From Escherichia phage 236Ecol005PP: a stretch of DNA of 64,000 nt. The stretch is from the sequence record PP434423.1; one strand, 5' to 3'. Shown here in pieces: positions 1 to 64,000 of the stretch (the first letter of the stretch is position 1; every line of letters begins with the position of its first letter). The notes below the pieces were generated by a model. The model had not been told where the DNA came from. It was given only the letters and a program-made list of their open reading frames with translations, and did not search any database. The position numbers were made by a program, and so were the translations under genes.

Positions 1-1
1 C

Positions 2-751
2 GAATTAGCACAAGACCTCCGCGCTGTTCACGGTATGGATGCTGATGCTGAACTGTCTGGTATTCTGGCTACAGAAATCATGCTGGAAATTAACCGTGAA
101 GTTGTTGATTGGATTAACTACTCAGCTCAGGTTGGTAAATCTGGTATGACCCTGACTCCGGGTTCTAAAGCTGGTGTATTTGACTTCCAGGATCCGATTG
201 ATATTCGTGGTGCTCGCTGGGCGGGTGAATCCTTTAAAGCTCTGTTGTTCCAGATTGACAAAGAAGCAGTTGAAATTGCTCGTCAGACTGGTCGTGGTGA
301 AGGTAACTTCATTATCGCTTCCCGTAACGTAGTTAACGTTCTGGCTTCAGTTGATACCGGCATTTCTTATGCTGCACAGGGTCTGGCTACCGGCTTTAAC
401 ACTGATACTACCAAGTCAGTATTTGCTGGTGTTCTGGGTGGTAAATACCGTGTATATATCGACCAGTATGCTAAACAGGATTATTTCACTGTAGGTTATA
501 AAGGTCCGAACGAAATGGATGCTGGTATTTACTATGCTCCATATGTAGCTCTGACTCCGCTGCGTGGTTCCGATCCGAAGAACTTCCAACCAGTAATGGG
601 ATTCAAAACTCGTTACGGTATCGGTATCAACCCATTTGCAGAATCCGCTGCTCAGGCTCCGGCTTCTCGCATCCAGAGCGGTATGCCTTCTATTCTGAAT
701 AGCCTTGGTAAAAACGCTTACTTCCGCCGTGTATATGTTAAAGGTATCTAA
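2..751 (+). CDS. 23: major capsid protein gp23, C-terminal part (5' end lies outside window)
   Basis: ORF runs in from window edge; C-terminal 238 aa recognisable as T4-type gp23; followed by hairpin terminator and gene 24. Confidence 0.85.
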   Translation, partial: ELAQDLRAVHGMDADAELSGILATEIMLEINREVVDWINYSAQVGKSGMTLTPGSKAGVFDFQDPIDIRGARWAGESFKALLFQIDKEAVEIARQTGRGEGNFIIASRNVVNVLASVDTGISYAAQGLATGFNTDTTKSVFAGVLGGKYRVYIDQYAKQDYFTVGYKGPNEMDAGIYYAPYVALTPLRGSDPKNFQPVMGFKTRYGIGINPFAESAAQAPASRIQSGMPSILNSLGKNAYFRRVYVKGI

Positions 752-764
752 TCTTTGACGATTT

Positions 765-796
765 AAGGGACCTTCGGGTCCCTTTAGTTGTTTTTA
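765..796 (+). terminator. intrinsic terminator hairpin after gene 23
   Basis: GGGACC-TTCG-GGTCCC stem-loop followed by T-rich tract directly after gp23 stop. Confidence 0.6.
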
Positions 797-799
797 TGG

Positions 800-807
800 T
801 ATAAATA
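800..807 (+). promoter_or_regulatory. T4-type late promoter (TATAAATA) for gene 24
   Basis: exact TATAAATA about 28 nt upstream of gene 24 ATG. Confidence 0.6.
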
Positions 808-834
808 AATCATATAAACTGAAAGGAAAGCGCA

Positions 835-2118
835 ATGGCTAAAATCAACGAACTTTTGCGCGAATCAACCACAACGAATAGCAACTCAATCGGTCGCCCA
901 AATCTCGTTGCTTTGACTCGCGCTACCACTAAATTAATATATTCTGACATTGTAGCAACGCAAAGAACTAATCAACCTGTTGCTGCTTTTTATGGTATCA
1001 AATACCTTAACCCAGATAATGAATTTACATTTAAAACTGGTGCTACTTACGCTGGCGAAGCTGGGTACGTAGATCGAGAACAAATCACAGAATTAACAGA
1101 AGAGTCTAAATTAACTCTCAATAAAGGCGATTTATTCAAATATAATAATATCGTTTATAAAGTATTAGAAGATACACCATTTGCTGATATTGAAGAAAGC
1201 GATTTAGAATTAGCTCTTCAGATTGCAATTGTTCTTTTAAAGGTTCGTCTATTTTCTGATGCTGCAGTAACAAGCAAATTTGAAAGCTCTGATAGCGAAA
1301 TTGCGGATGCTAGATTCCAGATTAATAAATGGCAAACCGCAGTTAAATCTCGTAAACTTAAAACTGGCATTACGGTTGAATTAGCACAAGATTTAGAAGC
1401 AAATGGATTCGATGCTCCTAATTTCTTGGAAGATTTGCTTGCAACTGAAATGGCAGATGAAATCAATAAAGATATTCTGCAATCTTTGATTACAGTATCA
1501 AAACGCTATAAAGTTACAGGAATTACTGATAGTGGATTCATCGATTTGAGTTATGCATCTGCTCCTGAAGCAGGTCGTTCATTATACCGAATGGTATGTG
1601 AAATGGTTTCGCATATCCAAAAAGAATCAACTTATACAGCAACGTTCTGTGTTGCTTCTGCTCGTGCCGCTGCGATTCTTGCTGCATCAGGTTGGTTAAA
1701 ACATAAACCAGAAGATGACAAATATCTTTCACAAAATGCCTACGGGTTATTAGCTAATGGTTTACCGCTTTATTGCGATACTAACAGCCCATTAGATTAT
1801 GTAATCGTTGGTGTAGTAGAAAATATCGGTGAAAAAGAAATTGTTGGATCAATTTTCTATGCTCCGTATACAGAAGGTCTTGACTTAGATGACCCTGAAC
1901 ATGTAGGTGCATTTAAAGTTGTAGTTGATCCAGAAAGCTTACAACCATCTATCGGTTTATTGGTTAGATATGCTTTATCTGCAAATCCTTACACTGTAGC
2001 AAAAGATGAAAAAGAAGCAAGAATAATTGATGGTGGAGACATGGATAAAATGGCGGGTCGTTCAGATTTGTCTGTTTTATTAGGTGTTAAACTGCCAAAA
2101 ATTATCGTTGATGAATAA
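835..2118 (+). CDS. 24: head vertex protein gp24
   Basis: 427-aa ORF with capsid-fold protein, T4 gp24 length and synteny after gene 23. Confidence 0.9.
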   Translation: MAKINELLRESTTTNSNSIGRPNLVALTRATTKLIYSDIVATQRTNQPVAAFYGIKYLNPDNEFTFKTGATYAGEAGYVDREQITELTEESKLTLNKGDLFKYNNIVYKVLEDTPFADIEESDLELALQIAIVLLKVRLFSDAAVTSKFESSDSEIADARFQINKWQTAVKSRKLKTGITVELAQDLEANGFDAPNFLEDLLATEMADEINKDILQSLITVSKRYKVTGITDSGFIDLSYASAPEAGRSLYRMVCEMVSHIQKESTYTATFCVASARAAAILAASGWLKHKPEDDKYLSQNAYGLLANGLPLYCDTNSPLDYVIVGVVENIGEKEIVGSIFYAPYTEGLDLDDPEHVGAFKVVVDPESLQPSIGLLVRYALSANPYTVAKDEKEARIIDGGDMDKMAGRSDLSVLLGVKLPKIIVDE

Positions 2119-2123
2119 AACAA

Positions 2124-2146
2124 AGGGACCGAAAGGTCCCTTTTTA
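2124..2146. terminator. bidirectional hairpin terminator between convergent genes 24 and rnlB
   Basis: AGGGACC-GAAA-GGTCCCT stem-loop flanked by T/A runs. Confidence 0.6.
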
Positions 2147-2147
2147 T

Positions 2148-3152
2148 TTAACTTACCAATTCAATCCAAGCCGGACGAAGTACATCTTGTACCATTTTAA
2201 CTAATTCCTTTTTAATCAAAGAAGGATTATCCGCTTGAGTTAGAGTAATACCTTCACGAGAAGTTTCTTCCAAAATATCTTGAACAGTTAGCCCCATCAC
2301 CTTTCCAAAATCCTTTGGACCAATTTCGCCAATTTTAGAAATAACGTTATTTACTCGGTTCAGTGTAACGTAGCAAGCTAAAATTCCCAGCAATTTATTA
2401 TCAGCTTCTGACAGCTCAACTTTAGCTTTAATAGGCTTATCAGACTTTTTCTTTTCGCTAAATTTAGAGTTCTTGCATTTAATAGCTACACGATTGCCAT
2501 TAGGCATCCAAGAAGGATAACAAGGTTTCAATACATATCCTTCAGCAGTAAATACTTCGCCTTTTGCTTCGGCATTCCAAACGCATTTATTTGCATCAAC
2601 TAATCCAGCATGGTCTACTGTAAAATTATAATCCTGGACGACAGAATCTAAATCATTTGGCAATTTAATAAGTTCTTCAAATTTACCACGACCCAAAAGT
2701 GGAGCCGTTTTAAATTTGAATGTATTACAGAATGATTCCATCATATAATCATCGACATAAGTCACATCACCACTTTCTGTAGTAACAATAATGTCAAATA
2801 CATAAAAATCTTTATCACCATAATCGACATTCTTCTGAATGCCAGGTCCAGCGAATTCGCCAAAAACTTGATAAGATACAACTGCTGAAGTTTCCATAAT
2901 ATCTTGCACTGCTTTAATGGAATCAGCGTAATTCTTTAAAATAATTTCATACCCAAAGAAATCTTCAGCAGGAAGAATCGGTCCAGTACGTTTAGCACAA
3001 GTTGCTTTATCGCGTTCAATAATCAGTGAGAAATTTGTGCCATGAATCTTTTCACGAGCTACCCATTCGCCGTCAGTCAATCCTAAACTGTAAAGTTTTT
3101 CAATGAATTTAGAATTGTAATGATTTTCAAGACTGCTATACTTTTTAAACAT
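2148..3152 (-). CDS. rnlB: RNA ligase 2 (Rnl2)
   Basis: 334-aa ORF, N-terminal nucleotidyltransferase lysine motif (KIHGTN), T4 Rnl2 length and position. Confidence 0.9.
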
Positions 3153-3161
3153 AATTAATCC

Positions 3162-3440
3162 TCAAAATGTAATTTCTAACCAATCACCATCACGCTGATC
3201 ACTATTGACTTTAAAGCTAAATCCTTCTTTTCTCAGCCAATCACCAATTTCTTCAGTAATCAATTTATCGCGAGCGATACAATAATAACTAAAATATGTT
3301 TTACCTTGTTCAGCTGCTTTATTGGCAAGTTCCGAAAAATCTTTAATAAAACACTCTAGCTTAAACTGTTTACTTTTTAATGCTTTTTCGCGTAGTTGAT
3401 TAGCAAAAGATTCATTTTCATAAAGATCATACTGTTCCAT
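3162..3440 (-). CDS. 24.2: hypothetical protein (T4 24.2 position)
   Basis: 92-aa ORF in T4 synteny. Confidence 0.6.
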   Translation of the reverse strand: MEQYDLYENESFANQLREKALKSKQFKLECFIKDFSELANKAAEQGKTYFSYYCIARDKLITEEIGDWLRKEGFSFKVNSDQRDGDWLEITF

Positions 3441-3636
3441 TTTTCACCTTTTTATTGATATGTCTTTTTCTATAGACGACTTTTTCTCGAGTTTCAAATT
3501 TATTCTTAGCAGTCATAGCTCGAGCCCATAATACAGCCACTTCTTTCGCCTGTAAGTTCAATTCACGAGCAATTTCAATGAATGACTTTCCAGACTCATG
3601 AAGAGTAAACACCACAACCTCAGTTCTCATAATCAA
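3427..3636 (-). CDS. 24.3: hypothetical small DNA-binding-like protein (T4 24.3 position)
   Basis: 69-aa ORF; ORF-track start appears to be TTG, true start may be internal ATG at about 3630. Confidence 0.5.
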   Translation of the reverse strand: MIMRTEVVVFTLHESGKSFIEIARELNLQAKEVAVLWARAMTAKNKFETREKVVYRKRHINKKVKNGTV

Positions 3637-3699
3637 TCCCGTATTATTTGGTTTGTGCCATTATATACATCAATCTCAAGATGTGTTTTGTATGCTTTA

Positions 3700-3725
3700 A
3701 AAACGAAGAAAGGGGCCGAAGCCCC
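3700..3725 (-). terminator. intrinsic terminator downstream of hoc
   Basis: GGGGC-CGAA-GCCCC hairpin followed by T-run on minus strand. Confidence 0.55.
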
Positions 3726-3729
3726 ACGA

Positions 3730-4860
3730 TTATGGATAAGTATAGATGATACCAGTTTCTAAAGCAGTTTTATGAATGATGTATCCATTACGTGATTCTT
3801 GAACATCAACTTCTGGATAATCTTGAATCATCTTCTGAAGAGTGTAACGATGCAGGTAATATTTACTATCTGGGTCGTCAGTTTTCCAATCTTTACCTTC
3901 TTCGGTCATTTTTTGGATTTCATCCATAACCCACCAACCGCACCAGATATAAGCTGAAGTACGGTGTGGAAGAGGATGAACATAAGGCAATTCACCTTCT
4001 GGTTCCGGAGCAACTTTATCAGTCACTTGAACTTGACCTTCTGCTGTAATAGTTTTGCTATCATAATCAGTAGCAGTAACAGTAGCAGTAACTTCAATGG
4101 TTTGACTTCCAACAGATGAGGTATCAACGGTATATACATTAGTTGACCCTTCTACAGGAGAAGAATCTTTCTTCCATGAATAAGTAATTTGCGCTTCTTC
4201 TGGAGCATCAGTAACATTAGCAGTAAATGTAGCCGAAGCATCTTGTTGAACGTTAATAGAAGGAGGAGTCAATGTAACCTGTGGATTCATTGTCTTCTTA
4301 TTAACCGTTAATGATACTTCATTAGAAGTAACGCTTAGTGCATCATAATCTGTCGCGGTTACTTGAGCTACACACTTGATTTTTTTAACTCCGCTTGTGG
4401 TAGGAGTGTAATTGAATGTAGCGCTAGTTGCTTCGTCCACAGGAGAATCATCTACATACCACTGATACGTAGCAGATGCTCCATCAGGTTGAGAAGCTAA
4501 GGCAGCAGTAAATTGAACTGGGGTTCCGATTACTCCAGCGTCAGGGCTATCAGGAGTTACTGCTAAGGTGGTCGTTTGTGTCTTATTTTTAACCGTGATA
4601 GTCGTAGTAATTTCTGCTGTTTCGGGACTACTATCGGCAACTTGATTTGTTGCAACAACTTTAATTGTTTTTGTTCCAGCAGGTCCTTTTAATACATAAT
4701 TAAAAGTTGCTTCAGCTCCATCTTGTGGAACATTATCTACGCTCCAAGCATATGTAATAGGTCCATCTCCAGTTTGACCACTGGGTGTAGCAGTAAACTG
4801 CTGAGTCTGATCTATAACTCCAGTAGGTGTTTTAGGAGTTATATCAACTGTAAAAGCCAT
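3730..4860 (-). CDS. hoc: Hoc, highly immunogenic outer capsid protein (Ig-like repeats)
   Basis: 376-aa ORF with repeated Ig-like segments and conserved C-terminal capsid-binding region. Confidence 0.9.
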   Translation of the reverse strand: MAFTVDITPKTPTGVIDQTQQFTATPSGQTGDGPITYAWSVDNVPQDGAEATFNYVLKGPAGTKTIKVVATNQVADSSPETAEITTTITVKNKTQTTTLAVTPDSPDAGVIGTPVQFTAALASQPDGASATYQWYVDDSPVDEATSATFNYTPTTSGVKKIKCVAQVTATDYDALSVTSNEVSLTVNKKTMNPQVTLTPPSINVQQDASATFTANVTDAPEEAQITYSWKKDSSPVEGSTNVYTVDTSSVGSQTIEVTATVTATDYDSKTITAEGQVQVTDKVAPEPEGELPYVHPLPHRTSAYIWCGWWVMDEIQKMTEEGKDWKTDDPDSKYYLHRYTLQKMIQDYPEVDVQESRNGYIIHKTALETGIIYTYP

Positions 4861-4869
4861 AAGTTATCC

Positions 4870-5550
4870 TTATTTTAATGTTACGAAAGAAGAATTGCGT
4901 GTTTCACGAATTAGAACTGATCCGTCGCGATTAATATAATAAATTAAGCTAAATAAAGTTTGGTGTGCCGACGCATGTTCAAAACTAGTTGGGTGAGATT
5001 TCCAATCCGGAGTTTCAGCTATCCATTGATAAATCCACCAAGGAACAGTGCAGAATCCTGGATTTTTTCCAATCAGCTGAAGATTCGGGCTAAAGTTTTC
5101 CGGAAGAGTAAATACAGACGGCTTTTCAGATTCAATAATCTCAGCTACAGCTTGCTCGAATTTTTCTTCAACAAAAGGAGTATCTTCAATCAAAACATCG
5201 GTATTTTCGGGAATTTTATCCGTTTCGACTACTTCAATTTTAATGTCAGATTTAACCGGAGAATCAATCAGAAGTGCTGCTTCTGGATTGACTTCTTCAT
5301 CGTCATATTTTAATCCCTCTGCGGCATCAGCAGCATTGATTAAGTCTTTAATAGATAACCCATCAGTCTCTGGCATAGGTTCACTAGCGAGCTTCTGGAG
5401 GGCTTCTTCAATATCAACAACGATATTATCAAAAGATTTATTCTTTTTGACCTTTATACCAAACTGTTCAGCGTATTCAGCTAATTTAGCTTTAGCTTCT
5501 TTATTATCATCAAGAGCCTTCAGCTCTGCAATATAATCTTTATCTATCAT
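4870..5550 (-). CDS. inh: Inh, inhibitor of prohead protease
   Basis: 226-aa acidic protein, T4 Inh length and synteny. Confidence 0.8.
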   Translation of the reverse strand: MIDKDYIAELKALDDNKEAKAKLAEYAEQFGIKVKKNKSFDNIVVDIEEALQKLASEPMPETDGLSIKDLINAADAAEGLKYDDEEVNPEAALLIDSPVKSDIKIEVVETDKIPENTDVLIEDTPFVEEKFEQAVAEIIESEKPSVFTLPENFSPNLQLIGKNPGFCTVPWWIYQWIAETPDWKSHPTSFEHASAHQTLFSLIYYINRDGSVLIRETRNSSFVTLK

Positions 5551-5563
5551 AATATTTCCTCAG

Positions 5564-5571
5564 TATAAATA
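5564..5571 (+). promoter_or_regulatory. late promoter TATAAATA upstream of segD
   Basis: exact TATAAATA 29 nt upstream of segD ATG. Confidence 0.5.
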
Positions 5572-5599
5572 TAGATATATTTATTACTCGGAAAATAGT

Positions 5600-6217
5600 A
5601 TGTACCACTTTGTATATGAAACGACAAATCTAATAAATGGTAAAAAGTATATAGGAAAACACTCTACTGATGACTTGAATGATGGCTACCTTGGTTCCGG
5701 TAAAGCAATTCAGCAGGCTATAAAGAAATATGGTGAAAAGAATTTCTCTAGAACAATACTAAAAGAGTTTAAAACTTCCGAAGAAGCGTACATGTATGAA
5801 GAAGAAATTATAACTCCTGAACTAATAAAAAGCAAAAATTATTATAATATGAAACCTGGTGGAATTGGTGGAATTGTTATGACTGCAGAGGTTATAGCAA
5901 AGATGAAAGAATCTTCCGCTAAGAGATTTGAAAACTCACCGGGCACGGTATTAGGTACAACTTGTTACACCAATGGAACTAAAAATATTTTTATTAAACC
6001 TGGAGAACTTGTTCCAGAAGGATTTGTAAAAGGGATGGTTCATCTTAATAGAAAGTCCAGAAAAGGATGTAAAGTCAAACCGACTACCACAGGAACTTTT
6101 TGGGTCAATAATGGAGCAATAAATAAATTAATACAACCAGACGGTATTATTCCCGACGGATTTATTAAAGGTCGTCTCATGAAAAGAGACTCTAAAGGCA
6201 AATTTAGTAAGGCATAA
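5600..6217 (+). CDS. segD: GIY-YIG homing endonuclease SegD
   Basis: N-terminal GIY-YIG-type motif (VYETTNLINGKKYIGKH), C-terminal repeated PEGFVKG/PDGFIKG DNA-binding motifs. Confidence 0.75.
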   Translation: MYHFVYETTNLINGKKYIGKHSTDDLNDGYLGSGKAIQQAIKKYGEKNFSRTILKEFKTSEEAYMYEEEIITPELIKSKNYYNMKPGGIGGIVMTAEVIAKMKESSAKRFENSPGTVLGTTCYTNGTKNIFIKPGELVPEGFVKGMVHLNRKSRKGCKVKPTTTGTFWVNNGAINKLIQPDGIIPDGFIKGRLMKRDSKGKFSKA

Positions 6218-6219
6218 TT

Positions 6220-7728
6220 ATGGATATTAAAGTACATTTTCACGACTTCAGTCATGTACGCATCGATTGTGAAGAGAGCACGTTCCACGAATTAAGAGAT
6301 TTCTTTTCGTTTGAGGCCGATGGATATAGGTTTAATCCTCGCTTCAGATATGGCAACTGGGATGGACGAATCCGTCTTTTAGATTATAATCGCCTTCTTC
6401 CATTTGGCTTAGTCGGGCAAATTAAAAAGTTCTGTGATAACTTTGGCTATAAAGCCTGGATTGACCCGCAGATTAACGAAAAAGAAGAATTATCAAGAAA
6501 AGATTTTGATGAATGGCTTTCTAAATTAGAAATCTATTCAGGAAATAAAAGAATTGAACCACACTGGTATCAAAAAGATGCAGTGTTCGAAGGATTAGTT
6601 AATCGTCGTAGAATTCTTAATCTTCCAACATCCGCAGGTAAATCTTTAATTCAAGCTTTGCTTGCTCGATATTATTTGGAAAATTATGAAGGTAAAATTC
6701 TTATCATTGTTCCAACAACTGCTCTGACAACTCAGATGGCTGATGACTTTGTTGACTATCGTTTATTCAGTCATGCAATGATAAAGAAAATCGGTGGTGG
6801 AGCATCAAAAGATGATAAATATAAAAATGATGCACCGGTCGTTGTTGGTACATGGCAAACTGTAGTAAAACAACCGAAAGAATGGTTCTCACAGTTTGGA
6901 ATGATGATGAATGATGAATGCCATCTTGCTACAGGAAAAAGTATTTCATCTATCATATCAGGTTTAAATAACTGCATGTTTAAATTTGGTTTGTCCGGTT
7001 CATTGCGTGATGGCAAAGCTAATATCATGCAGTATGTTGGAATGTTTGGTGAAATATTTAAGCCAGTAACGACTTCTAAATTAATGGAAGATGGACAAGT
7101 AACTGAGTTAAAAATTAATAGTATTTTTCTTCGCTATCCCGATGAGTTCACTACTAAATTAAAGGGAAAAACTTACCAAGAAGAAATAAAAATTATTACT
7201 GGGCTCAGTAAAAGAAATAAATGGATCGCTAAATTAGCTATTAAGCTTGCGCAAAAAGATGAAAACGCTTTTGTCATGTTTAAGCATGTATCACATGGTA
7301 AAGCTATTTTCGATTTAATTAAAAATGAATACGATAAAGTTTATTACGTATCAGGGGAAGTTGATACCGAAACCCGCAATATAATGAAAACCTTAGCTGA
7401 AAACGGTAAAGGAATAATTATAGTAGCTAGTTATGGTGTATTTTCTACTGGTATTTCAGTTAAAAATCTGCATCACGTTGTTTTAGCGCACGGTGTTAAA
7501 TCTAAAATTATTGTATTGCAAACAATAGGTCGCGTATTACGTAAGCATGGTTCTAAAACAATCGCAACGGTCTGGGACCTCATAGATGATTGTGGCGTCA
7601 AGCCAAAATCTGCTAATACGAAAAAGAAATATGTTCATTTGAACTATCTTTTAAAACACGGCATTGATCGTATTCAGCGCTACGCAGATGAAAAATTTAA
7701 TTACGTAATGAAAACAGTTAATTTATAA
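6220..7728 (+). CDS. uvsW: UvsW RNA-DNA/DNA-DNA helicase
   Basis: 502-aa SF2 helicase with Walker A (PTSAGKS) and DEAH-like motifs. Confidence 0.9.
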   Translation: MDIKVHFHDFSHVRIDCEESTFHELRDFFSFEADGYRFNPRFRYGNWDGRIRLLDYNRLLPFGLVGQIKKFCDNFGYKAWIDPQINEKEELSRKDFDEWLSKLEIYSGNKRIEPHWYQKDAVFEGLVNRRRILNLPTSAGKSLIQALLARYYLENYEGKILIIVPTTALTTQMADDFVDYRLFSHAMIKKIGGGASKDDKYKNDAPVVVGTWQTVVKQPKEWFSQFGMMMNDECHLATGKSISSIISGLNNCMFKFGLSGSLRDGKANIMQYVGMFGEIFKPVTTSKLMEDGQVTELKINSIFLRYPDEFTTKLKGKTYQEEIKIITGLSKRNKWIAKLAIKLAQKDENAFVMFKHVSHGKAIFDLIKNEYDKVYYVSGEVDTETRNIMKTLAENGKGIIIVASYGVFSTGISVKNLHHVVLAHGVKSKIIVLQTIGRVLRKHGSKTIATVWDLIDDCGVKPKSANTKKKYVHLNYLLKHGIDRIQRYADEKFNYVMKTVNL

Positions 7729-7753
7729 GGGCTTCGGCCCTTTGGAGAAAAAG

Positions 7754-7984
7754 ATGTTACTAGAATTTAAACAATTTCTTTATGAAGCTTCTATTGATGA
7801 ATTTATGGGTAAAATTGCCTCTTGCCAAACATTAGAAGGTCTAGAAGAACTCGAAGCTTATTATAAGAAAAGAGTTAAAGAAACTGAATTAAAAGATACT
7901 GATGACATCTCTGTGAGAGATGCTTTGGCAGGAAAAAGAGCTGAATTAGAAGATTCAGACGATGAAGTAGAAGAAAGCTTTTAA
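7754..7984 (+). CDS. uvsW.1: UvsW.1 small acidic protein
   Basis: ORF-track start is TTG; ATG with GGAG RBS at 7754 gives the 76-aa T4-like product. Confidence 0.75.
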   Translation: MLLEFKQFLYEASIDEFMGKIASCQTLEGLEELEAYYKKRVKETELKDTDDISVRDALAGKRAELEDSDDEVEESF

Positions 7985-8040
7985 ATTAAAAAAGGCCCAA
8001 CCAAAAAAGGAAGGGCCAAAACTATAGACTAAAGGTCACA

Positions 8041-8208
8041 CTATAGCAAAAGTTGTGTTTCATTTAATTGTTCTTCCGAACTTTCTGAAACTGGTAGTTC
8101 TTTAATGTAATTATAGCAAGGCCCAGGATGTACAGGACCTTTGTCTGTTTCAACAACCAATGCAGAATCGATTGGAGTTTTACAGACAACACAAATCTTA
8201 TCTGACAT
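8041..8208 (-). CDS. uvsY.-2: small cysteine-containing protein (T4 uvsY.-2 position)
   Basis: 55-aa ORF below the track threshold; ATG with GAGGAGA RBS; MSDKICVVCK... product. Confidence 0.7.
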   Translation of the reverse strand: MSDKICVVCKTPIDSALVVETDKGPVHPGPCYNYIKELPVSESSEEQLNETQLLL

Positions 8209-8236
8209 GATTGTCTCCTCTAAATTATATATCTAT

Positions 8237-8461
8237 TTATATAACTCTCATATGCATATCAATGCCCATATCTTTAGAATAAAAATATTCATCAAGATAT
8301 CCGGCAAATTTTCCTTTAATATAAAGTACATCTTCACCGCATGGGTGGTCGGCCAGGATACGAATATCCTGGCGCTTGAGATTATACTTTTTCATTAAGA
8401 ATTGAATTTCCGTTTCGAATTCTTCTTCATAATTAAAAGCATCATCAATGCTATATTTCAT
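8237..8461 (-). CDS. uvsY.-1: hypothetical protein (T4 uvsY.-1 position)
   Basis: 74-aa ORF with TAATG overlap to uvsY stop. Confidence 0.65.
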   Translation of the reverse strand: MKYSIDDAFNYEEEFETEIQFLMKKYNLKRQDIRILADHPCGEDVLYIKGKFAGYLDEYFYSKDMGIDMHMRVI

Positions 8462-8874
8462 TATTTTCCAGCCTCAAATGCTCGCATGTCTTGAATATGC
8501 TTAATAGCAAATCCACGTGATTTAATAGCATCAAGAGCTCCGCTACAGAAATCCAGTAAAATTCCCCAATATTGTAATGAAGTATCAACTTTTAAAACAT
8601 CCTTATCAGCTGATAGAACTGTCTTCATTTCTGATTTTTCATAACGATCCATACTAAATTCATCACCATCTCCTCGTCCCGAGTAGTAGTCTAATTTAGC
8701 TTTAAGAGCAACTTTTTTCTGTGCGTCAATTCTAAGCATTTCCTTTTTAATACTTGAATGCTTATTAAGCCATTTACTATATAACATCACATTATTAGCT
8801 GCTTCATACTGTAATTTAGTCGAATCTATAAACACATCTTTCTTCAATTCTTCTTGAAGATCTTCTAATTTCAT
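8461..8874 (-). CDS. uvsY: UvsY recombination mediator
   Basis: 137-aa ORF, T4 UvsY length and sequence character. Confidence 0.9.
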   Translation of the reverse strand: MKLEDLQEELKKDVFIDSTKLQYEAANNVMLYSKWLNKHSSIKKEMLRIDAQKKVALKAKLDYYSGRGDGDEFSMDRYEKSEMKTVLSADKDVLKVDTSLQYWGILLDFCSGALDAIKSRGFAIKHIQDMRAFEAGK

Positions 8875-8914
8875 ATTGTTCTCTATTCAATTGTTATTGG
8901 ATGGACTTAGATTC

Positions 8915-8940
8915 ATTATACCACGTTTATACGTGAAGCA
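8915..8940 (-). promoter_or_regulatory. candidate MotA-dependent middle promoter for uvsY
   Basis: MotA-box-like TGCTTCA, 13-nt spacer, TATAAT, about 40 nt upstream of uvsY. Confidence 0.45.
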
Positions 8941-9339
8941 TTATACTCTATTACTGGAAGCCAATTGCAGTTTTATCTGCTCAATATCATCAGGGTTATC
9001 GATGACCGAAAAGCGTATTTCTACTATCAGAGTATAATCATCATAAACCGGTATTACATTAACTGCTAATTTATCAATACGTGGCTCGTAGTTTCTTACT
9101 GCGCTTTCGATGTTACGCTCAACTGTATCAGCAGTAAGAGGAGTCATATTCTCAAAAAGCTGGTCAGATAAATCGCATCCAAATTCTGGGTCAAAAGGTC
9201 TCGACCCTTTTCTGGTTGTAATAATTCCTAAAAGGCTATTTTTAATTGACCTTAATCCAAGAGATCTAGAAACATCTTTGTCCCAATCCATTTTCATTTC
9301 TGGGTCAATGTCAGAATAAAGCTTATTAATATTTGCCAT
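8941..9339 (-). CDS. 25: baseplate wedge protein gp25
   Basis: 132-aa ORF, T4 gp25 length and synteny. Confidence 0.9.
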   Translation of the reverse strand: MANINKLYSDIDPEMKMDWDKDVSRSLGLRSIKNSLLGIITTRKGSRPFDPEFGCDLSDQLFENMTPLTADTVERNIESAVRNYEPRIDKLAVNVIPVYDDYTLIVEIRFSVIDNPDDIEQIKLQLASSNRV

Positions 9340-9965
9340 TACAATAGCTCAAAGAATTCTTTGAGTCCTCTTATTACATGAGCGTGAGTTTTTCCACACT
9401 CTGGACACTTAATTGGAACAGCCAAATAAACAGTAGGCTTTAAAAGCATATCTTTTATAGCTACAATATCTGACTCTGTGATGATAGAATATAAATCTTC
9501 CAGTTCCTTTTCATTTAAGTCTTCAACTGGAATGCTTTCCCCGTTAGCATGAATCGTTTCTATGCATGATACTATCATGTGGGCTATATTTTTATCATCA
9601 AAAATTTTAGGGTAATGGAACTTAATTTTAATGTCACCCAGTGTATACCAGAGGTCTTCTGGTGCATCTATTTGTGTATGTAATAGATTTATATGGGTTG
9701 GTATTTCAGTTCCACAGGTGCACTTCCAGGAGTTTTCATGATTAACTTCTCCAAGAGAATGCGCCCATAAATGAATCAGCAGTAGTTCTGATTCTTGGCG
9801 GTTTAAATCTTTTGCATTTGTGCAGTCTTTGATTAGCTTTTTAACAATCTCTTCGACTGAACCGTTCTTTTTAGCAGTAATAAGTTCTAGATATTCTTTA
9901 AGAGTAAATGCGCGACAGTTGATTATTTTAGAACCAACTCTCACGTCAAATTTGTATTCATACAT
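9339..9965 (-). CDS. 26: baseplate hub protein gp26
   Basis: 208-aa ORF, synteny. Confidence 0.85.
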
Positions 9966-9986
9966 ATTTAGCTCCTTTATTTATCA

Positions 9987-9998
9987 TATTTATAAATA
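9987..9998. promoter_or_regulatory. overlapping divergent late promoters for genes 26 and 51
   Basis: TATTTATAAATA reads TATAAATA on both strands, between divergent starts. Confidence 0.55.
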
Positions 9999-10015
9999 GA
10001 ATAAAAGGAGCATCT

Positions 10016-10765
10016 ATGGCAAACATTATTCGTTGTAAATTACCAGATGGTGTTCATCGTTTTAAACCATTTACGGTAGAAGATTATCGAGATTTTTTGT
10101 TAGTTCGAAACGATATAGAACATCGGTCACCACAAGAACAAAAAGAAATAATTGCTGATTTAATTGCTGATTATTTTGGAGACTATCCGAAGACTTGGCA
10201 ACCATTTATATTTTTGCAGGTATTTGTAGGGTCGATAGGTAAAACTAAAGTACCGGTCACATTTGTATGTCCAAAATGTAAAAAAGAAAAGACAGTTCCA
10301 TTTGAAATATATCAAAAAGAATTAAAGGAACCTGTTTTTGATGTAGCTAATGTTAAAATTAAATTAAAGTTTCCTTCTGAGTTTTATGAAAATAAAGCAA
10401 AGATGATTACTGAAAATATTCATTCTGTTCAAGTAGATGAAACTTGGTATGATTGGAAGGAAATTAGCGAATCAAGTCAAATAGAACTCGTTGACGCCAT
10501 CGAGATAGAAACATTAGAAAAAATTCTCGATGCAATGAATCCTATTAATTTAACTCTACATATGTCATGCTGTAATAAGTATGTAAAAAAATACACTGAT
10601 ATAGTAGATGTGTTTAAGCTATTAGTTAACCCAGATGAAATATTTACTTTTTATCAAATCAATCACACGCTCGTAAAAAGTAATTATAGCTTAAATTCAA
10701 TAATGAAAATGATTCCTGCCGAGCGCGGATTCGTATTAAAACTGATTGAGAAGGATAAACAATAA
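10016..10765 (+). CDS. 51: baseplate hub assembly protein gp51
   Basis: 249-aa ORF, synteny. Confidence 0.85.
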
Positions 10766-11940
10766 TGAGTATGTTGCAACGCCCAGGATATCCAAATCTC
10801 AGCGTTAAATTATTTGATAGCTACGACGCTTGGAGTAATAATAGATTTGTTGAATTAGCTGCTACTATTACCACATTAACTATGCGGGATTCTCTTTATG
10901 GACGAAATGAAGGAATGCTGCAGTTTTATGATTCTAAAAACATCCATACAAAAATGGATGGAAATGAAATAATTCAGATTTCTGTAGCTAATGCAAATGA
11001 TATTAATAATGTTAAAACACGAATTTATGGATGTAAGCATTTTTCAGTGTCAGTAGATTCAAAAGGCGATAACATCATTGCTATTGAATTGGGAACTATT
11101 CATTCTATAGAAAATCTTAAATTTGGCAGACCGTTTTTCCCTGATGCAGGTGAATCTATAAAGGAAATGCTTGGCGTCATTTATCAAGACCGTACGCTAT
11201 TGACTCCAGCAATAAATGCTATAAATGCTTATGTTCCTGATATTCCGTGGACTAGTACATTTGAAAACTATTTGTCGTATGTCAGAGAAGTTGCTCTAGC
11301 TGTAGGAAGTGACAAATTTGTATTTGTGTGGCAAGACATCATGGGAGTTAACATGATGGACTATGATATGATGATAAATCAAGAACCATATCCAATGATT
11401 GTCGGTGAGCCATCTTTAATAGGTCAATTCATCCAAGAATTAAAATATCCATTAGCATATGATTTCGTTTGGTTGACTAAATCGAATCCTCACAAACGTG
11501 ACCCAATGAAAAATGCTACTATCTATGCACATTCATTTTTGGATTCTTCATTGCCAATGATTACTACAGGAAAGGGCGAAAACTCTATTGTAGTGTCAAG
11601 ATCAGGTGCTTATTCTGAAATGACTTATAGGAATGGGTATGAAGAAGCTATTCGTCTTCAAACTATGGCACAATACGATGGCTATGCTAAATGTTCTACT
11701 GTCGGTAATTTTAACTTGACACCTGGCGTTAAAATTATTTTTAACGATAGTAAAAACCAATTTAAAACAGAATTTTACGTTGATGAAGTCATCCATGAAT
11801 TATCAAATAATAATTCAGTAACTCATCTATATATGTTCACTAATGCAACGAAACTGGAAACAATAGACCCAGTTAAGGTTAAAAATGAATTTAAATCTGA
11901 TACTACCACTGAAGAAAGTAGTTCTTCCAATAAGCAATAA
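10765..11940 (+). CDS. 27: baseplate hub protein gp27
   Basis: 391-aa ORF, T4 gp27 length. Confidence 0.9.
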
Positions 11941-12418
11941 AGAAGTTTCTATTCCTAAAATGGGTCTTAAACATTATAACATTTTAAAAGATGTTAAAGG
12001 TCCTGATGAAAATTTAAAACTTCTTATTGATTCTATTTGTCCGAATTTATCACCAGCAGAAGTTGATTTCGTTTCCATTCATTTATTGGAATTTAATGGA
12101 AAGATTAAATCTCGTAAAGAAATAGATAGTTATACTTATGACATTAATGATGTTTATGTATGCCAAAGATTAGAATTTCAATACCAAGGAAATACATTTT
12201 ATTTTAGACCGCCTGGAAAATTTGAACAATTTTTAACTGTGAGCGATATGTTATCCAAATGCTTGCTTAAGGTCAATGATGAAGTTAAAGAAATTAATTT
12301 TCTTGAGATGCCAGCATTCGTTTTAAAATGGGCAAATGATATTTTTACAACTTTAGCAATTCCTGGCCCTAATGGTCCAATAACCGGAATTGGCAATATT
12401 ATTGGATTATTTGAATGA
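11885..12418 (+). CDS. 28: baseplate hub distal protein gp28
   Basis: 177-aa ORF overlapping gp27 3' end. Confidence 0.8.
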
Positions 12419-14187
12419 AAAAGCCACAAGAAATGCAAACGATGCGTAGAAAAGTTATTTCAGATAATAAACCAACACAGGAAGCGGCTAAATCCGCTTC
12501 TAACACTTTATCTGGACTTAACGATATATCTACGAAATTGGATGATGCTCAAGCTGCTTCTGAGTTAATTGCTCAAACTGTCGAAGAAAAATCGAATGAA
12601 ATAATTGGAGCAATTGACAACGTAGAAAGCGCAGTGAGTGATACTACCGCTGGTTCTGAGTTAATTGCTGAAACTGTTGAAATTGGCAATAATATTAATA
12701 AAGAAATCGGTGAATCACTCGGGAGCAAATTAGATAAATTAACAAGTTTACTAGAGCAAAAAATTCAGACAGCCGGAATTCAACAAACAGGAACTAGTTT
12801 AGCTACGGTTGAAAGCGCTATTCCTGTTAAAGTTGTTGAGGACGATACAGCTGAATCTGTGGGTCCTTTATTACCGGCTCCTGAAGCAGTTAATAATGAT
12901 CCTGATGCTGATTTTTTCCCTACCCCTCAGCCAGTTGAACCCAAACAAGAATCACCAGAAGAAAAACAGAAAAAAGACGCATTTAACTTAAAATTATCTC
13001 AAGCTTTAGATAAATTAACGAAGACTGTTGATTTTGGATTTAAGAAATCCATTTCAATTACTGATAAAATATCGAGCATGTTATTTAAGTATACTGTCAG
13101 TGCTGCTATTGAAGCTGCTAAAATGACTGCAATGATATTGGCTGTTGTTGTCGGAATAGATCTGTTGATGGTTCATTTCAAATATTGGTCAGATAAATTT
13201 TCGCAGGCTTGGGATTTGTTTAGTACAGACTTTACTAAATTCTCTAGCGAAACCGGAACATGGGGTCCTTTATTACAGAGCATCTTTGGTTCTATTGATA
13301 AAATTAAGAAGCTGTGGGAAGCTGGAGATTGGGGCGGATTGACAGCAGCTATTGTAGAAGGGCTTGGAAAGGTTCTTTTTAATTTAGGAGAGCTTATTCA
13401 ACTTGGTATGGCTAAATTATCTGCGGCAATTCTTCGAGTCATTCCTGGTATGAAGGATACTGCTGATGAAGTAGAAGGAAGAGCACTAGAAAATTTCCAA
13501 AATACTACAAATGCTTCTCTTAACAAAGAAGACCAAGAAAAAGTTGCAAACTATCAATATAAAAGAATGAATGGAGAACTTGGTCCGATAGCAAAAGGAC
13601 TCGACAAAATTGCGAACTGGAAAACTCGTGCATCTAACTGGATTCGTGGTGTTGATAATAAAGAAGCACTAACGACTGATGAAGAGAGAGCAGAGGAAGA
13701 AGAAAAATTAAAGCAACTTTCTCCGGAGGAAGCTAAAATTGCTTTAATGAAAGCTAATGAAGCTCGTGCTGCTATGAATCGTTTTGATGAATATGCTAAT
13801 TCAGCTGATATGAGTAAAGACTCAACAGTTAAATCAGTTGAAGCTGCCTATGAAGACCTTAAAAAACGGATGGATGACCCGGATTTAAATAATTCACCGG
13901 CAGTTAAAAAAGAACTTGCTGCTAGATTTTCTAAAATTGATGCTACTTATCAAGAGCTCAAGAAAAATCAGCCTAATGCCAAACCTCAAACTTCTGCTAA
14001 ATCGCCAGAAGCAAAACAAGTCCAGGTAATAGAAAAGAACAAAGCGCAACAAGCTCCTGTTCAACAAGCATCTCCTTCGATCAATAATACTAATAATGTT
14101 GTTAAGAAAAATACTGTCGTTCATAATATGACACCCGTAACGAGCACGACTGCTCCTGGTGTATTTGATGCGACTGGAGTTAATTAA
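12415..14187 (+). CDS. 29: tail tube initiator / tape measure protein gp29
   Basis: 590-aa ORF, synteny. Confidence 0.9.
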   Translation: MKKPQEMQTMRRKVISDNKPTQEAAKSASNTLSGLNDISTKLDDAQAASELIAQTVEEKSNEIIGAIDNVESAVSDTTAGSELIAETVEIGNNINKEIGESLGSKLDKLTSLLEQKIQTAGIQQTGTSLATVESAIPVKVVEDDTAESVGPLLPAPEAVNNDPDADFFPTPQPVEPKQESPEEKQKKDAFNLKLSQALDKLTKTVDFGFKKSISITDKISSMLFKYTVSAAIEAAKMTAMILAVVVGIDLLMVHFKYWSDKFSQAWDLFSTDFTKFSSETGTWGPLLQSIFGSIDKIKKLWEAGDWGGLTAAIVEGLGKVLFNLGELIQLGMAKLSAAILRVIPGMKDTADEVEGRALENFQNTTNASLNKEDQEKVANYQYKRMNGELGPIAKGLDKIANWKTRASNWIRGVDNKEALTTDEERAEEEEKLKQLSPEEAKIALMKANEARAAMNRFDEYANSADMSKDSTVKSVEAAYEDLKKRMDDPDLNNSPAVKKELAARFSKIDATYQELKKNQPNAKPQTSAKSPEAKQVQVIEKNKAQQAPVQQASPSINNTNNVVKKNTVVHNMTPVTSTTAPGVFDATGVN

Positions 14188-14195
14188 GGAATAAT

Positions 14196-15290
14196 ATGGC
14201 AATTGTTAAAGAAATAACTGCTGATTTAATTAAAAAGTCCGGTGAGAAAATTTCAGCCGGACAGAGTACTAAATCAGAAGTAGCAACTAAAACATACACT
14301 GCCCAGTTTCCAACTGGGCGTGCTAGTGGTAATGACACTACAGGGGACTTCCAGGTAACAGATCTATATAAGAATGGATTATTATTTACTGCATACAATA
14401 TGTCATCTAGGGATTCTGGAAGTCTTAGATCGATGAGATCTAACTACTCTTCTTCATCTTCGAGTATTTTAAGTACAGCTAGAAACACTATTAGTAGTAC
14501 AGTATCAAAACTATCAAATGGATTAATATCAAACAATAATTCAGGAACAATAAGTAAAGCTCCTGTGGCAAATATTCTTTTACCGAGATCTAAATCTGAT
14601 GTTGATACATCATCACATAGATTTAATGATGTTCAAGAAAGTCTTATCAGCAGAGGCGGAGGTACTGCTACTGGTGTGCTAAGTAATATTGCTTCAACTG
14701 CAGTGTTTGGGGCACTGGAAAGTATAACGCAAGGTATAATGGCTGATAATAATGAACAGATTTATACAACAGCCAGAAGTATGTATGGTGGTGCTGAGAA
14801 TAGAACTAAAGTGTTTACATGGGATTTGACTCCACGTTCAACAGAAGATTTAATGGCTATTATTAATATCTATCAATATTTTAACTATTTTTCTTATGGC
14901 GAAACAGGTAAATCTCAATACGCTGCTGAAATAAAGGGGTATTTGGATGATTGGTATCGTTCTACGTTAATTGAACCTTTATCTCCGGAAGACGCAGCTA
15001 AAAATAAAACACTATTTGAGAAAATGACAGCAAGTTTAACGAACGTTCTAGTAGTTTCAAACCCGACAGTTTGGATGGTGAAAAACTTTGGTGCAACATC
15101 TAAGTTTGATGGAAAAACGGAAATATTTGGCCCATGTCAAATACAGAGCATTAGATTTGATAAAACGCCTAACGGTAACTTTAATGGATTAGCTATTGCT
15201 CCAAACCTCTCTAGTACATTTACTCTTGAGATTACTATGAGAGAAATTATCACGTTAAACCGTGCTTCTTTATATGCGGGGACTTTTTAA
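14196..15290 (+). CDS. 48: baseplate-tail tube junction protein gp48
   Basis: 364-aa ORF, synteny. Confidence 0.9.
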   Translation: MAIVKEITADLIKKSGEKISAGQSTKSEVATKTYTAQFPTGRASGNDTTGDFQVTDLYKNGLLFTAYNMSSRDSGSLRSMRSNYSSSSSSILSTARNTISSTVSKLSNGLISNNNSGTISKAPVANILLPRSKSDVDTSSHRFNDVQESLISRGGGTATGVLSNIASTAVFGALESITQGIMADNNEQIYTTARSMYGGAENRTKVFTWDLTPRSTEDLMAIINIYQYFNYFSYGETGKSQYAAEIKGYLDDWYRSTLIEPLSPEDAAKNKTLFEKMTASLTNVLVVSNPTVWMVKNFGATSKFDGKTEIFGPCQIQSIRFDKTPNGNFNGLAIAPNLSSTFTLEITMREIITLNRASLYAGTF

Positions 15291-16255
15291 TGTATTCTTT
15301 AGAGGAATTTAATAATCAAGCAATAAACGCAGATTTCCAACGTAATAATATGTTTAGCTGCGTTTTTGCGACAACTCCATCAACTAAAAGCTCTTCGTTG
15401 ATAAGTTCAATTAGCAACTTTTCTTATAATAACTTGGGCCTAAATTCAAATTGGTTAGGATTAACTCAAGGTGATATTAATCAGGGAATTACCACGCTAA
15501 TTACAGCTGGCACACAAAAACTAATAAGAAAATCAGGAGTCAGTAAATATCTCATTGGTGCCATGAGTCAACGTACTGTCCAGAGTTTATTAGGCTCATT
15601 TACAGTTGGTACATATTTAATTGACTTCTTTAACATGGCATATAACTCATCTGGATTGATGATATACTCTGTAAAAATGCCAGAGAATAGATTATCCTAT
15701 GAAACTGACTGGAACTATAATTCTCCTAATATTCGTATAACTGGGAGAGAATTAGACCCTTTGGTTATTTCATTTAGAATGGATTCAGAAGCTTGTAACT
15801 ATCGTGCAATGCAAGACTGGGTTAACGCTGTTCAAGACCCAGTAACTGGATTGCGTGCTTTGCCACAAGATGTCGAGGCAGATATTCAGGTTAATCTTCA
15901 TTCTCGCAATGGATTGCCTCATACTGCGGTGATGTTCACCGGATGCATTCCAATATCAGTGAGCGCTCCTGAGCTATCATATGATGGAGATAACCAAATA
16001 ACTACATTTGATGTTACTTTTGCGTACAGAGTGATGCAGGCTGGAGCAGTTGATAGGCAAGCTGCGCTTGAATGGCTTGAATCTGCTGCTATAAATGGTA
16101 TTCAAAGCGTTCTCGGAAATAGTGGAGGTGTTACTGGACTATCTAATTCGCTTTCACGACTTAGTAGATTAGGAGGAACTGCGGGAAGCATTTCAAACAT
16201 TAATACTATGACGGGAATTGTCAACTCGCAAAGTAAAATATTAGGAGCAATATAA
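15290..16255 (+). CDS. 54: baseplate-tail tube initiator gp54
   Basis: 321-aa ORF, synteny. Confidence 0.9.
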   Translation: MYSLEEFNNQAINADFQRNNMFSCVFATTPSTKSSSLISSISNFSYNNLGLNSNWLGLTQGDINQGITTLITAGTQKLIRKSGVSKYLIGAMSQRTVQSLLGSFTVGTYLIDFFNMAYNSSGLMIYSVKMPENRLSYETDWNYNSPNIRITGRELDPLVISFRMDSEACNYRAMQDWVNAVQDPVTGLRALPQDVEADIQVNLHSRNGLPHTAVMFTGCIPISVSAPELSYDGDNQITTFDVTFAYRVMQAGAVDRQAALEWLESAAINGIQSVLGNSGGVTGLSNSLSRLSRLGGTAGSISNINTMTGIVNSQSKILGAI

Positions 16256-16257
16256 CA

Positions 16258-16286
16258 ATGGGGACCTTTCGGTCCCCATATTTTTA
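16258..16286. terminator. hairpin terminator between convergent genes 54 and alt.-3
   Basis: GGGGACC-TTTC-GGTCCCC followed by T-run. Confidence 0.6.
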
Positions 16287-16574
16287 TTTACGGAATGAAA
16301 TAAAAGCAGCAACTGAAGCAACTAAACTGTCTTCAATATAAACTTCAATTTTTACCGGAGCTTCTGACTCAAATTTACCTGTTACTACACCTTGGAAAAT
16401 ACTTTCAGTCTGTTCTGGCTTTGAAAAATTTTCAGAAGGAAAAATTCCGAACTTTTTATCTGTTCCAAAAATTTTGATAAATTCATCATAAACTGCTTCA
16501 TTAAAAGCATTATCAGCAGGAATAACGCCTTCAACTACAAGTTCTTGACCTAAAAAGCGCAAAGAAGATTTCAT
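16284..16574 (-). CDS. alt.-3: hypothetical protein (T4 alt.-3 position)
   Basis: 96-aa ORF downstream of an early-type promoter. Confidence 0.55.
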   Translation of the reverse strand: MKSSLRFLGQELVVEGVIPADNAFNEAVYDEFIKIFGTDKKFGIFPSENFSKPEQTESIFQGVVTGKFESEAPVKIEVYIEDSLVASVAAFISFRK

Positions 16575-16582
16575 TTTGTGTT

Positions 16583-16635
16583 CCTCATGTTATGTCAGTA
16601 AGATTACTATAACACAACATGAGGGACTTGTAAAC
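16583..16635 (-). promoter_or_regulatory. T4-type early promoter (GTTTACA, 17 nt, TATAGT) with leader hairpin
   Basis: sequence motif; near-identical copy at 30438-30490 upstream of alc. Confidence 0.55.
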
Positions 16636-16810
16636 TACATTTTGAACTTTTTAGTACGCGTAATAGGCATGCGTCGATTTTATACTGTTTCATTGTTTGA
16701 AGAGCAGTATCAAAAACAGCATTAATGACACCAATTGGATTTCCGCCCAAGTTTTTAAGCTTAACTAATGATAGTTTCTCATTAACACCTATCATTACGA
16801 TATGCATCAT
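16607..16810 (-). CDS. alt.-2: truncated Alt-like fragment (matches Alt residues about 64-120)
   Basis: 67-aa ORF with clear similarity to the alt N-terminal region of this same window. Confidence 0.55.
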   Translation of the reverse strand: MMHIVMIGVNEKLSLVKLKNLGGNPIGVINAVFDTALQTMKQYKIDACLLRVLKSSKCSLQVPHVVL

Positions 16811-16992
16811 TTTATCGCCCGGCTTAACGTTTTATTCGTATCACCGCCAGAGGTGTATGTACAAAATCTAAATCCAGGAAGCACACTTTCTTCACCGGCT
16901 TGAATAGCAAAAATTTGAGGTATTTTATGCTTAGGATTTAAGTTAACAACCGGCGCCGAAGCGCCGTCAAATAATTCTGTAATAAGTTCCAT
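16807..16992 (-). CDS. alt.-1: truncated Alt-like fragment (matches Alt residues about 2-57)
   Basis: 61-aa ORF beginning MELITELFD, the same N-terminus as alt. Confidence 0.55.
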   Translation of the reverse strand: MELITELFDGASAPVVNLNPKHKIPQIFAIQAGEESVLPGFRFCTYTSGGDTNKTLSRAIK

Positions 16993-16995
16993 GAT

Positions 16996-19044
16996 TTATC
17001 CTTGAACGAACTTGTAAGGCATGTTTGCAATATCTATGCAAGACGCAATAATTCCAAGAGATGATTCTGCTTTCTGTTTAACATTTGATGAAACAAACGA
17101 TGCAAAGTCAACTCTATCTTCTATATCACCTGTCATTGTAACCAATTCACCAGTTTCCATTAAACGGTCACCGTCATAAATTACCGATTCGGTGAGTTCT
17201 TCTGTGGTCATAACTTCAGCTTGAATAAGCTTGTTGTTAGTTCTAACTGTTCCATCGTTGTAAGATGCATCAGTTATTTTATTAACTTTGACCATTAATC
17301 CACGTGGCAAAATGACTTCCATTTCATTTGAAGGCGCTAAACTTCCACCGGGTAAAACAACATTGACTTTATCAGCCCCAGTAATAACCCATCCAATTCC
17401 AACTAAATTATCGCTAGAATTTACAAGTCCTTCATCAGTTTTATCAATAGAAACACTTAAACGCTTTTCGTCTGGTAAAACACCCACAGATGAATCAGTC
17501 ATCCAAGTACCAAAAATATTTGGATATAATGATGTTGACACAAAGTTTCTAAAATAAAAAACTCGATTTTTTACCATTGCTTCGTATATTGAAGGTAACA
17601 TTCGTTGTGAACGATACAAAGTAATACCTTTTGGTAATCGTTCACCATTTTTAAAGGCTGAATCTAAATTATCAATGGCTTGTTCTATTTCAGGTGCTGT
17701 TAAAATACTTGTACGCTCATCTGGATTATATAATCCCAAAAGAGCATTATTCATGTCTACATATCCTGAACCTACATATTCACGAATTCCGCGTTTTTGC
17801 GCTGGTGTGTATTTAGATGAATCTTTATTTTCGACTATAGGATGTAATGACCATCCAGCGGTAAGAGCATATCCACGTAATTCTCTTCGAATAATCTTTG
17901 TTTTTATTGCATTCCAAGAATTTTGTACTAACTCATTTGCAGCATCTTGGTTTAAATGCGAATGTCTGTTAATATTTCTTTCAAACCAAGCACCTTTATA
18001 TTTTTCTAAAGTATCATCGACGATAGAAGCAATAGTTTCTAAAGTTTTTATTGAAGTAATAGATTCTTTTCGTAATTTTTCTAAAGCTTTATTTTTTATT
18101 TCTGCATTAATAATGGATTCTTTATCTTCAGGAATTATAGAAGCTTCTCTGAATGCCATCCCAGCTGTAACACTGCTAAGAGCATTCTCTAATGCAAATC
18201 CTGAAGTAGAAATAACAGTTAATTCGTTAGCATCAGAAATTAAAGGCGCGTCGGCGGGTTTATTTAATTCTGCTGCTGAAGCCTCAAATTTTTGAAACAT
18301 TGGTGTTTCAAATCTAGAAGATTCCAATGACTGACTTTGTGCAATTGCTCTACGGGAAATTTTAACTTTAACAATAACAGCTTGGTCAGAACGTTTATCA
18401 TTTTCTTGCGCAATAGATGCAGCAATTGCCTCATTTTTAGTTACTTGAGCTCCAGTATCTTTATTGATATAAACATCACCGACCTTCGATTCAACTTTAG
18501 TAAAGAGCTCGGTGCTAATTTCCGGAACTCCTGGAATGTCTTCTAGTGATACATTTTTGCGATGTATAAGAATATATGCATACTTTTTATCGTAATCCCA
18601 GAGTTCCTTAAGAAGGACGTATCTGCCACCTGAACGACTGCGGATAAGTCTATCAGCAATAACTTGAATTTGTCGAGCTTGACCAGCAGTTTTAGACTTA
18701 AGAATACGAAGCATGCAGGCATCAATTTTATACTGACGCATCGTTTGCATCGCAACAGTAAAAACTGAATTGATGTAATTAATTGGGCTTGGACCGAGAC
18801 CTTTTAATTTAGCAATTGAACCTTTAGCAGTTAATGTAAAAGGAACGATGTGCATCATTTTATCGCCCATCTTTAAATCACGGTTAGTATCACCTCCAGA
18901 TGTATAAGTACATAAACGAAAGCCTGGTTGTTCTATTGCGTCATCAACATGAACTGAAAAAATTTGTGGTATTTTCTTCTTTGGATACAAATTTGTAATC
19001 GGAAGAGTAGTATTTTCGTCAAATAATTCTGTAATAAGTTCCAT
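16996..19044 (-). CDS. alt: Alt ADP-ribosyltransferase (packaged into capsid)
   Basis: 682/683-aa ORF; second ATG at 19044 has better RBS spacing; T4 Alt length. Confidence 0.9.
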   Translation of the reverse strand: MELITELFDENTTLPITNLYPKKKIPQIFSVHVDDAIEQPGFRLCTYTSGGDTNRDLKMGDKMMHIVPFTLTAKGSIAKLKGLGPSPINYINSVFTVAMQTMRQYKIDACMLRILKSKTAGQARQIQVIADRLIRSRSGGRYVLLKELWDYDKKYAYILIHRKNVSLEDIPGVPEISTELFTKVESKVGDVYINKDTGAQVTKNEAIAASIAQENDKRSDQAVIVKVKISRRAIAQSQSLESSRFETPMFQKFEASAAELNKPADAPLISDANELTVISTSGFALENALSSVTAGMAFREASIIPEDKESIINAEIKNKALEKLRKESITSIKTLETIASIVDDTLEKYKGAWFERNINRHSHLNQDAANELVQNSWNAIKTKIIRRELRGYALTAGWSLHPIVENKDSSKYTPAQKRGIREYVGSGYVDMNNALLGLYNPDERTSILTAPEIEQAIDNLDSAFKNGERLPKGITLYRSQRMLPSIYEAMVKNRVFYFRNFVSTSLYPNIFGTWMTDSSVGVLPDEKRLSVSIDKTDEGLVNSSDNLVGIGWVITGADKVNVVLPGGSLAPSNEMEVILPRGLMVKVNKITDASYNDGTVRTNNKLIQAEVMTTEELTESVIYDGDRLMETGELVTMTGDIEDRVDFASFVSSNVKQKAESSLGIIASCIDIANMPYKFVQG

Positions 19045-19067
19045 CATATCCTCTCTAGTGTTTATTC

Positions 19068-19075
19068 TATTTATA
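19068..19075 (-). promoter_or_regulatory. late promoter TATAAATA for alt
   Basis: exact motif on minus strand about 21 nt upstream of alt start. Confidence 0.55.
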
Positions 19076-19096
19076 AAATTAAAGGCCCGAAGGCCT

Positions 19097-19285
19097 TTAA
19101 TAATCTAATGGTAAGAGAGTACGATATATTTCAAACTTTGGCCCTTTTTCATAGGCATCAAATGTTTCTGAAAATTTATTATAAGCATATGCATCTACAA
19201 ATTCGAGAATGATTTGTGATACAGAAGTAGAAACATCTCCACCTTCTTTTTGAGCAATGACAATTGTTTCTAAGTAAGCTTTCAT
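19097..19285 (-). CDS. hypothetical protein
   Basis: 62-aa ORF between gene 30 and alt with start overlapping gene 30 stop. Confidence 0.45.
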   Translation of the reverse strand: MKAYLETIVIAQKEGGDVSTSVSQIILEFVDAYAYNKFSETFDAYEKGPKFEIYRTLLPLDY

Positions 19286-20745
19286 AGACCAGTTACCTCA
19301 TGAAAATCGCCAAATACATCCTCGAATGTATTAGCTTTAGTTTTATCTTCACGTAAACGAATCGCAATCGGAAGAAATAATTTAACGTAATCAGTGCGGC
19401 CATCAGATTTTAACCAACCATTGCATTCGCACTCTAGAATTTTTCCAATATAATAATTTTGGTTTTCCATAATGCGAGTACGGTCAAGTTCATGCGATTT
19501 TACACCGGCTTTATCTTTTAAGCCTGAACCAGCATTTACTTTAATTTTTCCACACTCTGACTCAAGAATAAATCCACCTGCTTTAGTAGGGTCTTTACGG
19601 TGAGGATAAATTCCTACAATTTTTAAATCAACATCAATTACTTCTTTAAATTTATAGAGATTTTTTGAACGAGCATTTTCCCATAATCCATCGATATTTT
19701 TGAGAATAATACCTTCAAGACCTTGGTCAATATACTTTTTATAAATTACCTTAGCTTCATCTAGGTTATTTACTACCTGGTTTTCAATTAAAATTACTTT
19801 ATCATAGCCTGATGTCATTTGTTCTAGTTTAGAAAAACGTACATCATATTTCAAACGAAATGCAGGAAGACCGTATATTTCTACCAACGGGACATAATCC
19901 CAGACCTGAAACTTCATGCATTGAGCTTCTTTTTCAGAAATGGTTCCCTTTAAAGATTTATTGGCGATGCCATTAGATGCAGTACGTGATTCAGCTACTT
20001 CTGTGAAGTCTTTAACTTTGCTGTTTTCAGGATGAGCATCAAAAAGAAAATCTAGGCCTTCTGGCTCCTTTTTAACTTGCTCATGGTATACCAATTCGCC
20101 ATCAATTAACACACCTTCTGGATGAATCTGGCGGGCTTCAGCAGTCATTTTGATTAACTCTTCCTTAAGAAGATCTAATCCTAGATATTCATTACCGGCT
20201 CGTGATAAAAGACGAACATCATCTAATTCATCACCTCGGACTTCAGCAAAACACCGAGCTCCATCTGCTTTTAACTGTGCAAAGGCTGGAAACTTAATAT
20301 TCTTATTAATGCCTTTTTCATCATAAGAACTTGCCAGCATTTGAGGTTGTTCAGGAATTAAACCTGACCAAACTTTGTTTGCAATAGATACTGAAGCACC
20401 GCATTCAAGGTCTCGCATCATAACTCGACGCAAAACTTCAACATCATTCTTTTTACCATCAGTGATATATCCAGTCAATTCCTCAATTGCAGCATTTCCA
20501 GTCAATTTCCGAGTAGCTAATGTGAATTCAATGAAGTCAAGCATATCGGTAAGAGTCAACATTCCAAAACTCTGGGTAGTAATACCAGGTTTAGGCCATT
20601 TCTTGATATAATACTGCAACCCACGAGAATAAGTCAGACGATATACTCGTTTAAGCAATTCATTATCTTTATTCTTTTCAAGAATTGCTTGCTTCTGCTT
20701 AGTTGAACCAATAGATGCTATTTCGTTCAGAATTTTAAGAATCAT
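19282..20745 (-). CDS. 30: ATP-dependent DNA ligase gp30
   Basis: 487-aa ORF with ligase adenylation motif (KADGAR). Confidence 0.9.
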   Translation of the reverse strand: MILKILNEIASIGSTKQKQAILEKNKDNELLKRVYRLTYSRGLQYYIKKWPKPGITTQSFGMLTLTDMLDFIEFTLATRKLTGNAAIEELTGYITDGKKNDVEVLRRVMMRDLECGASVSIANKVWSGLIPEQPQMLASSYDEKGINKNIKFPAFAQLKADGARCFAEVRGDELDDVRLLSRAGNEYLGLDLLKEELIKMTAEARQIHPEGVLIDGELVYHEQVKKEPEGLDFLFDAHPENSKVKDFTEVAESRTASNGIANKSLKGTISEKEAQCMKFQVWDYVPLVEIYGLPAFRLKYDVRFSKLEQMTSGYDKVILIENQVVNNLDEAKVIYKKYIDQGLEGIILKNIDGLWENARSKNLYKFKEVIDVDLKIVGIYPHRKDPTKAGGFILESECGKIKVNAGSGLKDKAGVKSHELDRTRIMENQNYYIGKILECECNGWLKSDGRTDYVKLFLPIAIRLREDKTKANTFEDVFGDFHEVTGL

Positions 20746-21011
20746 TATTCATCCTTCAGAGTTTGGTTTACAGCTCTATTATAAATCAATTCATCATTAA
20801 GCTCAGTCAAAGACTTATGATATGTGGTTCTAACTTTATTTCCTTGCATCCAGTGCTTGATATAAATGAAACCTTGCTCTACACATTTTTTAAAAATTCG
20901 TTCGTCTTTTTGAGCTCGGAACTCTGGATTGCATCTAAAAAATTGATTTACGTGACCGTAATCACGTGTAGTATTACCTTCATTTTCATAAATAGTGTGA
21001 ACAACAAACAT
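20745..21011 (-). CDS. 30.1: hypothetical protein
   Basis: 88-aa ORF, synteny. Confidence 0.55.
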   Translation of the reverse strand: MFVVHTIYENEGNTTRDYGHVNQFFRCNPEFRAQKDERIFKKCVEQGFIYIKHWMQGNKVRTTYHKSLTELNDELIYNRAVNQTLKDE

Positions 21012-21874
21012 TAGAATGCTCCTTGAAAAATATTATCACCACTAGTAAGTCTATTAAAATACCCTGCGTCGCCAGGCTTAATATAACTCCACGTGTGGAA
21101 TGGATTCATATGATACGGGTGTGTATAATATGGATTATATGGATGTGTATAATATGGATGATATGGATTTAATCCAGGCGTTCTCCAGGTAGTGTTCCAA
21201 GGAAAAGAATCGTTTTTAACCATCTTCTCAATTACATCTTTTATAGCTTTTTCACTATCAAAACTTTCTTTATTTTCCTTTGGTGAAAAAAGCTTATTCT
21301 CTACATCGTTCCATGTATAAACTCGCTGTGCAGTTTTTGGAATATTGTCACGCTCTCCTCGCGCCATCCAATAAACAGGAACATTTAATATTTCATTCGC
21401 ATGATCGCAATGGTGAGCAAGATCGTCAATATAACAAATTACGTTATATTTCTCTTTTGCCTTTTTGAATAACTCTTCTTTTGAAGAATCATGACCACAC
21501 ATCATTACTTCTGAGAAGGCACCAGGAAAAAGAGCATTCAAATTAAATTGACGATTCAACAGAGCGTCAATAGAATCACCCAATGCTGTAACAGCTACAA
21601 AATTATAATCTTCTTTTAATTTGTTAATTACACACAGAGCATCTTTATACGGAGACAAGTAACGAATAAAATCTGAACGATTGTATTTTTCAATTAACTT
21701 GACGCCAAGTTCTTCATCACAATTAAATAGTTTACCTGGAGAAATAAATTTCTCATCTTGGATCATTTTTAAAATATGTTCTAACGGAAGATTATATTTC
21801 TGAGCAAAATAAGGAAGGCCTGATTGCCAGCTTAAACATACTCCATCAATATCAGTCAAAATAGTTGGCTTCAT
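21011..21874 (-). CDS. 30.2: HAD-superfamily hydrolase-like protein (nucleotidase-like)
   Basis: N-terminal DIDGV motif; C-terminal tyrosine/proline-rich short repeat. Confidence 0.6.
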   Translation of the reverse strand: MKPTILTDIDGVCLSWQSGLPYFAQKYNLPLEHILKMIQDEKFISPGKLFNCDEELGVKLIEKYNRSDFIRYLSPYKDALCVINKLKEDYNFVAVTALGDSIDALLNRQFNLNALFPGAFSEVMMCGHDSSKEELFKKAKEKYNVICYIDDLAHHCDHANEILNVPVYWMARGERDNIPKTAQRVYTWNDVENKLFSPKENKESFDSEKAIKDVIEKMVKNDSFPWNTTWRTPGLNPYHPYYTHPYNPYYTHPYHMNPFHTWSYIKPGDAGYFNRLTSGDNIFQGAF

Positions 21875-22335
21875 AGAGAGTCTCTTAATAGGTTTAACAC
21901 ATCAATAAATTCAGCTTCGGTTAGTATTGTATCATCTTTTGTTAGACCACTAGCCATGCTGTGCTTCAAAACTTTTCCTTTCGAGGCTTGTAATGCATCG
22001 CGAAAGCCCTTGTTTTGGAACGCTGCTTCAAAATATGCATTTGTGTATAATTCTTTCCACGCCGGAGAGTATCTTGAAAACGGAACTCCAAGCCAAAAGA
22101 GGGTCCCACGGTCCTGAGCTCTAGCATAAGACCTTCCAGCTTGTTGGGCGGCAAGCCCGGATAACCCAAATATACGACGCTGTTGTTCAACATTTTTCAC
22201 CTTGCATCCTTGGAGGAATCCTTCGAGACCTCCAAATTGAATACCATCCATAACGAAAGGCCATTGGGCGAAATTACTTAATGCGCATGATGGCCATCTA
22301 AAATTGCTTCTTATCTCTAACTCAGACATTTTCAA
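21871..22335 (-). CDS. 30.3: NADAR (YbiA-like) domain protein
   Basis: SNFAQWPF...DG...EGFLQGCK pattern matching the NADAR signature. Confidence 0.6.
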   Translation of the reverse strand: MKMSELEIRSNFRWPSCALSNFAQWPFVMDGIQFGGLEGFLQGCKVKNVEQQRRIFGLSGLAAQQAGRSYARAQDRGTLFWLGVPFSRYSPAWKELYTNAYFEAAFQNKGFRDALQASKGKVLKHSMASGLTKDDTILTEAEFIDVLNLLRDSL

Positions 22336-22528
22336 TACTTATAATTTCAACATCAGCCCAATGACCATAGCAAGGAAGACGAAATTCAACTGGCCAGTTA
22401 GGGTCCTTTTCTAATATAATAGACTGAACTTGTGGCTCTTCATGTTCATCGGTATACGGACCTTTATACGTTACTTTATATGTGACCTTAATGTACTGAA
22501 TTCCAAAAATCTTATTAATTATATTCAT
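22322..22528 (-). CDS. 30.4: hypothetical protein
   Basis: 68-aa ORF, synteny. Confidence 0.5.
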   Translation of the reverse strand: MNIINKIFGIQYIKVTYKVTYKGPYTDEHEEPQVQSIILEKDPNWPVEFRLPCYGHWADVEIISIENV

Positions 22529-22722
22529 ATTAATTCCTTTAATCCATAGATAGGAGATAATTCATCACCCATACGAAGGTCTTCATTTCCATCTACCCAG
22601 GAAACAATATAAGCCTCTTTTATTTGAATACCACTCCATTTAAATGGAGGTAGAACCTTAGAAATTAATCCAGGTATACCAACTCCCTTTAATTCAACAG
22701 TTTGACCCGAAAAGAATTTCAT
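22525..22722 (-). CDS. 30.5: hypothetical protein
   Basis: 65-aa ORF, overlapping start/stop. Confidence 0.5.
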   Translation of the reverse strand: MKFFSGQTVELKGVGIPGLISKVLPPFKWSGIQIKEAYIVSWVDGNEDLRMGDELSPIYGLKELI

Positions 22723-23009
22723 TAGAACCTCATCTGAAAACCATGCGATTTAACATTACCGCCGCCAATATCAGAAATGTTAATTTCGCGCGCAATTGAA
22801 GGGTCAATGTCAATTTCACGATTGAGTTTAGTGATAGCTAAAGTATCGCGTCCATTTACAGTACGGAACTCTAAAGGGCAGACTACATTAACGTAGTTTT
22901 TAATCGATTCACTGATAGGTTGCAAATGAGCAGGAAGGTCTTTAGGTGCCTTAGAGAAAACCACTTCACAGAAATTTTTGCGGGTATCAAAATAAGTAGT
23001 CATAAACAT
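22722..23009 (-). CDS. 30.6: hypothetical protein
   Basis: 95-aa ORF. Confidence 0.55.
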   Translation of the reverse strand: MFMTTYFDTRKNFCEVVFSKAPKDLPAHLQPISESIKNYVNVVCPLEFRTVNGRDTLAITKLNREIDIDPSIAREINISDIGGGNVKSHGFQMRF

Positions 23010-23050
23010 AGTATTTTCCTCAGTAAGGGGCCGAAGCCCCTCATTTTATT

Positions 23051-23416
23051 TTAAATATCAAATTCGTTAAGAACTACATCAAAGATCGCTTCAAGATGCT
23101 CAGGTTTAGCTCTGTTACTCAGAATATGACGAATCCAAGTTTTAACCAGAAGCTTACGATTGACGCCATTCCAGCAAGGATGAGTCCCTAAATCACGTTG
23201 ACGGAAATCATCATCTAATGCGATTTTAAAAGAAGAACCTTCTTTCGTGATTGAAACCGTGATGCCATTTTCAAATCGCATATAAACGTAATTAGGAGTC
23301 ATATACTGTTCAATTTCGCATACTGATCCATTTTGATGTTTCCAAAGGCAGATAGTATCAATAGAACCTGCAATACCGTTAGAAACATATTTACGTTCAA
23401 AGTTGATGTAGTTCAT
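23051..23416 (-). CDS. 30.7: hypothetical protein
   Basis: 121-aa ORF downstream of early promoter. Confidence 0.55.
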   Translation of the reverse strand: MNYINFERKYVSNGIAGSIDTICLWKHQNGSVCEIEQYMTPNYVYMRFENGITVSITKEGSSFKIALDDDFRQRDLGTHPCWNGVNRKLLVKTWIRHILSNRAKPEHLEAIFDVVLNEFDI

Positions 23417-23453
23417 TTTTATTCTCCGAGATGTTTAATTGCGGTACAGGTAT

Positions 23454-23482
23454 ATAATATCATATCCTGTACCAAAGTAAAC
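23454..23482 (-). promoter_or_regulatory. T4-type early promoter
   Basis: GTTTACT, 16-17 nt, TGaTATTAT on minus strand. Confidence 0.5.
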
Positions 23483-23484
23483 AA

Positions 23485-23817
23485 TTATTTTACTACTTTC
23501 CATTGCTGCATGTCAAGTTTACCAACTTTTTTCATCTTCTCAATTAAGCGTTCGACACGTTGGCGAGCTGTAACATAATACCATTCACCCAATTCATTTT
23601 GTTCAATTTTTCCAACGATTACTGTATTCAATTCATAAATCCAACCAGTAAAGAAATTATGAACTTGAATTGTAAAGGTGAAATCTGTTCCCATACCTTC
23701 TGTTGTTTCTACTTCAATAATATCACCTTCAACTGCCATTAAGAACCACATAGTTTCATCATATTTACCATTGAAGCATTTAATTTTAACTGTAGCGTTC
23801 AGATTAATCGTTTTCAT
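23485..23817 (-). CDS. 30.8: hypothetical protein
   Basis: 110-aa ORF. Confidence 0.55.
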   Translation of the reverse strand: MKTINLNATVKIKCFNGKYDETMWFLMAVEGDIIEVETTEGMGTDFTFTIQVHNFFTGWIYELNTVIVGKIEQNELGEWYYVTARQRVERLIEKMKKVGKLDMQQWKVVK

Positions 23818-23844
23818 TTTATTCTCCTTTGTTTGTGTAAGATA

Positions 23845-23874
23845 ATACTATTACAAAGGAACCATACTGTAAAC
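23845..23874 (-). promoter_or_regulatory. T4-type early promoter
   Basis: GTTTACA, 17 nt, TAGTAT. Confidence 0.4.
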
Positions 23875-23893
23875 AACTTTGTGCAATCTTTGG

Positions 23894-23923
23894 AAAATAA
23901 AAAAGGACTCCCGAAGGAGTCCT
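23894..23923 (-). terminator. intrinsic terminator after 30.9
   Basis: AGGACTCC-TTCG-GGAGTCCT hairpin followed by T-run on minus strand. Confidence 0.6.
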
Positions 23924-23927
23924 CAAC

Positions 23928-24104
23928 TTATGCTTTCTGCTTACCAAAACGAGAAGCATCATCTCGAAGAACCGCACGTGCTCGGCGCATGATCTTCTCA
24001 ACAGTTTGATTGATACGAGAGTTCGACCCACGCTTGTAACCAGCGCGTTTAGAATCACCAACTTTCTTTTCAACTGCTTTCTTTGCTTTAGCTTGTTTTG
24101 CCAT
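23928..24104 (-). CDS. 30.9: small basic protein
   Basis: ORF-track ORF trimmed to the ATG giving 58 aa (MAKQAKAKK...). Confidence 0.5.
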   Translation of the reverse strand: MAKQAKAKKAVEKKVGDSKRAGYKRGSNSRINQTVEKIMRRARAVLRDDASRFGKQKA

Positions 24105-24500
24105 TATAAATTCTCTTTTAAATGAAAATGCAGGACTTATTGGCATTGCCTGCGCAAGCCCTCAAGGGGAACATAGGTTTTGGATATTTAACGACAGGAT
24201 AACCATAAACCCGTCATCATACCTTATAGCTCTTATCTGTTGCACACCGTTAGCTTAAAGGTTCCGGGTCCGATTTCTCGAGGATAAGATATATACTGAT
24301 GGATATATAGGCCTTGAGGCGTACTCCCGATTGGCCATCACCTCGGGGTAGCATGCACTTGCCGCTATAAGAATAACATTCAAGAGGTACACCGTAAAAC
24401 TGCCGGGGTCTTAAAACTATAATGATTCGCAAATCATTAATCAGACAGTTCGACGGCTCCTCGATTTTAGCTCACACTAAGGCAGTGACTCTCCAATAAA

Positions 24501-24749
24501 TTACTTCAGTGTTACCACAAAGTGACGAACTGCTTTTCGTGCGGCAGAAGCCAGAGGCTTAGCATACTTAAGTTCATCTTTTTCCTGGAGCTCAGCGGCT
24601 AATGCAGTTTGAGCAGGATTCAGATGTTTGAAATAACGCAGGATTTCAAGAGCTTCGGCTTCAACATCAATAGATGCGCCATAGTTTTCGTGACCATTAT
24701 TCCATGCGTTTCGTTGCAGTTCAAGAGCGTGTTGTAATTGTTTAATCAT
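24501..24749 (-). CDS. rIII: rIII lysis-inhibition accessory protein
   Basis: 82-aa ORF, T4 rIII length and synteny next to gene 31. Confidence 0.85.
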   Translation of the reverse strand: MIKQLQHALELQRNAWNNGHENYGASIDVEAEALEILRYFKHLNPAQTALAAELQEKDELKYAKPLASAARKAVRHFVVTLK

Positions 24750-24888
24750 TTAAAAATTCTCGTTAGAGATTAAAACTCGGTAGTCACGTTCTTCTGAATT
24801 TCATCTTCTTTCGACAGATCTCTCAGTTGTAGACTACCACATAGAATTGTTCGGTTAACTTATTATTCCGACACCCAATTCATATTAT

Positions 24889-24896
24889 TATTTATA
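24889..24896 (-). promoter_or_regulatory. late promoter TATAAATA upstream of rIII
   Basis: exact motif on minus strand just downstream of gene 31 stop. Confidence 0.5.
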
Positions 24897-25232
24897 TCAC
24901 TTATAAAGACACGGAATAGCTTTATAGTGACAGGTAACAAATTTTTGTTTAATTTCTTTTGGCTGCTTAAGACCCAGAGCTACAAAAGGATGAGGAACAT
25001 TTCGAATTTGACCAACTGGAAGAGAAGTCAAATCACCAACTTCGCAGAAACCTTCAGGAACATCAGGACCAACAGAGTGAACTACACACAGTTCAGGAAC
25101 TTCACCTTGGACACGTTTACCGATAATAAGTCCTGATTCTGTAACTTCTTCATCGCCGGCTTGTGCAGGTTCAGAAACTAAAATAACATATTCACCGACA
25201 GCACGAATTGGTAGCTGTTGTACTTCAGACAT
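24897..25232 (-). CDS. 31: gp31 co-chaperonin (GroES-like)
   Basis: 111-aa ORF, synteny. Confidence 0.9.
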
Positions 25233-25288
25233 CGTTTTTCCTTTTTGTTAACAGATGAATTAATAATAACAAATAATTCTTAAAGCAT

Positions 25289-25597
25289 TTATTTACCAAT
25301 AAATTGAAGCAAATGCTCAACTTTCATACCATTAACGGAAATCAATTTGTCAATAGAAAAACCTCGCCATGCACCTAGTTCAACATCAAATACTGGAATC
25401 ATATCAGTAGATTCTTTCCGAGTAGATTCAGTCAATTTACCGGTTTGCATGGTTGGCATAAAGTCAGCATCACGAGTGCCTTTCATAGTACGAATAGTAC
25501 CATCAGACTTTTCAAAAACCACGTTTGAAATACCCATGGACAATTTAGTTTTCAAAATTTCACGAATTGCTACTTTCTGTTCAGTTGTCAGTTTCAT
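25289..25597 (-). CDS. 31.1: hypothetical protein
   Basis: 102-aa ORF. Confidence 0.55.
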   Translation of the reverse strand: MKLTTEQKVAIREILKTKLSMGISNVVFEKSDGTIRTMKGTRDADFMPTMQTGKLTESTRKESTDMIPVFDVELGAWRGFSIDKLISVNGMKVEHLLQFIGK

Positions 25598-25834
25598 TTA
25601 TTTACCTATCACAGTTTTAATATGAGTTGTTCCACGTTCTTTAAGAGTGGAAAGCAATTTTTGGCATTTTTCTAAATCAGATTTCCAACTATACGGTCTA
25701 TCAATACAAACCCAGTTTGACTTATAATACTGCTTCCATTTAGAGAAAAAATATTTCTTATACTCTACAGCAAATGAAATGTTCTCGTTGGAATAAGAAC
25801 TAATTGCTGTGAGTTGTACCAAACGAAATTTCAT
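25598..25834 (-). CDS. 31.2: hypothetical protein
   Basis: 78-aa ORF. Confidence 0.5.
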   Translation of the reverse strand: MKFRLVQLTAISSYSNENISFAVEYKKYFFSKWKQYYKSNWVCIDRPYSWKSDLEKCQKLLSTLKERGTTHIKTVIGK

Positions 25835-26415
25835 TATTCACCACAGAATTCGTTGATATTTTCCCAGTTTAACTTATTCAAGTTTTTCTTAGGAACATTA
25901 AACACTTCAATACCTGCATTTCGCAGAATATCATCCCAGCCAGGTTTATTTTTATCGTATGTTTCGCAATAAACTAGCTTTTTAATACCAGATTGAGCTA
26001 TCGCTTTTGCACAATCCGGACAAGGAGAAAGTGTTACATACATAGTAGCACCTTCAATTGAAGAACCGTTTCGTGCAGCAAACAAAATCGCATTTAGTTC
26101 AGCATGAATTTCATTTTTAGACGACCATTCAGAGTGAGCGCTACGGTGTTCTTTCGCCAAGACAAAGCGATCAGTTGAACCAAACGATACACATTCAGGC
26201 TTATGACCTTGAATGATAGTATGTTTAGGCTTATTCAGCAACCAGCCTTGTTCAGCAGCATAATCACAGCAATTCACACCACCTGCTGGAGAACCGTTAT
26301 ATCCGGTAGAAATAATACGTCCATTCTTTTCAATTACTGCTCCTACCTTCCAGGAGCAACATTTGGATTCTTGTGATACTAAATATGCAATTTGAAGTAC
26401 TGTACTCGCTTTCAT
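25834..26415 (-). CDS. cd: dCMP deaminase
   Basis: 193-aa ORF with zinc-binding HAE...PCxxC deaminase motifs. Confidence 0.9.
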   Translation of the reverse strand: MKASTVLQIAYLVSQESKCCSWKVGAVIEKNGRIISTGYNGSPAGGVNCCDYAAEQGWLLNKPKHTIIQGHKPECVSFGSTDRFVLAKEHRSAHSEWSSKNEIHAELNAILFAARNGSSIEGATMYVTLSPCPDCAKAIAQSGIKKLVYCETYDKNKPGWDDILRNAGIEVFNVPKKNLNKLNWENINEFCGE

Positions 26416-26750
26416 TTCATAATCACCAGATAAGCAGATTTAGCAGTTTCAACACGATAAATTTCGTGACGAAGTTTAGTTATACTTTTAATAACAGAAC
26501 TAATTATATTCTGCCCATCTTTAAAGCGGTTTTTCTTATCAATAAAAATTGCACCAGCCATCTTTTTGTGAAGCTCAACTGGATACTTCGTCACAATAAT
26601 AGCATCATACACAGAAGGATGAATACTATTCACTAGAGTATCATTCATTAAAGTTATTCTAATGAACTGTGCTGTTTCAGAATCAAGCGCTCTATGATCG
26701 CCAGTATCATTTTCAAGACAATTATCAATTATATCAGTTAAATTCATCAT
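26412..26750 (-). CDS. cd.1: hypothetical protein
   Basis: 112-aa ORF. Confidence 0.5.
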   Translation of the reverse strand: MMNLTDIIDNCLENDTGDHRALDSETAQFIRITLMNDTLVNSIHPSVYDAIIVTKYPVELHKKMAGAIFIDKKNRFKDGQNIISSVIKSITKLRHEIYRVETAKSAYLVIMK

Positions 26751-26983
26751 AGTACGCCATACACCCTTTGTGCTTCAACTAATCCATCAAAATCCAGTTT
26801 GAGATGTGTTATTTGGTCACCATCACTTGGATTCACAATTACTAATACTGAACGAGGAGTTTCGGTAATAACACGAACCGATGTTTCAGGAAATCGTTCA
26901 GAAACTTTATTTACCAATTCCTGAGCAAATAGTTTAACTTTTTCTTGGAATTCTTTAACAGTAATTGGTTTTTCACTTAGCAT
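26747..26983 (-). CDS. cd.2: hypothetical protein
   Basis: 78-aa ORF. Confidence 0.5.
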   Translation of the reverse strand: MLSEKPITVKEFQEKVKLFAQELVNKVSERFPETSVRVITETPRSVLVIVNPSDGDQITHLKLDFDGLVEAQRVYGVL

Positions 26984-27013
26984 TTCAATTTCCTCATTTG
27001 TTTTGGTAAAGCT

Positions 27014-27043
27014 ATAATATCACAACTCTACCGTAAAGTAAAC
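27014..27043 (-). promoter_or_regulatory. T4-type early promoter
   Basis: GTTTACT, 17 nt, TGaTATTAT. Confidence 0.5.
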
Positions 27044-27045
27044 TG

Positions 27046-27321
27046 TTAAATTGCCTTGAATTCTGATGTCTGTGATTCAAAGCGAATATCGCCTTTGATG
27101 ACTAGCTCAGCACCAAGACCGAATACGACAATGATATGTGCGGAACCTGGATACAGCGTAATGGCAATAGAATCAACCTGGTCTGGAAGCAAAGTATTCA
27201 ATACATGAGTCACTTGAGCATGAATTCGAAGCTCGGCTGCGTTATCAAGCTTTTCAAACATATTATTAGCAATAATTTGGCTAAACACTACTTCTACGAT
27301 TTTAGAATAAGTTGGAAACAT
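27046..27321 (-). CDS. cd.3: hypothetical protein
   Basis: 91-aa ORF. Confidence 0.5.
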   Translation of the reverse strand: MFPTYSKIVEVVFSQIIANNMFEKLDNAAELRIHAQVTHVLNTLLPDQVDSIAITLYPGSAHIIVVFGLGAELVIKGDIRFESQTSEFKAI

Positions 27322-27323
27322 AT

Positions 27324-27524
27324 TTACCTCACATAATTTTCTTCAAGCCAATCAATAACATCCAACGCATTATCAAAAGTTGAACCATCTACTTTATCTT
27401 CTGTTTCATAATCAAGAACATCTAAGCCTACTCTTCCATCAACAATAGGCCATAAACAAAATAGATATTTCTTTTCTTTTTCAATTTTATCACAAAGTCG
27501 ATAAATCTTTTCTATGTTATTCAT
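27324..27524 (-). CDS. cd.4: hypothetical protein
   Basis: 66-aa ORF. Confidence 0.5.
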   Translation of the reverse strand: MNNIEKIYRLCDKIEKEKKYLFCLWPIVDGRVGLDVLDYETEDKVDGSTFDNALDVIDWLEENYVR

Positions 27525-27713
27525 AAGTTTTCCATGGTAAAGGCAGTTTAGTTTTCTTTACTGTTAGTTCAACATCAGGATTCTTTTCTCTTAATTTAAG
27601 GCATTCCTCCCAAGCTCTGATTTCACTAGTGAATATACAAAATTGCCCATTACTAGTACCAACTAAACCACTATTTACAATAACAATAGCCCAAGTTTCA
27701 TGATGCCACGCCA

Positions 27714-27714
<1 letters not shown>
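27517..27714 (-). CDS. cd.5: hypothetical protein
   Basis: 65-aa ORF. Confidence 0.5.
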
Positions 27715-29058
<1,344 letters not shown>

Positions 29059-29062
<4 letters not shown>

Positions 29063-29295
29063 TTATTTTTCTCAACTAATGATTGAATATAATCATGCAG
29101 GTCTTTAGATGCTTTACCCCACTTATTTTGATATTCATTTTTAAGATTAGCACGTGATTGAGCTAATAAAACATCATTGGTTGGAGGTAAAGATTCTAAT
29201 CGTTGAATCTGGCGTCCATAAATCATTGCAGCCATCTCGGATTCATAAATCAATCCTTTGAGATGTTCAAATTGATGCCATGAAATCATTTGCAT
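29059..29295 (-). CDS. hypothetical protein
   Basis: 78-aa ORF. Confidence 0.5.
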
Positions 29296-29585
29296 TTATC
29301 CTCTTTTAACTCTTGGCGATAATAACATATCATAGTTTTTTGGTCATGTACATATCGTTTTACATCATTAAGCCAAATACGAAATTCCTGGGAATCTTCG
29401 AATGGCATACCGACCCAAGCTTTACCATCAATAACTTTAACTTGCCAGGATAGTTTAGCTTCATCATATGACTTTATTTGCACGGGCCAATTAGGATGAA
29501 CTGTTTCTTTCTTTACTTCTAAAGGCTTTGTCGAACAACCAACTAGAAGACCAATAGATAATATTACTGCTGATAGTTTAATCAT
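29286..29585 (-). CDS. outer-membrane lipoprotein, o-spanin candidate
   Basis: signal peptide with lipobox LLVGC; small Cys-containing protein directly downstream of i-spanin-like gene. Confidence 0.6.
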   Translation of the reverse strand: MIKLSAVILSIGLLVGCSTKPLEVKKETVHPNWPVQIKSYDEAKLSWQVKVIDGKAWVGMPFEDSQEFRIWLNDVKRYVHDQKTMICYYRQELKEDKCK

Positions 29586-29935
29586 TTAGAAAGGTCCTGG
29601 ATGTCTTCTGCGAACTTGTTGAAGGAGTTGTTGATTTGTTTTTCAACCAATCCTGGCTTATGAGCCACCACATCCGCCTTCTTTGCGTCTTTGCGCAGTT
29701 TTTCATTTTCACGCTCAATAGCAGCAATTGCCTCACGATTTTTATTATTCATCGCATCAATATAATTATACTGAATTCGCAAATTATTTAATGCTAAAGC
29801 GTTTTCATTGGCCGTTTTTGTAATTTCTACAACAGACGTTTCTAATCTTTCAATTTTACTTTTTAAAATTAAAGAAGTTCCGCCCAATGCAATTACAATT
29901 AATAGCAAGCCTGCTGTCGTATTACTTAATTGCAT
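29582..29935 (-). CDS. i-spanin candidate (N-terminal TMD plus coiled coil)
   Basis: N-terminal hydrophobic helix then charged helical region; 4-nt overlap with the lipoprotein gene. Confidence 0.6.
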   Translation of the reverse strand: MQLSNTTAGLLLIVIALGGTSLILKSKIERLETSVVEITKTANENALALNNLRIQYNYIDAMNNKNREAIAAIERENEKLRKDAKKADVVAHKPGLVEKQINNSFNKFAEDIQDLSK

Positions 29936-30432
29936 AAAGTTTTAATAACCTCTATAATATCGTCTTGAGAAAGACCGTTAATTAAAATATGATGTTCAGC
30001 CGGAGATTTAGAAATTTTAAAGCATGCCTCAACATCTTCTGCCATATCTGATGCGCTACGATTTGGATTACTAATTCCAAGACGATGTTTTCCCGTCAAA
30101 GGATTAACGATGATATAGCATTTACAGTTATTAATATGAACATTAGGTTGAGTCTGATTAATGAACACATCACAATCATATTTCGCAAGCTGATTTTCTA
30201 AAAAGACTTTCATCTCCTCAACTGCATCAGGAAGCATATCACGGGCTTGCTCAAGACGACGATTTCGATATTCTTTAATGGTCGTTTTCCGCTTGACTTG
30301 CTTAGCTAAATCTTTCTTAAGATCGGTGATATATCCAACTCGACGATTTCCTTTAAACACAGAAATCCCATCTGTAGTATCACCGTATGCTTCAACGACC
30401 ATTTCAGTAGTAATAAGCTGTAAATCCATCAT
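29926..30432 (-). CDS. alc: Alc, host transcription termination/unfolding protein
   Basis: 167/168-aa ORF, synteny between spanins and rnlA. Confidence 0.8.
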   Translation of the reverse strand: MMDLQLITTEMVVEAYGDTTDGISVFKGNRRVGYITDLKKDLAKQVKRKTTIKEYRNRRLEQARDMLPDAVEEMKVFLENQLAKYDCDVFINQTQPNVHINNCKCYIIVNPLTGKHRLGISNPNRSASDMAEDVEACFKISKSPAEHHILINGLSQDDIIEVIKTLCN

Positions 30433-30437
30433 AAAGT

Positions 30438-30490
30438 CCTCATGTTATGTCAGTAAGACTACTGTAACACAACACGAGGGACTTGTAAAC
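30438..30490 (-). promoter_or_regulatory. early promoter with leader hairpin upstream of alc
   Basis: GTTTACA, 17 nt, TACAGT; 53-nt element about 94 percent identical to 16583-16635. Confidence 0.5.
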
Positions 30491-30493
30491 AGC

Positions 30494-32081
<1,588 letters not shown>

Positions 32082-32109
32082 AATAAAATGGGCCCTTGCG
32101 GCCCACTCC

Positions 32110-33279
32110 TTAAAAATATTTTTTAAAACTCATCATAACTTTATCATCAACATCATTATCAATCTGTGCTACAAGGTAAGATGAAAGTTCTACTTCTTGT
32201 GGCGCGGATTGAACATTATCAGAATTAAGATATTCACGAATCCAAGGATATGGATGTTTAACCGGAGCATCAGTAATTGGGCATGGAAGACCACACTGTT
32301 TCATACGAGATACAGTTAAGTAATCAATAAAGCTCCACATGCTATTTGTATTTAATCCAGGAACATCGCCATCTTTAAATAAATGAACTGCCCAATCTTT
32401 TTCTTGGCGGTTAACTTCCATGAAAATATCAACTGCTTCTTGTTCACACTCTTGAGCAATTTTAACCCATTCATCGCCATCAGTACCGGATTGAAGTTGA
32501 CGAATAATATATTGAGTGCCTTTAAGGTGAAGCTGCTCATCACGAGCAATGAACTTCATAATCTTGGCATTACCTTCCATGATTTCCATGTTTTTGTGGA
32601 AGTTAAATGTACAGGCGAAAGATACATAAAAACGAATAGCTTCCAATGCGTTGATTACATGAAGGCAAAGATAAAGAGATTTCATTAGTGCTCGTTTAGT
32701 GCATTCAACAACTTTGCCTAGCTCTTCTTTACGAAATCCTTCTGATAAAATTCCTTCATAATCTTCAACCGCATTCTGATATTCACGAGTCTTAACTAGA
32801 ACATCATCGTAATAGCGACCAATGGACTCGGCACGTTTCATGATAGCTTTATCTAATACAATCTCATCAAACACTTTTGACGGATCAGTATAAAGATTTC
32901 GCATAATATGAGTGTATGAACGGCTGTGAATAGTTTCACTAAAAGTCCATGTAGCAACCCATGTATCAAGGCTTGGGTCTGAAATTAATGACATAAGTAC
33001 AGCAGACGGTGCACGACCCTGAATGCTATCTAGAAGTGATTGATACTTCAGGTTATTAGTAAAAATATCTTGCTGATACTGAGGAAGCTTGTTAAATTGT
33101 GCAGCATCCATCATCAAGTTTACTTCTTCCGGACGCCAGAAAAATGACAACTGCTTTTCGGTTAAATCTTCAAAAACTTTATGGCGTTGAATATCATAAC
33201 GCGCAATACCAAGACCTGAACCGAAGAACATAGGTTCTTTTAAAACATCAACTGGATTTGTATTAAAAACTGTAGACAT
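32110..33279 (-). CDS. nrdB: ribonucleotide reductase beta subunit, uninterrupted
   Basis: 389-aa continuous ORF with di-iron/tyrosyl radical motifs; no intron. Confidence 0.9.
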   Translation of the reverse strand: MSTVFNTNPVDVLKEPMFFGSGLGIARYDIQRHKVFEDLTEKQLSFFWRPEEVNLMMDAAQFNKLPQYQQDIFTNNLKYQSLLDSIQGRAPSAVLMSLISDPSLDTWVATWTFSETIHSRSYTHIMRNLYTDPSKVFDEIVLDKAIMKRAESIGRYYDDVLVKTREYQNAVEDYEGILSEGFRKEELGKVVECTKRALMKSLYLCLHVINALEAIRFYVSFACTFNFHKNMEIMEGNAKIMKFIARDEQLHLKGTQYIIRQLQSGTDGDEWVKIAQECEQEAVDIFMEVNRQEKDWAVHLFKDGDVPGLNTNSMWSFIDYLTVSRMKQCGLPCPITDAPVKHPYPWIREYLNSDNVQSAPQEVELSSYLVAQIDNDVDDKVMMSFKKYF

Positions 33280-33314
33280 ATTATTCTCGCTTATTATAGG
33301 TTTAAATTATTTAA

Positions 33315-34106
33315 TCACATATTGTGTATAAGCACTTCAGTCTGAAATGATGCACCTTTCTTTTGCTTCCTATACATGGTTTCAAAATATTCAATTTTGA
33401 AATTATTAGAAAGGGCCCAATCTTTTAAAATATAATTATTAATATCGTCTGATAGATTATTAGTGATAATAAATTTAGACTTCGATTGTTTAATTTTGTC
33501 TAATAATTCTAATTCATCCTTTTCTTCCCAGCCTGAATATTTAAATTTAGTAGAAAGATATGGCGGGTCAATGAATAAATTTTTGTTTTCAAAATCCAAA
33601 TCTCTGAATGATTTATTACTAAATGTAAATCTGTGTTGTCTATTTTTAAATTCAGAAAATTTATCCTGCTGAGACTTATTAAAAGAAGTTCTGGAATACT
33701 TGGCTCTATTGGCGAAAGCCGCGTTATAATTCCCATTACTAGAAAATCGGATTAACGAACTGAATGAAAATAAATGTAGAACATAAAGATATAGTCCGTT
33801 TTTGGTTTTATCGTATTCTTTTGACAGATTATAAAAAGGTGCTGAATCTTTGTCATTCAAATTAAAGTCTTCAATAATTTGAACTATATCATTAATTGAA
33901 GATGATTTCATCTTATTATACATATCTATAAGAGGAGTATTAATATCATTACATATAACATCTCTCTGACAATTCATAGAAAATCCAAGACCACCACAAA
34001 AAGCATCCAAAACAGGCTTATCGTCAAAGCGGTTTGAAAATTGTCTAATAAATGGCATATACTTATGTTTTGCACCTGGATATGTTATGGCAGGTAGGTC
34101 TTTCAT
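33315..34106 (-). CDS. Dam-family N6-adenine DNA methyltransferase
   Basis: motif I FCGGLG near N-terminus, motif IV DPPY around residue 181, Dam-like region LYVLH...F..IR..NG.YN. Confidence 0.7.
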   Translation of the reverse strand: MKDLPAITYPGAKHKYMPFIRQFSNRFDDKPVLDAFCGGLGFSMNCQRDVICNDINTPLIDMYNKMKSSSINDIVQIIEDFNLNDKDSAPFYNLSKEYDKTKNGLYLYVLHLFSFSSLIRFSSNGNYNAAFANRAKYSRTSFNKSQQDKFSEFKNRQHRFTFSNKSFRDLDFENKNLFIDPPYLSTKFKYSGWEEKDELELLDKIKQSKSKFIITNNLSDDINNYILKDWALSNNFKIEYFETMYRKQKKGASFQTEVLIHNM

Positions 34107-34149
34107 TTTATTTCTCGTTGTTAGTGACTCGTCCGTGAGTCAAATTATA

Positions 34150-35139
34150 TCATAATTTACAGGATGAACAATCTTCAGCTTTTGGAGTTTCTATTTCGTA
34201 ATCATCAGTACCGGAACCATCACGAGTATTATGATAATAGAAGTTTTTAATGCCATAATACCATCCATATAGCATGTCATCAATCATTATTGACATTGGA
34301 ACCTTTCCTTTTGGAAAAATCTGCGGGTCATAATATGTATTCGCTGAAGCTGATTGACATACCCATTTAAGCATAATAGCTACCTGCGTAAGATAAGGTT
34401 TATTACCTTTCTTAGCTAATTTCCACGTATAATCATATAGGTCTATGTTATGTTCAATATTGGGCACGACTTGATTAAAGGAACCCTCTTTTGATTCTTT
34501 AACAGAGACTGGTCCACGTGGAGGCTCGATACCATTAGTACTGTTAGAAACTTGGGAAGATGACTCACATGGCATAAGTGCTGATAATGTGCTATTACGG
34601 ATGCCAAAGAGCTTAAGGTCTTCCCGCAGCGCCGACCAGTCACAAACGTATTTTGGAGCTGCGATTTGGTCAATCTTTTTATTGTACCAGTCGATAGGTA
34701 ATTCGCCTCGAGACCAACGAGTGTCTGAATAATATTCGCAAGGTCCTTTTTCTTTGGCGAGCTTAATGGATGCTTTAATGAGTCCATACTGTAATCTCTC
34801 AAATAGTTCATGTGTTAAATCGTTAGCATCTTCATAAGAAGCAAAGTTACTTGCCAGCCAAGCTGCATAGTTAGTAACACCTACACCAAGATTTCGACGC
34901 TTTTTAGCTTTTTCTGCTTCAGGAACTGGATATCCTTGGTAATCCAAAAGATTATCAAGAGCACGAACTTGGACTTCTGCTAATTCATTAATTTTATCTT
35001 GGTCTTGCCAATCGAAGTTATCCAACACAAATGCGCTAAGGGTACAAAGCCCCACTTCTCCCTTGTTTTCAATAACTTCTATTGTAGTATACTCATCATC
35101 TTCGTAAAATTCATCTACAAATTCATAATCAATATTCAT
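34150..35139 (-). CDS. nrdA: ribonucleotide reductase alpha subunit, C-terminal piece
   Basis: contains LCTLSAF active-site segment and C-terminal CSSCKL tail; own ATG and RBS inside the 3' end of the HNH gene. Confidence 0.8.
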   Translation of the reverse strand: MNIDYEFVDEFYEDDEYTTIEVIENKGEVGLCTLSAFVLDNFDWQDQDKINELAEVQVRALDNLLDYQGYPVPEAEKAKKRRNLGVGVTNYAAWLASNFASYEDANDLTHELFERLQYGLIKASIKLAKEKGPCEYYSDTRWSRGELPIDWYNKKIDQIAAPKYVCDWSALREDLKLFGIRNSTLSALMPCESSSQVSNSTNGIEPPRGPVSVKESKEGSFNQVVPNIEHNIDLYDYTWKLAKKGNKPYLTQVAIMLKWVCQSASANTYYDPQIFPKGKVPMSIMIDDMLYGWYYGIKNFYYHNTRDGSGTDDYEIETPKAEDCSSCKL

Positions 35140-35974
35140 TTAATTCTTCTACCTTTTTTCTAGTAATTCCTAAAGCTTTAGATGCTCGATGTATTGATTG
35201 ATATTCTATACCGTTTATTTTTACAGCAATTAAGTTATGGGGTTTTAATCCCTTTGGATGAGGTTTACTGACGAAAACTAAATTATCAAGCTCTGAAATC
35301 TTATCCAATTTCTTACACTTAAATCCTTTGTGATGCGCCCGTTTACCTTTACAAACGGCTGACATCGCAGATGGATTTAAATTATGCTCTTTACAAAATT
35401 CGTTAAGACCTCGATGAATTTCCTCATGACCATCTGGAAATGTAAACACCCAAGACGTTTGAAGTCGAGATTTAACTTCTGGAGACATAGGAATACCTTT
35501 GTTCCAGGCCGGTTTGCCTTTATTATTTTCAGATACAGAAATAGCCAATTTTCTTCTAAGCCACCCATGTCGTTTATTGGTGTTCTTTCGTTCAATATTA
35601 TCTTCAGAATAAACACACATCATATTAGCGGCAAATATCAATTTATGATTATCTGGATATATCTTTACTAATAATTGATGAGCTATGTAATGCTCTTCTG
35701 GTGTCAAATCTACCAGGTTTTCCTTTGTATCAGAACCACCAATACACAGAGGTATAATATGATGTGATTCGGTATAGCAATCTAATTTTCTGTTCTTAGC
35801 TTTAGAAATAAGGTTATTGTAAATTTTAGAATAATCCATAACTTTTCCTCTTGTTATGGATTATTTATTAACGGTCTGTGTACTTTATTTGCTTTGAATT
35901 ATACCGCCAGGATTAGCTTCATAAAACTTAGCTACATCCGACTTCTTAATTTTAATTAAACGGGTTTGTTGACT
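35071..35974 (-). mobile_element. inserted HNH homing-endonuclease cassette splitting nrdA (approximate limits)
   Basis: limits set where NrdA similarity stops in the upstream ORF and resumes in the downstream ORF. Confidence 0.6.
35129..35839 (-). CDS. HNH homing endonuclease (Mob-like)
   Basis: N-terminal HNH motif (ESHHIIP...GGSD..EN...LTPEEH), NUMOD-like GKPAWNKG repeat, C-terminal HTH; strong GAGGA RBS. Confidence 0.8.
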   Translation of the reverse strand: MDYSKIYNNLISKAKNRKLDCYTESHHIIPLCIGGSDTKENLVDLTPEEHYIAHQLLVKIYPDNHKLIFAANMMCVYSEDNIERKNTNKRHGWLRRKLAISVSENNKGKPAWNKGIPMSPEVKSRLQTSWVFTFPDGHEEIHRGLNEFCKEHNLNPSAMSAVCKGKRAHHKGFKCKKLDKISELDNLVFVSKPHPKGLKPHNLIAVKINGIEYQSIHRASKALGITRKKVEELNEY

Positions 35975-37318
35975 ATTCACATCATTTGTTGGAATAGCAA
36001 TTTCACAACACAAGTTACTCTGACGAATAGGTGCTTTTTCACGAATAAATGGAGTATAGTTATTCGTATTATCAATGAACTGCACATAAATCCTTGCTGT
36101 TCCTGAGCGTTCAGTCATTAGCAATTCAAACAGTTCACGGGCTTTAATACGCTTTTTACGAATATTAGGGTCTTTTTCTGCGGCTTCATATAATTCACGG
36201 AAACGGTCTTGGTCTTTAAAATAAGAATAATAAAGCTCACCACCCATTTCATGTGGACTGAACAAAGTAATGTAGTCGTTCTTTCCAAAACGTTCCATCA
36301 TCAAATCATTCAGCTGGACGCCATAATCCATATGACGGATACGGTTTTCTTCTACACCTTTGTTATTTTTCAAAACGAGAAGATTTTCAACTTCCAAATG
36401 CCAAATAGGATAATAAGCAGTAGCAGCGCCGCCACGAATTCCACCCTGTGAGCATGATTTAACAGCAGTCTGAAAATGTTTCCAAAAAGGAATAACACCA
36501 GTATGGCGTACTTCACCTGTACCAATCTTAGAACCTTCGGCACGAATCATACCAACGTTAATACCAATTCCAGCGCGTTTGGAGATATATTCAACAATTG
36601 AAGCGGAAACCTTATTGATAGACTTCAGCGAATCACCTGCCTCAATAACAACACATGAACTAAACTGTCGAGTCGGAGTACGACAGCCAGCCATAATAGG
36701 AGTTGGCAATGAAATCTGTCGAGTAGATACTGCTTCATAAAAACGAATAACGTGTTTTAGTCTATCAACAGGTTCATCTTGATGCAATGCCATTCCAATA
36801 GTCATAAATGCAAACTGCGGAGTTTCATAAATTTGACCAGTGGTTTTATCTTTAACTAGATATTTTTCTTTTAATTGCATCGCCCCGGAATAAGTAAATT
36901 CCATATCCCGCTCATGCTTAATTTTTGATTCTAAAAATGTAATTTCTTCTGCTGAATATTTTGACAGCAGTTCAGGGTCATATTTACCTTCATTTACACA
37001 GTAAGAAATATGGTCAATAAATGAACGTGGTTCATATTGTCCGTAAACATGCTTACGAAGAGCAAACATTAAACAGCGTGCAGCTACATATTGATAATCA
37101 GGCTCTTCAACTGAAATAGAATTCGCAGCAGCCTTAATTACAATGGTTTGAATGTCATCAGTGGTCATTCCATCACGGAGATATGATTTAATATTTTCAT
37201 ATAATTCATAAGGATCTACAGATGTTCCTTCAGCTGCCCAAGATAAAACTTTAATAATTTTTTGCGGGTCAAAGCTCTGAGAAACACCACTACTTTTGAT
37301 AACATTAATTAATTGCAT
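35885..37318 (-). CDS. nrdA: ribonucleotide reductase alpha subunit, N-terminal piece
   Basis: ATP-cone and catalytic core up to SNLCCEIAIPTNDVN, then 29 unrelated codons and a stop. Confidence 0.8.
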   Translation of the reverse strand: MQLINVIKSSGVSQSFDPQKIIKVLSWAAEGTSVDPYELYENIKSYLRDGMTTDDIQTIVIKAAANSISVEEPDYQYVAARCLMFALRKHVYGQYEPRSFIDHISYCVNEGKYDPELLSKYSAEEITFLESKIKHERDMEFTYSGAMQLKEKYLVKDKTTGQIYETPQFAFMTIGMALHQDEPVDRLKHVIRFYEAVSTRQISLPTPIMAGCRTPTRQFSSCVVIEAGDSLKSINKVSASIVEYISKRAGIGINVGMIRAEGSKIGTGEVRHTGVIPFWKHFQTAVKSCSQGGIRGGAATAYYPIWHLEVENLLVLKNNKGVEENRIRHMDYGVQLNDLMMERFGKNDYITLFSPHEMGGELYYSYFKDQDRFRELYEAAEKDPNIRKKRIKARELFELLMTERSGTARIYVQFIDNTNNYTPFIREKAPIRQSNLCCEIAIPTNDVNSQQTRLIKIKKSDVAKFYEANPGGIIQSK

Positions 37319-37635
37319 AAGTCCTCAACTTGAAAATCGTCTTTAAACAATCGGTTAACTATATGAGCTATTATATCACCATGACACGGCTTTGGTTTAC
37401 ATGTGCATCCTAGCCTCATTCCACGTAAAGGCTCTAAATGTGCTTTAGTTATTTCTCCGGATTTAATTCGACGTATAAAATCTTTTTTGAATAATTCAAT
37501 GGCAGCCTCCCGGCTGCCAGCATCTTTACCGACGTAATTTCCCCAAAATGTACCGCGGTGAATATTAACATCAAAGTCGGATTTATATTTATTCACTACC
37601 TGGCATAGACGGCCCGCGCGGTAATAGTTCGTCAT
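37309..37635 (-). CDS. DUF4326-like small protein (T4 nrdA.1 position)
   Basis: FWGN...[13 protein letters not shown] pattern; ORF-track start may be over-extended. Confidence 0.5.
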
Positions 37636-37852
37636 ATTGTTTTTCCGTTAAAACAGTAATATCATAATAACAATCTGAAGAAGTTTTAACTGTAGAAATT
37701 TTATTATCAAAATACTCACGAGTCATTTTATGAGTATAATATTTTTTGCCATAAATGATAATAGGCTGTTCTGGTCCTGGAACTTCTAACTCGCTTGGAT
37801 TAGGAAGTGTAAAAAGAACGACACCAGAAGTATCTTTAAATCGTAAAATCAT
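37589..37852 (-). CDS. hypothetical protein (T4 nrdA.2 position)
   Basis: 87-aa ORF with GAGG RBS; overlaps the next ORF by up to 47 nt. Confidence 0.45.
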
Positions 37853-37875
37853 ATATCCTCACAATTAATAATTAA

Positions 37876-38187
37876 TTACACCGCCATTTTTCCTTTAATA
37901 GGAGGGTGTGATTCGTAACCTTTAAGAACGAAATCTTTAGGCCTGAGTTTAAGAGTGTATTCCAATTGTTCTTTAGTAGAAAGATAGCGGAATTTATAAG
38001 GCAATCCGCCTATTACCAGTTCACAAAGCTCTTTAGGTTCACGACGTAAAATTTCTTTACATTGTTCTACGTGATTCATATAGATATGAGTATTACCACC
38101 AGAAAATATCAAATCTCCTGGAATAAGATTACACATCTTAGCTACAATATGAACTAACGCAGCATATGATGCAATATTAAATGGAAG
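37876..38187 (-). CDS. td: thymidylate synthase, exon 2
   Basis: C-terminal TS sequence; the ORF-track initial Met is the intron-terminal ATG. Confidence 0.9.
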   Translation of the reverse strand, partial: LPFNIASYAALVHIVAKMCNLIPGDLIFSGGNTHIYMNHVEQCKEILRREPKELCELVIGGLPYKFRYLSTKEQLEYTLKLRPKDFVLKGYESHPPIKGKMAV

Positions 38188-38441
38188 CATTATGTTCAGA
38201 TAAGGTCGTTAATCTTATCCCGGAATTATATCCAGCTGCATGTCACCATACAGATCAGACTATATCTCCATCTTGATGAAGCAAGATGTCTATCGTTTCG
38301 AGTCACTTGACCCTACTCCCCAAAGGGATAGTCGTTAGGCATTTAGTTCAAAAGAACATTTAGCACGGGATTGTCTACTAGAGAGGTTCCCCGTTTAGAT
38401 AGATTACAAGTATAAGTCACCTTATACTCAGGCCTCAATTA
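38188..38441 (-). ncRNA. group I self-splicing intron in td, lacking any homing-endonuclease ORF
   Basis: starts TAATTGAGGCCTGAG... and ends ...CTGAACATAATG like the T4 td intron core; exon 1 ORF stops at the intron-initial TAA. Confidence 0.85.
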
Positions 38442-38990
38442 ACCCAAGAAAACATCTACACTTCTTTGGTACCATTGTAAATCAAGATAACCATTACGCA
38501 CATTAAACTGATAGAACATATGACAGGGCGGTAATGCCATTTGATTGATTTCAGCTGGATTCCATGCTGAAACGATTTGACGTCGATCAGTTGGTAATTT
38601 TTTAATACGATCAATAGTTTCAACTAATTGATCCACACCACCGAAATCACGCCATTGTTTACCGTATATAGGACCAAGTTCACCACTATGATATCCTAGG
38701 TCTTTAGCCTGGTTTTCATAGTTATCGTCCCAAATAGTTTTACCTTGAATAAGACTACCATGAGTGCGAAGACGTAAATCATTAACATTGGTAGAACCGG
38801 AAATAAACCATAGAAGCTCAGCAATGCAAGCTTTCCAAGCGAGCTTCTTAGTCGTTACTGCAGGAAAACCTTTAGTTAAATCCCAACGTAATTTAGTACC
38901 GAACAAAGCAATTGTTCCTGTGCCTGTTCGGTCATCGGTTTCATAGCCATTTTCAAAAATGTCTTTAATTAAATCTTGGTATTGTTTCAT
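38442..38990 (-). CDS. td: thymidylate synthase, exon 1
   Basis: N-terminal TS sequence including the catalytic PPCH motif. Confidence 0.9.
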
Positions 38991-39069
38991 TTAGTACCTT
39001 ATATAAATTATAATACATTTTATGAAGCTAAATAATCAATACGGTTTAGCATCAAATTTTCTTTCGATT

Positions 39070-39396
39070 TCAGGAGTGAAATATATTTTCTTTACCACGT
39101 TTGGAAAAGCGACCAATAATATGATAATTATTCTCATCAAACGTGATATTGCCAATATCCATAGCTTTCAACCAAATATCGATATTTCTGTCAAGCTTTA
39201 TATCAAAATTCCAATACGGAGAACTATTACCGAAAATACTGCAAGCGGATTCAGTGAAACAACTGCTATAAATCTTGTCTTTAGGAACTACTAATTGATA
39301 GACGCCTTTAATAAACTGAGGACCCTGCCATTTTGGCTGTTTCGCGTCTTTTTCTAATAGAATAGGATAATAATTAAAGTTCATATTTTCCGCCAT
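39070..39396 (-). CDS. hypothetical protein between frd and td
   Basis: 108-aa ORF on the transcribed strand; no recognisable motif; weak RBS. Confidence 0.45.
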   Translation of the reverse strand: MAENMNFNYYPILLEKDAKQPKWQGPQFIKGVYQLVVPKDKIYSSCFTESACSIFGNSSPYWNFDIKLDRNIDIWLKAMDIGNITFDENNYHIIGRFSKRGKENIFHS

Positions 39397-39404
39397 GCGT
39401 TATT

Positions 39405-39995
<591 letters not shown>

Positions 39996-40238
39996 TCAAA
40001 CAGACTTTTTCACAATTTTCCAATCAGCTTTAAACTGTTCAACGCCAGAGTGGTAAATCCAAAATCCTGCGCTTTCTCCATCTTCATAAAGAGGGCATCC
40101 ATCGCATTCATCTTCCCATCCCATATCACGTAAAAGATGTTCAGCTTTTTCAACAAGTTCAGAATCTTTACCAATGATATTAAAATACCATTTACCTCTA
40201 ACTTCTGAATCTTTAATGCTCTGGCGTTGTAATCTCAT
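39996..40238 (-). CDS. frd.1: hypothetical protein
   Basis: 80-aa ORF. Confidence 0.55.
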   Translation of the reverse strand: MRLQRQSIKDSEVRGKWYFNIIGKDSELVEKAEHLLRDMGWEDECDGCPLYEDGESAGFWIYHSGVEQFKADWKIVKKSV

Positions 40239-40263
40239 TTTATTCTCCTTAGTTGATAGGGTA

Positions 40264-40293
40264 ATAGTATCACACTACTACCCTTCTGTAAAC
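40264..40293 (-). promoter_or_regulatory. T4-type early promoter
   Basis: GTTTACA, 17 nt, TGaTACTAT. Confidence 0.5.
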
Positions 40294-40658
40294 TACTTTT
40301 TGAAAGTTTTTCGCAAAAGTTCAATGATTTCATCTACATTGTTTTCGTCTACAATGCAGTGAATTTTTGTTACGCCAGAAACCTTGTCTTTGACTTCATC
40401 TTCTTCAGAAGTCGGTTCTTTATACTCGCGGAAACAATGAAATTCGTCTTCGCAGACGTTGAAGTAAAAATGCTTTCCATTTGCGCATTCAATGTGTTTT
40501 ATTAATCTAAATCCATCAACAGAGAAAGCTTCTTTAACTTCAAACCATCCGCCATTTTCTTGAATAATTTTAACTATTGATGAATTAGAACGTGGGCGAT
40601 AATTAATAAATGTATTAATAAGTCTTGGAACAAGCTCATACTTTTTGCCGATATACAT
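40293..40658 (-). CDS. frd.2: hypothetical protein
   Basis: 121-aa ORF. Confidence 0.55.
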   Translation of the reverse strand: MYIGKKYELVPRLINTFINYRPRSNSSIVKIIQENGGWFEVKEAFSVDGFRLIKHIECANGKHFYFNVCEDEFHCFREYKEPTSEEDEVKDKVSGVTKIHCIVDENNVDEIIELLRKTFKK

Positions 40659-40702
40659 TGAGTTTTCCTCATTTTAATAGGGGCTTGATAGCCCCTTGAT
40701 AA

Positions 40703-40954
40703 TTACTGCTCAATAAATCCTGTGTAAAATTCTACATCTTCAGCATCCATACCATCACAATATTCATCAACCATAAATTGTTTAAGACGATTTAAAGGAC
40801 CTTCAATAACAACTGAAACATTGCAGTTAGGATCATTTAGTGCGCTTGTAATACGGAGTTCAGGATAACGATTACGAATAATTTCTTCAATATATTCAAA
40901 ATCAACAACATCAATATCAATTTTAGCCATGTTATTTTCCTCTTTAATCATCAT
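40703..40954 (-). CDS. frd.3: hypothetical protein
   Basis: 83-aa acidic ORF. Confidence 0.55.
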
Positions 40955-40976
40955 CAGCAGTATTGCCGATAGTTGT

Positions 40977-41006
40977 ATAGTACCATAGTCCTTGTTGTGT
41001 GTAAAC
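40977..41006 (-). promoter_or_regulatory. T4-type early promoter
   Basis: GTTTACA, 17 nt, TGgTACTAT with upstream A/T tract. Confidence 0.5.
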
Positions 41007-41031
41007 TGTTTTGTGAAAAAATTTTTGAAAT

Positions 41032-41056
41032 AAAAAAGGGGACCTCTAGGGTCCCC
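41032..41056 (-). terminator. intrinsic terminator after gene 32
   Basis: GGGGACC-CTAGA-GGTCCCC hairpin followed by T-run on minus strand. Confidence 0.6.
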
Positions 41057-41078
41057 AATTAATTAGTAATATAATCTA

Positions 41079-41987
41079 TTAAAGGTCATTCAAAAGGTCA
41101 TCCAGGTCCGTGTCATCAGCACTAGATGAACTGCCAGAGCTTGAGCTCATAAAATCATCTTCAGTTTTTGTTTTGAAGTCATCAACATTGAATGCATCCA
41201 AATCATCAGCAACTTTATCGGCTTTCTTAGCAGCAGTTGCTGCGGCACCACCCATAGCAGCAGTTCCCATAACTTGACTGAACTTAGTGCTCAGTTCTTC
41301 AAACGATTTGAATTTATCTTTAGAAGTCATTTCAGAAAGGTCAACCATTTGTTCGAACAGTTCTTTCTGGAAAGATTCATCATCAATGTTTGGAATCGCA
41401 GATTGATTCAGGAATTTAGATTCGTCGTAGTTACTAAAACCAGAAACTTGTTTAACTTTCAGTACAAAGTTAGCACCTTCCCACGGACAAGTTACATCAA
41501 CCGGAGTTTCACCCATTTCAACATCAACTGCAATCATTGCATTGATTTTATCCCAGATTTTCTTACCGAAACGATATTTAAATACTTTACCTTCATTTTC
41601 TGGAGCAGCTGGGTCTTTTACTACAAGAATGTTAGCCCAGTAAGAAATTTTACGTTTAACAAGACCGTACTCTTTATTGTCAGTATTATACAAATCATTT
41701 TTACTGATGTATTGACATACTGGACAAGAATCGTAATCACCGTGGGTAGATGAACATGTTTCAATATACCATTTACCATTTTTCTTGAAACCGTGATTTA
41801 CAAGAATTGCGAATGGTGCTTGTTCATCATTTTTAGACGGAAGAAAACGAATTACTGCTTGACCGTTACCCGCATTGTCGAGTTTCAGTTTCCACTCGCC
41901 TTTATCTTCAGAAGAAAAACCACCTTTATTTCCAGCCAGTTTAGCCATTTGTGCAGCGAGTTCAGCAGTAGATTTACGTTTAAACAT
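41079..41987 (-). CDS. 32: gp32 single-stranded DNA-binding protein
   Basis: 302-aa ORF with zinc-binding Cys/His cluster and acidic C-terminus. Confidence 0.9.
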
Positions 41988-42086
41988 TTTTATTTCCTTT
42001 TTAATTTAATTAACAGTTGGTGCTATGACGATGTATGACCTCATAGCTGGTCAGTGAGATAATTATAATCTATTTATAATAAGCAA
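41988..42086 (-). promoter_or_regulatory. gene 32 leader: late promoter, candidate middle promoter and translational operator region
   Basis: TATAAATA on minus strand at about 42071-42078; A/U-rich leader with potential pseudoknot-forming stems; T4 gene 32 is autoregulated at translation. Confidence 0.45.
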
Positions 42087-42740
42087 TTAATACTTGCAAG
42101 ATTTCACAGTTTCAATGAAAACACTTTTAGCTTTCTGTGAATCAATATTTAAAATTTTTCTATAAGCCTTTAACTTTATAGAATAATTATTCCAGACTAA
42201 ATTATCAGTCTGTTCATCATGTTTATCAATTATATTTAAAAACGAATCAAGCAAGATAAACGTCTCAAACGAAATTATATTCGATTGAAGCAGTTTAAAA
42301 ATATAACTTGATTGAACTTTTGGATTATACTCAAAGATTTCTTTAAAAGCAGAAACTTCAACTTTTTTACTAAAATAATAAATGTTGCGAATATCTTCTT
42401 CAAACTTAAATTTAATTTGCTTTAAGCGTCCGATATATTCACGATAAAACACAAGTGCATCAGCGTCAGAGATGTCACCAATCCAAGCATCTTGGTTAGC
42501 AACAAGATTGCTTATAAAGATTAAAGCAAGTTCCTTTAATTTATATTTTTCTGATAACTTCTGGAAAAAATACTTATCCCTTCGCTTTTGATAAGCGGCA
42601 TCAGACACCCGCATGCACCAATTATACTTAATTACATCATACTTTCCATTCATATGTTGTTTTATCATTAAGTATAATTTATAAACTGATTTACCATCAA
42701 TGTATCTTTCACCACCAGCAGGCATGCGGAGTTTAATCAT
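42087..42740 (-). CDS. 59: gp59 helicase loader
   Basis: 217-aa ORF, synteny. Confidence 0.9.
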   Translation of the reverse strand: MIKLRMPAGGERYIDGKSVYKLYLMIKQHMNGKYDVIKYNWCMRVSDAAYQKRRDKYFFQKLSEKYKLKELALIFISNLVANQDAWIGDISDADALVFYREYIGRLKQIKFKFEEDIRNIYYFSKKVEVSAFKEIFEYNPKVQSSYIFKLLQSNIISFETFILLDSFLNIIDKHDEQTDNLVWNNYSIKLKAYRKILNIDSQKAKSVFIETVKSCKY

Positions 42741-43075
42741 AGTAGAAAATCTAATGTATTAGTTTTTTCACAACGAACAACAGAAGGACGTAAAAGATTT
42801 TCGTCGATAGCTTCTGACTGAATTTTTTCAATTATACCCGAAGGAATAAATTTAGCAAATTGAGTTTCAGGAATAGAATTTTCTTCCAAGAATGCTGTTG
42901 TAGCTTCAAGATAACTCATTCCAAACTCTTCTACCATTTTTTCAATAATAAATCCATTTTCTTGGCGGTCAAGAAGCTTTGCTATTTCATCCTTTTCTTT
43001 CTTAATTGAAAGTTCTTTTTCTGAAAGACCGGTCTCATCGACCGGACGAATATCATTTAGAGAAAACTGTGTCAT
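42737..43075 (-). CDS. 33: gp33 late transcription co-activator
   Basis: ORF-track ORF trimmed to the MTQFSL start (112 aa). Confidence 0.8.
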   Translation of the reverse strand: MTQFSLNDIRPVDETGLSEKELSIKKEKDEIAKLLDRQENGFIIEKMVEEFGMSYLEATTAFLEENSIPETQFAKFIPSGIIEKIQSEAIDENLLRPSVVRCEKTNTLDFLL

Positions 43076-43322
43076 AAAGTTCAACTACCTCTTCGGTTTC
43101 AGCTTCAAACACATCACGGTTATCTTTATGATACAAAGCTAAAAGACGATTAAACATCTTACCATCAACGCCAAGTTCATCTTTGGCACGAATTCGAATG
43201 TCTTTAATCAATTCATTATAACCGGAAATTTTCAGTTTATGATCAGATGCTTCTTTGATAAATTTAGCTAAGTCTTCGCCATGGATAGCTTCATCAAATT
43301 CAACCATTTCTTTTTTAGCCAT
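43053..43322 (-). CDS. dsbA: DsbA double-stranded DNA-binding protein
   Basis: 89-aa ORF, synteny. Confidence 0.75.
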   Translation of the reverse strand: MAKKEMVEFDEAIHGEDLAKFIKEASDHKLKISGYNELIKDIRIRAKDELGVDGKMFNRLLALYHKDNRDVFEAETEEVVELYDTVFSK

Positions 43323-43330
43323 TATTCACC

Positions 43331-44248
43331 TCAAAATTCATTAATGCTATTAGTTAATTTAGAAAGACCCGCTTTTACAAAATATGAATAAATTTTGCCA
43401 CGCGGTGGTAATTTATATGAATTATAGTAATTCACAATGTTTGAAGCAATATTATCAGGAATATAATCAAAATCAATTAGAACTAAATTTTCTTTGTATC
43501 GATTATATTCAGATTCGGTGAGAAGCACCTTAGCTTGCTCACGGTCATTAGCAATAGCTTCAACAATAGAGGTTTTCATTGAAGGAGTTCGTTCACCTTC
43601 AACTCTGGTAAACCAAAAATCAGATCGTACTTTAACTGAAGCAACGTTATCCTTTTTGTCGCCTTTAAGGATTTTAGTCATACAGTCAATTTCAGCAGAA
43701 CCGCTTTTAATTTTAACCCATTTCTTATGCATCGGTGACCATTGCTTAACATTTGGGTATTTGTGAAGTTGAGTAAAGTCACCATCCGACGAAATGATTA
43801 AAATCTTATGTCCTTCTAAAGAGAACTTTTTAACAAGAACAGCAATATGGTCATCTGCTTCATACTTATCAATATCCATAACGATGTATGGCATATAAGT
43901 TTTCAATTCATCTATAACTTTATGACTGGATTCAAAATAACCTTCCCAATCCCAAGTAGATTCTTCTCGTGCTTTTCCACGGTTTTTCTTATAATAATAA
44001 GCAAAATCACGACGCCAGTATCCAGATTTCGCGTTATCAATACACAATACAATTTTAGTGTATCCAAGAGTTTTTGCTTTTTTGACATTAAACTTAATTG
44101 AGTTCAATATCAAATGACGAACCATTGATAAATTAATTTTTTCTTTATCTGGGAAGTTTACCAAAGCAGTTGAAAGCGCAATTTGACTAAAGTCAATTAA
44201 GCAGATTCCTTCTTTGTAATCTTCATCCAGCATCATTTCTAAATCCAT
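43331..44248 (-). CDS. rnh: RNase H (5'-3' exonuclease)
   Basis: ORF-track start is TTG; ATG at 44248 with GAGG RBS gives the 305-aa product. Confidence 0.9.
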   Translation of the reverse strand: MDLEMMLDEDYKEGICLIDFSQIALSTALVNFPDKEKINLSMVRHLILNSIKFNVKKAKTLGYTKIVLCIDNAKSGYWRRDFAYYYKKNRGKAREESTWDWEGYFESSHKVIDELKTYMPYIVMDIDKYEADDHIAVLVKKFSLEGHKILIISSDGDFTQLHKYPNVKQWSPMHKKWVKIKSGSAEIDCMTKILKGDKKDNVASVKVRSDFWFTRVEGERTPSMKTSIVEAIANDREQAKVLLTESEYNRYKENLVLIDFDYIPDNIASNIVNYYNSYKLPPRGKIYSYFVKAGLSKLTNSINEF

Positions 44249-44277
44249 ATGAACCTCGTTCAATTAGTGAGATTTCT

Positions 44278-44307
44278 ATTATATACCATCCAAATCTTAA
44301 AGTAAAC
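44278..44307 (-). promoter_or_regulatory. T4-type early promoter for rnh
   Basis: GTTTACT, 17 nt, TGgTATAAT. Confidence 0.5.
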
Positions 44308-44310
44308 AAG

Positions 44311-44318
44311 TATAAATA
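44311..44318 (+). promoter_or_regulatory. late promoter TATAAATA for gene 34
   Basis: exact motif 35 nt upstream of gene 34 ATG. Confidence 0.6.
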
Positions 44319-44352
44319 CTTATTATTGAAAACACAATAGGAGCCCGGGAGA

Positions 44353-47300
44353 ATGGCCGAGATTAAAAGAAAGTTCAGAGCAGAAGATGGTCTGGACGCA
44401 GGTGGCGATAAAATAATCAACGTAGCTTTAGCTGATCGTACCGTAGGAACTGACGGTGTTAACGTTGATTACTTAATTCAAGAAAACACAGTTCAACAAT
44501 ACGATCCAACTCGTGGATATTTAAAAGATTTTGTAATCATTTATGATAACCGCTTTTGGGCTGCTATAAATGATATTCCAAAACCGGCAGGAGCTTTTAA
44601 TAGCGGACGCTGGAGAGCATTACGTACTGATGCTAACTGGATCACAGTTTCATCTGGTTCATATCAATTAAAATCCGGTGAAGCGATTTCGGTTAACACT
44701 GCAGCCGGTAATGATATTACATTTACTTTACCATCTTCCCCAATTGACGGTGACACTATCGTTCTCCAAGATATTGGAGGAAAACCTGGAGTTAATCAAG
44801 TTTTAATTGTAGCTCCAGTGCAAAGTATTGTAAACTTTAGAGGTGAACAGGTACGTTCAGTACTAATGACTCATCCAAAATCACAGATAGTTTTAATTTT
44901 TAGTAATCGTCTGTGGCAAATGTATGTTGCTGATTATAGTAGAGAAGCTATAGTTGTAACACCAGCGAATACTTATCAAGCGCAATCCAACGATTTTATC
45001 GTGCGTAGATTTACTTCTGCTGCACCAATTAATGTTAAACTTCCAAGATTTGCTAATCATGGCGATATTATTAATTTCGTCGATTTAGATAAACTAAATC
45101 CGCTTTATCATACAATTGTTACTACATACGATGAAACGACTTCAATACAAGAAGTTGGAACTCATTCCATTGAAGGCCGTACAACGATTGACGGTTTCTT
45201 GATGTTTGATGATAATGAGAAATTGTGGAGATGGTTTGACGGGGATAGTAAAGCGCGTTTACGCATTATAACGACTAATTCTAATATTCGTCCAAATGAA
45301 GAAGTTATGGTATTTGGTGCGAATAACGGAACAGCTCAGACAATTGAACTTCAGCTTCCTACTGATATCTCTGTTGGTGATACTGTTAAAATTTCCATGA
45401 ATTACATGAGAAAAGGACAAACAGTTAAAATCAAAGCTGCCGGTGAAGATAAAATTGCTTCTTCAGTTCAATTGCTGCAATTCCCAAAACGTTCAGAATA
45501 TCCGCCTGAAACTAAATGGGTAACTGTTCAAGAATTAGTTTTTAATGGTGAAACTAATTATGTTCCAGTTTTACAACTTGCTTATATAGAAGATTCTGAT
45601 GGAAAATACTGGGTTGTACAGCAAAACGTTCCAACTGTAGAAAGAGTAGATTCTTTAAATGATTCTACTAGAGCAAGATTAGGCGTAATTGCTTTAGCTA
45701 CACAAGCTCAAGCTAATGTTGATTTAGAAAATTCTCCACAAAAAGAATTAGCAATTACTCCAGAAACGTTAGCTAATCGTACTGCTACTGAAACTCGTAG
45801 AGGTATCGCAAGAATAGCAACTACTGCTCAAGTGAATCAGAACACCACATTCTCTTTTGCTGATGATCTTATCATTACTCCTAAAAAGCTGAATGAAAGA
45901 ACTGCTACAGAAACTCGCAGAGGTGTTGCTGAAATTGCTACGCAGCAAGAAACTAATACAGGTACTGATGATACTACAATCATCACTCCTAAAAAGCTTC
46001 AAGCTCGTCAGGGTTCTGAATCATTATCTGGTATTGTAACTTTTGTATCTACTGCAGGTGCTACTCCAGCTTCTAGCCGTGAATTAAATGGTACGAATGT
46101 TTATAATAAAAACACTAATAATTTAGTTGTTTCACCTAAAGCTTTGGATCAGTATAAAGCTACTCCAACACAGCAAGGTGCAGTAATTTTAGCAGTTGAA
46201 AGTGAAGTAATTGCTGGACAAAGTCAGCAAGGATGGGCAAATGCGGTTGTAACACCAGAAACGTTACATAAAAAGACATCAACTGATGGAAGAATTGGTT
46301 TAATTGAAATTGCTACGCAAAGCGAAGTTAATACAGGAACTGATTATACTCGTGCAGTCACTCCTAAAACTTTAAATGACCGTAGAGCAACTGAAAGTTT
46401 AAGTGGTATAGCTGAAATTGCTACACAAGTTGAATTCGACGCAGGCGTCGACGATACTCGTATCTCTACACCATTAAAAATTAAAACCAGATTTAATAGT
46501 ACTGATCGTACTTCTGTTGTTGCTCTATCTGGATTAGTTGAATCAGGAACTCTCTGGGACCATTATACCCTTAATATTCTTGAAGCAAATGAGACACAGC
46601 GTGGTACACTTCGTGTAGCTACACAAGTTGAAGCTGCTGCAGGAACATTAGATAATGTTTTAATAACTCCTAAAAAGCTTTTAGGTACTAAATCTACCGA
46701 ATCGCAAGAAGGTGTTATTAAAGTTGCGACTCAGTCTGAAACTGTAACTGGAACGTCAGCAAATACTGCTGTATCTCCAAAAAATTTAAAATGGATTGCG
46801 CAGAGTGAACCTACTTGGGCAGCTACTACTGCGATAAGAGGCTTTGTTAAAACTTCATCTGGTTCAATTACATTCGTTGGTAATGACACAGTTGGTTCTA
46901 CACAGAACTTAGAGCTATACGAGAAAAATAGCTATGCAGTATCACCATATGAATTAAACCGCGTATTAGCAAATTATTTGCCGTTAAAAGCAAAAGCCGC
47001 TGACACAAATTTATTGGATGGTCTAGATTCATCCCAGTTCATTCGTAGGGATATTGCACAGACGGTTAATGGTTCACTAACCTTAACCCAACAAACGAAT
47101 CTGAGTGCCCCTCTTGTATCATCTAGTACTGCTACGTTTGGTGGATCAGTTTCGGCAAATAGTACATTAACTATTTCTAATACTGGAACGGCAACTCGTC
47201 TGATTTTTGAGAAAGGACCTCAGACTGGAACTAACCCAGTACAGACGATGACTATCAGAGTTTGGGGAAATCAGTTTGGTGGCGGTTCAGATACAACACG

Positions 47301-48222
47301 TTCTACTGTATTTGAAGTTGGTGATGAAACTTCTAATCACTTTTATTCTCAACGTAATAAAGCTGGGAATATAACGTTTAGTATCAATGGTACTGTGATG
47401 CCGATAAACGTTAATGCTTCGGGTTCTTTGAACGCGGGCGGCGTTGCAACATTTGGTAGTTCAGTTACTGCTAATGGTGAATTCATCAGCAAGTCTGCAA
47501 ATGCCTTTAGAGCTATTAATGGTAATTACGGATTCTTTATTCGCAATGATGGCACTAATACCTATTTTTTGCTCACTGCATCTGGTGATCAGACTGGCGG
47601 ATTTAATGGATTACGTCCTTTAGCTATTAACAATCAGTCCGGTCAAGTAACGATTGGTGAAAGCTTAATCATTGCCAAAGGTGCTACTATAAATTCAGGT
47701 GGTTTGACTGTTAACTCGAGAATTCGTTCTCAAGGCACTAAAACATCTAATTTATATACTCGTGCACCAACATCTGATACTGTAGGATTCTGGTCAATCG
47801 ATGTTAATGATTCAGCTACTTATAACCAGTTCCCAGGTTATTTTAAAATGGTTGAAAAAACTAATGAAGTGACTGGACTTCCATACTTAGAACGCGGAGA
47901 AGAGGTTAAATCTCCTGGTACATTGACTCAGTTTGGTAACACACTTGATTCGCTTTACCAAGATTGGATTACTTATCCAACGACTCCAGAAGCACGTACC
48001 ACTCGCTGGACACGCACATGGCAGAAAACCAAAAACTCCTGGTCAAGTTTTGTTCAGGTATTTGACGGAGGTAACCCTCCTCAACCATCTGATATTGGTG
48101 CTTTACCATCTGATAATGCTACAATGGGGAATCTTACTATTCGTGATTTCTTACGAATTGGTAATGTTCGCATTATTCCTGACCCAGTGAATAAAACGGT
48201 TAAATTTGAATGGGTTGAATAA
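44353..48222 (+). CDS. 34: long tail fibre proximal subunit gp34
   Basis: 1289-aa ORF with repeated ~35-aa fibre motifs. Confidence 0.9.
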   Translation: MAEIKRKFRAEDGLDAGGDKIINVALADRTVGTDGVNVDYLIQENTVQQYDPTRGYLKDFVIIYDNRFWAAINDIPKPAGAFNSGRWRALRTDANWITVSSGSYQLKSGEAISVNTAAGNDITFTLPSSPIDGDTIVLQDIGGKPGVNQVLIVAPVQSIVNFRGEQVRSVLMTHPKSQIVLIFSNRLWQMYVADYSREAIVVTPANTYQAQSNDFIVRRFTSAAPINVKLPRFANHGDIINFVDLDKLNPLYHTIVTTYDETTSIQEVGTHSIEGRTTIDGFLMFDDNEKLWRWFDGDSKARLRIITTNSNIRPNEEVMVFGANNGTAQTIELQLPTDISVGDTVKISMNYMRKGQTVKIKAAGEDKIASSVQLLQFPKRSEYPPETKWVTVQELVFNGETNYVPVLQLAYIEDSDGKYWVVQQNVPTVERVDSLNDSTRARLGVIALATQAQANVDLENSPQKELAITPETLANRTATETRRGIARIATTAQVNQNTTFSFADDLIITPKKLNERTATETRRGVAEIATQQETNTGTDDTTIITPKKLQARQGSESLSGIVTFVSTAGATPASSRELNGTNVYNKNTNNLVVSPKALDQYKATPTQQGAVILAVESEVIAGQSQQGWANAVVTPETLHKKTSTDGRIGLIEIATQSEVNTGTDYTRAVTPKTLNDRRATESLSGIAEIATQVEFDAGVDDTRISTPLKIKTRFNSTDRTSVVALSGLVESGTLWDHYTLNILEANETQRGTLRVATQVEAAAGTLDNVLITPKKLLGTKSTESQEGVIKVATQSETVTGTSANTAVSPKNLKWIAQSEPTWAATTAIRGFVKTSSGSITFVGNDTVGSTQNLELYEKNSYAVSPYELNRVLANYLPLKAKAADTNLLDGLDSSQFIRRDIAQTVNGSLTLTQQTNLSAPLVSSSTATFGGSVSANSTLTISNTGTATRLIFEKGPQTGTNPVQTMTIRVWGNQFGGGSDTTRSTVFEVGDETSNHFYSQRNKAGNITFSINGTVMPINVNASGSLNAGGVATFGSSVTANGEFISKSANAFRAINGNYGFFIRNDGTNTYFLLTASGDQTGGFNGLRPLAINNQSGQVTIGESLIIAKGATINSGGLTVNSRIRSQGTKTSNLYTRAPTSDTVGFWSIDVNDSATYNQFPGYFKMVEKTNEVTGLPYLERGEEVKSPGTLTQFGNTLDSLYQDWITYPTTPEARTTRWTRTWQKTKNSWSSFVQVFDGGNPPQPSDIGALPSDNATMGNLTIRDFLRIGNVRIIPDPVNKTVKFEWVE

Positions 48223-48230
48223 GAGGTATT

Positions 48231-49346
48231 ATGGAAAAATTTATGGCAGAGTTTGGACAAGGATATGTCCAAACGCCATTTTTATCGGAAAGTAATTCAG
48301 TAAGATACAAAATAAGTATAGCGGGTTCTTGCCCGCTTTCTACTGCAGGACCATACGTTAAATTTCAGGATAATCCTGTCGGAAATCAAACATTTAGCGC
48401 CGGTCTTCATTTAAGAGTTTTTGACCCTTCTACAGGAGCATTAGTTGATAGTAAGTCATATGCTTTTTCGACTTCAGATGATACTACATCAGCTGCTTTT
48501 GTTAGTTTCATGAATTCTTTGACGAATAATAGACTTGTTGCTATATTAACTAACGGAAAAGTTAATTTTCCTCCTGAAGTAGTATCTTGGATAAGAACCG
48601 CAGGAACGTCTGCTTTTCCATCTGATTCTATATTGTCAAGATTCGACGTATCATATGCTGCTTTTTACACTTCTTCTAAAAGAGCTATTGCATTAGAGCA
48701 TGTTAAATTAAGTAATAGAAAAAGCACAGATGATTATCAAACTATTTTAGATGTTGTATTTGACAGTTTAGAAGACGTTGGAGCTACAGGATTTCCTAAA
48801 AGAACATACGAAAGCGTTGAGCAATTTATGTCGGCAGTTGGTGGAACTAATAACGAAATTGCGCGATTACCAACTTCAGCTGCTATAAGTAAACTCTCTG
48901 ATTATAATTTAATTCCTGGCGATGTGCTTTATCTTAAAGCTCAATTATATGCTGATGCTGATTTACTTGCGCTTGGAACTACAAATATATCTATCCGTTT
49001 TTATAATGCATCTAACGGATATATTTCCTCGACACAAGCTGAGTTTACCGGACAAGCTGGGTCTTGGGAATTAAAGGAAGATTATGTAGTTGTTCCAGAA
49101 AATGCTGTGGGATTTACGATATATGCACAAAGAACTGCACAAGCCGGTCAAGGTGGTATGAGGAATTTAAGCTTTTCTGAAGTGTCAAGAAATGGAGGTA
49201 TTTCGAAACCTGCTGAATTTGGCGTCAACGGCATTCGTGTTAATTATATCTGTGAATCTGCTTCACCTCCGGATATAATGGTACTTCCTACGCAAGCATC
49301 GTCTAAAACTGGTAAAGTGTTTGGGCAAGAATTTAGAGAAGTATAA
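48231..49346 (+). CDS. 35: long tail fibre hinge protein gp35
   Basis: 371-aa ORF, synteny. Confidence 0.85.
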   Translation: MEKFMAEFGQGYVQTPFLSESNSVRYKISIAGSCPLSTAGPYVKFQDNPVGNQTFSAGLHLRVFDPSTGALVDSKSYAFSTSDDTTSAAFVSFMNSLTNNRLVAILTNGKVNFPPEVVSWIRTAGTSAFPSDSILSRFDVSYAAFYTSSKRAIALEHVKLSNRKSTDDYQTILDVVFDSLEDVGATGFPKRTYESVEQFMSAVGGTNNEIARLPTSAAISKLSDYNLIPGDVLYLKAQLYADADLLALGTTNISIRFYNASNGYISSTQAEFTGQAGSWELKEDYVVVPENAVGFTIYAQRTAQAGQGGMRNLSFSEVSRNGGISKPAEFGVNGIRVNYICESASPPDIMVLPTQASSKTGKVFGQEFREV

Positions 49347-49351
49347 ATTGA

Positions 49352-49375
49352 GGGAGCCTTCGGGTTCCCTTTTTC
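49352..49375 (+). terminator. intrinsic terminator after gene 35
   Basis: GGGAGCC-TTCG-GGTTCCC hairpin followed by TTTTT. Confidence 0.6.
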
Positions 49376-49377
49376 TT

Positions 49378-49385
49378 TATAAATA
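49378..49385 (+). promoter_or_regulatory. late promoter TATAAATA for gene 36
   Basis: exact motif 23 nt upstream of gene 36 ATG. Confidence 0.6.
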
Positions 49386-49408
49386 CTATTAAAATAAAGG
49401 GGCATACA

Positions 49409-50071
49409 ATGGCTGATTTAAAAGTAGGTTCAACAACTGGAGGCTCTGTCATTTGGCATCAAGGAAATTTTCCATTGAATCCAGCCGGTGACGATGTACT
49501 CTATAAATCATTTAAAATATATTCAGAATATAATAAACCACAAGCTGCAGATAACGATTTCGTTTCTAAAGCTAATGGTGGTACTTACGCCGCGACCGTT
49601 CGATTTAATGGAGGAGTACATGTTCCTACTATAGGTAGTAGTCAACAGTGTGGTGTTTATCCAGGTAACGGTGATGCAGCTACTTTTGCTATGGCAAATA
49701 TTGACATCGTTTCGTGGAATGGTATTGGTTTTAAATCATCACAAGGTTCAGCAGACCGAACTGTTGTTGTTAACACTCGTACTGGTGATATCAGCACTAA
49801 GGGTGGTATTTATGCAACTGGACCCGTCCGTTCTAACGTTACGGCTCCAGTTGCAGCAAATGACCTTACTAGAAAGGACTATGTTGATGGAGCAATAAAT
49901 ACTGTTACGGCAAATGCGAACTCTAGAGTGTTACGATCTGGCGACACTATGACGGGTAACTTAACCGCACCAAACTTTTTCTCGCAGAATCCTGCATCTC
50001 AACCTTCACACGTTCCACGATTTGACCAAATCGTAATTAAGGATTCTGTTCAAGATTTCGGCTATTATTAA
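49409..50071 (+). CDS. 36: long tail fibre distal connector gp36
   Basis: 220-aa ORF, synteny. Confidence 0.85.
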
Positions 50072-50079
50072 GAGGACTT

Positions 50080-53000
50080 ATGGCTACTTTAAAACAAATA
50101 CAATTTAAAAGAAGCAAAACCGCAGGTGCACGTCCTGCTGCTTCAGTATTAGCCGAAGGTGAATTGGCTATAAACTTAAAAGATAGAACAATTTTTACTA
50201 AAGACGATTCAGGAAATATCATTGATCTAGGTATTGCTAAAGGCGGTCAAATTGATGGAAATGTGACTATTGATGGAACTTTACGCGTCAATGGACCAAT
50301 AAACAACTTTGGAAATTTTTCTACAAGTGGTACTATCACGGCAAGTAATATTGTTTCTGCTACAGTATTCAGATCAACATCCGGTTCATTTTATACAAGA
50401 GCAATAAATGATACAGCAAATGCCCATCTTTGGTTTGAAAATACAAATGGATCAGAGAGAGGTGTTTTATATTCAAAACCACAGTCTGAAAATGAAGGCG
50501 TAATTACAATGCGTGTTCGCCAAGGAACCGCAGCAGGGGCTCAAAATTCAGAATTTCATTTCATTTCTACTGATGGCGGTATCTTCCAGGCACGCAAATT
50601 AACTGCTTTAACTTCTATTAGTACACCAACTATTAGTGTTAATTTAATTAATCATGATTCTAAAGCCTTTGGACAATATGATTCACAATCTTTGGTCAAC
50701 TATGTTTATCCTGGAACCGGTGAAACAAACGGTATAAACTATCTTCGTAAAGTTCGCGCTAAAGCTGCCGGAACCATGTGGCACGAAATCTGTACAGCTC
50801 AGACCGGCCAAGCAGATGAAATGTCTTGGTGGACAGGTAATACTCCATCATCTAAACAATATGGCATTCGTAATGACGGACGAATGGCAGGCCGTAATAG
50901 CCTTGCATTAGGTACATTCACTACGGGTTTCCCGTCTAGTGATTATGGTAACGTCGGTGTAATGGGCGATAAGTATCTTGTTCTCGGTGACACTGTAACC
51001 GGTCTGAAATATATTAAGCAAGGTGTTTATGATTTAGTTGGTGGAGGTTATTCCGTTGCATCTATTACCCCGGATAGTTTCCGTAGTACTCGTAAAGCAA
51101 TATTTGGACGCTCAGAAGACCAAGGTGCAACATGGATTATGCCTGGAACCAACGCTGCGGCTTTATCGGTTCAAACACAAGCTGATGAAAACACTGCTGG
51201 AGACGGCCAGACACATATTGGCTATAACTCAGGCGGTAAAATGAACCACTATTTCCGTGGTAAAGGCAAAACTAATATTAATACTCAAGAAGGCATGGAA
51301 GTTAACCCGGGTATTCTTAAACTAGTAACCGGTGCTAACAGTATTAGCTTTAACGCTGCAACAGGTAATATTGATTCTACATTAGCTTTTCGTCTTAATA
51401 AAGGTATAATTATTGATGGACCTGATAATCAGGGATTCCAATTTAATGCTCCGACGGCTGTAGATGGTACTAGAAGCATATACTGGAATAGTGGCACTCG
51501 CGCAGGTCAAAACAAAAACCCTGTTACAGTTAAAGTGTGGGGTAATTCATTTAACGCATCTGGTGATCGTAGTCGTGAAACCGTTTTTGAAGTAGCTGAT
51601 GGGCAAGGTTACCATTTTTATTCTCAACGCGTAGCTCCTGCACCTGGTTCGACTGTCGGGCCTATTCAACTCCGAGTTAATGGTGGTTTATTAACTTCAG
51701 GTAGTATTGTTACTTCTGGTTCTATTACAACCGAATCAAGCTTAGTTGCAAATAATGGATTGTCTGTAAATGGACAAGCTAAATTTGGCGGAACAGCAAA
51801 CGCACTAAGAATTTGGAACGCTGAATATGGTGCTATTTTCCGTCGTTCGGAAAGTAACTTTTATATTATTCCAACCAATCAAAATGAAGGCGAAAGCGGA
51901 GACATTCACAGCTCTTTGAGACCTGTGAGAATAGGATTAAACGATGGCATGGTTGGGTTAGGAAGAGATTCTTTTATAGTAGATCAAAATAATGCTTTAA
52001 CTACTATAAACAGTAACTCTCGCATTAATGCCAACTTTAGAATGCAATTAGGACAAAACGCTTATATAGATATTGAAGCTTCTGACGGCATTCGTCCAGC
52101 AGGGTGTGGTTCATTTGCATCCCAGAATGACGTAAACGTCAGAGCTCCAATTTATATGAATATAGAGCGTACTGCTACTTCTGAATATATTCCTATTGTT
52201 AAACAGCGTTATGTGCAAGGTGATAGCACTTATTCTATTGGGACATTAATTAATCAAGGAGATTTCCGTGTTCATTATCACCAGGGAACTAGCACCAATG
52301 GCGTAGATTTGAGTTGGGAATTCCGTCGCACAGGCGATTTCCGCGCGGCAGGTAAAATTATTGCCGGTGCTGCTACTCTTGGCACTGATGGTAATATCAC
52401 GGGCGGTTCAGGAAACTTTGCTAACTTGAATACAACTTTAAACCGTAAAGTGAATTCTGGTTTTATTACTTATGGAGCAACTGCAGGTTGGTACAAGTTT
52501 GCAACAGTAACAATGCCTCAAGCTACATCAACCGTTTCAATTACAGTCACTGGCGGAAATGGATTTAATTCTGGATCATTTAATCAGTGCGCAATTTCTG
52601 AAATTGTTCTTCGTACAGGAAACAATAATCCTAAAGGATTAAATGCTGTTCTATATAGAAGAGGACTAAATTCATTTAGAGATATTGCTTGGGTTAATAC
52701 ATCTGGTGATACATATGACATTTATGTTAATATGGGAACATATGCTAATCAGTTGATATTTAACTATAGTTCTGTTGATAACGCTACAGTTCAAATTATT
52801 GGCGCATTCAGTTCAGCCCAAAATCCTGTTGATGCATTGCCAGGAACATATATTAAAGGTCAGGTAGCAGATGTATTAACTAACTTAGTTGATTCTGGAA
52901 AAACGAAACGTTTTGTTGCTGAATCTGAAATAGCTGTTAATAATCAAACTGGATTACGTATTACGAGTAATGGTGATAAATCTGGTTCAAATTCAGTATT

Positions 53001-54003
53001 ATTCAGAAATGACGGTGGAAGTTTCTATATTTTACTGACCGACAAAAACTCTTCAGACGGCGATAATAAAGCAACTGAAGGTGATTGGAATGGAAAACGA
53101 CCGTTTTCAATTGATATGACTGCTGGTACTGTTCGTCTTGGCGAAAATACTTCTTTTAGTAAAGATGTTACTATTGATGGAAACATTAATTCACGAGTTA
53201 AAGTTGTCGGACAGTGGAATGTTAGCTTTTCTGATATTTCAGATGTGACTCGTGACCGTTCTGCATTTTTAGTGAATACGGGTGCTATAACAGCTACAAG
53301 CCAATCTTATTATCCATTGTTTTCTGGGTATAGTTATTTGAAAGATACTGGATATTGTCAATCATTTGAATTTGGATGGTTAGGTGTTTCTGGTACTTGG
53401 CGTCAAGGCATTATTCGCATGCGTGGTGACAGTACATCAGGGCAACAGGCTCGTTGGACTTTTGATATGGACGGAACATTTTATGCTCCTATACTATCAT
53501 GCGGATCTGCGAGAGCATTCGGTGTCAATACATCAAATGGTCTCGGTGGAAACAGTATAACATTTGGTGATAGCGATACTGGTATTAAGCAAAATGGCGA
53601 TGGATTATTAGACATATATGCGAACAACGTACAAGTATTCCGTTTCCAAAATGGCGATTTGTACTCATATAAAAATATAAATGCTCCAAACGTTTATATT
53701 CGTTCTGATATTCGTTTAAAATCCAACTTTAAACCTATCGAAAACGCACTTGATAAAGTTGAAAAACTTAACGGTGTCATTTACGATAAAGCTGAATACA
53801 TCGGTGGAGAGGCAATTGAAACTGAAGCGGGTATTGTGGCTCAAACTTTACAAGACGTTTTACCAGAAGCTGTCCGTGAAACAGAAGACAGTAAGGGTAA
53901 TAAAATACTCACTGTTTCTTCTCAAGCCCAGATTGCTCTTCTGGTTGAAGCTGTGAAAACACTTTCTGCTCGTGTAAAAGAACTTGAATCTAAACTTATG
54001 TAA
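50080..54003 (+). CDS. 37: long tail fibre distal subunit gp37 (T2-type, with C-terminal chaperone-like domain)
   Basis: 1307-aa ORF, longer than T4 gp37; C-terminal ~100 aa resemble intramolecular-chaperone domains of fibre proteins. Confidence 0.9.
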
Positions 54004-54033
54004 AAGAGGGCTTCGGCCCTCTAAGGATTTTTA

Positions 54034-54816
54034 ATGGCAATTGTAGGTGTTCCTGGCTGGATTGGCGAATCTGCCGTGAATGAAACTGGACAACGTTGGA
54101 TGGATGCTGCGATGAAAGCAGTTCGTGTTTCAGTTCCCGGTTGGATGAGCTCAATGGCTGGACAATCTAAAGAAATACATTACAGCATTGGTGCTAGCAA
54201 TTCTTATAATAAAGACACACTAATAAATTGGATAAAAGCTCAAGGAAGTACTCCTGTTGTTATTACAATTACAGGCAATATCGTTTCTCACTCTACCGGC
54301 GTTCCGTGTCTGGATTTCCCTAGTTCGTTGACCAACGCATATGTTACGTTGATCATTAACTCCGGTGTGACTGTCTATGGACGCGGTGGCAATGGTGGTA
54401 GTAACGCTGGTGGTGGCGCTGGTGGTAACGCAATTAATAATGGCATCGGTACACGCTTGCGTATTACGAATAATGGTGCAATCGCTGGAGGTGGTGGCGG
54501 TGGTGGCGGCGGTAACTACGGTAGACTATCATTTGGTGGTGGTGGTGGTCGCCCATTCGGTGCTGGCGGGTCTTCCAATCATATGAGTTCCGGTGCAACC
54601 GCTGGCTCCATTTCCGCTCCAGGTAAAGGATCTGCTGGTGAGGGGTCTCTTCATGTATATAAAGGCGGGAATGGCGGTGAAGTTGGCTCTGCTGGAGGAA
54701 GATGTAATATTCAAGGGAACGGTACAGAATATAACGGCGGCGCAGCAGGTAAAGCTGTTACTGGTAATGCTCCAACTTGGACTAAAGTTGGTACAATATA
54801 TGGTTCAAGAGTATAA
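54034..54816 (+). CDS. 38: gp38 receptor-recognising adhesin (T2 type) with polyglycine tracts
   Basis: 260-aa ORF with several glycine-rich stretches flanking short variable segments. Confidence 0.8.
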   Translation: MAIVGVPGWIGESAVNETGQRWMDAAMKAVRVSVPGWMSSMAGQSKEIHYSIGASNSYNKDTLINWIKAQGSTPVVITITGNIVSHSTGVPCLDFPSSLTNAYVTLIINSGVTVYGRGGNGGSNAGGGAGGNAINNGIGTRLRITNNGAIAGGGGGGGGGNYGRLSFGGGGGRPFGAGGSSNHMSSGATAGSISAPGKGSAGEGSLHVYKGGNGGEVGSAGGRCNIQGNGTEYNGGAAGKAVTGNAPTWTKVGTIYGSRV

Positions 54817-54847
54817 TTTTGAATAAATATCCTTAAAAGGAGGGTCT

Positions 54848-55504
54848 ATGGCAGCACCTAGAATATCATTTTCGCCCTCTGATATTCTGTTTGGTGTTCT
54901 AGATCGCTTGTTCAAAGATAACGCTACCGGGAATGTTCTTGCTTCCCGGGTAGCTGTCGTAATTCTTTTGTTTATAATGGCGATTGTTTGGTATAGGGGA
55001 GATAGTTTCTTTGAGTACTATAAGCAATCAAAGTATGAAACATACAGTGAAATTATTGAAAAGGAAAGAAATGCACGCTTTGAATCTGTCGCCCTGGAAC
55101 AACTCCAGATAGTTCATATATCATCTGAGGCAGACTTTAGTGCGGTGTATTCTTTCCGCCCTAAAAACTTAAACTATTTTGTTGATATTATAGCATATGA
55201 AGGAAGACTACCTTCAACAATAACCGAAAAATCACTTGGAGGATATCCTGTTGATAAAACTATGGATGAATATACAGTTCATTTAAATGGACGTCATTAT
55301 TATTCCAACTCAAAATTTGCTTTTTTACCGACTAAAAAGCCTACTCCCGAAATAAATTACATGTACAGTTGTCCATATTTTAATTTGGATAACATCTATG
55401 CTGGAACAATAACCATGTACTGGTATAGAAATGATCATATAAGTAATGACCGCCTTGAATCAATATGTTCTCAGGCGGCCAGAATATTAGGAAGGGCTAA
55501 ATAA
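54848..55504 (+). CDS. t: holin T
   Basis: 218-aa ORF with single N-terminal TMD and large periplasmic domain. Confidence 0.9.
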   Translation: MAAPRISFSPSDILFGVLDRLFKDNATGNVLASRVAVVILLFIMAIVWYRGDSFFEYYKQSKYETYSEIIEKERNARFESVALEQLQIVHISSEADFSAVYSFRPKNLNYFVDIIAYEGRLPSTITEKSLGGYPVDKTMDEYTVHLNGRHYYSNSKFAFLPTKKPTPEINYMYSCPYFNLDNIYAGTITMYWYRNDHISNDRLESICSQAARILGRAK

Positions 55505-55777
55505 TTATTTGTTTGTATACATCTCTAGATATCGATATACACCCTCAAAACCCTCGTTGAATTCGTCGATGAGGGTTTTCTTATTTTCTTGGGTTAATTC
55601 AGAAACAATTTTACGGAATGAATTCTGATTCAACTTTCTACCTTCATGCGTTACTCCAATCTCATTCAGAAATGCGATAAAATTAACACGATTCTCAACA
55701 ATATCTTCTCTGGAAAATTTAATCAAAATAGATGCAACAGTAATAATTTCACGAACTGTATCAATGTTTTTATTCAT
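55505..55777 (-). CDS. asiA: anti-sigma-70 factor AsiA
   Basis: 90-aa ORF MNKNIDTVREI..., T4 AsiA length. Confidence 0.9.
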   Translation of the reverse strand: MNKNIDTVREIITVASILIKFSREDIVENRVNFIAFLNEIGVTHEGRKLNQNSFRKIVSELTQENKKTLIDEFNEGFEGVYRYLEMYTNK

Positions 55778-55808
55778 TAACTACACCACTCAATTAGTTG
55801 ACTTTATT

Positions 55809-55838
55809 ATAATATCATCAGACGCTTGATTTGTAAAC
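55809..55838 (-). promoter_or_regulatory. T4-type early promoter for asiA
   Basis: GTTTACA, 17 nt, TGaTATTAT. Confidence 0.5.
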
Positions 55839-55938
55839 TGGTCTGTGTTATTTTCTTCAAAAATTTTTTCTACGAATTCCTTGAACGACTCACGTTCCTG
55901 AGCTACATTATGCTCGATTACCTTTTCAAGATTATGAC

Positions 55939-56217
55939 TCATTCGAAATAATCTTCAATTTCGTAATCATGGACATAAATCATTATAGTTTTTAATACAT
56001 CATCAATACTTTTTCCTGGAGCTGGAATTACGTAAAAATATCCTGCTTTTGAGAGGTCTTTATAAGTTCCAACCAAGAAATCATTATTCTCAAGATGTAG
56101 TTCTTCAACTAATTCATCGACAATTGAGTGGTATAAATTTGGTAGAAACTTATATAGCTTTTCTAGAATGTCAATTTTGATTGTATATTGAACCACAGAT
56201 TGAGAATCAATAATCAT
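55939..56217 (-). CDS. arn: Arn anti-restriction protein (McrBC inhibitor)
   Basis: 92-aa acidic ORF, synteny. Confidence 0.8.
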   Translation of the reverse strand: MIIDSQSVVQYTIKIDILEKLYKFLPNLYHSIVDELVEELHLENNDFLVGTYKDLSKAGYFYVIPAPGKSIDDVLKTIMIYVHDYEIEDYFE

Positions 56218-56300
56218 AGACCTTCCCCTTATGTTTCTGTTTGCGATTAGATTCTTTAAACGCTTTCTTCTTATCTTTATGAACAGAAGCTTTATTAAAA

Positions 56301-56519
56301 TTATGTTTTGCGACTAAATTGTTCATAGTGCTGAATTACCTCTCTTAAACATTTGCATGTGAATGAAAACTTTTTAGCTACACCACATTCAAATATATGT
56401 TCTCTTAAATCACTTGTATCAGTATATCCCATCTCAACGATAAAATGCCGTATTAGATTTTTATCTTTATCATTGAGAGAATTAAAATAATCGGATTTTG
56501 AATTAATTTCCCTGGCCAA
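56301..56519 (-). CDS. hypothetical protein (arn.x series)
   Basis: 72-aa ORF. Confidence 0.45.
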   Translation of the reverse strand: MAREINSKSDYFNSLNDKDKNLIRHFIVEMGYTDTSDLREHIFECGVAKKFSFTCKCLREVIQHYEQFSRKT

Positions 56520-56799
56520 ATTGAATCACCTTCAGTTGACGTTTTAGCTCTTTTATCATCTCTTCGTTCATCGCAATATAAAGATCGCGTAAAGCAGGTT
56601 TTAACATTCCATTTATTGGAGAACTAAATGGACACACATAATCTTTTCCTACGAGCTTTTTAGTGAATTCCATATTACAGAACTGAAATGCCGGTTCATT
56701 GGCATAAATTCCCCATTTAGTTGACATCATTTTATTGGCATATTCCAATGCCTGGATTTGATTCATAATTCCATCAATTTGAAACTTTTTAATATTCAT
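56503..56799 (-). CDS. hypothetical protein (arn.x series)
   Basis: 98-aa ORF. Confidence 0.5.
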   Translation of the reverse strand: MNIKKFQIDGIMNQIQALEYANKMMSTKWGIYANEPAFQFCNMEFTKKLVGKDYVCPFSSPINGMLKPALRDLYIAMNEEMIKELKRQLKVIQFGQGN

Positions 56800-57260
56800 T
56801 AGTAAAGGTCCTCAGAGTAAAGTTCTTTTTCACTACCACCACGTTCAATGCGTACTTGTCCAGCGTAAGTTGCAATAATCATTGCTTCTTCACGTGTCCA
56901 ATAATTACTATATTGGTCAATAAACCCTTGGTCATCATCACAAACTTGCTGAGTAACTAATTGAGGTTTAACTACATCTAAAACTGCTGCCATATCTTTA
57001 GAATAATGACGAACACCCGGAATAATAAGAGTTCGTCCATCTTTTAATTTAAAACGGTTGGCTGCGCAAACAATTCGTCGTTGATACTTTTGGTTTTCAT
57101 CCCAGTATGCGGTCTGCCAACAGATTTCAGGAACTTCTGTAAGAATATCTTCTTCTGTGCATTTATAACCATGTGCTTTAAATTTTTCAACAAGACTTTC
57201 TGGAGTTTCACGAGATAAAGGAACATTCAGCATTTTTAAACGATTAATAAATGGGTTCAT
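56799..57260 (-). CDS. hypothetical protein (arn.x series)
   Basis: 153-aa ORF. Confidence 0.55.
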
Positions 57261-57586
57261 TTAAACCATCCTTTAATACGTTGCCACAAAGTTTTCTGTT
57301 GAGCTTTGTTAACACCAATTGAGCGAATAACTGGTTGAGATTCCTGAAATTCTTTATAATCAGCAAGGTAAATTTCGTAAGCTGAATCTGTAAAAGAACT
57401 TATCGCTGCCATGAAATTATTGCGAATACCTACTGGAGCATCTTTACTTTCACGAATAATCATGTATTTGCCAGTCTTAATCTTTACGATGGTTCCAAGA
57501 TAAGCTCCATGGTACCAGATATCCCATCCCTCTTGAGTGGGTTCTGCACAACGACGAAGTTCATTGATAATTTCTAACTTGTTCAT
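57257..57586 (-). CDS. hypothetical protein (arn.x series)
   Basis: 109-aa ORF. Confidence 0.5.
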
Positions 57587-57596
57587 TATTTATTCC

Positions 57597-58232
57597 TCAC
57601 AGTTCAGATGCTACGGTGATTACAGCTTCAATGTTTTCTGCCGAGCGTTTAATGTCAAGATACACATTACCATTTTTAGCGATTTTACATGACATTCCGA
57701 TATCAGTAAATTTCTGAATATGATGTTCCATCATTTTGTATCCAAAAATTCGCATATTTCCATTGTTGTTAATTTCAAAATTACGAATTCCATGAGTGCG
57801 TTTTTCTAAAATAGCGAGATAGTTACTGCGATAAATTTCAATCTTTTTAACAACAAATCTGGTTTCATTTAAAAGTTTTAACATGAAATCTTTATCTTCT
57901 TCCATATCAGAAGTAATTTCACGAGCTTTACGAGTTGCTCGTTTTTTCAGTAGTTCCGGAGCATTTTCCTGTGCGTATAAAGTTGCTGCATTTGAAATAA
58001 TATCCTGAGCTTCACCCGTAATGATTAATCCATCACCAGATTTCTCCACCAGGCCTTTTTTAATCAATACCCCAATATTACTATTAACTACTGCGTTACC
58101 TAAATCTGGATGCACCTCACGAACTTCTGCAGCTGTAATGAAATCTTTCTTAGCAATGGTAATTAAAATCGCAGCAGTTTTTTCATTCAGAACATCGTTA
58201 GAAGCTTTGATGATGTAAGTTACTTTAGACAT
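57597..58232 (-). CDS. motA: MotA middle-transcription activator
   Basis: 211-aa ORF, T4 MotA length and sequence character. Confidence 0.9.
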   Translation of the reverse strand: MSKVTYIIKASNDVLNEKTAAILITIAKKDFITAAEVREVHPDLGNAVVNSNIGVLIKKGLVEKSGDGLIITGEAQDIISNAATLYAQENAPELLKKRATRKAREITSDMEEDKDFMLKLLNETRFVVKKIEIYRSNYLAILEKRTHGIRNFEINNNGNMRIFGYKMMEHHIQKFTDIGMSCKIAKNGNVYLDIKRSAENIEAVITVASEL

Positions 58233-58273
58233 TTTCTAATCTCCGTAATTCTGTATCAGTAGTTGATAGTTGT

Positions 58274-58303
58274 ATAGTACCACAGTATGCTTTGGTTGTA
58301 AAC
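58274..58303 (-). promoter_or_regulatory. T4-type early promoter for motA
   Basis: GTTTACA, 17 nt, TGgTACTAT with upstream A/T tract. Confidence 0.5.
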
Positions 58304-58327
58304 CGTTTTGTGAAAAAATTTTTGAAA

Positions 58328-58354
58328 TAAAAAAGGGAGAGCCTCGGCTCTCCC
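58328..58354 (-). terminator. intrinsic terminator
   Basis: GGGAGAGCC-GAG-GCTCTCCC hairpin followed by T-run on minus strand. Confidence 0.6.
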
Positions 58355-58360
58355 TAAAAT

Positions 58361-58510
58361 TTACTGCATGACTGTGATAACTGTCATGATAACACGTTGA
58401 ATGCCGAACGCAAGAAGACCTCCTGCTACGGCTGGAACAACACCTAAACCCGCCAGTAAAATGCTACCAGATACTAATGCCGCGCTTGTAATACCTATGA
58501 ATGGACTCAT
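58361..58510 (-). CDS. small hydrophobic membrane peptide (T4 motA.1 position)
   Basis: 49-aa ORF below track threshold; ATGA overlap with gene 52 stop. Confidence 0.4.
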   Translation of the reverse strand: MSPFIGITSAALVSGSILLAGLGVVPAVAGGLLAFGIQRVIMTVITVMQ

Positions 58511-59835
58511 TTGATTTCCTCTAAATCTTTAGTGTATTCGGTAACTACATCAGTAGTTTTCCAATATTCGTTTTCTTCTTTCTTAGCTTTAGCTTCTTCA
58601 GCAAGTTTCTTTGCTTCATCAGAAGTCATATGAAAAATATTCATTCCGACTAGTTTATCAACATAAGAAGAATACATATCAATTTTAGAAAGTTCTTCGG
58701 TCAGTTCTTTACGAGTTTTACCCTGCACAACAATTTCACCTGAAATTACTTTCTTAATGAAATGCGCCTTGGCAAAGGCTAAACGAAATGCTGATTCAGT
58801 TTCTTTGATTTTGTTATCAATTCGTTTTTGGACATAATCTTTACGAACTTCAACGAAGTCTTTGATTAAATCAACTACGTTGTCATAAACTTGCAGCTTT
58901 CCTTTCTCGTTGATGACTGTAATATTCTGAGAACGACGCTCAATCAACCCGAAGTCTTTCATGATTTTTGCATGGCGTTCTTCTTCGTTATCACTCAAAG
59001 AATATTCTTTGCGGAATTTAACTTTAAAGCCAAAACCATGCTCACCACAAGCATCATCCCATGTAATGAAGCCCTTATCTTCAAGCGGGTCTAAGATTTT
59101 ACTCACATAAGTTTCGCGATCATACTTATATGGAATCTCAGTGATATGCATTTGGGTTCGTGAAGTAAACTTGTACGTTCCACGAATTTCATATTGCCCA
59201 TCAATTTCAACGACTTCACCACGAAATTCTGGGAATTCTACCTTCGGTTTAGTTACTTTCTTTCCTTGGAGAGCTTGCAATACAGCTTTCTTGACAGAAG
59301 AAACACTATGAGGAAGAATGTAAGTTGCATAACCAGTTGCAATACCGGAAACGCCATTAAGAAGAACAGTAGGAATAATAGGCAAATAGAAAGCAGGCGG
59401 AATGTGTTCTTTATCTTGATGTACCGGAGCATATTCAGTATCTTTATATACGTTATAGAAATTTTTACTTACACGAGCAAAAATATAACGACTTGCTGCT
59501 GCCTTTTGGACAGTACGAGAACCAAAGTTTCCTTGACCATCTAACAAAGGAAAGTTATTATTCCAAGTGTTAGCCATCAAAGCACCTGCGTCTTGCGCAG
59601 AGATTTCACCATGATGATATCCAAGGTCCGCTACACCGCCTGCAATAGAAGCAAGTTTGTGAAACTTATCTTTATTTCCTCGTGCCAAATCAAGAGCTCG
59701 AGCAATAACAAATCGTTGAACTGGCTTAAATCCATCAATCATATTTGGAATAGCACGATTTTCAACCGTGTACATAGCATAAGCCAATGCTTCGTTATCA
59801 ATGATACTTTTTAAATCGCGATTATTCAGTTGCAT
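58507..59835 (-). CDS. 52: topoisomerase II medium subunit gp52
   Basis: 442-aa ORF, synteny. Confidence 0.9.
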   Translation of the reverse strand: MQLNNRDLKSIIDNEALAYAMYTVENRAIPNMIDGFKPVQRFVIARALDLARGNKDKFHKLASIAGGVADLGYHHGEISAQDAGALMANTWNNNFPLLDGQGNFGSRTVQKAAASRYIFARVSKNFYNVYKDTEYAPVHQDKEHIPPAFYLPIIPTVLLNGVSGIATGYATYILPHSVSSVKKAVLQALQGKKVTKPKVEFPEFRGEVVEIDGQYEIRGTYKFTSRTQMHITEIPYKYDRETYVSKILDPLEDKGFITWDDACGEHGFGFKVKFRKEYSLSDNEEERHAKIMKDFGLIERRSQNITVINEKGKLQVYDNVVDLIKDFVEVRKDYVQKRIDNKIKETESAFRLAFAKAHFIKKVISGEIVVQGKTRKELTEELSKIDMYSSYVDKLVGMNIFHMTSDEAKKLAEEAKAKKEENEYWKTTDVVTEYTKDLEEIK

Positions 59836-59839
59836 AAAT

Positions 59840-59980
59840 TTACCATACTAGTGAATGTAGTGCCATAATAACATCAGAAATGAAAAGCACGACTTGAATT
59901 AATCCGAACATTACTCCATAATATAGCGCTACCAATAAAGTAGCAAGGGCTAATGAATAGCCCAAGATTTTCTTAATCAT
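59840..59980 (-). CDS. small hydrophobic membrane peptide (T4 52.1 position)
   Basis: 46-aa ORF below track threshold. Confidence 0.4.
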   Translation of the reverse strand: MIKKILGYSLALATLLVALYYGVMFGLIQVVLFISDVIMALHSLVW

Positions 59981-60131
59981 TAGTAGATAGCAACACAAAT
60001 GTTAAATATGCACACATACCCTGGGCCAAAGCTTGTGAAAACACACTGCTAGCATCGATACAGATAGTTAAAACACATGCTACTATCCAACAAATAAATG
60101 AAATAACTCCTAATAATTTTGCGATATTCAT
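59973..60131 (-). CDS. ac: small membrane protein, probable Ac (acriflavine sensitivity)
   Basis: 52-aa hydrophobic ORF at the T4 ac position. Confidence 0.45.
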   Translation of the reverse strand: MNIAKLLGVISFICWIVACVLTICIDASSVFSQALAQGMCAYLTFVLLSTND

Positions 60132-60138
60132 ATTTTCC

Positions 60139-60219
60139 TCACTGGCGTCCGAAGACGCCTTTAGTTTTAAGATTGTTACGATAGAACTGCATCACATGTT
60201 CGTTATGGAAATTGCTCAT
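60139..60219 (-). CDS. stp: Stp peptide (activator of host PrrC anticodon nuclease)
   Basis: 26-aa [29 protein letters not shown] with TAATG overlap to ndd. Confidence 0.8.
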
Positions 60220-60674
60220 TAATATGCCTGCAAAACAAATTTAAAATTATCAGCCAACATACGGTTCATTTCTTCAAGTGTTTGATACTCAGAATGATGA
60301 TTACGAGTAAACGCCAGAGCTAACTGACCTTTTCCGAATCCAGCCGTCAGAGGTTTCATCTTAGAAGCAGGCAAATAAAATACCGTGTATGGAACATTAT
60401 TATTTGCAATAGTACGCGCAAGCTGAGACCGACGCTGACGAATATGACTTAGAACTGCACTGAACCCTTGTTTAGAACGCTGATTACCTACATAAAATCG
60501 TGCAGATACACACGGACTATCAAATGGACCACCAAATTTACTCACTAAAAAGTAAAATCCAGGTGTAGATAAAATGTCTTTATGCGGAGTTCCAAAAACC
60601 CATTCACCACCCTTGATTGTACCAATAACAGTTGCGCCTGCATTATTCAAATCAGTAACAGTCATATATTTCAT
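60219..60674 (-). CDS. ndd: Ndd nucleoid disruption protein
   Basis: ORF-track ORF trimmed to the MKYMTV start (151 aa) with GAGGAA RBS. Confidence 0.85.
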
Positions 60675-60734
60675 GTTAATTTCCTCTAAATTATTTTCTA
60701 CTCCAAGGCCGCATGAATACATACGGCCGATAAA

Positions 60735-60950
60735 TTAATCGTCGCAGTCGACGCTCAATTCCCAGAACTCTTCTACAGTATAAGTTTCAGTATCATTTTC
60801 AATACAGAAACGTTCATTACTGTTATTTGCTAAAGTAGCGTTAACTGTCATTTTCTCGCTGGTGCTCTTAAGAGGCGAAATACGAATTAACTGATCACCA
60901 TTATCTAAACAGAAAATTTCACCAACTTTTACATCTTTAAAAATTTTCAT
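60735..60950 (-). CDS. hypothetical protein (ndd.x series)
   Basis: 71-aa ORF with GAGGTG RBS. Confidence 0.5.
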   Translation of the reverse strand: MKIFKDVKVGEIFCLDNGDQLIRISPLKSTSEKMTVNATLANNSNERFCIENDTETYTVEEFWELSVDCDD

Positions 60951-61065
60951 AATTCACCTCAAGGAGTATAAAATCCAAATGCAGTTGTTGACCATCCCAT
61001 CCAATATGGGAAATTTGCGCCAATGTAAAACATGAGAATATAAAACCAACCACTCAGCAAATTCA

Positions 61066-61284
61066 TCATTTTACGCCATTCCAAATTGTTTCAACCACAG
61101 ATTTCAAACCATTTTGGTGAATATCCATTCCGACAACTGCCATCAAATAGATTCCAACCACAACTGAACCTAAAGCGAAAATCAGCATGAAAATGAATAA
61201 AGCTGGAAAAATATTATCGAAAAACCATTCAATAAATGTAAAAGCACTGCGTTTACGCTTCATATTTTCCTCACATAAATCCAA
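61066..61284 (-). CDS. small membrane protein (ndd.x series)
   Basis: 72-aa ORF with hydrophobic core. Confidence 0.45.
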   Translation of the reverse strand: MDLCEENMKRKRSAFTFIEWFFDNIFPALFIFMLIFALGSVVVGIYLMAVVGMDIHQNGLKSVVETIWNGVK

Positions 61285-61384
61285 AGTAAGCGTTTAATAC
61301 ATCAATCATTAAAACGATTGGGAATATACTCAAAACTACTAATATTATAACTACATTCCATATAGCTTTAACAATCTTTTTCAT
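61271..61384 (-). CDS. small membrane peptide (ndd.x series)
   Basis: ORF-track ORF trimmed to the ATG with GGAGG RBS (37 aa) downstream of an early promoter. Confidence 0.4.
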   Translation of the reverse strand: MKKIVKAIWNVVIILVVLSIFPIVLMIDVLNAYFGFM

Positions 61385-61412
61385 TTTCTGTTCCTCCGTA
61401 GTTGATAAGGTA

Positions 61413-61442
61413 ATAATACCACAGAGGAACAGTCTTGTAAAC
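61413..61442 (-). promoter_or_regulatory. T4-type early promoter
   Basis: GTTTACA, 17 nt, TGgTATTAT. Confidence 0.45.
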
Positions 61443-61627
61443 AACTTTTTTAAAAATATTCGTAATAAATGTGAATACCAACTACTACCGCTGAAACTTG
61501 TGCAACCCACCACGCACAAGCAATAAGTACAGAATTCAAAATTTTCATAATAACCTCATCACAAAAGTAAATGTTAAACAAATTAATGGAATACTAATTA
61601 ACCAAACAAAACACCACCACAATGAAC

Positions 61628-61939
61628 TCATAGTTCAATCTCAGCGATTTTCATTTCATTACTATTAATAGCCGCTTTAAGACTATCTGAAAGAATTACA
61701 TCCCAGTGGTCATTCATATGACCATTAACTAAACGTGTAATTTCTTCGGGAGTTGAAAAATAAGGCGTATCAGACTCCCAATGCGATAGTCCCAAGCGAG
61801 TATAAATCATACCTTCATCATCGCTAGAATATTCAACTGACACAAACTTATCAGTTATTTTATGTTTAGCGTAATAAAATTTAAATTTCATTTTACTCAA
61901 TAATCCGCTAAAAGATCGACGATTGCATCGCGAAGACAC
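61628..61939 (-). CDS. hypothetical protein (ndd.x series)
   Basis: 103-aa ORF. Confidence 0.5.
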   Translation of the reverse strand: MSSRCNRRSFSGLLSKMKFKFYYAKHKITDKFVSVEYSSDDEGMIYTRLGLSHWESDTPYFSTPEEITRLVNGHMNDHWDVILSDSLKAAINSNEMKIAEIEL

Positions 61940-62103
61940 TTATTCGCAATACGTTTAAGAGCAATTTCAGTTTCTGGAGCATTTTGAATAATCATTGAAT
62001 TCAATTCAGCCTCAGCAAACTGAAGTTCTTTAACTAATTCAGCTTTATATTTTCCTTGCCCTTTCTTAGCTTTTGCTCGTTTTAATTCAGCTGTAGTAAA
62101 CAT
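61897..62103 (-). CDS. hypothetical protein (ndd.x series)
   Basis: ORF-track ORF trimmed to the ATG with RBS (68 aa) downstream of an early promoter. Confidence 0.45.
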   Translation of the reverse strand: MFTTAELKRAKAKKGQGKYKAELVKELQFAEAELNSMIIQNAPETEIALKRIANKCLRDAIVDLLADY

Positions 62104-62137
62104 TTTATTCTCCAAATCCGTATCAGTTGATAGTTGT

Positions 62138-62167
62138 ATAGTACCACAGTCCTTGTGGTATGTAAAC
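62138..62167 (-). promoter_or_regulatory. T4-type early promoter
   Basis: GTTTACA, 17 nt, TGgTACTAT. Confidence 0.45.
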
Positions 62168-62183
62168 CGTTTTGTGAAAATTT

Positions 62184-62741
62184 TTAAATGGAAAGATACC
62201 ATCCGTTGTAGTTGCTTTTTCTTACAACTTTACGAAGGTCTTCTCTATCACCGATGAACTTCGGAGTGTATTGGATGACACCTGGATGAATTTCTTTAGT
62301 GTTGAATATAATTATACAGTCAGCGACTTGGTGATTCAGAATGGGCCCTAGATTTATTCCAGAACCGTATGGATACTCTCCGCTGCATCCGGTTGTTACC
62401 GAAATCCAACGTGAGTCAGTTTGATGTGTTTTGACTTCTACACGAAGCCCACAGTATTTTGGGTGTGCCAATACATCCCACGCATATGTATACGGGTCAT
62501 TAACATCCTCTTGACCTTTGTTAACATACCCGCTTAGCCAATCTGCTACAAAAAACTCTGCATACACGGCGATACGGCATCTTTCGATGACTTCTGCTTT
62601 ATCCTGATTAGGATTTTGTTTTAAAGAGTATCTTGCTGTATCAGCAATTTTGACCTTCATTTCACTAGTCAAGTCATTGTTCGATAGGGTAAATGTTGGA
62701 ATCTGAAATAGTCTCTGTAAACCCGGATTCGTTTTCTGCAT
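62184..62741 (-). CDS. denB: endonuclease IV
   Basis: 185-aa ORF, synteny. Confidence 0.85.
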   Translation of the reverse strand: MQKTNPGLQRLFQIPTFTLSNNDLTSEMKVKIADTARYSLKQNPNQDKAEVIERCRIAVYAEFFVADWLSGYVNKGQEDVNDPYTYAWDVLAHPKYCGLRVEVKTHQTDSRWISVTTGCSGEYPYGSGINLGPILNHQVADCIIIFNTKEIHPGVIQYTPKFIGDREDLRKVVRKSNYNGWYLSI

Positions 62742-62827
62742 TAAACTTTCCTTTTACGTCGGAATCACTGATGTTAATATAATAAATCATAGTTTCCCTT
62801 AAAACAAAAGGGCCGAAGCCCTTTACT

Positions 62828-63022
62828 TTATTTGAATTGTGCAATTCTTTTCTCTAAACAATCTGCATAAGATTTCATTGAGATAAACTGCGAAAGCAGT
62901 AATTCTTGCTCAACTTCATTAATCGTTAGAAACTTTGTGCTTTCTAAAAATTTGCTCAGTGCATTAATTTTGAGCATTAATTGATCGTATTCTTCTTTTA
63001 CTCGTGCTTGATAACCTAACAT
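62828..63022 (-). CDS. hypothetical protein (T4 denB.1 position)
   Basis: 64-aa ORF followed by hairpin. Confidence 0.5.
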   Translation of the reverse strand: MLGYQARVKEEYDQLMLKINALSKFLESTKFLTINEVEQELLLSQFISMKSYADCLEKRIAQFK

Positions 63023-63050
63023 AATTTTCCTTAGTTAAGGGCCGAAGCCC

Positions 63051-63989
63051 TTATTTGAATTGTTCAGTAACGTCTTCAACTACTTCGTATTGACAGGTAC
63101 GCATTTTAGCATCGTTGTAATCAATCGGAATTGATACTACATCGCGAGGATGTACTTTAACTTTTACAACTCGGCTGGTTGAACTGCCAAAGTGGAAAAT
63201 ATAAGATTTAGAACACACATGCAGACCGCGAGAACAAGTTTGTGTATCATCGTCATTCACACGAGTACGTGGCATTTTAACTACTTTACCAGGACTGTTA
63301 TCAAAAGTATTTGAATGGCAGTCAAAGTAATTACTGCGAACTACTTTCCAAGCATAGAAGTAACCGTCTTCTGTAATTTCAATATCGTTTGCTACCAAGA
63401 AATCAAAGAGTCGAGATACTGCTTTTTGGCTTGGGTTTTCCAACAGATTTTCCAAGAACGGAAAATAAAATTCAAAGTTTTCACCTTTTTCCATCGAATC
63501 GAGAATACGATCAACTAAACCAGACCGCAATTCAATATTTTGATAGAACAAGCTTCCGCCTTCAATTCGAACATCACCGGAAATATATTTTTCAACAGCA
63601 CGACGAACATTAATTTTTTGCGCCGCTTCTTCCAATTTATCTTCAACAAGCAGATTAAGAATTTCCTGGAAGTTTGAATGAGTATTAGGAGTTGCGTTAT
63701 AAGTTACGCCATCAACAGTAATTGAAATGAATTTTTTAGATGCATTCCAAATAATGTCAGATTTAGCAACTGGAGCAATAGCTACATCACTCTTAACTTC
63801 AACTGTAATGTCACCGCTAATGGTAACTTTGGAACGCTCAGCTTCTTCAGCATTTTTCAAAACACGACGGATTGTGTCCACCGATACACCTTGCCAATCA
63901 GCCAATTCCTGTTGGGTATAATTACCGCTTGAATACAGTTTGACAATTTCAGCTTGTTCGTTTTTGGTCAGGCATTTAATATTGTACAT
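63051..63989 (-). CDS. rIIB: rIIB membrane-associated protein
   Basis: 312-aa ORF; start close to window end. Confidence 0.9.
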   Translation of the reverse strand: MYNIKCLTKNEQAEIVKLYSSGNYTQQELADWQGVSVDTIRRVLKNAEEAERSKVTISGDITVEVKSDVAIAPVAKSDIIWNASKKFISITVDGVTYNATPNTHSNFQEILNLLVEDKLEEAAQKINVRRAVEKYISGDVRIEGGSLFYQNIELRSGLVDRILDSMEKGENFEFYFPFLENLLENPSQKAVSRLFDFLVANDIEITEDGYFYAWKVVRSNYFDCHSNTFDNSPGKVVKMPRTRVNDDDTQTCSRGLHVCSKSYIFHFGSSTSRVVKVKVHPRDVVSIPIDYNDAKMRTCQYEVVEDVTEQFK

Positions 63990-64000
63990 AATTTTCCTTA

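What the first reader, a model, noticed from the sequence alone, without database searches (positions are those of the whole stretch)
38991..39404. Extra 108-aa ORF between frd and td
As I recall, T4 frd and td overlap in an ATGA junction. Here about 410 bp separate them, containing a 108-aa ORF on the transcribed strand (39070-39396) with no motif I recognise, a weak RBS, and an A/T-rich segment with promoter-like elements before td. This looks like an inserted accessory gene in the nucleotide-metabolism operon.
Basis: partly seen in the sequence, partly recalled or inferred. Interest (0 to 1): 0.45.

Follow-up and report, generated by a model that had tools for sequence, protein, structure and literature searches.

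The report
T2-type td.1 gene, frameshifted copy
The extra ORF between frd and td is the small gene of unknown function already annotated at this spot in phages T2, T6 and hundreds of relatives (T4 is one of the phages that lack it), and this copy has a one-base frameshift near its end, so the finding is real but ordinary.

Summary
414 bp (38991-39404) separate the frd stop from the td start, and they contain a minus-strand ORF at 39070-39396.

The ORF is not new. It is the ortholog of T2H 'Td.1' (AY262132.2), also called RB32ORF229c in T6 and RB14, and belongs to PHROG 1928. 362 phage records carry the segment at 80-98% nucleotide identity. Diverged homologs lie directly after frd in Mosigvirus, Jiaodavirus, Kanagawavirus and Gelderlandvirus, often followed by a tandem paralog.

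It is a real gene under purifying selection: T2H vs T6 differ at 12 synonymous and 0 non-synonymous codons. The conserved start is ATG 39384 and the normal product is 115 aa.

This window has one extra base in the A-run 39086-39089. It replaces the conserved tail LYFTPEIERKFDAKPY with NIFHS*. None of the 362 records shares it.

The frd-td junction is polymorphic: td.1, an unrelated 68-aa ORF, or nothing (T4). A 12-nt direct repeat, TAAATGAAA(C/T)AA, flanks the T4/T2 difference.

Function remains unknown. There is no Pfam, NCBIfam or PDB match. A confident AlphaFold model (pLDDT 91) gives a small OB-like beta-barrel with no significant structural neighbour. My best guess, at low confidence, is a non-enzymatic binding protein.

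Low interest; already known.

The parts
39405..39986 (-). frd (dihydrofolate reductase), 193 aa; stop TGA at 39407-39405
   Evidence: 96% nt identity to the T4 frd 3' end
39400..39411 (-). Direct-repeat copy 1, TAAATGAAATAA. It covers the frd stop and a relic-like mini-ORF ATGAAATAA (39408-39400) that repeats the first two td codons.
   Evidence: D2, 11/12 identical, spacing 418
39070..39396 (-). td.1 ortholog as it reads in this window (108 aa from ATG 39396; 104 aa from the conserved start ATG 39384)
   Evidence: PHROG 1928 E=1.5e-30; 97% nt identity to T2H td.1
39086..39089 (-). Frameshift site. The window reads GAAAATAT where all relatives read GAATTAT (net +1 nt).
   Evidence: None of the 362 records shares it. 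The exact 104-aa product is known from one phage contig only.
39036..39085 (-). Displaced 3' end of td.1, now out of frame. In the T2 frame it encodes (I)YFTPEIERKFDAKPY plus stop TGA at 39038-39036.
   Evidence: (ORF 39036-39155)
38991..39035 (-). A/T-rich spacer before td. It holds a MotA-box-like GCTTCA (39028-39023), TATAAT (39012-39007) and a td Shine-Dalgarno AAGGT (39000-38996).
   Evidence: About 32 nt of it are absent from the Mosigvirus version. Promoter activity is not tested.
38982..38993 (-). Direct-repeat copy 2, TAAATGAAACAA, covering the td start
38442..38990 (-). td exon 1
   Evidence: The exon end is placed by analogy with the T4 splice site (the intron begins UAAUUGAGGCC).

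Best explanation
Identity and history (well supported). The ORF is this phage's copy of td.1, a 115-aa gene confined to T4-like phages (T2H Td.1, RB32ORF229c, PHROG 1928). The family sits immediately downstream of frd across Tevenvirinae, often with a tandem paralog and a further 68-aa gene before td. In Tequatrovirus the frd-td junction has three alleles: td.1 (T2, T6, RB3 and this phage), the unrelated 68-aa ORF (REP4 type), or neither (T4). The T4 and T2 types differ by the 417-418 bp between two copies of TAAATGAAA(C/T)AA. This window's copy has a +1-nt frameshift of its own, or a sequencing error, that removes the last 16 conserved residues.

Mechanism (inferred, about 0.3). Td.1 is a non-enzymatic small OB-like beta-barrel. 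I expect it to be made from the frd-td-nrd transcription unit. I expect it to bind a ligand (single-stranded nucleic acid or a protein partner) through the loop between strands 1 and 2 (D13, Q16, W19) and the strand 4-5 hairpin (G92-R-F-x-K96-x-G98). It would be a dispensable modulator, not a core metabolic enzyme.
For: Identity:
- 97-98% nt identity to T2, T2H and F13076, with 362 records in all.
- Annotated td.1 in AY262132.2 and RB32ORF229c in T6 and RB14.
- PHROG 1928 at E=1.5e-30.

Real gene:
- Synonymous codon differences greatly outnumber non-synonymous ones: 12/0, 19/1, 15/1.

Old at this locus:
- Homologs lie directly after frd in Mineola, PEi26, STML-198, Entb_45, AlbertHofmann and two metagenomic contigs.
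- Tandem paralogs score 96-97% by hhalign.

Three alleles:
-.

Repeat scar:
-.

Frameshift found only here:
-.

Fold:
- AlphaFold2 with 21 sequences gives pLDDT 91 and pTM 0.83, in the order b1-b2-b3-helix-b4-b5.
- Invariant residues W19, G27, G92, K96 and G98 fall in the b1-b2 loop and the b4-b5 hairpin.
- Every family member carries a net charge of 0 to +5.
- No catalytic family matches.
Against: Mechanism:
- No binding, expression or phenotype data exist, and I found no paper on the gene.
- Gene order is conserved throughout T4-like genomes, so adjacency to frd is weak evidence for a link to dNTP synthesis.

History:
- The copy of the td start (ATGAAA) left after frd, and the ATGA junction shared by T4 and the Dhakavirus IME08, fit an old insertion into a T4-type junction as well as a deletion in T4.

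Frameshift:
- It could be a sequencing error.
Confidence: 0.85

Rival explanations
1. The T2-type arrangement was created by insertion of a td.1 cassette, with its own RBS and promoter-like spacer, into an ancestral T4-type ATGA junction. The insertion duplicated about 9-12 nt of the target. T4 keeps the original state.
For: - The 12-nt direct repeat includes the first six td bases, left behind after frd as ATGAAATAA.
- T4 and the Dhakavirus IME08 share the same overlapped junction.
- In the T2 type the gene is not translationally coupled. It has a 20-nt linker and a 45-nt spacer, unlike the overlapping versions in other genera.
Against: - The family occupies this slot in at least five genera.
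- The same scar is present in a Mosigvirus copy.
- td.1 alleles differ by up to about 20% in nucleotide sequence. Any insertion is therefore ancient and not specific to this phage.
- The segment carries no transposase, integrase, homing endonuclease or terminal inverted repeats.
Confidence: 0.4
2. Td.1 is a counter-defence or host-takeover protein. It would inhibit or decoy a host factor, and it would be kept or lost according to the hosts the phage meets.
For: - The gene is present or absent among very close phages, and is swapped for an unrelated 68-aa gene.
- Tandem paralog expansion occurs in other genera.
- The family is small, confined to phages and never fused to another domain.
Against: - Sequence is highly conserved within Tequatrovirus (266 of 580 records at 99% aa identity or more), with no sign of diversifying selection.
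- No fold match to any solved anti-defence protein in the PDB.
- No literature support.
Confidence: 0.25
3. In this particular phage the gene is dead. The frameshift makes it a young pseudogene, and the locus is on its way to the T4-like empty state.
For: - The +1 nt removes 16 residues, including P105, which is conserved in 81% of the family.
- T4 and REP4-type phages live without the gene.
Against: - Some distant homologs end only 2-6 residues after the FxP motif. The truncated product keeps strand 5 and, by chance, F103, so it may still fold.
- The shift lies in an A-run and is known from a single deposited genome, so a sequencing error is equally likely.
Confidence: 0.35

Closest known systems
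T2H Td.1 (ABI48932.1, AY262132.2), also RB32ORF229c of T6, RB14 and RB32; PHROG 1928
   Same: Same position between frd and td, same strand, same flanking linker and spacer. About 97% nt identity, and identical protein up to residue 100 counted from the conserved start.
   Different: The window copy has a +1-nt frameshift (104/108 aa instead of 115) and a G-to-A change that creates an upstream in-frame ATG at 39396.
T4 frd/td junction (NC_000866)
   Same: Same frd 3' end and td 5' end. The junction sequence TAAATGAAACAA equals repeat copy 2.
   Different: T4 has no gene here. frd and td overlap by ATGA, and 418 bp of the window have no T4 counterpart.
REP4-type 68-aa ORF at the same junction
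   Same: It occupies the same frd-td slot in about 135 Tequatrovirus-like records. It co-occurs with Td.1 in Entb_45 and in metagenomic contig L012.
   Different: Unrelated sequence (hhalign probability 0.1%). It overlaps both neighbours by ATGA/TAATG.
OB-fold nucleic-acid-binding domains (SSB, RPA, S1, cold-shock)
   Same: Small barrel in the order b1-b2-b3-helix-b4-b5. Conserved aromatic and basic residues lie in the b1-b2 loop and the b4-b5 hairpin. OB domains dominate the weak structural hits.

Membership tests
Td.1 / RB32ORF229c / PHROG 1928 | Significant sequence match to the family profile | tested here: met
   PHROG 1928 E=1.5e-30 over residues 8-106; own HMM 123 bits
Td.1 / RB32ORF229c / PHROG 1928 | Located directly downstream of frd and upstream of td, on the same strand | tested here: met
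Td.1 / RB32ORF229c / PHROG 1928 | Full-length product (about 103-119 aa) with the C-terminal motif IGRFxKxGxxxxFxP | tested here: inconclusive
   The motif is kept up to the F. P105 and the tail are lost to the frameshift.
OB-fold nucleic-acid-binding proteins | Five-stranded closed barrel with a helix between strands 3 and 4, recognisably similar to solved OB folds | tested here: inconclusive
OB-fold nucleic-acid-binding proteins | Binds ssDNA, RNA or an oligosaccharide | not testable with these tools
   Needs EMSA or pull-down.
Homing endonucleases (as some GenBank records name it) | GIY-YIG, HNH, LAGLIDADG or similar nuclease domain | tested here: not met
   No Pfam or NCBIfam hit for any of 21 family members.
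Dihydrofolate reductase (as HMD-9 and Kelasse records name it) | DHFR_1 domain (PF00186) | tested here: not met
   The neighbouring frd does carry PF00186 in relatives.
Transposable or insertion element | Transposase or integrase gene and terminal inverted repeats, with a target-site duplication | tested here: not met
   Only the 12-nt direct repeat is present. There are no terminal inverted repeats at the segment ends and no recombinase.

The most novel reading that the evidence does not exclude
The Td.1 family, with its tandem paralogs, is a structurally new OB-like class of small proteins linked to frd in T4-like phages. It would have a specific role not yet described, for example tuning the dNTP-synthesis or replication machinery through binding of nucleic acid or protein, or neutralising a host defence. 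The frd-td junction would then be a small exchange hotspot where phages swap such modules.
Probability: 0.2. Interest if true: 0.45.

Novelty: already known. Interest (0 to 1): 0.2.

Why it matters
It matters little for discovery. The gene has been annotated as a hypothetical protein in T2, T6 and RB phages since the 2000s, and it is the commonest state of this junction (362 records). T4, the reference everyone remembers, is one of the genomes without it.

Modest value:
- It corrects misleading GenBank names for this protein: DHFR, homing endonuclease, glucose-1-phosphate adenylyltransferase.
- It flags a frameshift, or a sequencing error, in this genome.
- It documents a three-allele hotspot at the frd-td junction.
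- It provides a confident model of a small phage-only barrel with no solved relative, which could be worth a simple knockout and pull-down in T2.

Tried and rejected
**Function searches that found nothing**
- Pfam on the ORF and on 21 family members.
- NCBIfam.
- PDB sequence profile, best E 0.035 and spurious.
- Foldseek against BFVD found only uncharacterised proteins of T4-like phages. The afdb50 library was unavailable.
- HMMER over 1.84 billion representatives gave only 21 hits. Nineteen are proteins of 95-116 aa. The other two (321 and 380 aa) are weak repeat matches, and the one with a Pfam hit is an RVT_1 protein.
- The profile word search returned 25 proteins, all 113-119 aa, with no Pfam domain and no fusion.

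**Other checks**
- No paralog elsewhere in the window or in the 12 kb of T4 examined.
- The first AlphaFold run, with four sequences, was unusable at pLDDT 47.
- Literature searches for td.1, RB32ORF229c, PHROG 1928, 'frd-td' and the accession numbers gave no functional information.

**Ideas rejected**
- Homing endonuclease, DHFR paralog and transposon: see the membership tests.
- Programmed frameshift: the shift is seen only in this phage among 362 records, and the A-run has only four bases.
- The antisense 90-aa ORF at 39022-39294 (+): substitutions among relatives are synonymous in the minus-strand frame.
- The exact product could not be located on a contig.

Full report
**1. What is in the sequence**

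All genes here are on the minus strand. In order they are gene 32 (41079-41987), three small frd.x ORFs, frd (39405-39986), the ORF in question (39070-39396) and td exon 1 (to 38990). The frd stop is TGA at 39407-39405 and the td start is ATG at 38990-38988. That leaves 414 nt between them. In T4, frd and td overlap by ATGA, and nothing matches window 38994-39399.

**2. The ORF is already known**

- The 414-bp segment matches 362 phage records at 80-98% identity. These include T2, T2H, RB3, RB5-10, HY01 and AR1.
- In T2H (AY262132.2) the ORF is annotated 'td.1, hypothetical protein'. In T6 and RB14 it is RB32ORF229c.
- It matches PHROG 1928, unknown function, at E=1.5e-30.
- Its cluster in the 15-billion-protein collection has 154 members, all named hypothetical.
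- Some GenBank records call it 'putative dihydrofolate reductase', 'putative homing endonuclease' or 'putative glucose-1-phosphate adenylyltransferase'. No Pfam or NCBIfam model supports any of these names.

**3. It is a real gene**

Pairs of orthologs differ almost only at synonymous codons:

| Pair | Synonymous | Non-synonymous |
|---|---|---|
| T2H vs T6 | 12 | 0 |
| HMD-9 vs T6 | 19 | 1 |
| F13076 vs T6 | 15 | 1 |

The conserved start is the ATG at 39384 (MNFNYYP...). The upstream ATG at 39396 is GTG in T2H, T6 and F13076. In a 62%-identical homolog (contig L012) the frd stop overlaps the MNFNYY start directly.

**4. This copy is frameshifted**

- All relatives read ...GGTAAAGAATTATATTTCAC.... 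The window reads ...GGTAAAGAAAATATATTTCAC..., a net gain of one base in the A-run 39086-39089.
- The product therefore ends ...KRGKENIFHS* instead of ...KRGKELYFTPEIERKFDAKPY*.
- None of the 362 records shares the change. Every best hit to a 76-mer across the site spans 75 nt.
- RB3 differs from the window at that point only, over 100 nt.
- The exact 104-aa product occurs once in the protein collection, as WWT49804.1 of Escherichia phage 236Ecol005PP. That is probably the source of this window.
- The out-of-frame tail (39036-39085) is still intact at the DNA level. The change is therefore very recent, or it is a sequencing error.
- The lost part includes P105, conserved in 81% of the family. 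Several distant homologs stop only a few residues after that point, so loss of function is not certain.

**5. Evolutionary context**

tblastn with T2 Td.1 finds 580 phage records, of which 218 are below 60% identity. Where I looked, the homolog lies immediately after frd, usually overlapping it:

| Phage or contig | Genus |
|---|---|
| Klebsiella phage Mineola | Jiaodavirus |
| Edwardsiella phage PEi26 | Kanagawavirus |
| Enterobacter phage Entb_45 | Kanagawavirus |
| Salmonella phage STML-198 | Gelderlandvirus |
| Escherichia phage AlbertHofmann | Mosigvirus |
| Two metagenomic contigs (L012, L013) | unassigned |

- In PEi26, STML-198 and L012 the next ORF is a diverged paralog (hhalign 97%, 96% and 96%). 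L013 and Entb_45 have a 114-aa and a 119-aa ORF in the same position; the L013 ORF scores E 9e-10 against the family HMM.
- In L012 and Entb_45 a third ORF of about 68 aa follows before td.
- The L012 copy of that third ORF is 81% identical to the only gene between frd and td in REP4-type Tequatroviruses. About 135 records carry the REP4-type gene at 90% aa identity or more. It is unrelated to Td.1.
- The frd-td junction is therefore a small polymorphic site: td.1 in 362 records, the 68-aa ORF in about 135, and neither in T4 and, by subtraction, roughly 90 others. The Dhakavirus IME08 also has the overlapped junction.

**6. The scar and the direction of change**

- The sequence TAAATGAAA(C/T)AA occurs at both ends of the T4/T2 difference, at 39400-39411 and 38982-38993 (11 of 12 identical, spacing 418).
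- After frd it leaves the mini-ORF ATGAAATAA, which repeats the first two td codons.
- Recombination between the two copies would convert a T2-type junction exactly into the T4 junction. An old insertion into a T4-type junction, duplicating the target, would give the same picture.
- The Mosigvirus copy carries the same scar and linker but lacks about 32 nt of the promoter-like spacer. td.1 alleles differ by up to about 20%. Whichever event happened is old.
- There is no recombinase and there are no terminal inverted repeats.
- I consider the direction undecided. It is about even within Tequatrovirus, while the family is clearly ancient at this locus in the subfamily.

**7. Signals around the gene**

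- GGCGGA lies four nt before ATG 39384 and is a weak Shine-Dalgarno (read from the sequence).
- The 45-nt spacer before td is 19% GC.
- It contains TTGATT-18-TATTAT and aGCTTcA-10-TATAAT at 39028-39007. The latter resembles a T4 middle promoter, that is a MotA box plus a -10 element, as I know the consensus.
- The relaxed pattern occurs 18 times in the window against 9.3 expected, so this is only a lead.
- AAGGT at 39000-38996 gives td a better ribosome-binding site than it has in T4.
- No terminator-like site lies in the interval.

**8. What the protein might do**

- No domain, no solved relative by sequence, and no fusion to any other domain among billions of proteins. The family is confined to T4-like phages.
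- AlphaFold2 with a 21-sequence alignment gives pLDDT 91 and pTM 0.83. The elements are strands 6-12, 27-34 and 63-65, helix 69-78, then strands 81-83, 87-97 and 100-105. That is the order of an OB-like barrel.
- The invariant residues Q16, W19, G27, G92, K96 and G98, and the nearly invariant Y29, N80, F94 and F103, cluster in the b1-b2 loop and the b4-b5 hairpin. In OB folds, as I know them, this is the usual ligand-binding face.
- Net charge is 0 to +5 in every member, and pI is 8.5 for T2 Td.1.
- BFVD returns only uncharacterised proteins from Pectobacterium, Serratia, Erwinia and Aeromonas phages, several of them from T4-like phages.
- My best guess, at about 0.3, is a non-enzymatic binding module for single-stranded nucleic acid or a protein partner. 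I expect it to be expressed with the nucleotide-synthesis genes, and it is dispensable, as T4 shows.
- A counter-defence or host-adaptation role (about 0.25) fits the presence/absence pattern and the paralog expansion. It does not fit the strong sequence conservation.

**9. Verdict**

It is wrong in implying something new or recently inserted. The feature is an already annotated, widespread hypothetical gene, here with a 3' frameshift seen only in this phage. Interest is low (0.2).

Noticed in passing
window 38188-38441 (-): The td gene carries a group I intron with no homing-endonuclease ORF (Rfam RF00028, 72.7 bits, at 38236-38451). Compared with T4, the 775 bp holding I-TevI are replaced by 12 bp (38346-38357), leaving an intron of about 254 nt. 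Phage HMD-9 has the same short intron. Many relatives have the full I-TevI version or an intermediate size. Splice sites are placed by analogy with T4 only.
   Followed up: partly
L009 848-1054 (REP4); L012 3670-3879; L016 1573-1779: An unrelated 68-aa ORF (MSNKLKVKDVP...) is the alternative occupant of the frd-td junction in about 135 Tequatrovirus-like records. Homologs at about 43% identity occur in phAPEC8-like phages outside the T4 group. Function unknown.
   Followed up: partly
L007 2817-3173; L008 2809-3156; L012 3332-3673; L013 3344-3688; L016 1217-1576: In Kanagawavirus, Gelderlandvirus and two metagenomic T4-like contigs, the Td.1 homolog is followed by an ORF of 113-119 aa. The PEi26, STML-198 and L012 ORFs are diverged tandem paralogs sharing the motifs QKKW, HGxY and GRFxKxG (hhalign 96-97%). 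The L013 ORF matches the family HMM; the Entb_45 ORF was not tested.
   Followed up: yes
window 39394-39396 (-): A G-to-A change relative to T2H, T6 and F13076 turns GTG into ATG four codons upstream of the conserved td.1 start. This is why the ORF reads 108 aa instead of 104.
   Followed up: yes
L015 150-210 (Mosigvirus AlbertHofmann): One extra A (AAAAATG instead of AAATG) at the frd end shifts the frame past the usual stop. frd then runs 11 codons further and overlaps the td.1 start. The same record lacks about 32 nt of the promoter-like spacer before td.
   Followed up: partly
GenBank records PV287714 (HMD-9), MW749001, MZ501089, MZ501046, MZ501047, NC_054937, OR125554: Td.1 orthologs are annotated as 'putative dihydrofolate reductase', 'putative homing endonuclease' or 'putative glucose-1-phosphate adenylyltransferase'. 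No profile search supports these names.
   Followed up: yes
L016 402-916 (Enterobacter phage Entb_45): In this record frd is annotated as two pseudogene fragments just upstream of its Td.1 homolog. I did not examine it.
   Followed up: no

Follow-up and report, generated by a model that had tools for sequence, protein, structure and literature searches.

Does the long tail fiber of Escherichia phage 236Ecol005PP end in a separate adhesin, as in phages T2 and S16, or in a receptor-binding tip of gp37 itself, as in T4, and which host protein would that tip recognize? We analyzed a 64,000-nucleotide stretch of DNA from this phage (PP434423.1; herein the window), in which comparison of sequence and structure identifies the products of two genes, 37 and 38, as the long-tail-fiber tip of a T-even phage (Table 1). 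Gene 38 lies directly 3′ of gene 37 and 5′ of the holin gene t, and the canonical order 34-35-36-37-38-t-asiA is kept. The two proteins are identical to NCBI entries WWT49817.1 ("long tail fiber protein") and WWT49818.1 ("receptor-recognizing protein") from 236Ecol005PP, a Tequatrovirus; the top nucleotide match of gene 37 in the phage collection is 88%. This tip-gene arrangement is well known, common and annotated in GenBank. We put a probability of roughly 0.9 on the reading that the pair is a standard T2/S16-type tip module that works as proposed below and probably targets OmpA.

An exact match to the T4-type late promoter box stands upstream of gene 36, with no second exact box between it and the end of gene t; judged from what is known of T4 late promoters, the 36-37-38 late transcript likely starts there. 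Between genes 37 and 38, ahead of the Shine-Dalgarno sequence AAGGA, lies a predicted hairpin (fold energy -13.4 kcal/mol) flagged as terminator-like. Shuffling gives it weak statistical support (z = -1.6), and we take it as real because of its conservation across phages: the sequence is the same in T2 and 310Ecol104PP, in Bas45 a single G-to-T change leaves the base pair adjoining the loop mismatched, and RB32 has another hairpin sequence at the same position. An Rfam scan returned no RNA families in the 50-55 kb region. Minus-strand and alternative-frame open reading frames of 61 to 85 aa within genes 37 and 38 were without support and were treated as chance.

Table 1. Positions of the fiber-tip genes, their predicted domains and associated elements in the window
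Feature	Position	Strand	Remarks
T4-type late promoter box	49378..49385	+	TATAAATA; exact match, 24 nt upstream of gene 36
Gene 37, distal long-tail-fiber subunit precursor	50080..54003	+	ORF, 1307 aa plus stop
gp37 aa 1-787, proximal and middle shaft	50080..52440	+	Collinear with T4 gp37 aa 1-802
gp37 aa 788-1208, T2-type distal shaft	52441..53703	+	Unrelated to T4 needle tip
gp37 aa 1209-1307 plus stop, intramolecular chaperone domain (Peptidase_S74)	53704..54003	+	PF13884
Hairpin between genes 37 and 38	54005..54022	+	AGAGGGC-UUCG-GCCCUCU
Gene 38, predicted monomeric tail-fiber-tip adhesin	54034..54816	+	ORF, 260 aa plus stop
gp38 aa 1-42, N-terminal attachment domain	54034..54159	+	Pfam Gp38_N (PF21721)
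gp38 aa 116-260, specificity domain	54379..54813	+	Glycine-rich motifs alternate with hypervariable loops
Parts of specificity domain (approximate, aa)			G9 tract 152-160; loop 161-167; GGGGGRPFGAGG 168-179; loop 180-210; GGNGGEVGSAGG 211-222; loop 223-234
Holin gene t	54848-55504		Downstream of gene 38

Shaft, docking tip and chaperone domain of gp37

The sequence-only reading had described gp37 as much longer than its T4 counterpart, with its last ∼100 aa resembling a chaperone, and both points hold; at 1307 aa the protein exceeds T4 gp37 (1026 aa) by 281 residues. T4 has the same locus and flanking genes, but its gp37 lacks a chaperone domain and binds the receptor through a tip of its own at the end of the protein, and its gp38 (183 aa) is an assembly factor. 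Were the window organized in this way, gp37 would bear the receptor-binding tip and gp38 would serve only as an assembly chaperone, absent from the virion. Up to aa 787, gp37 is indeed 69% identical to T4 gp37 (BLASTP, 804 columns), and this part includes a Gp34_trimer-like domain at aa 493 through 617 (Pfam PF21446, with PDB matches to gp34). The alignment stops, however, at a 14-residue motif; BLASTP finds no similarity to T4 gp37 past window aa 787 (T4 aa 802), and the T4 tip structure is absent among the PDB matches of gp37 at E ≤ 0.01.

The distal shaft that follows is mosaic, with aa 801 through 1050 nearest to FJ1 and AV115, and is predicted to end in a gp38-docking tip (aa ∼1151 through 1208). 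The S16 gp37 tip (PDB: 6F45_A) aligns from aa 1153 onward, and the tips of T2, Bas45 and 310Ecol104PP are 94 to 98% identical to that of the window. With 1341 aa, T2 gp37 is about as long as the window protein, and it is 98 to 100% identical over docking tip and chaperone together (aa 1151 through 1307), whereas large parts of its shaft are 18 to 50% identical. Bas45 gp37 is only 6 to 60% identical across much of aa 50 through 200 and 850 through 1150, and the window shaft ahead of the tip is unrelated to that of S16 and much longer. Simple co-variation between the docking tip and the N-terminal domain of gp38 was considered and is not evident; AV115 has a near-identical gp38 N terminus, yet its gp37 is only 60% identical over aa 1151 through 1200.

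At the C terminus, residues 1209 through 1266 of 1307 match the Peptidase_S74 profile from end to end (PF13884, positions 1 through 58 of 58; E = 3.7e-15; 56.4 bits, curated cutoff 22), and the last 99 aa of the protein begin with Ser1209. The motif NVYIR^S1209DIRLK1214, with Ser at the putative site and Lys five residues later, aligns with the S16 site ...VS^SDRRIKK, positioned as in PMC7917993, and the Ser-Lys motif is likewise aligned in the match of the C terminus to 6F45_A (E = 1e-12). All eight T2-type gp37 proteins examined contain SD.R[LI]K, which T4 lacks; the C terminus also matches the autoproteolytic domain of MYRF (7DC3). Self-cleavage is predicted between Arg1208 and Ser1209, by analogy with the autocleaving chaperone domain of S16 and the equivalent Yersinia Tequatrovirus site DVYIR^SDGRLK (PMC7917993); for T2, PMC3157838 likewise refers to gp37 processing.

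The Peptidase_S74 domains of endosialidase tailspikes and other fibers resemble this one in their full Pfam match, their C-terminal position on a trimeric fiber, and their Ser followed by Lys five residues later. Work by Schulz et al. in 2010 reportedly dealt with these intramolecular chaperone domains in endosialidase tailspikes and other phage fibers. Cleavage of the endosialidase type simply frees the mature enzyme or fiber, whereas in the window, going by S16, it would bare a site on which a separate adhesin docks.

Fold and glycine tracts of gp38

Two Pfam families account for gp38: PF05268 (E = 1.5e-69), covering aa 47 through 260 with its full profile, and PF21721 (E = 7e-18). The S16 tip adhesin (PDB: 6F45_D) matches over the full length (E = 3.7e-51), though at only 43% identity. 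An AlphaFold (AF2) model (pLDDT 93.2) compares with that chain at TM 0.80/0.84, and within the PDB it matches the gp38 proteins of S16 and PP01 only (TM 0.76 to 0.88, including 9v85). By sequence and model, gp38 is a member of the T2/S16-type adhesin family with a polyglycine-sandwich fold, in agreement with the T2-type receptor-binding module that had been proposed.

The S16 gp37-gp38 pair (PDB: 6F45; Dunne et al. 2018, cited in PMC7917993) has the same two-gene layout, combining a gp37 whose C-terminal autocleaving chaperone domain carries an S-D-x-R-x-K motif with a gp38 in which a polyglycine sandwich follows the N-terminal attachment domain; its chaperone domain has 113 residues (PMC7917993), against 99 in the window, where cleavage is predicted. 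Trp9 and Trp22 of the window gp38 are near-invariant among 62 homologs, and the S16 structure is the source for assigning the Trp prongs a role in docking (PMC7917993).

The T4-type organization fares no better with gp38 than with the end of gp37. The sequence-only reading had set its proposal against an alignment of gp38 with the T4-type chaperone; the two are unrelated, with a BLASTP E value of 45, and the tail-fiber-assembly family is absent from the Pfam matches of gp38. Some records do call gp38 homologs "distal long tail fiber assembly catalyst" or "tail assembly protein", but these are names inherited from T4. Given also the full-length match to the crystallized S16 tip adhesin, the T4-type arrangement is refuted at the level of sequence and modeled structure, and we accord it virtually no probability.

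It had further been suggested that the phage is T2-like in adsorption despite T4-like content such as segD. Only 83 nt separate the end of gene 23 (751) from the start of gene 24 (835), the interval in which T4 carries segD. The sole GIY-YIG gene found (5600-6217, + strand) lies between inh and uvsW and is 98% identical to T4 SegE; it surfaced in the Pfam scan, a GIY...YIG regular expression having found no match over all long ORFs. What had been named segD is segE. segE also occurs in phages with gp38 adhesins, e.g., Shfl2 and AV119. Nor is the adhesin a departure from the genus: gp38 adhesin homologs are present in 763 phage records and are its norm, and it is T4 that is the exception within its own superfamily as to gp38 type (Trojet 2011, PMC3157838).

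The glycine-rich character ascribed to the 260-aa gp38 is plain: Gly makes up 24% of the protein and 35% of aa 117 through 260, with a G9 run (aa 152 through 160; nt 54487-54513), a G5 run (aa 168 through 172; nt 54535-54549) and nine GG/GGG pairs. The tracts had been placed at 54385-54640; the start is right, but the motifs run on to 54741. They had also been read as simple GGT/GGC repeats prone to slippage. If they acted as contingency repeats, slippage would often alter tract length or frame and so switch or diversify host range. Tandem Repeats Finder reports only two arrays in the glycine-codon region, a period-9 repeat (54486-54513; 28 nt, 3.1 copies, 89% match) and a perfect (TGG)5 (54534-54549), and the first poly-Gly tract has 7 to 10 residues in most homologs.

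The claim of slippage-prone repeats is weakly supported. The Gly codons are mixed (GGT 34, GGC 17, GGA 8, GGG 4), the tracts themselves combining GGA, GGT and GGC, with no perfect unit longer than 15 nt. Lengths are largely fixed across 62 homologs (of 57, 35 have 9 Gly and 47 have 5 Gly), and the Gly columns of the specificity domain are invariant, a conservation consistent with constraint by the structure of a polyglycine-II sandwich. In T6, loss of glycine-rich motifs by deletion is lethal (PMC3157838), and the diversity of gp38 consists of loop substitutions, not tract lengths. Host-range switching by slippage is in our judgment very improbable. A tblastn search with the specificity domain gained little, the low-complexity filter having trimmed most alignments.

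Receptor prediction and its caveat

OmpA is predicted as the receptor of this phage, since it is the receptor of all four of the nearest adhesins for which one has been tested. The closest characterized adhesin, that of Bas45 (PaulHMueller; gp38 93.5% identical), groups with the "type 2" OmpA adhesins FL12, FL18 and FL20 (Lutz et al. 2025), and its OmpA dependence was shown by knockout and complementation (PMC8594841, PMC12032242). A host mutant resistant to 310Ecol104PP (91.5%) has an ompA frameshift, OmpA is the receptor of RB49 (86%), and FL18, an OmpA user with HVS2-4 identical to those of Bas45, is 83% identical in the specificity domain. Over that domain FL12, FL18, FL20 and Bas45 are 83 to 90% identical to the window gp38, with the same loop lengths and 13 to 15 substitutions in or beside the loops; identity falls to 69% for T6 (Tsx), 54% for T2 (FadL) and 49% for S16 (OmpC). 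T2, which uses FadL/OmpF, retains 78% identity in the N-terminal domain but differs in loop lengths, and the S16 receptor is the OmpC of Salmonella.

Alignment with adhesins of known receptor, which the sequence-only reading had proposed, thus favors OmpA through the four nearest relatives but also exposes 15 specificity-domain substitutions relative to Bas45. These belong to a total of 17, and most lie in or beside the variable loops: loop 2 (e.g., Y162/R164/S166) and loop 3 (e.g., N182, S192, A201, H207, V208, K210). The specificity domain as a whole is 89.7% identical to that of Bas45, with loop lengths the same, and its ratio of nonsynonymous to synonymous changes is 15:17, compared with 2:20 in aa 1 through 115 (Fisher p = 0.006). 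Loop 2 carries the variant NYGRLS, and loop 3 with the glycine motif after it carries SLHVYK and then GGNGGEVGS; of the sequences retrieved, only a Logan contig protein (P0001) and an NCBI protein (P0002) share these distinctive variants, whole or in part. One segment, GGNGGEVGSAGGRCNI (aa 211 through 226), equals the T6 protein and not Bas45; a T6-derived recombination patch was considered here and rejected, as the DNA of the region is only 73% identical to T6 and direct exchange is unsupported.

The substitutions relative to Bas45, 310Ecol104PP and RB49 could have shifted an otherwise identical module off K-12 OmpA, toward Tsx, OmpC, OmpF, OmpW or FadL, toward LPS, or toward a different set of OmpA alleles. 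Their concentration in the specificity domain and the nonsynonymous excess there would fit such a shift, as would the recurrence of HVS2 YGRLSF and HVS3 SLHVYK/SLWVYT in P0001 and P0002, which marks a distinct sub-lineage. Receptor switches by one to three residues have published precedent: Q206L turns RB51/RB68 from OmpF to OmpW, and in T6-like adhesins a few changes add OmpA or Yersinia recognition (PMC3157838). Prediction by similarity also has known limits, since OmpA-binding adhesins comprise two unrelated sequence types. On the other hand, loop lengths overall and most loop residues agree with the four OmpA-using relatives, specificity-domain identity to the Tsx, FadL and OmpC adhesins is much lower, and near relatives in published gp38 phylogenies have a common receptor. 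We consider it unlikely that the loop variants confer a receptor or OmpA-allele specificity unlike that of Bas45, RB49 and 310Ecol104PP. E. coli OmpA is most likely the receptor, with the 15 substitutions as a caveat.

Proposed working of the module and its meaning

In the proposed T2/S16-type module, gp37 would be synthesized as a 1307-aa precursor whose C-terminal 99-aa intramolecular chaperone would drive trimerization of the fiber. The chaperone would then remove itself by Ser1209/Lys1214-dependent autoproteolysis at Arg1208/Ser1209, laying bare the hydrophobic trimer tip of gp37, as suggested by S16 and T2. A single copy of gp38 would dock on this tip through its N-terminal domain (aa 1 through 42 plus linker), a virion location drawn from characterized homologs, and its polyglycine sandwich (aa ∼116 through 260) would hold the loops toward an outer-membrane protein. 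Going by the relatives, that protein would most likely be OmpA, bound in reversible adsorption.

Descriptions already exist for the architecture, for the chaperone that cleaves itself off, for the polyglycine fold and for the mosaic way in which the locus has evolved, and so no new biological question is opened. A gp38 of the Bas45/RB49 lineage at the fiber tip yields a testable receptor prediction, OmpA, of limited practical value; it may be useful for phage cocktail design and for anticipating resistance via ompA loss. The window adds one further allele to the catalog of loop variants used in training receptor-prediction models. Should the less likely shift in specificity prove true, it would represent a natural case of loop-level retargeting inside the "type 2" OmpA adhesin lineage.

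The gp37–gp38 module within the tail-fibre operon

Genes 37 and 38 adjoin within the canonical T-even late tail-fibre operon (see table) and form a textbook module that is already annotated: exact look-up in NCBI returns gp37 as WWT49817.1 ("long tail fiber protein") and gp38 as WWT49818.1 ("receptor-recognizing protein"), both of Escherichia phage 236Ecol005PP and carried by a 167,705-bp sequence. The T4 late-promoter box (TATAAATA) occurs without mismatch ahead of gene 34 (at 44311) and of gene 36 (at 49378); no exact copy was found nearer genes 37 or 38 than 49378. At 54822-54829 (+) a version with one mismatch, AATAAATA, precedes the start codon of holin t by 19 nt and could serve t as a late promoter; the spacer around it is nearly identical in Bas45, 310Ecol104PP, T2, and RB32. 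The two UUCG hairpins are similar to the well-known stable C(UUCG)G hairpins that lie between cistrons in T4 mRNAs. The one following gene 37 is kept in T2, 310Ecol104PP, and Bas45; RB32 has a different hairpin in the same place.

Features of the window and their positions
Feature	Position	Strand	Remarks
gene 23, partial	ends at 751		
gene 24	835-2118		
segE	5600-6217	+	GIY-YIG homing-endonuclease gene between inh and uvsW; 98% identical to T4 SegE
methyltransferase ORF	33315-34106	-	263 aa; between nrdA and nrdB
nrdA piece	34150-35139	-	329 aa
endonuclease ORF	35129-35839	-	236 aa; between nrdA pieces
nrdA piece	35885-37318	-	477 aa
DUF4326 ORF	37309-37635	-	108 aa; between td exon 2 and nrdA
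td exon 2	37876-38190	-	Pfam positions 176-266
group I intron RF00028	38236-38451		72.7 bits (Rfam)
td exon 1	38439-38990	-	Pfam positions 1-175
gene 34	44353-48222	+	Gp34 domains
gene 35	48231-49346	+	
hairpin, G+C-rich, UUCG tetraloop	49350-49371	+	directly 3' of gene 35, just before gene 36 late promoter; T-rich run after
gene 36	49409-50071	+	Phage_T4_gp36
gene 37	50080-54003	+	ORF, 1307 aa
hairpin, G+C-rich, UUCG tetraloop	54005-54022	+	directly 3' of gene 37; T-rich run after
gene 38	54034-54816	+	ORF, 260 aa
nine GG/GGG pairs in gp38	between 54385 and 54741	+	
G9 run in gp38	54487-54513	+	
G5 run in gp38	54535-54549	+	
holin t	54848-55504	+	Phage_holin_T
asiA	55505-55777	-	downstream of t, opposite strand
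motA	57597-58232	-	downstream of asiA, opposite strand

segE and interrupted genes

The sequence-only reading named segD as T4-like content, despite which adsorption would be T2-like. T4 carries segD in the gene 23-24 interval and segE between inh and uvsW; as only 83 nt separate genes 23 and 24 here, segD is absent, and the gene in the window is segE. Nor does the "despite" hold: 763 phage records contain a homologue of the gp38 adhesin, segE is present at 98 to 100% identity in many gp38-adhesin phages (e.g., Shfl2 and AV119), and T4's own arrangement is described as the exception within its superfamily (PMC3157838).

Other genes of the window are interrupted. The gene for thymidylate synthase, td, is in two exons, with the group I intron in a gap of ~250 nt that is too short for an I-TevI-like ORF. 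The ribonucleotide reductase gene nrdA is in two pieces; in the Ribonuc_red_lgC profile the break falls at position ~220, and the endonuclease ORF between the pieces bears an I-HmuI NUMOD-like domain; nrdA is annotated twice in related phage records too. The neighboring ORFs encode a protein with DUF4326 (E 1e-21) and a D12-class N6-adenine DNA methyltransferase (PF02086, E 1e-23); T4 dam is not known to lie in the nrdA-nrdB interval.

Chaperone domain and mosaic shaft of gp37

gp37 was proposed to be extended with a chaperone-like C terminus, and the Pfam match, a cleavage motif, and comparison with T4 gp37 (1026 aa) bear this out. A complete Peptidase_S74 domain ("chaperone of endosialidase") spans aa 1209-1266 (E 3.7e-15, 56 bits against a cutoff of 22) and begins within NVYIR-S1209-DIRLK1214, S1209 lying 99 residues before the C-terminal end. 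In the PDB, the C-terminal 167 aa match the S16 gp37 tip (6F45 chain A, E 1e-12), with SDIRLK aligned over S16 SDRRIK, and more weakly the MYRF autoproteolytic domain (7DC3); no solved T4 gp37 tip was among the matches. S16 gp37 is cleaved at ...VS^SDRRIKK, and Yersinia Tequatroviruses have the equivalent DVYIR^SDGRLK (PMC7917993); T2 gp37 has been known to undergo proteolytic processing since 1986 (reference in PMC3157838). The motif SD.R[LI]K occurs in all eight T2-type gp37 proteins retrieved (the window, 310Ecol104PP, AV115, FJ1, Bas45, T2, RB32, and T6) and is absent from T4 gp37. An extended, chaperone-ended gp37 is a general property of phages carrying a gp38 adhesin.

Chaperone domains in these phages fall into two classes, ~45% identical, both of which keep the VYIR-SD.RLK site: the T2 class ends in ...KELESKLM (the window, T2, Bas45, 310Ecol104PP, FJ1, and AV115) and the T6/RB32 class in ...KISNYFKF (RB32 gp37, 4648-7731 of retrieved sequence L005; T6 gp37, 1929-4913 of L006).

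T4 gp37 is collinear with aa 1-787 at 69% identity, with no homology to it past the 14-residue motif that ends this region. Judged by its nearest relatives, gp37 is a patchwork: aa 1-800 are closest to 310Ecol104PP (86 to 100%), aa 801-1050 to FJ1 and Mosigvirus AV115 (90 to 100%), and the docking tip (predicted gp38 docking site) with the chaperone domain (aa 1151-1307) is 94 to 100% identical to T2, Bas45, and 310Ecol104PP. Over its full 4.7 kb, the module reaches no more than 88% nucleotide identity to any phage in the collection (310Ecol104PP), against 94 to 96% for many Tequatroviruses elsewhere in the window. Pfam also finds a Gp34_trimer-like domain (aa 493-617). Residues 973-1137 (52996-53490, +) resemble a divergent repeat of the shaft domain at T4 gp37 aa 595-772, equivalent to aa 586-757 here (25% identity to the T4 domain, E 0.007); as two Gp34_trimer stretches are also reported in gp37 (Pfam), part of its extra length would be an internal duplication.

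Fold, glycine tracts, and predicted receptor of gp38

The adjacent gp38 is a T2-type adhesin, as proposed. GP38 (full profile, E 1.5e-69) and Gp38_N (E 7e-18) together span the entire protein, which aligns end to end with the crystallized S16 adhesin (6F45_D, E 3.7e-51) and also matches the PP01 gp38 receptor-binding domain (9v85). The AlphaFold2 prediction for gp38, made from 62 homologues (mean pLDDT 93), matches only these two PDB entries (TM 0.76 to 0.88; all others E > 3). Similarity to the T4 gp38 chaperone was absent (E 45), which further favors this assignment. The nearest relatives are PaulHMueller/Bas45 (93.5%), 310Ecol104PP (91.5%), and the Krischvirus RB49 group (86%); a 98%-identical protein occurs in a Logan assembly.

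The glycine runs and pairs are present as described; their supposed proneness to slippage finds little support. The DNA repeats are short and imperfect (an array of period 9 over 28 nt, and a perfect (TGG)5), their codons are mixed, and tract lengths are largely kept: among the 57 of 62 homologues with two long runs, the first has 9 Gly in 35 and 7 to 10 in most others, and the second has 5 Gly in 47. Many Gly columns are invariant across all 62. Such conservation suggests structural constraint rather than a switch driven by slippage. Conserved glycine motifs have been proposed as recombination anchors for loop swapping (PMC3157838). A T6-like stretch at aa 211-226 was the one candidate tried for such an exchange, and its DNA did not bear the exchange out.

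Relative to Bas45, the N-terminal 115 aa carry 20 synonymous and 2 nonsynonymous changes and the specificity domain (aa 116-260) 17 and 15, a significant nonsynonymous enrichment (Fisher p = 0.006) and the usual pattern at this locus (PMC3157838). Four close relatives have an assigned receptor, and in each case it is OmpA: Bas45 (knockout and complementation; PMC8594841), 310Ecol104PP (ompA frameshift in a resistant host mutant; PMC11510089), FL18 (knockout; PMC12032242), which has the same hypervariable segments HVS2-4 as Bas45, and RB49 (RB-TnSeq screens, modeled bound to OmpA with AlphaFold3; preprint, bioRxiv 10.64898/2026.04.02.716166). Specificity-domain identity is much lower to adhesins using other receptors (T6/Tsx 69%, T2/FadL 54%, S16/OmpC 49%); it is 46% to RB32, of the other OmpA type. 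We therefore predict OmpA as the receptor, with a probability of roughly 0.7 to 0.8. The caveat is real: gp38 has loop variants of its own (Y162, R164, S166; N182, S192, A201, H207, V208, K210; N213, E216, S219; I226), which could give it another receptor or another range of OmpA alleles, and redirection of specificity by single loop changes is documented (PMC3157838; bioRxiv 10.64898/2026.04.02.716166).

The original observation is real and its core interpretation correct.
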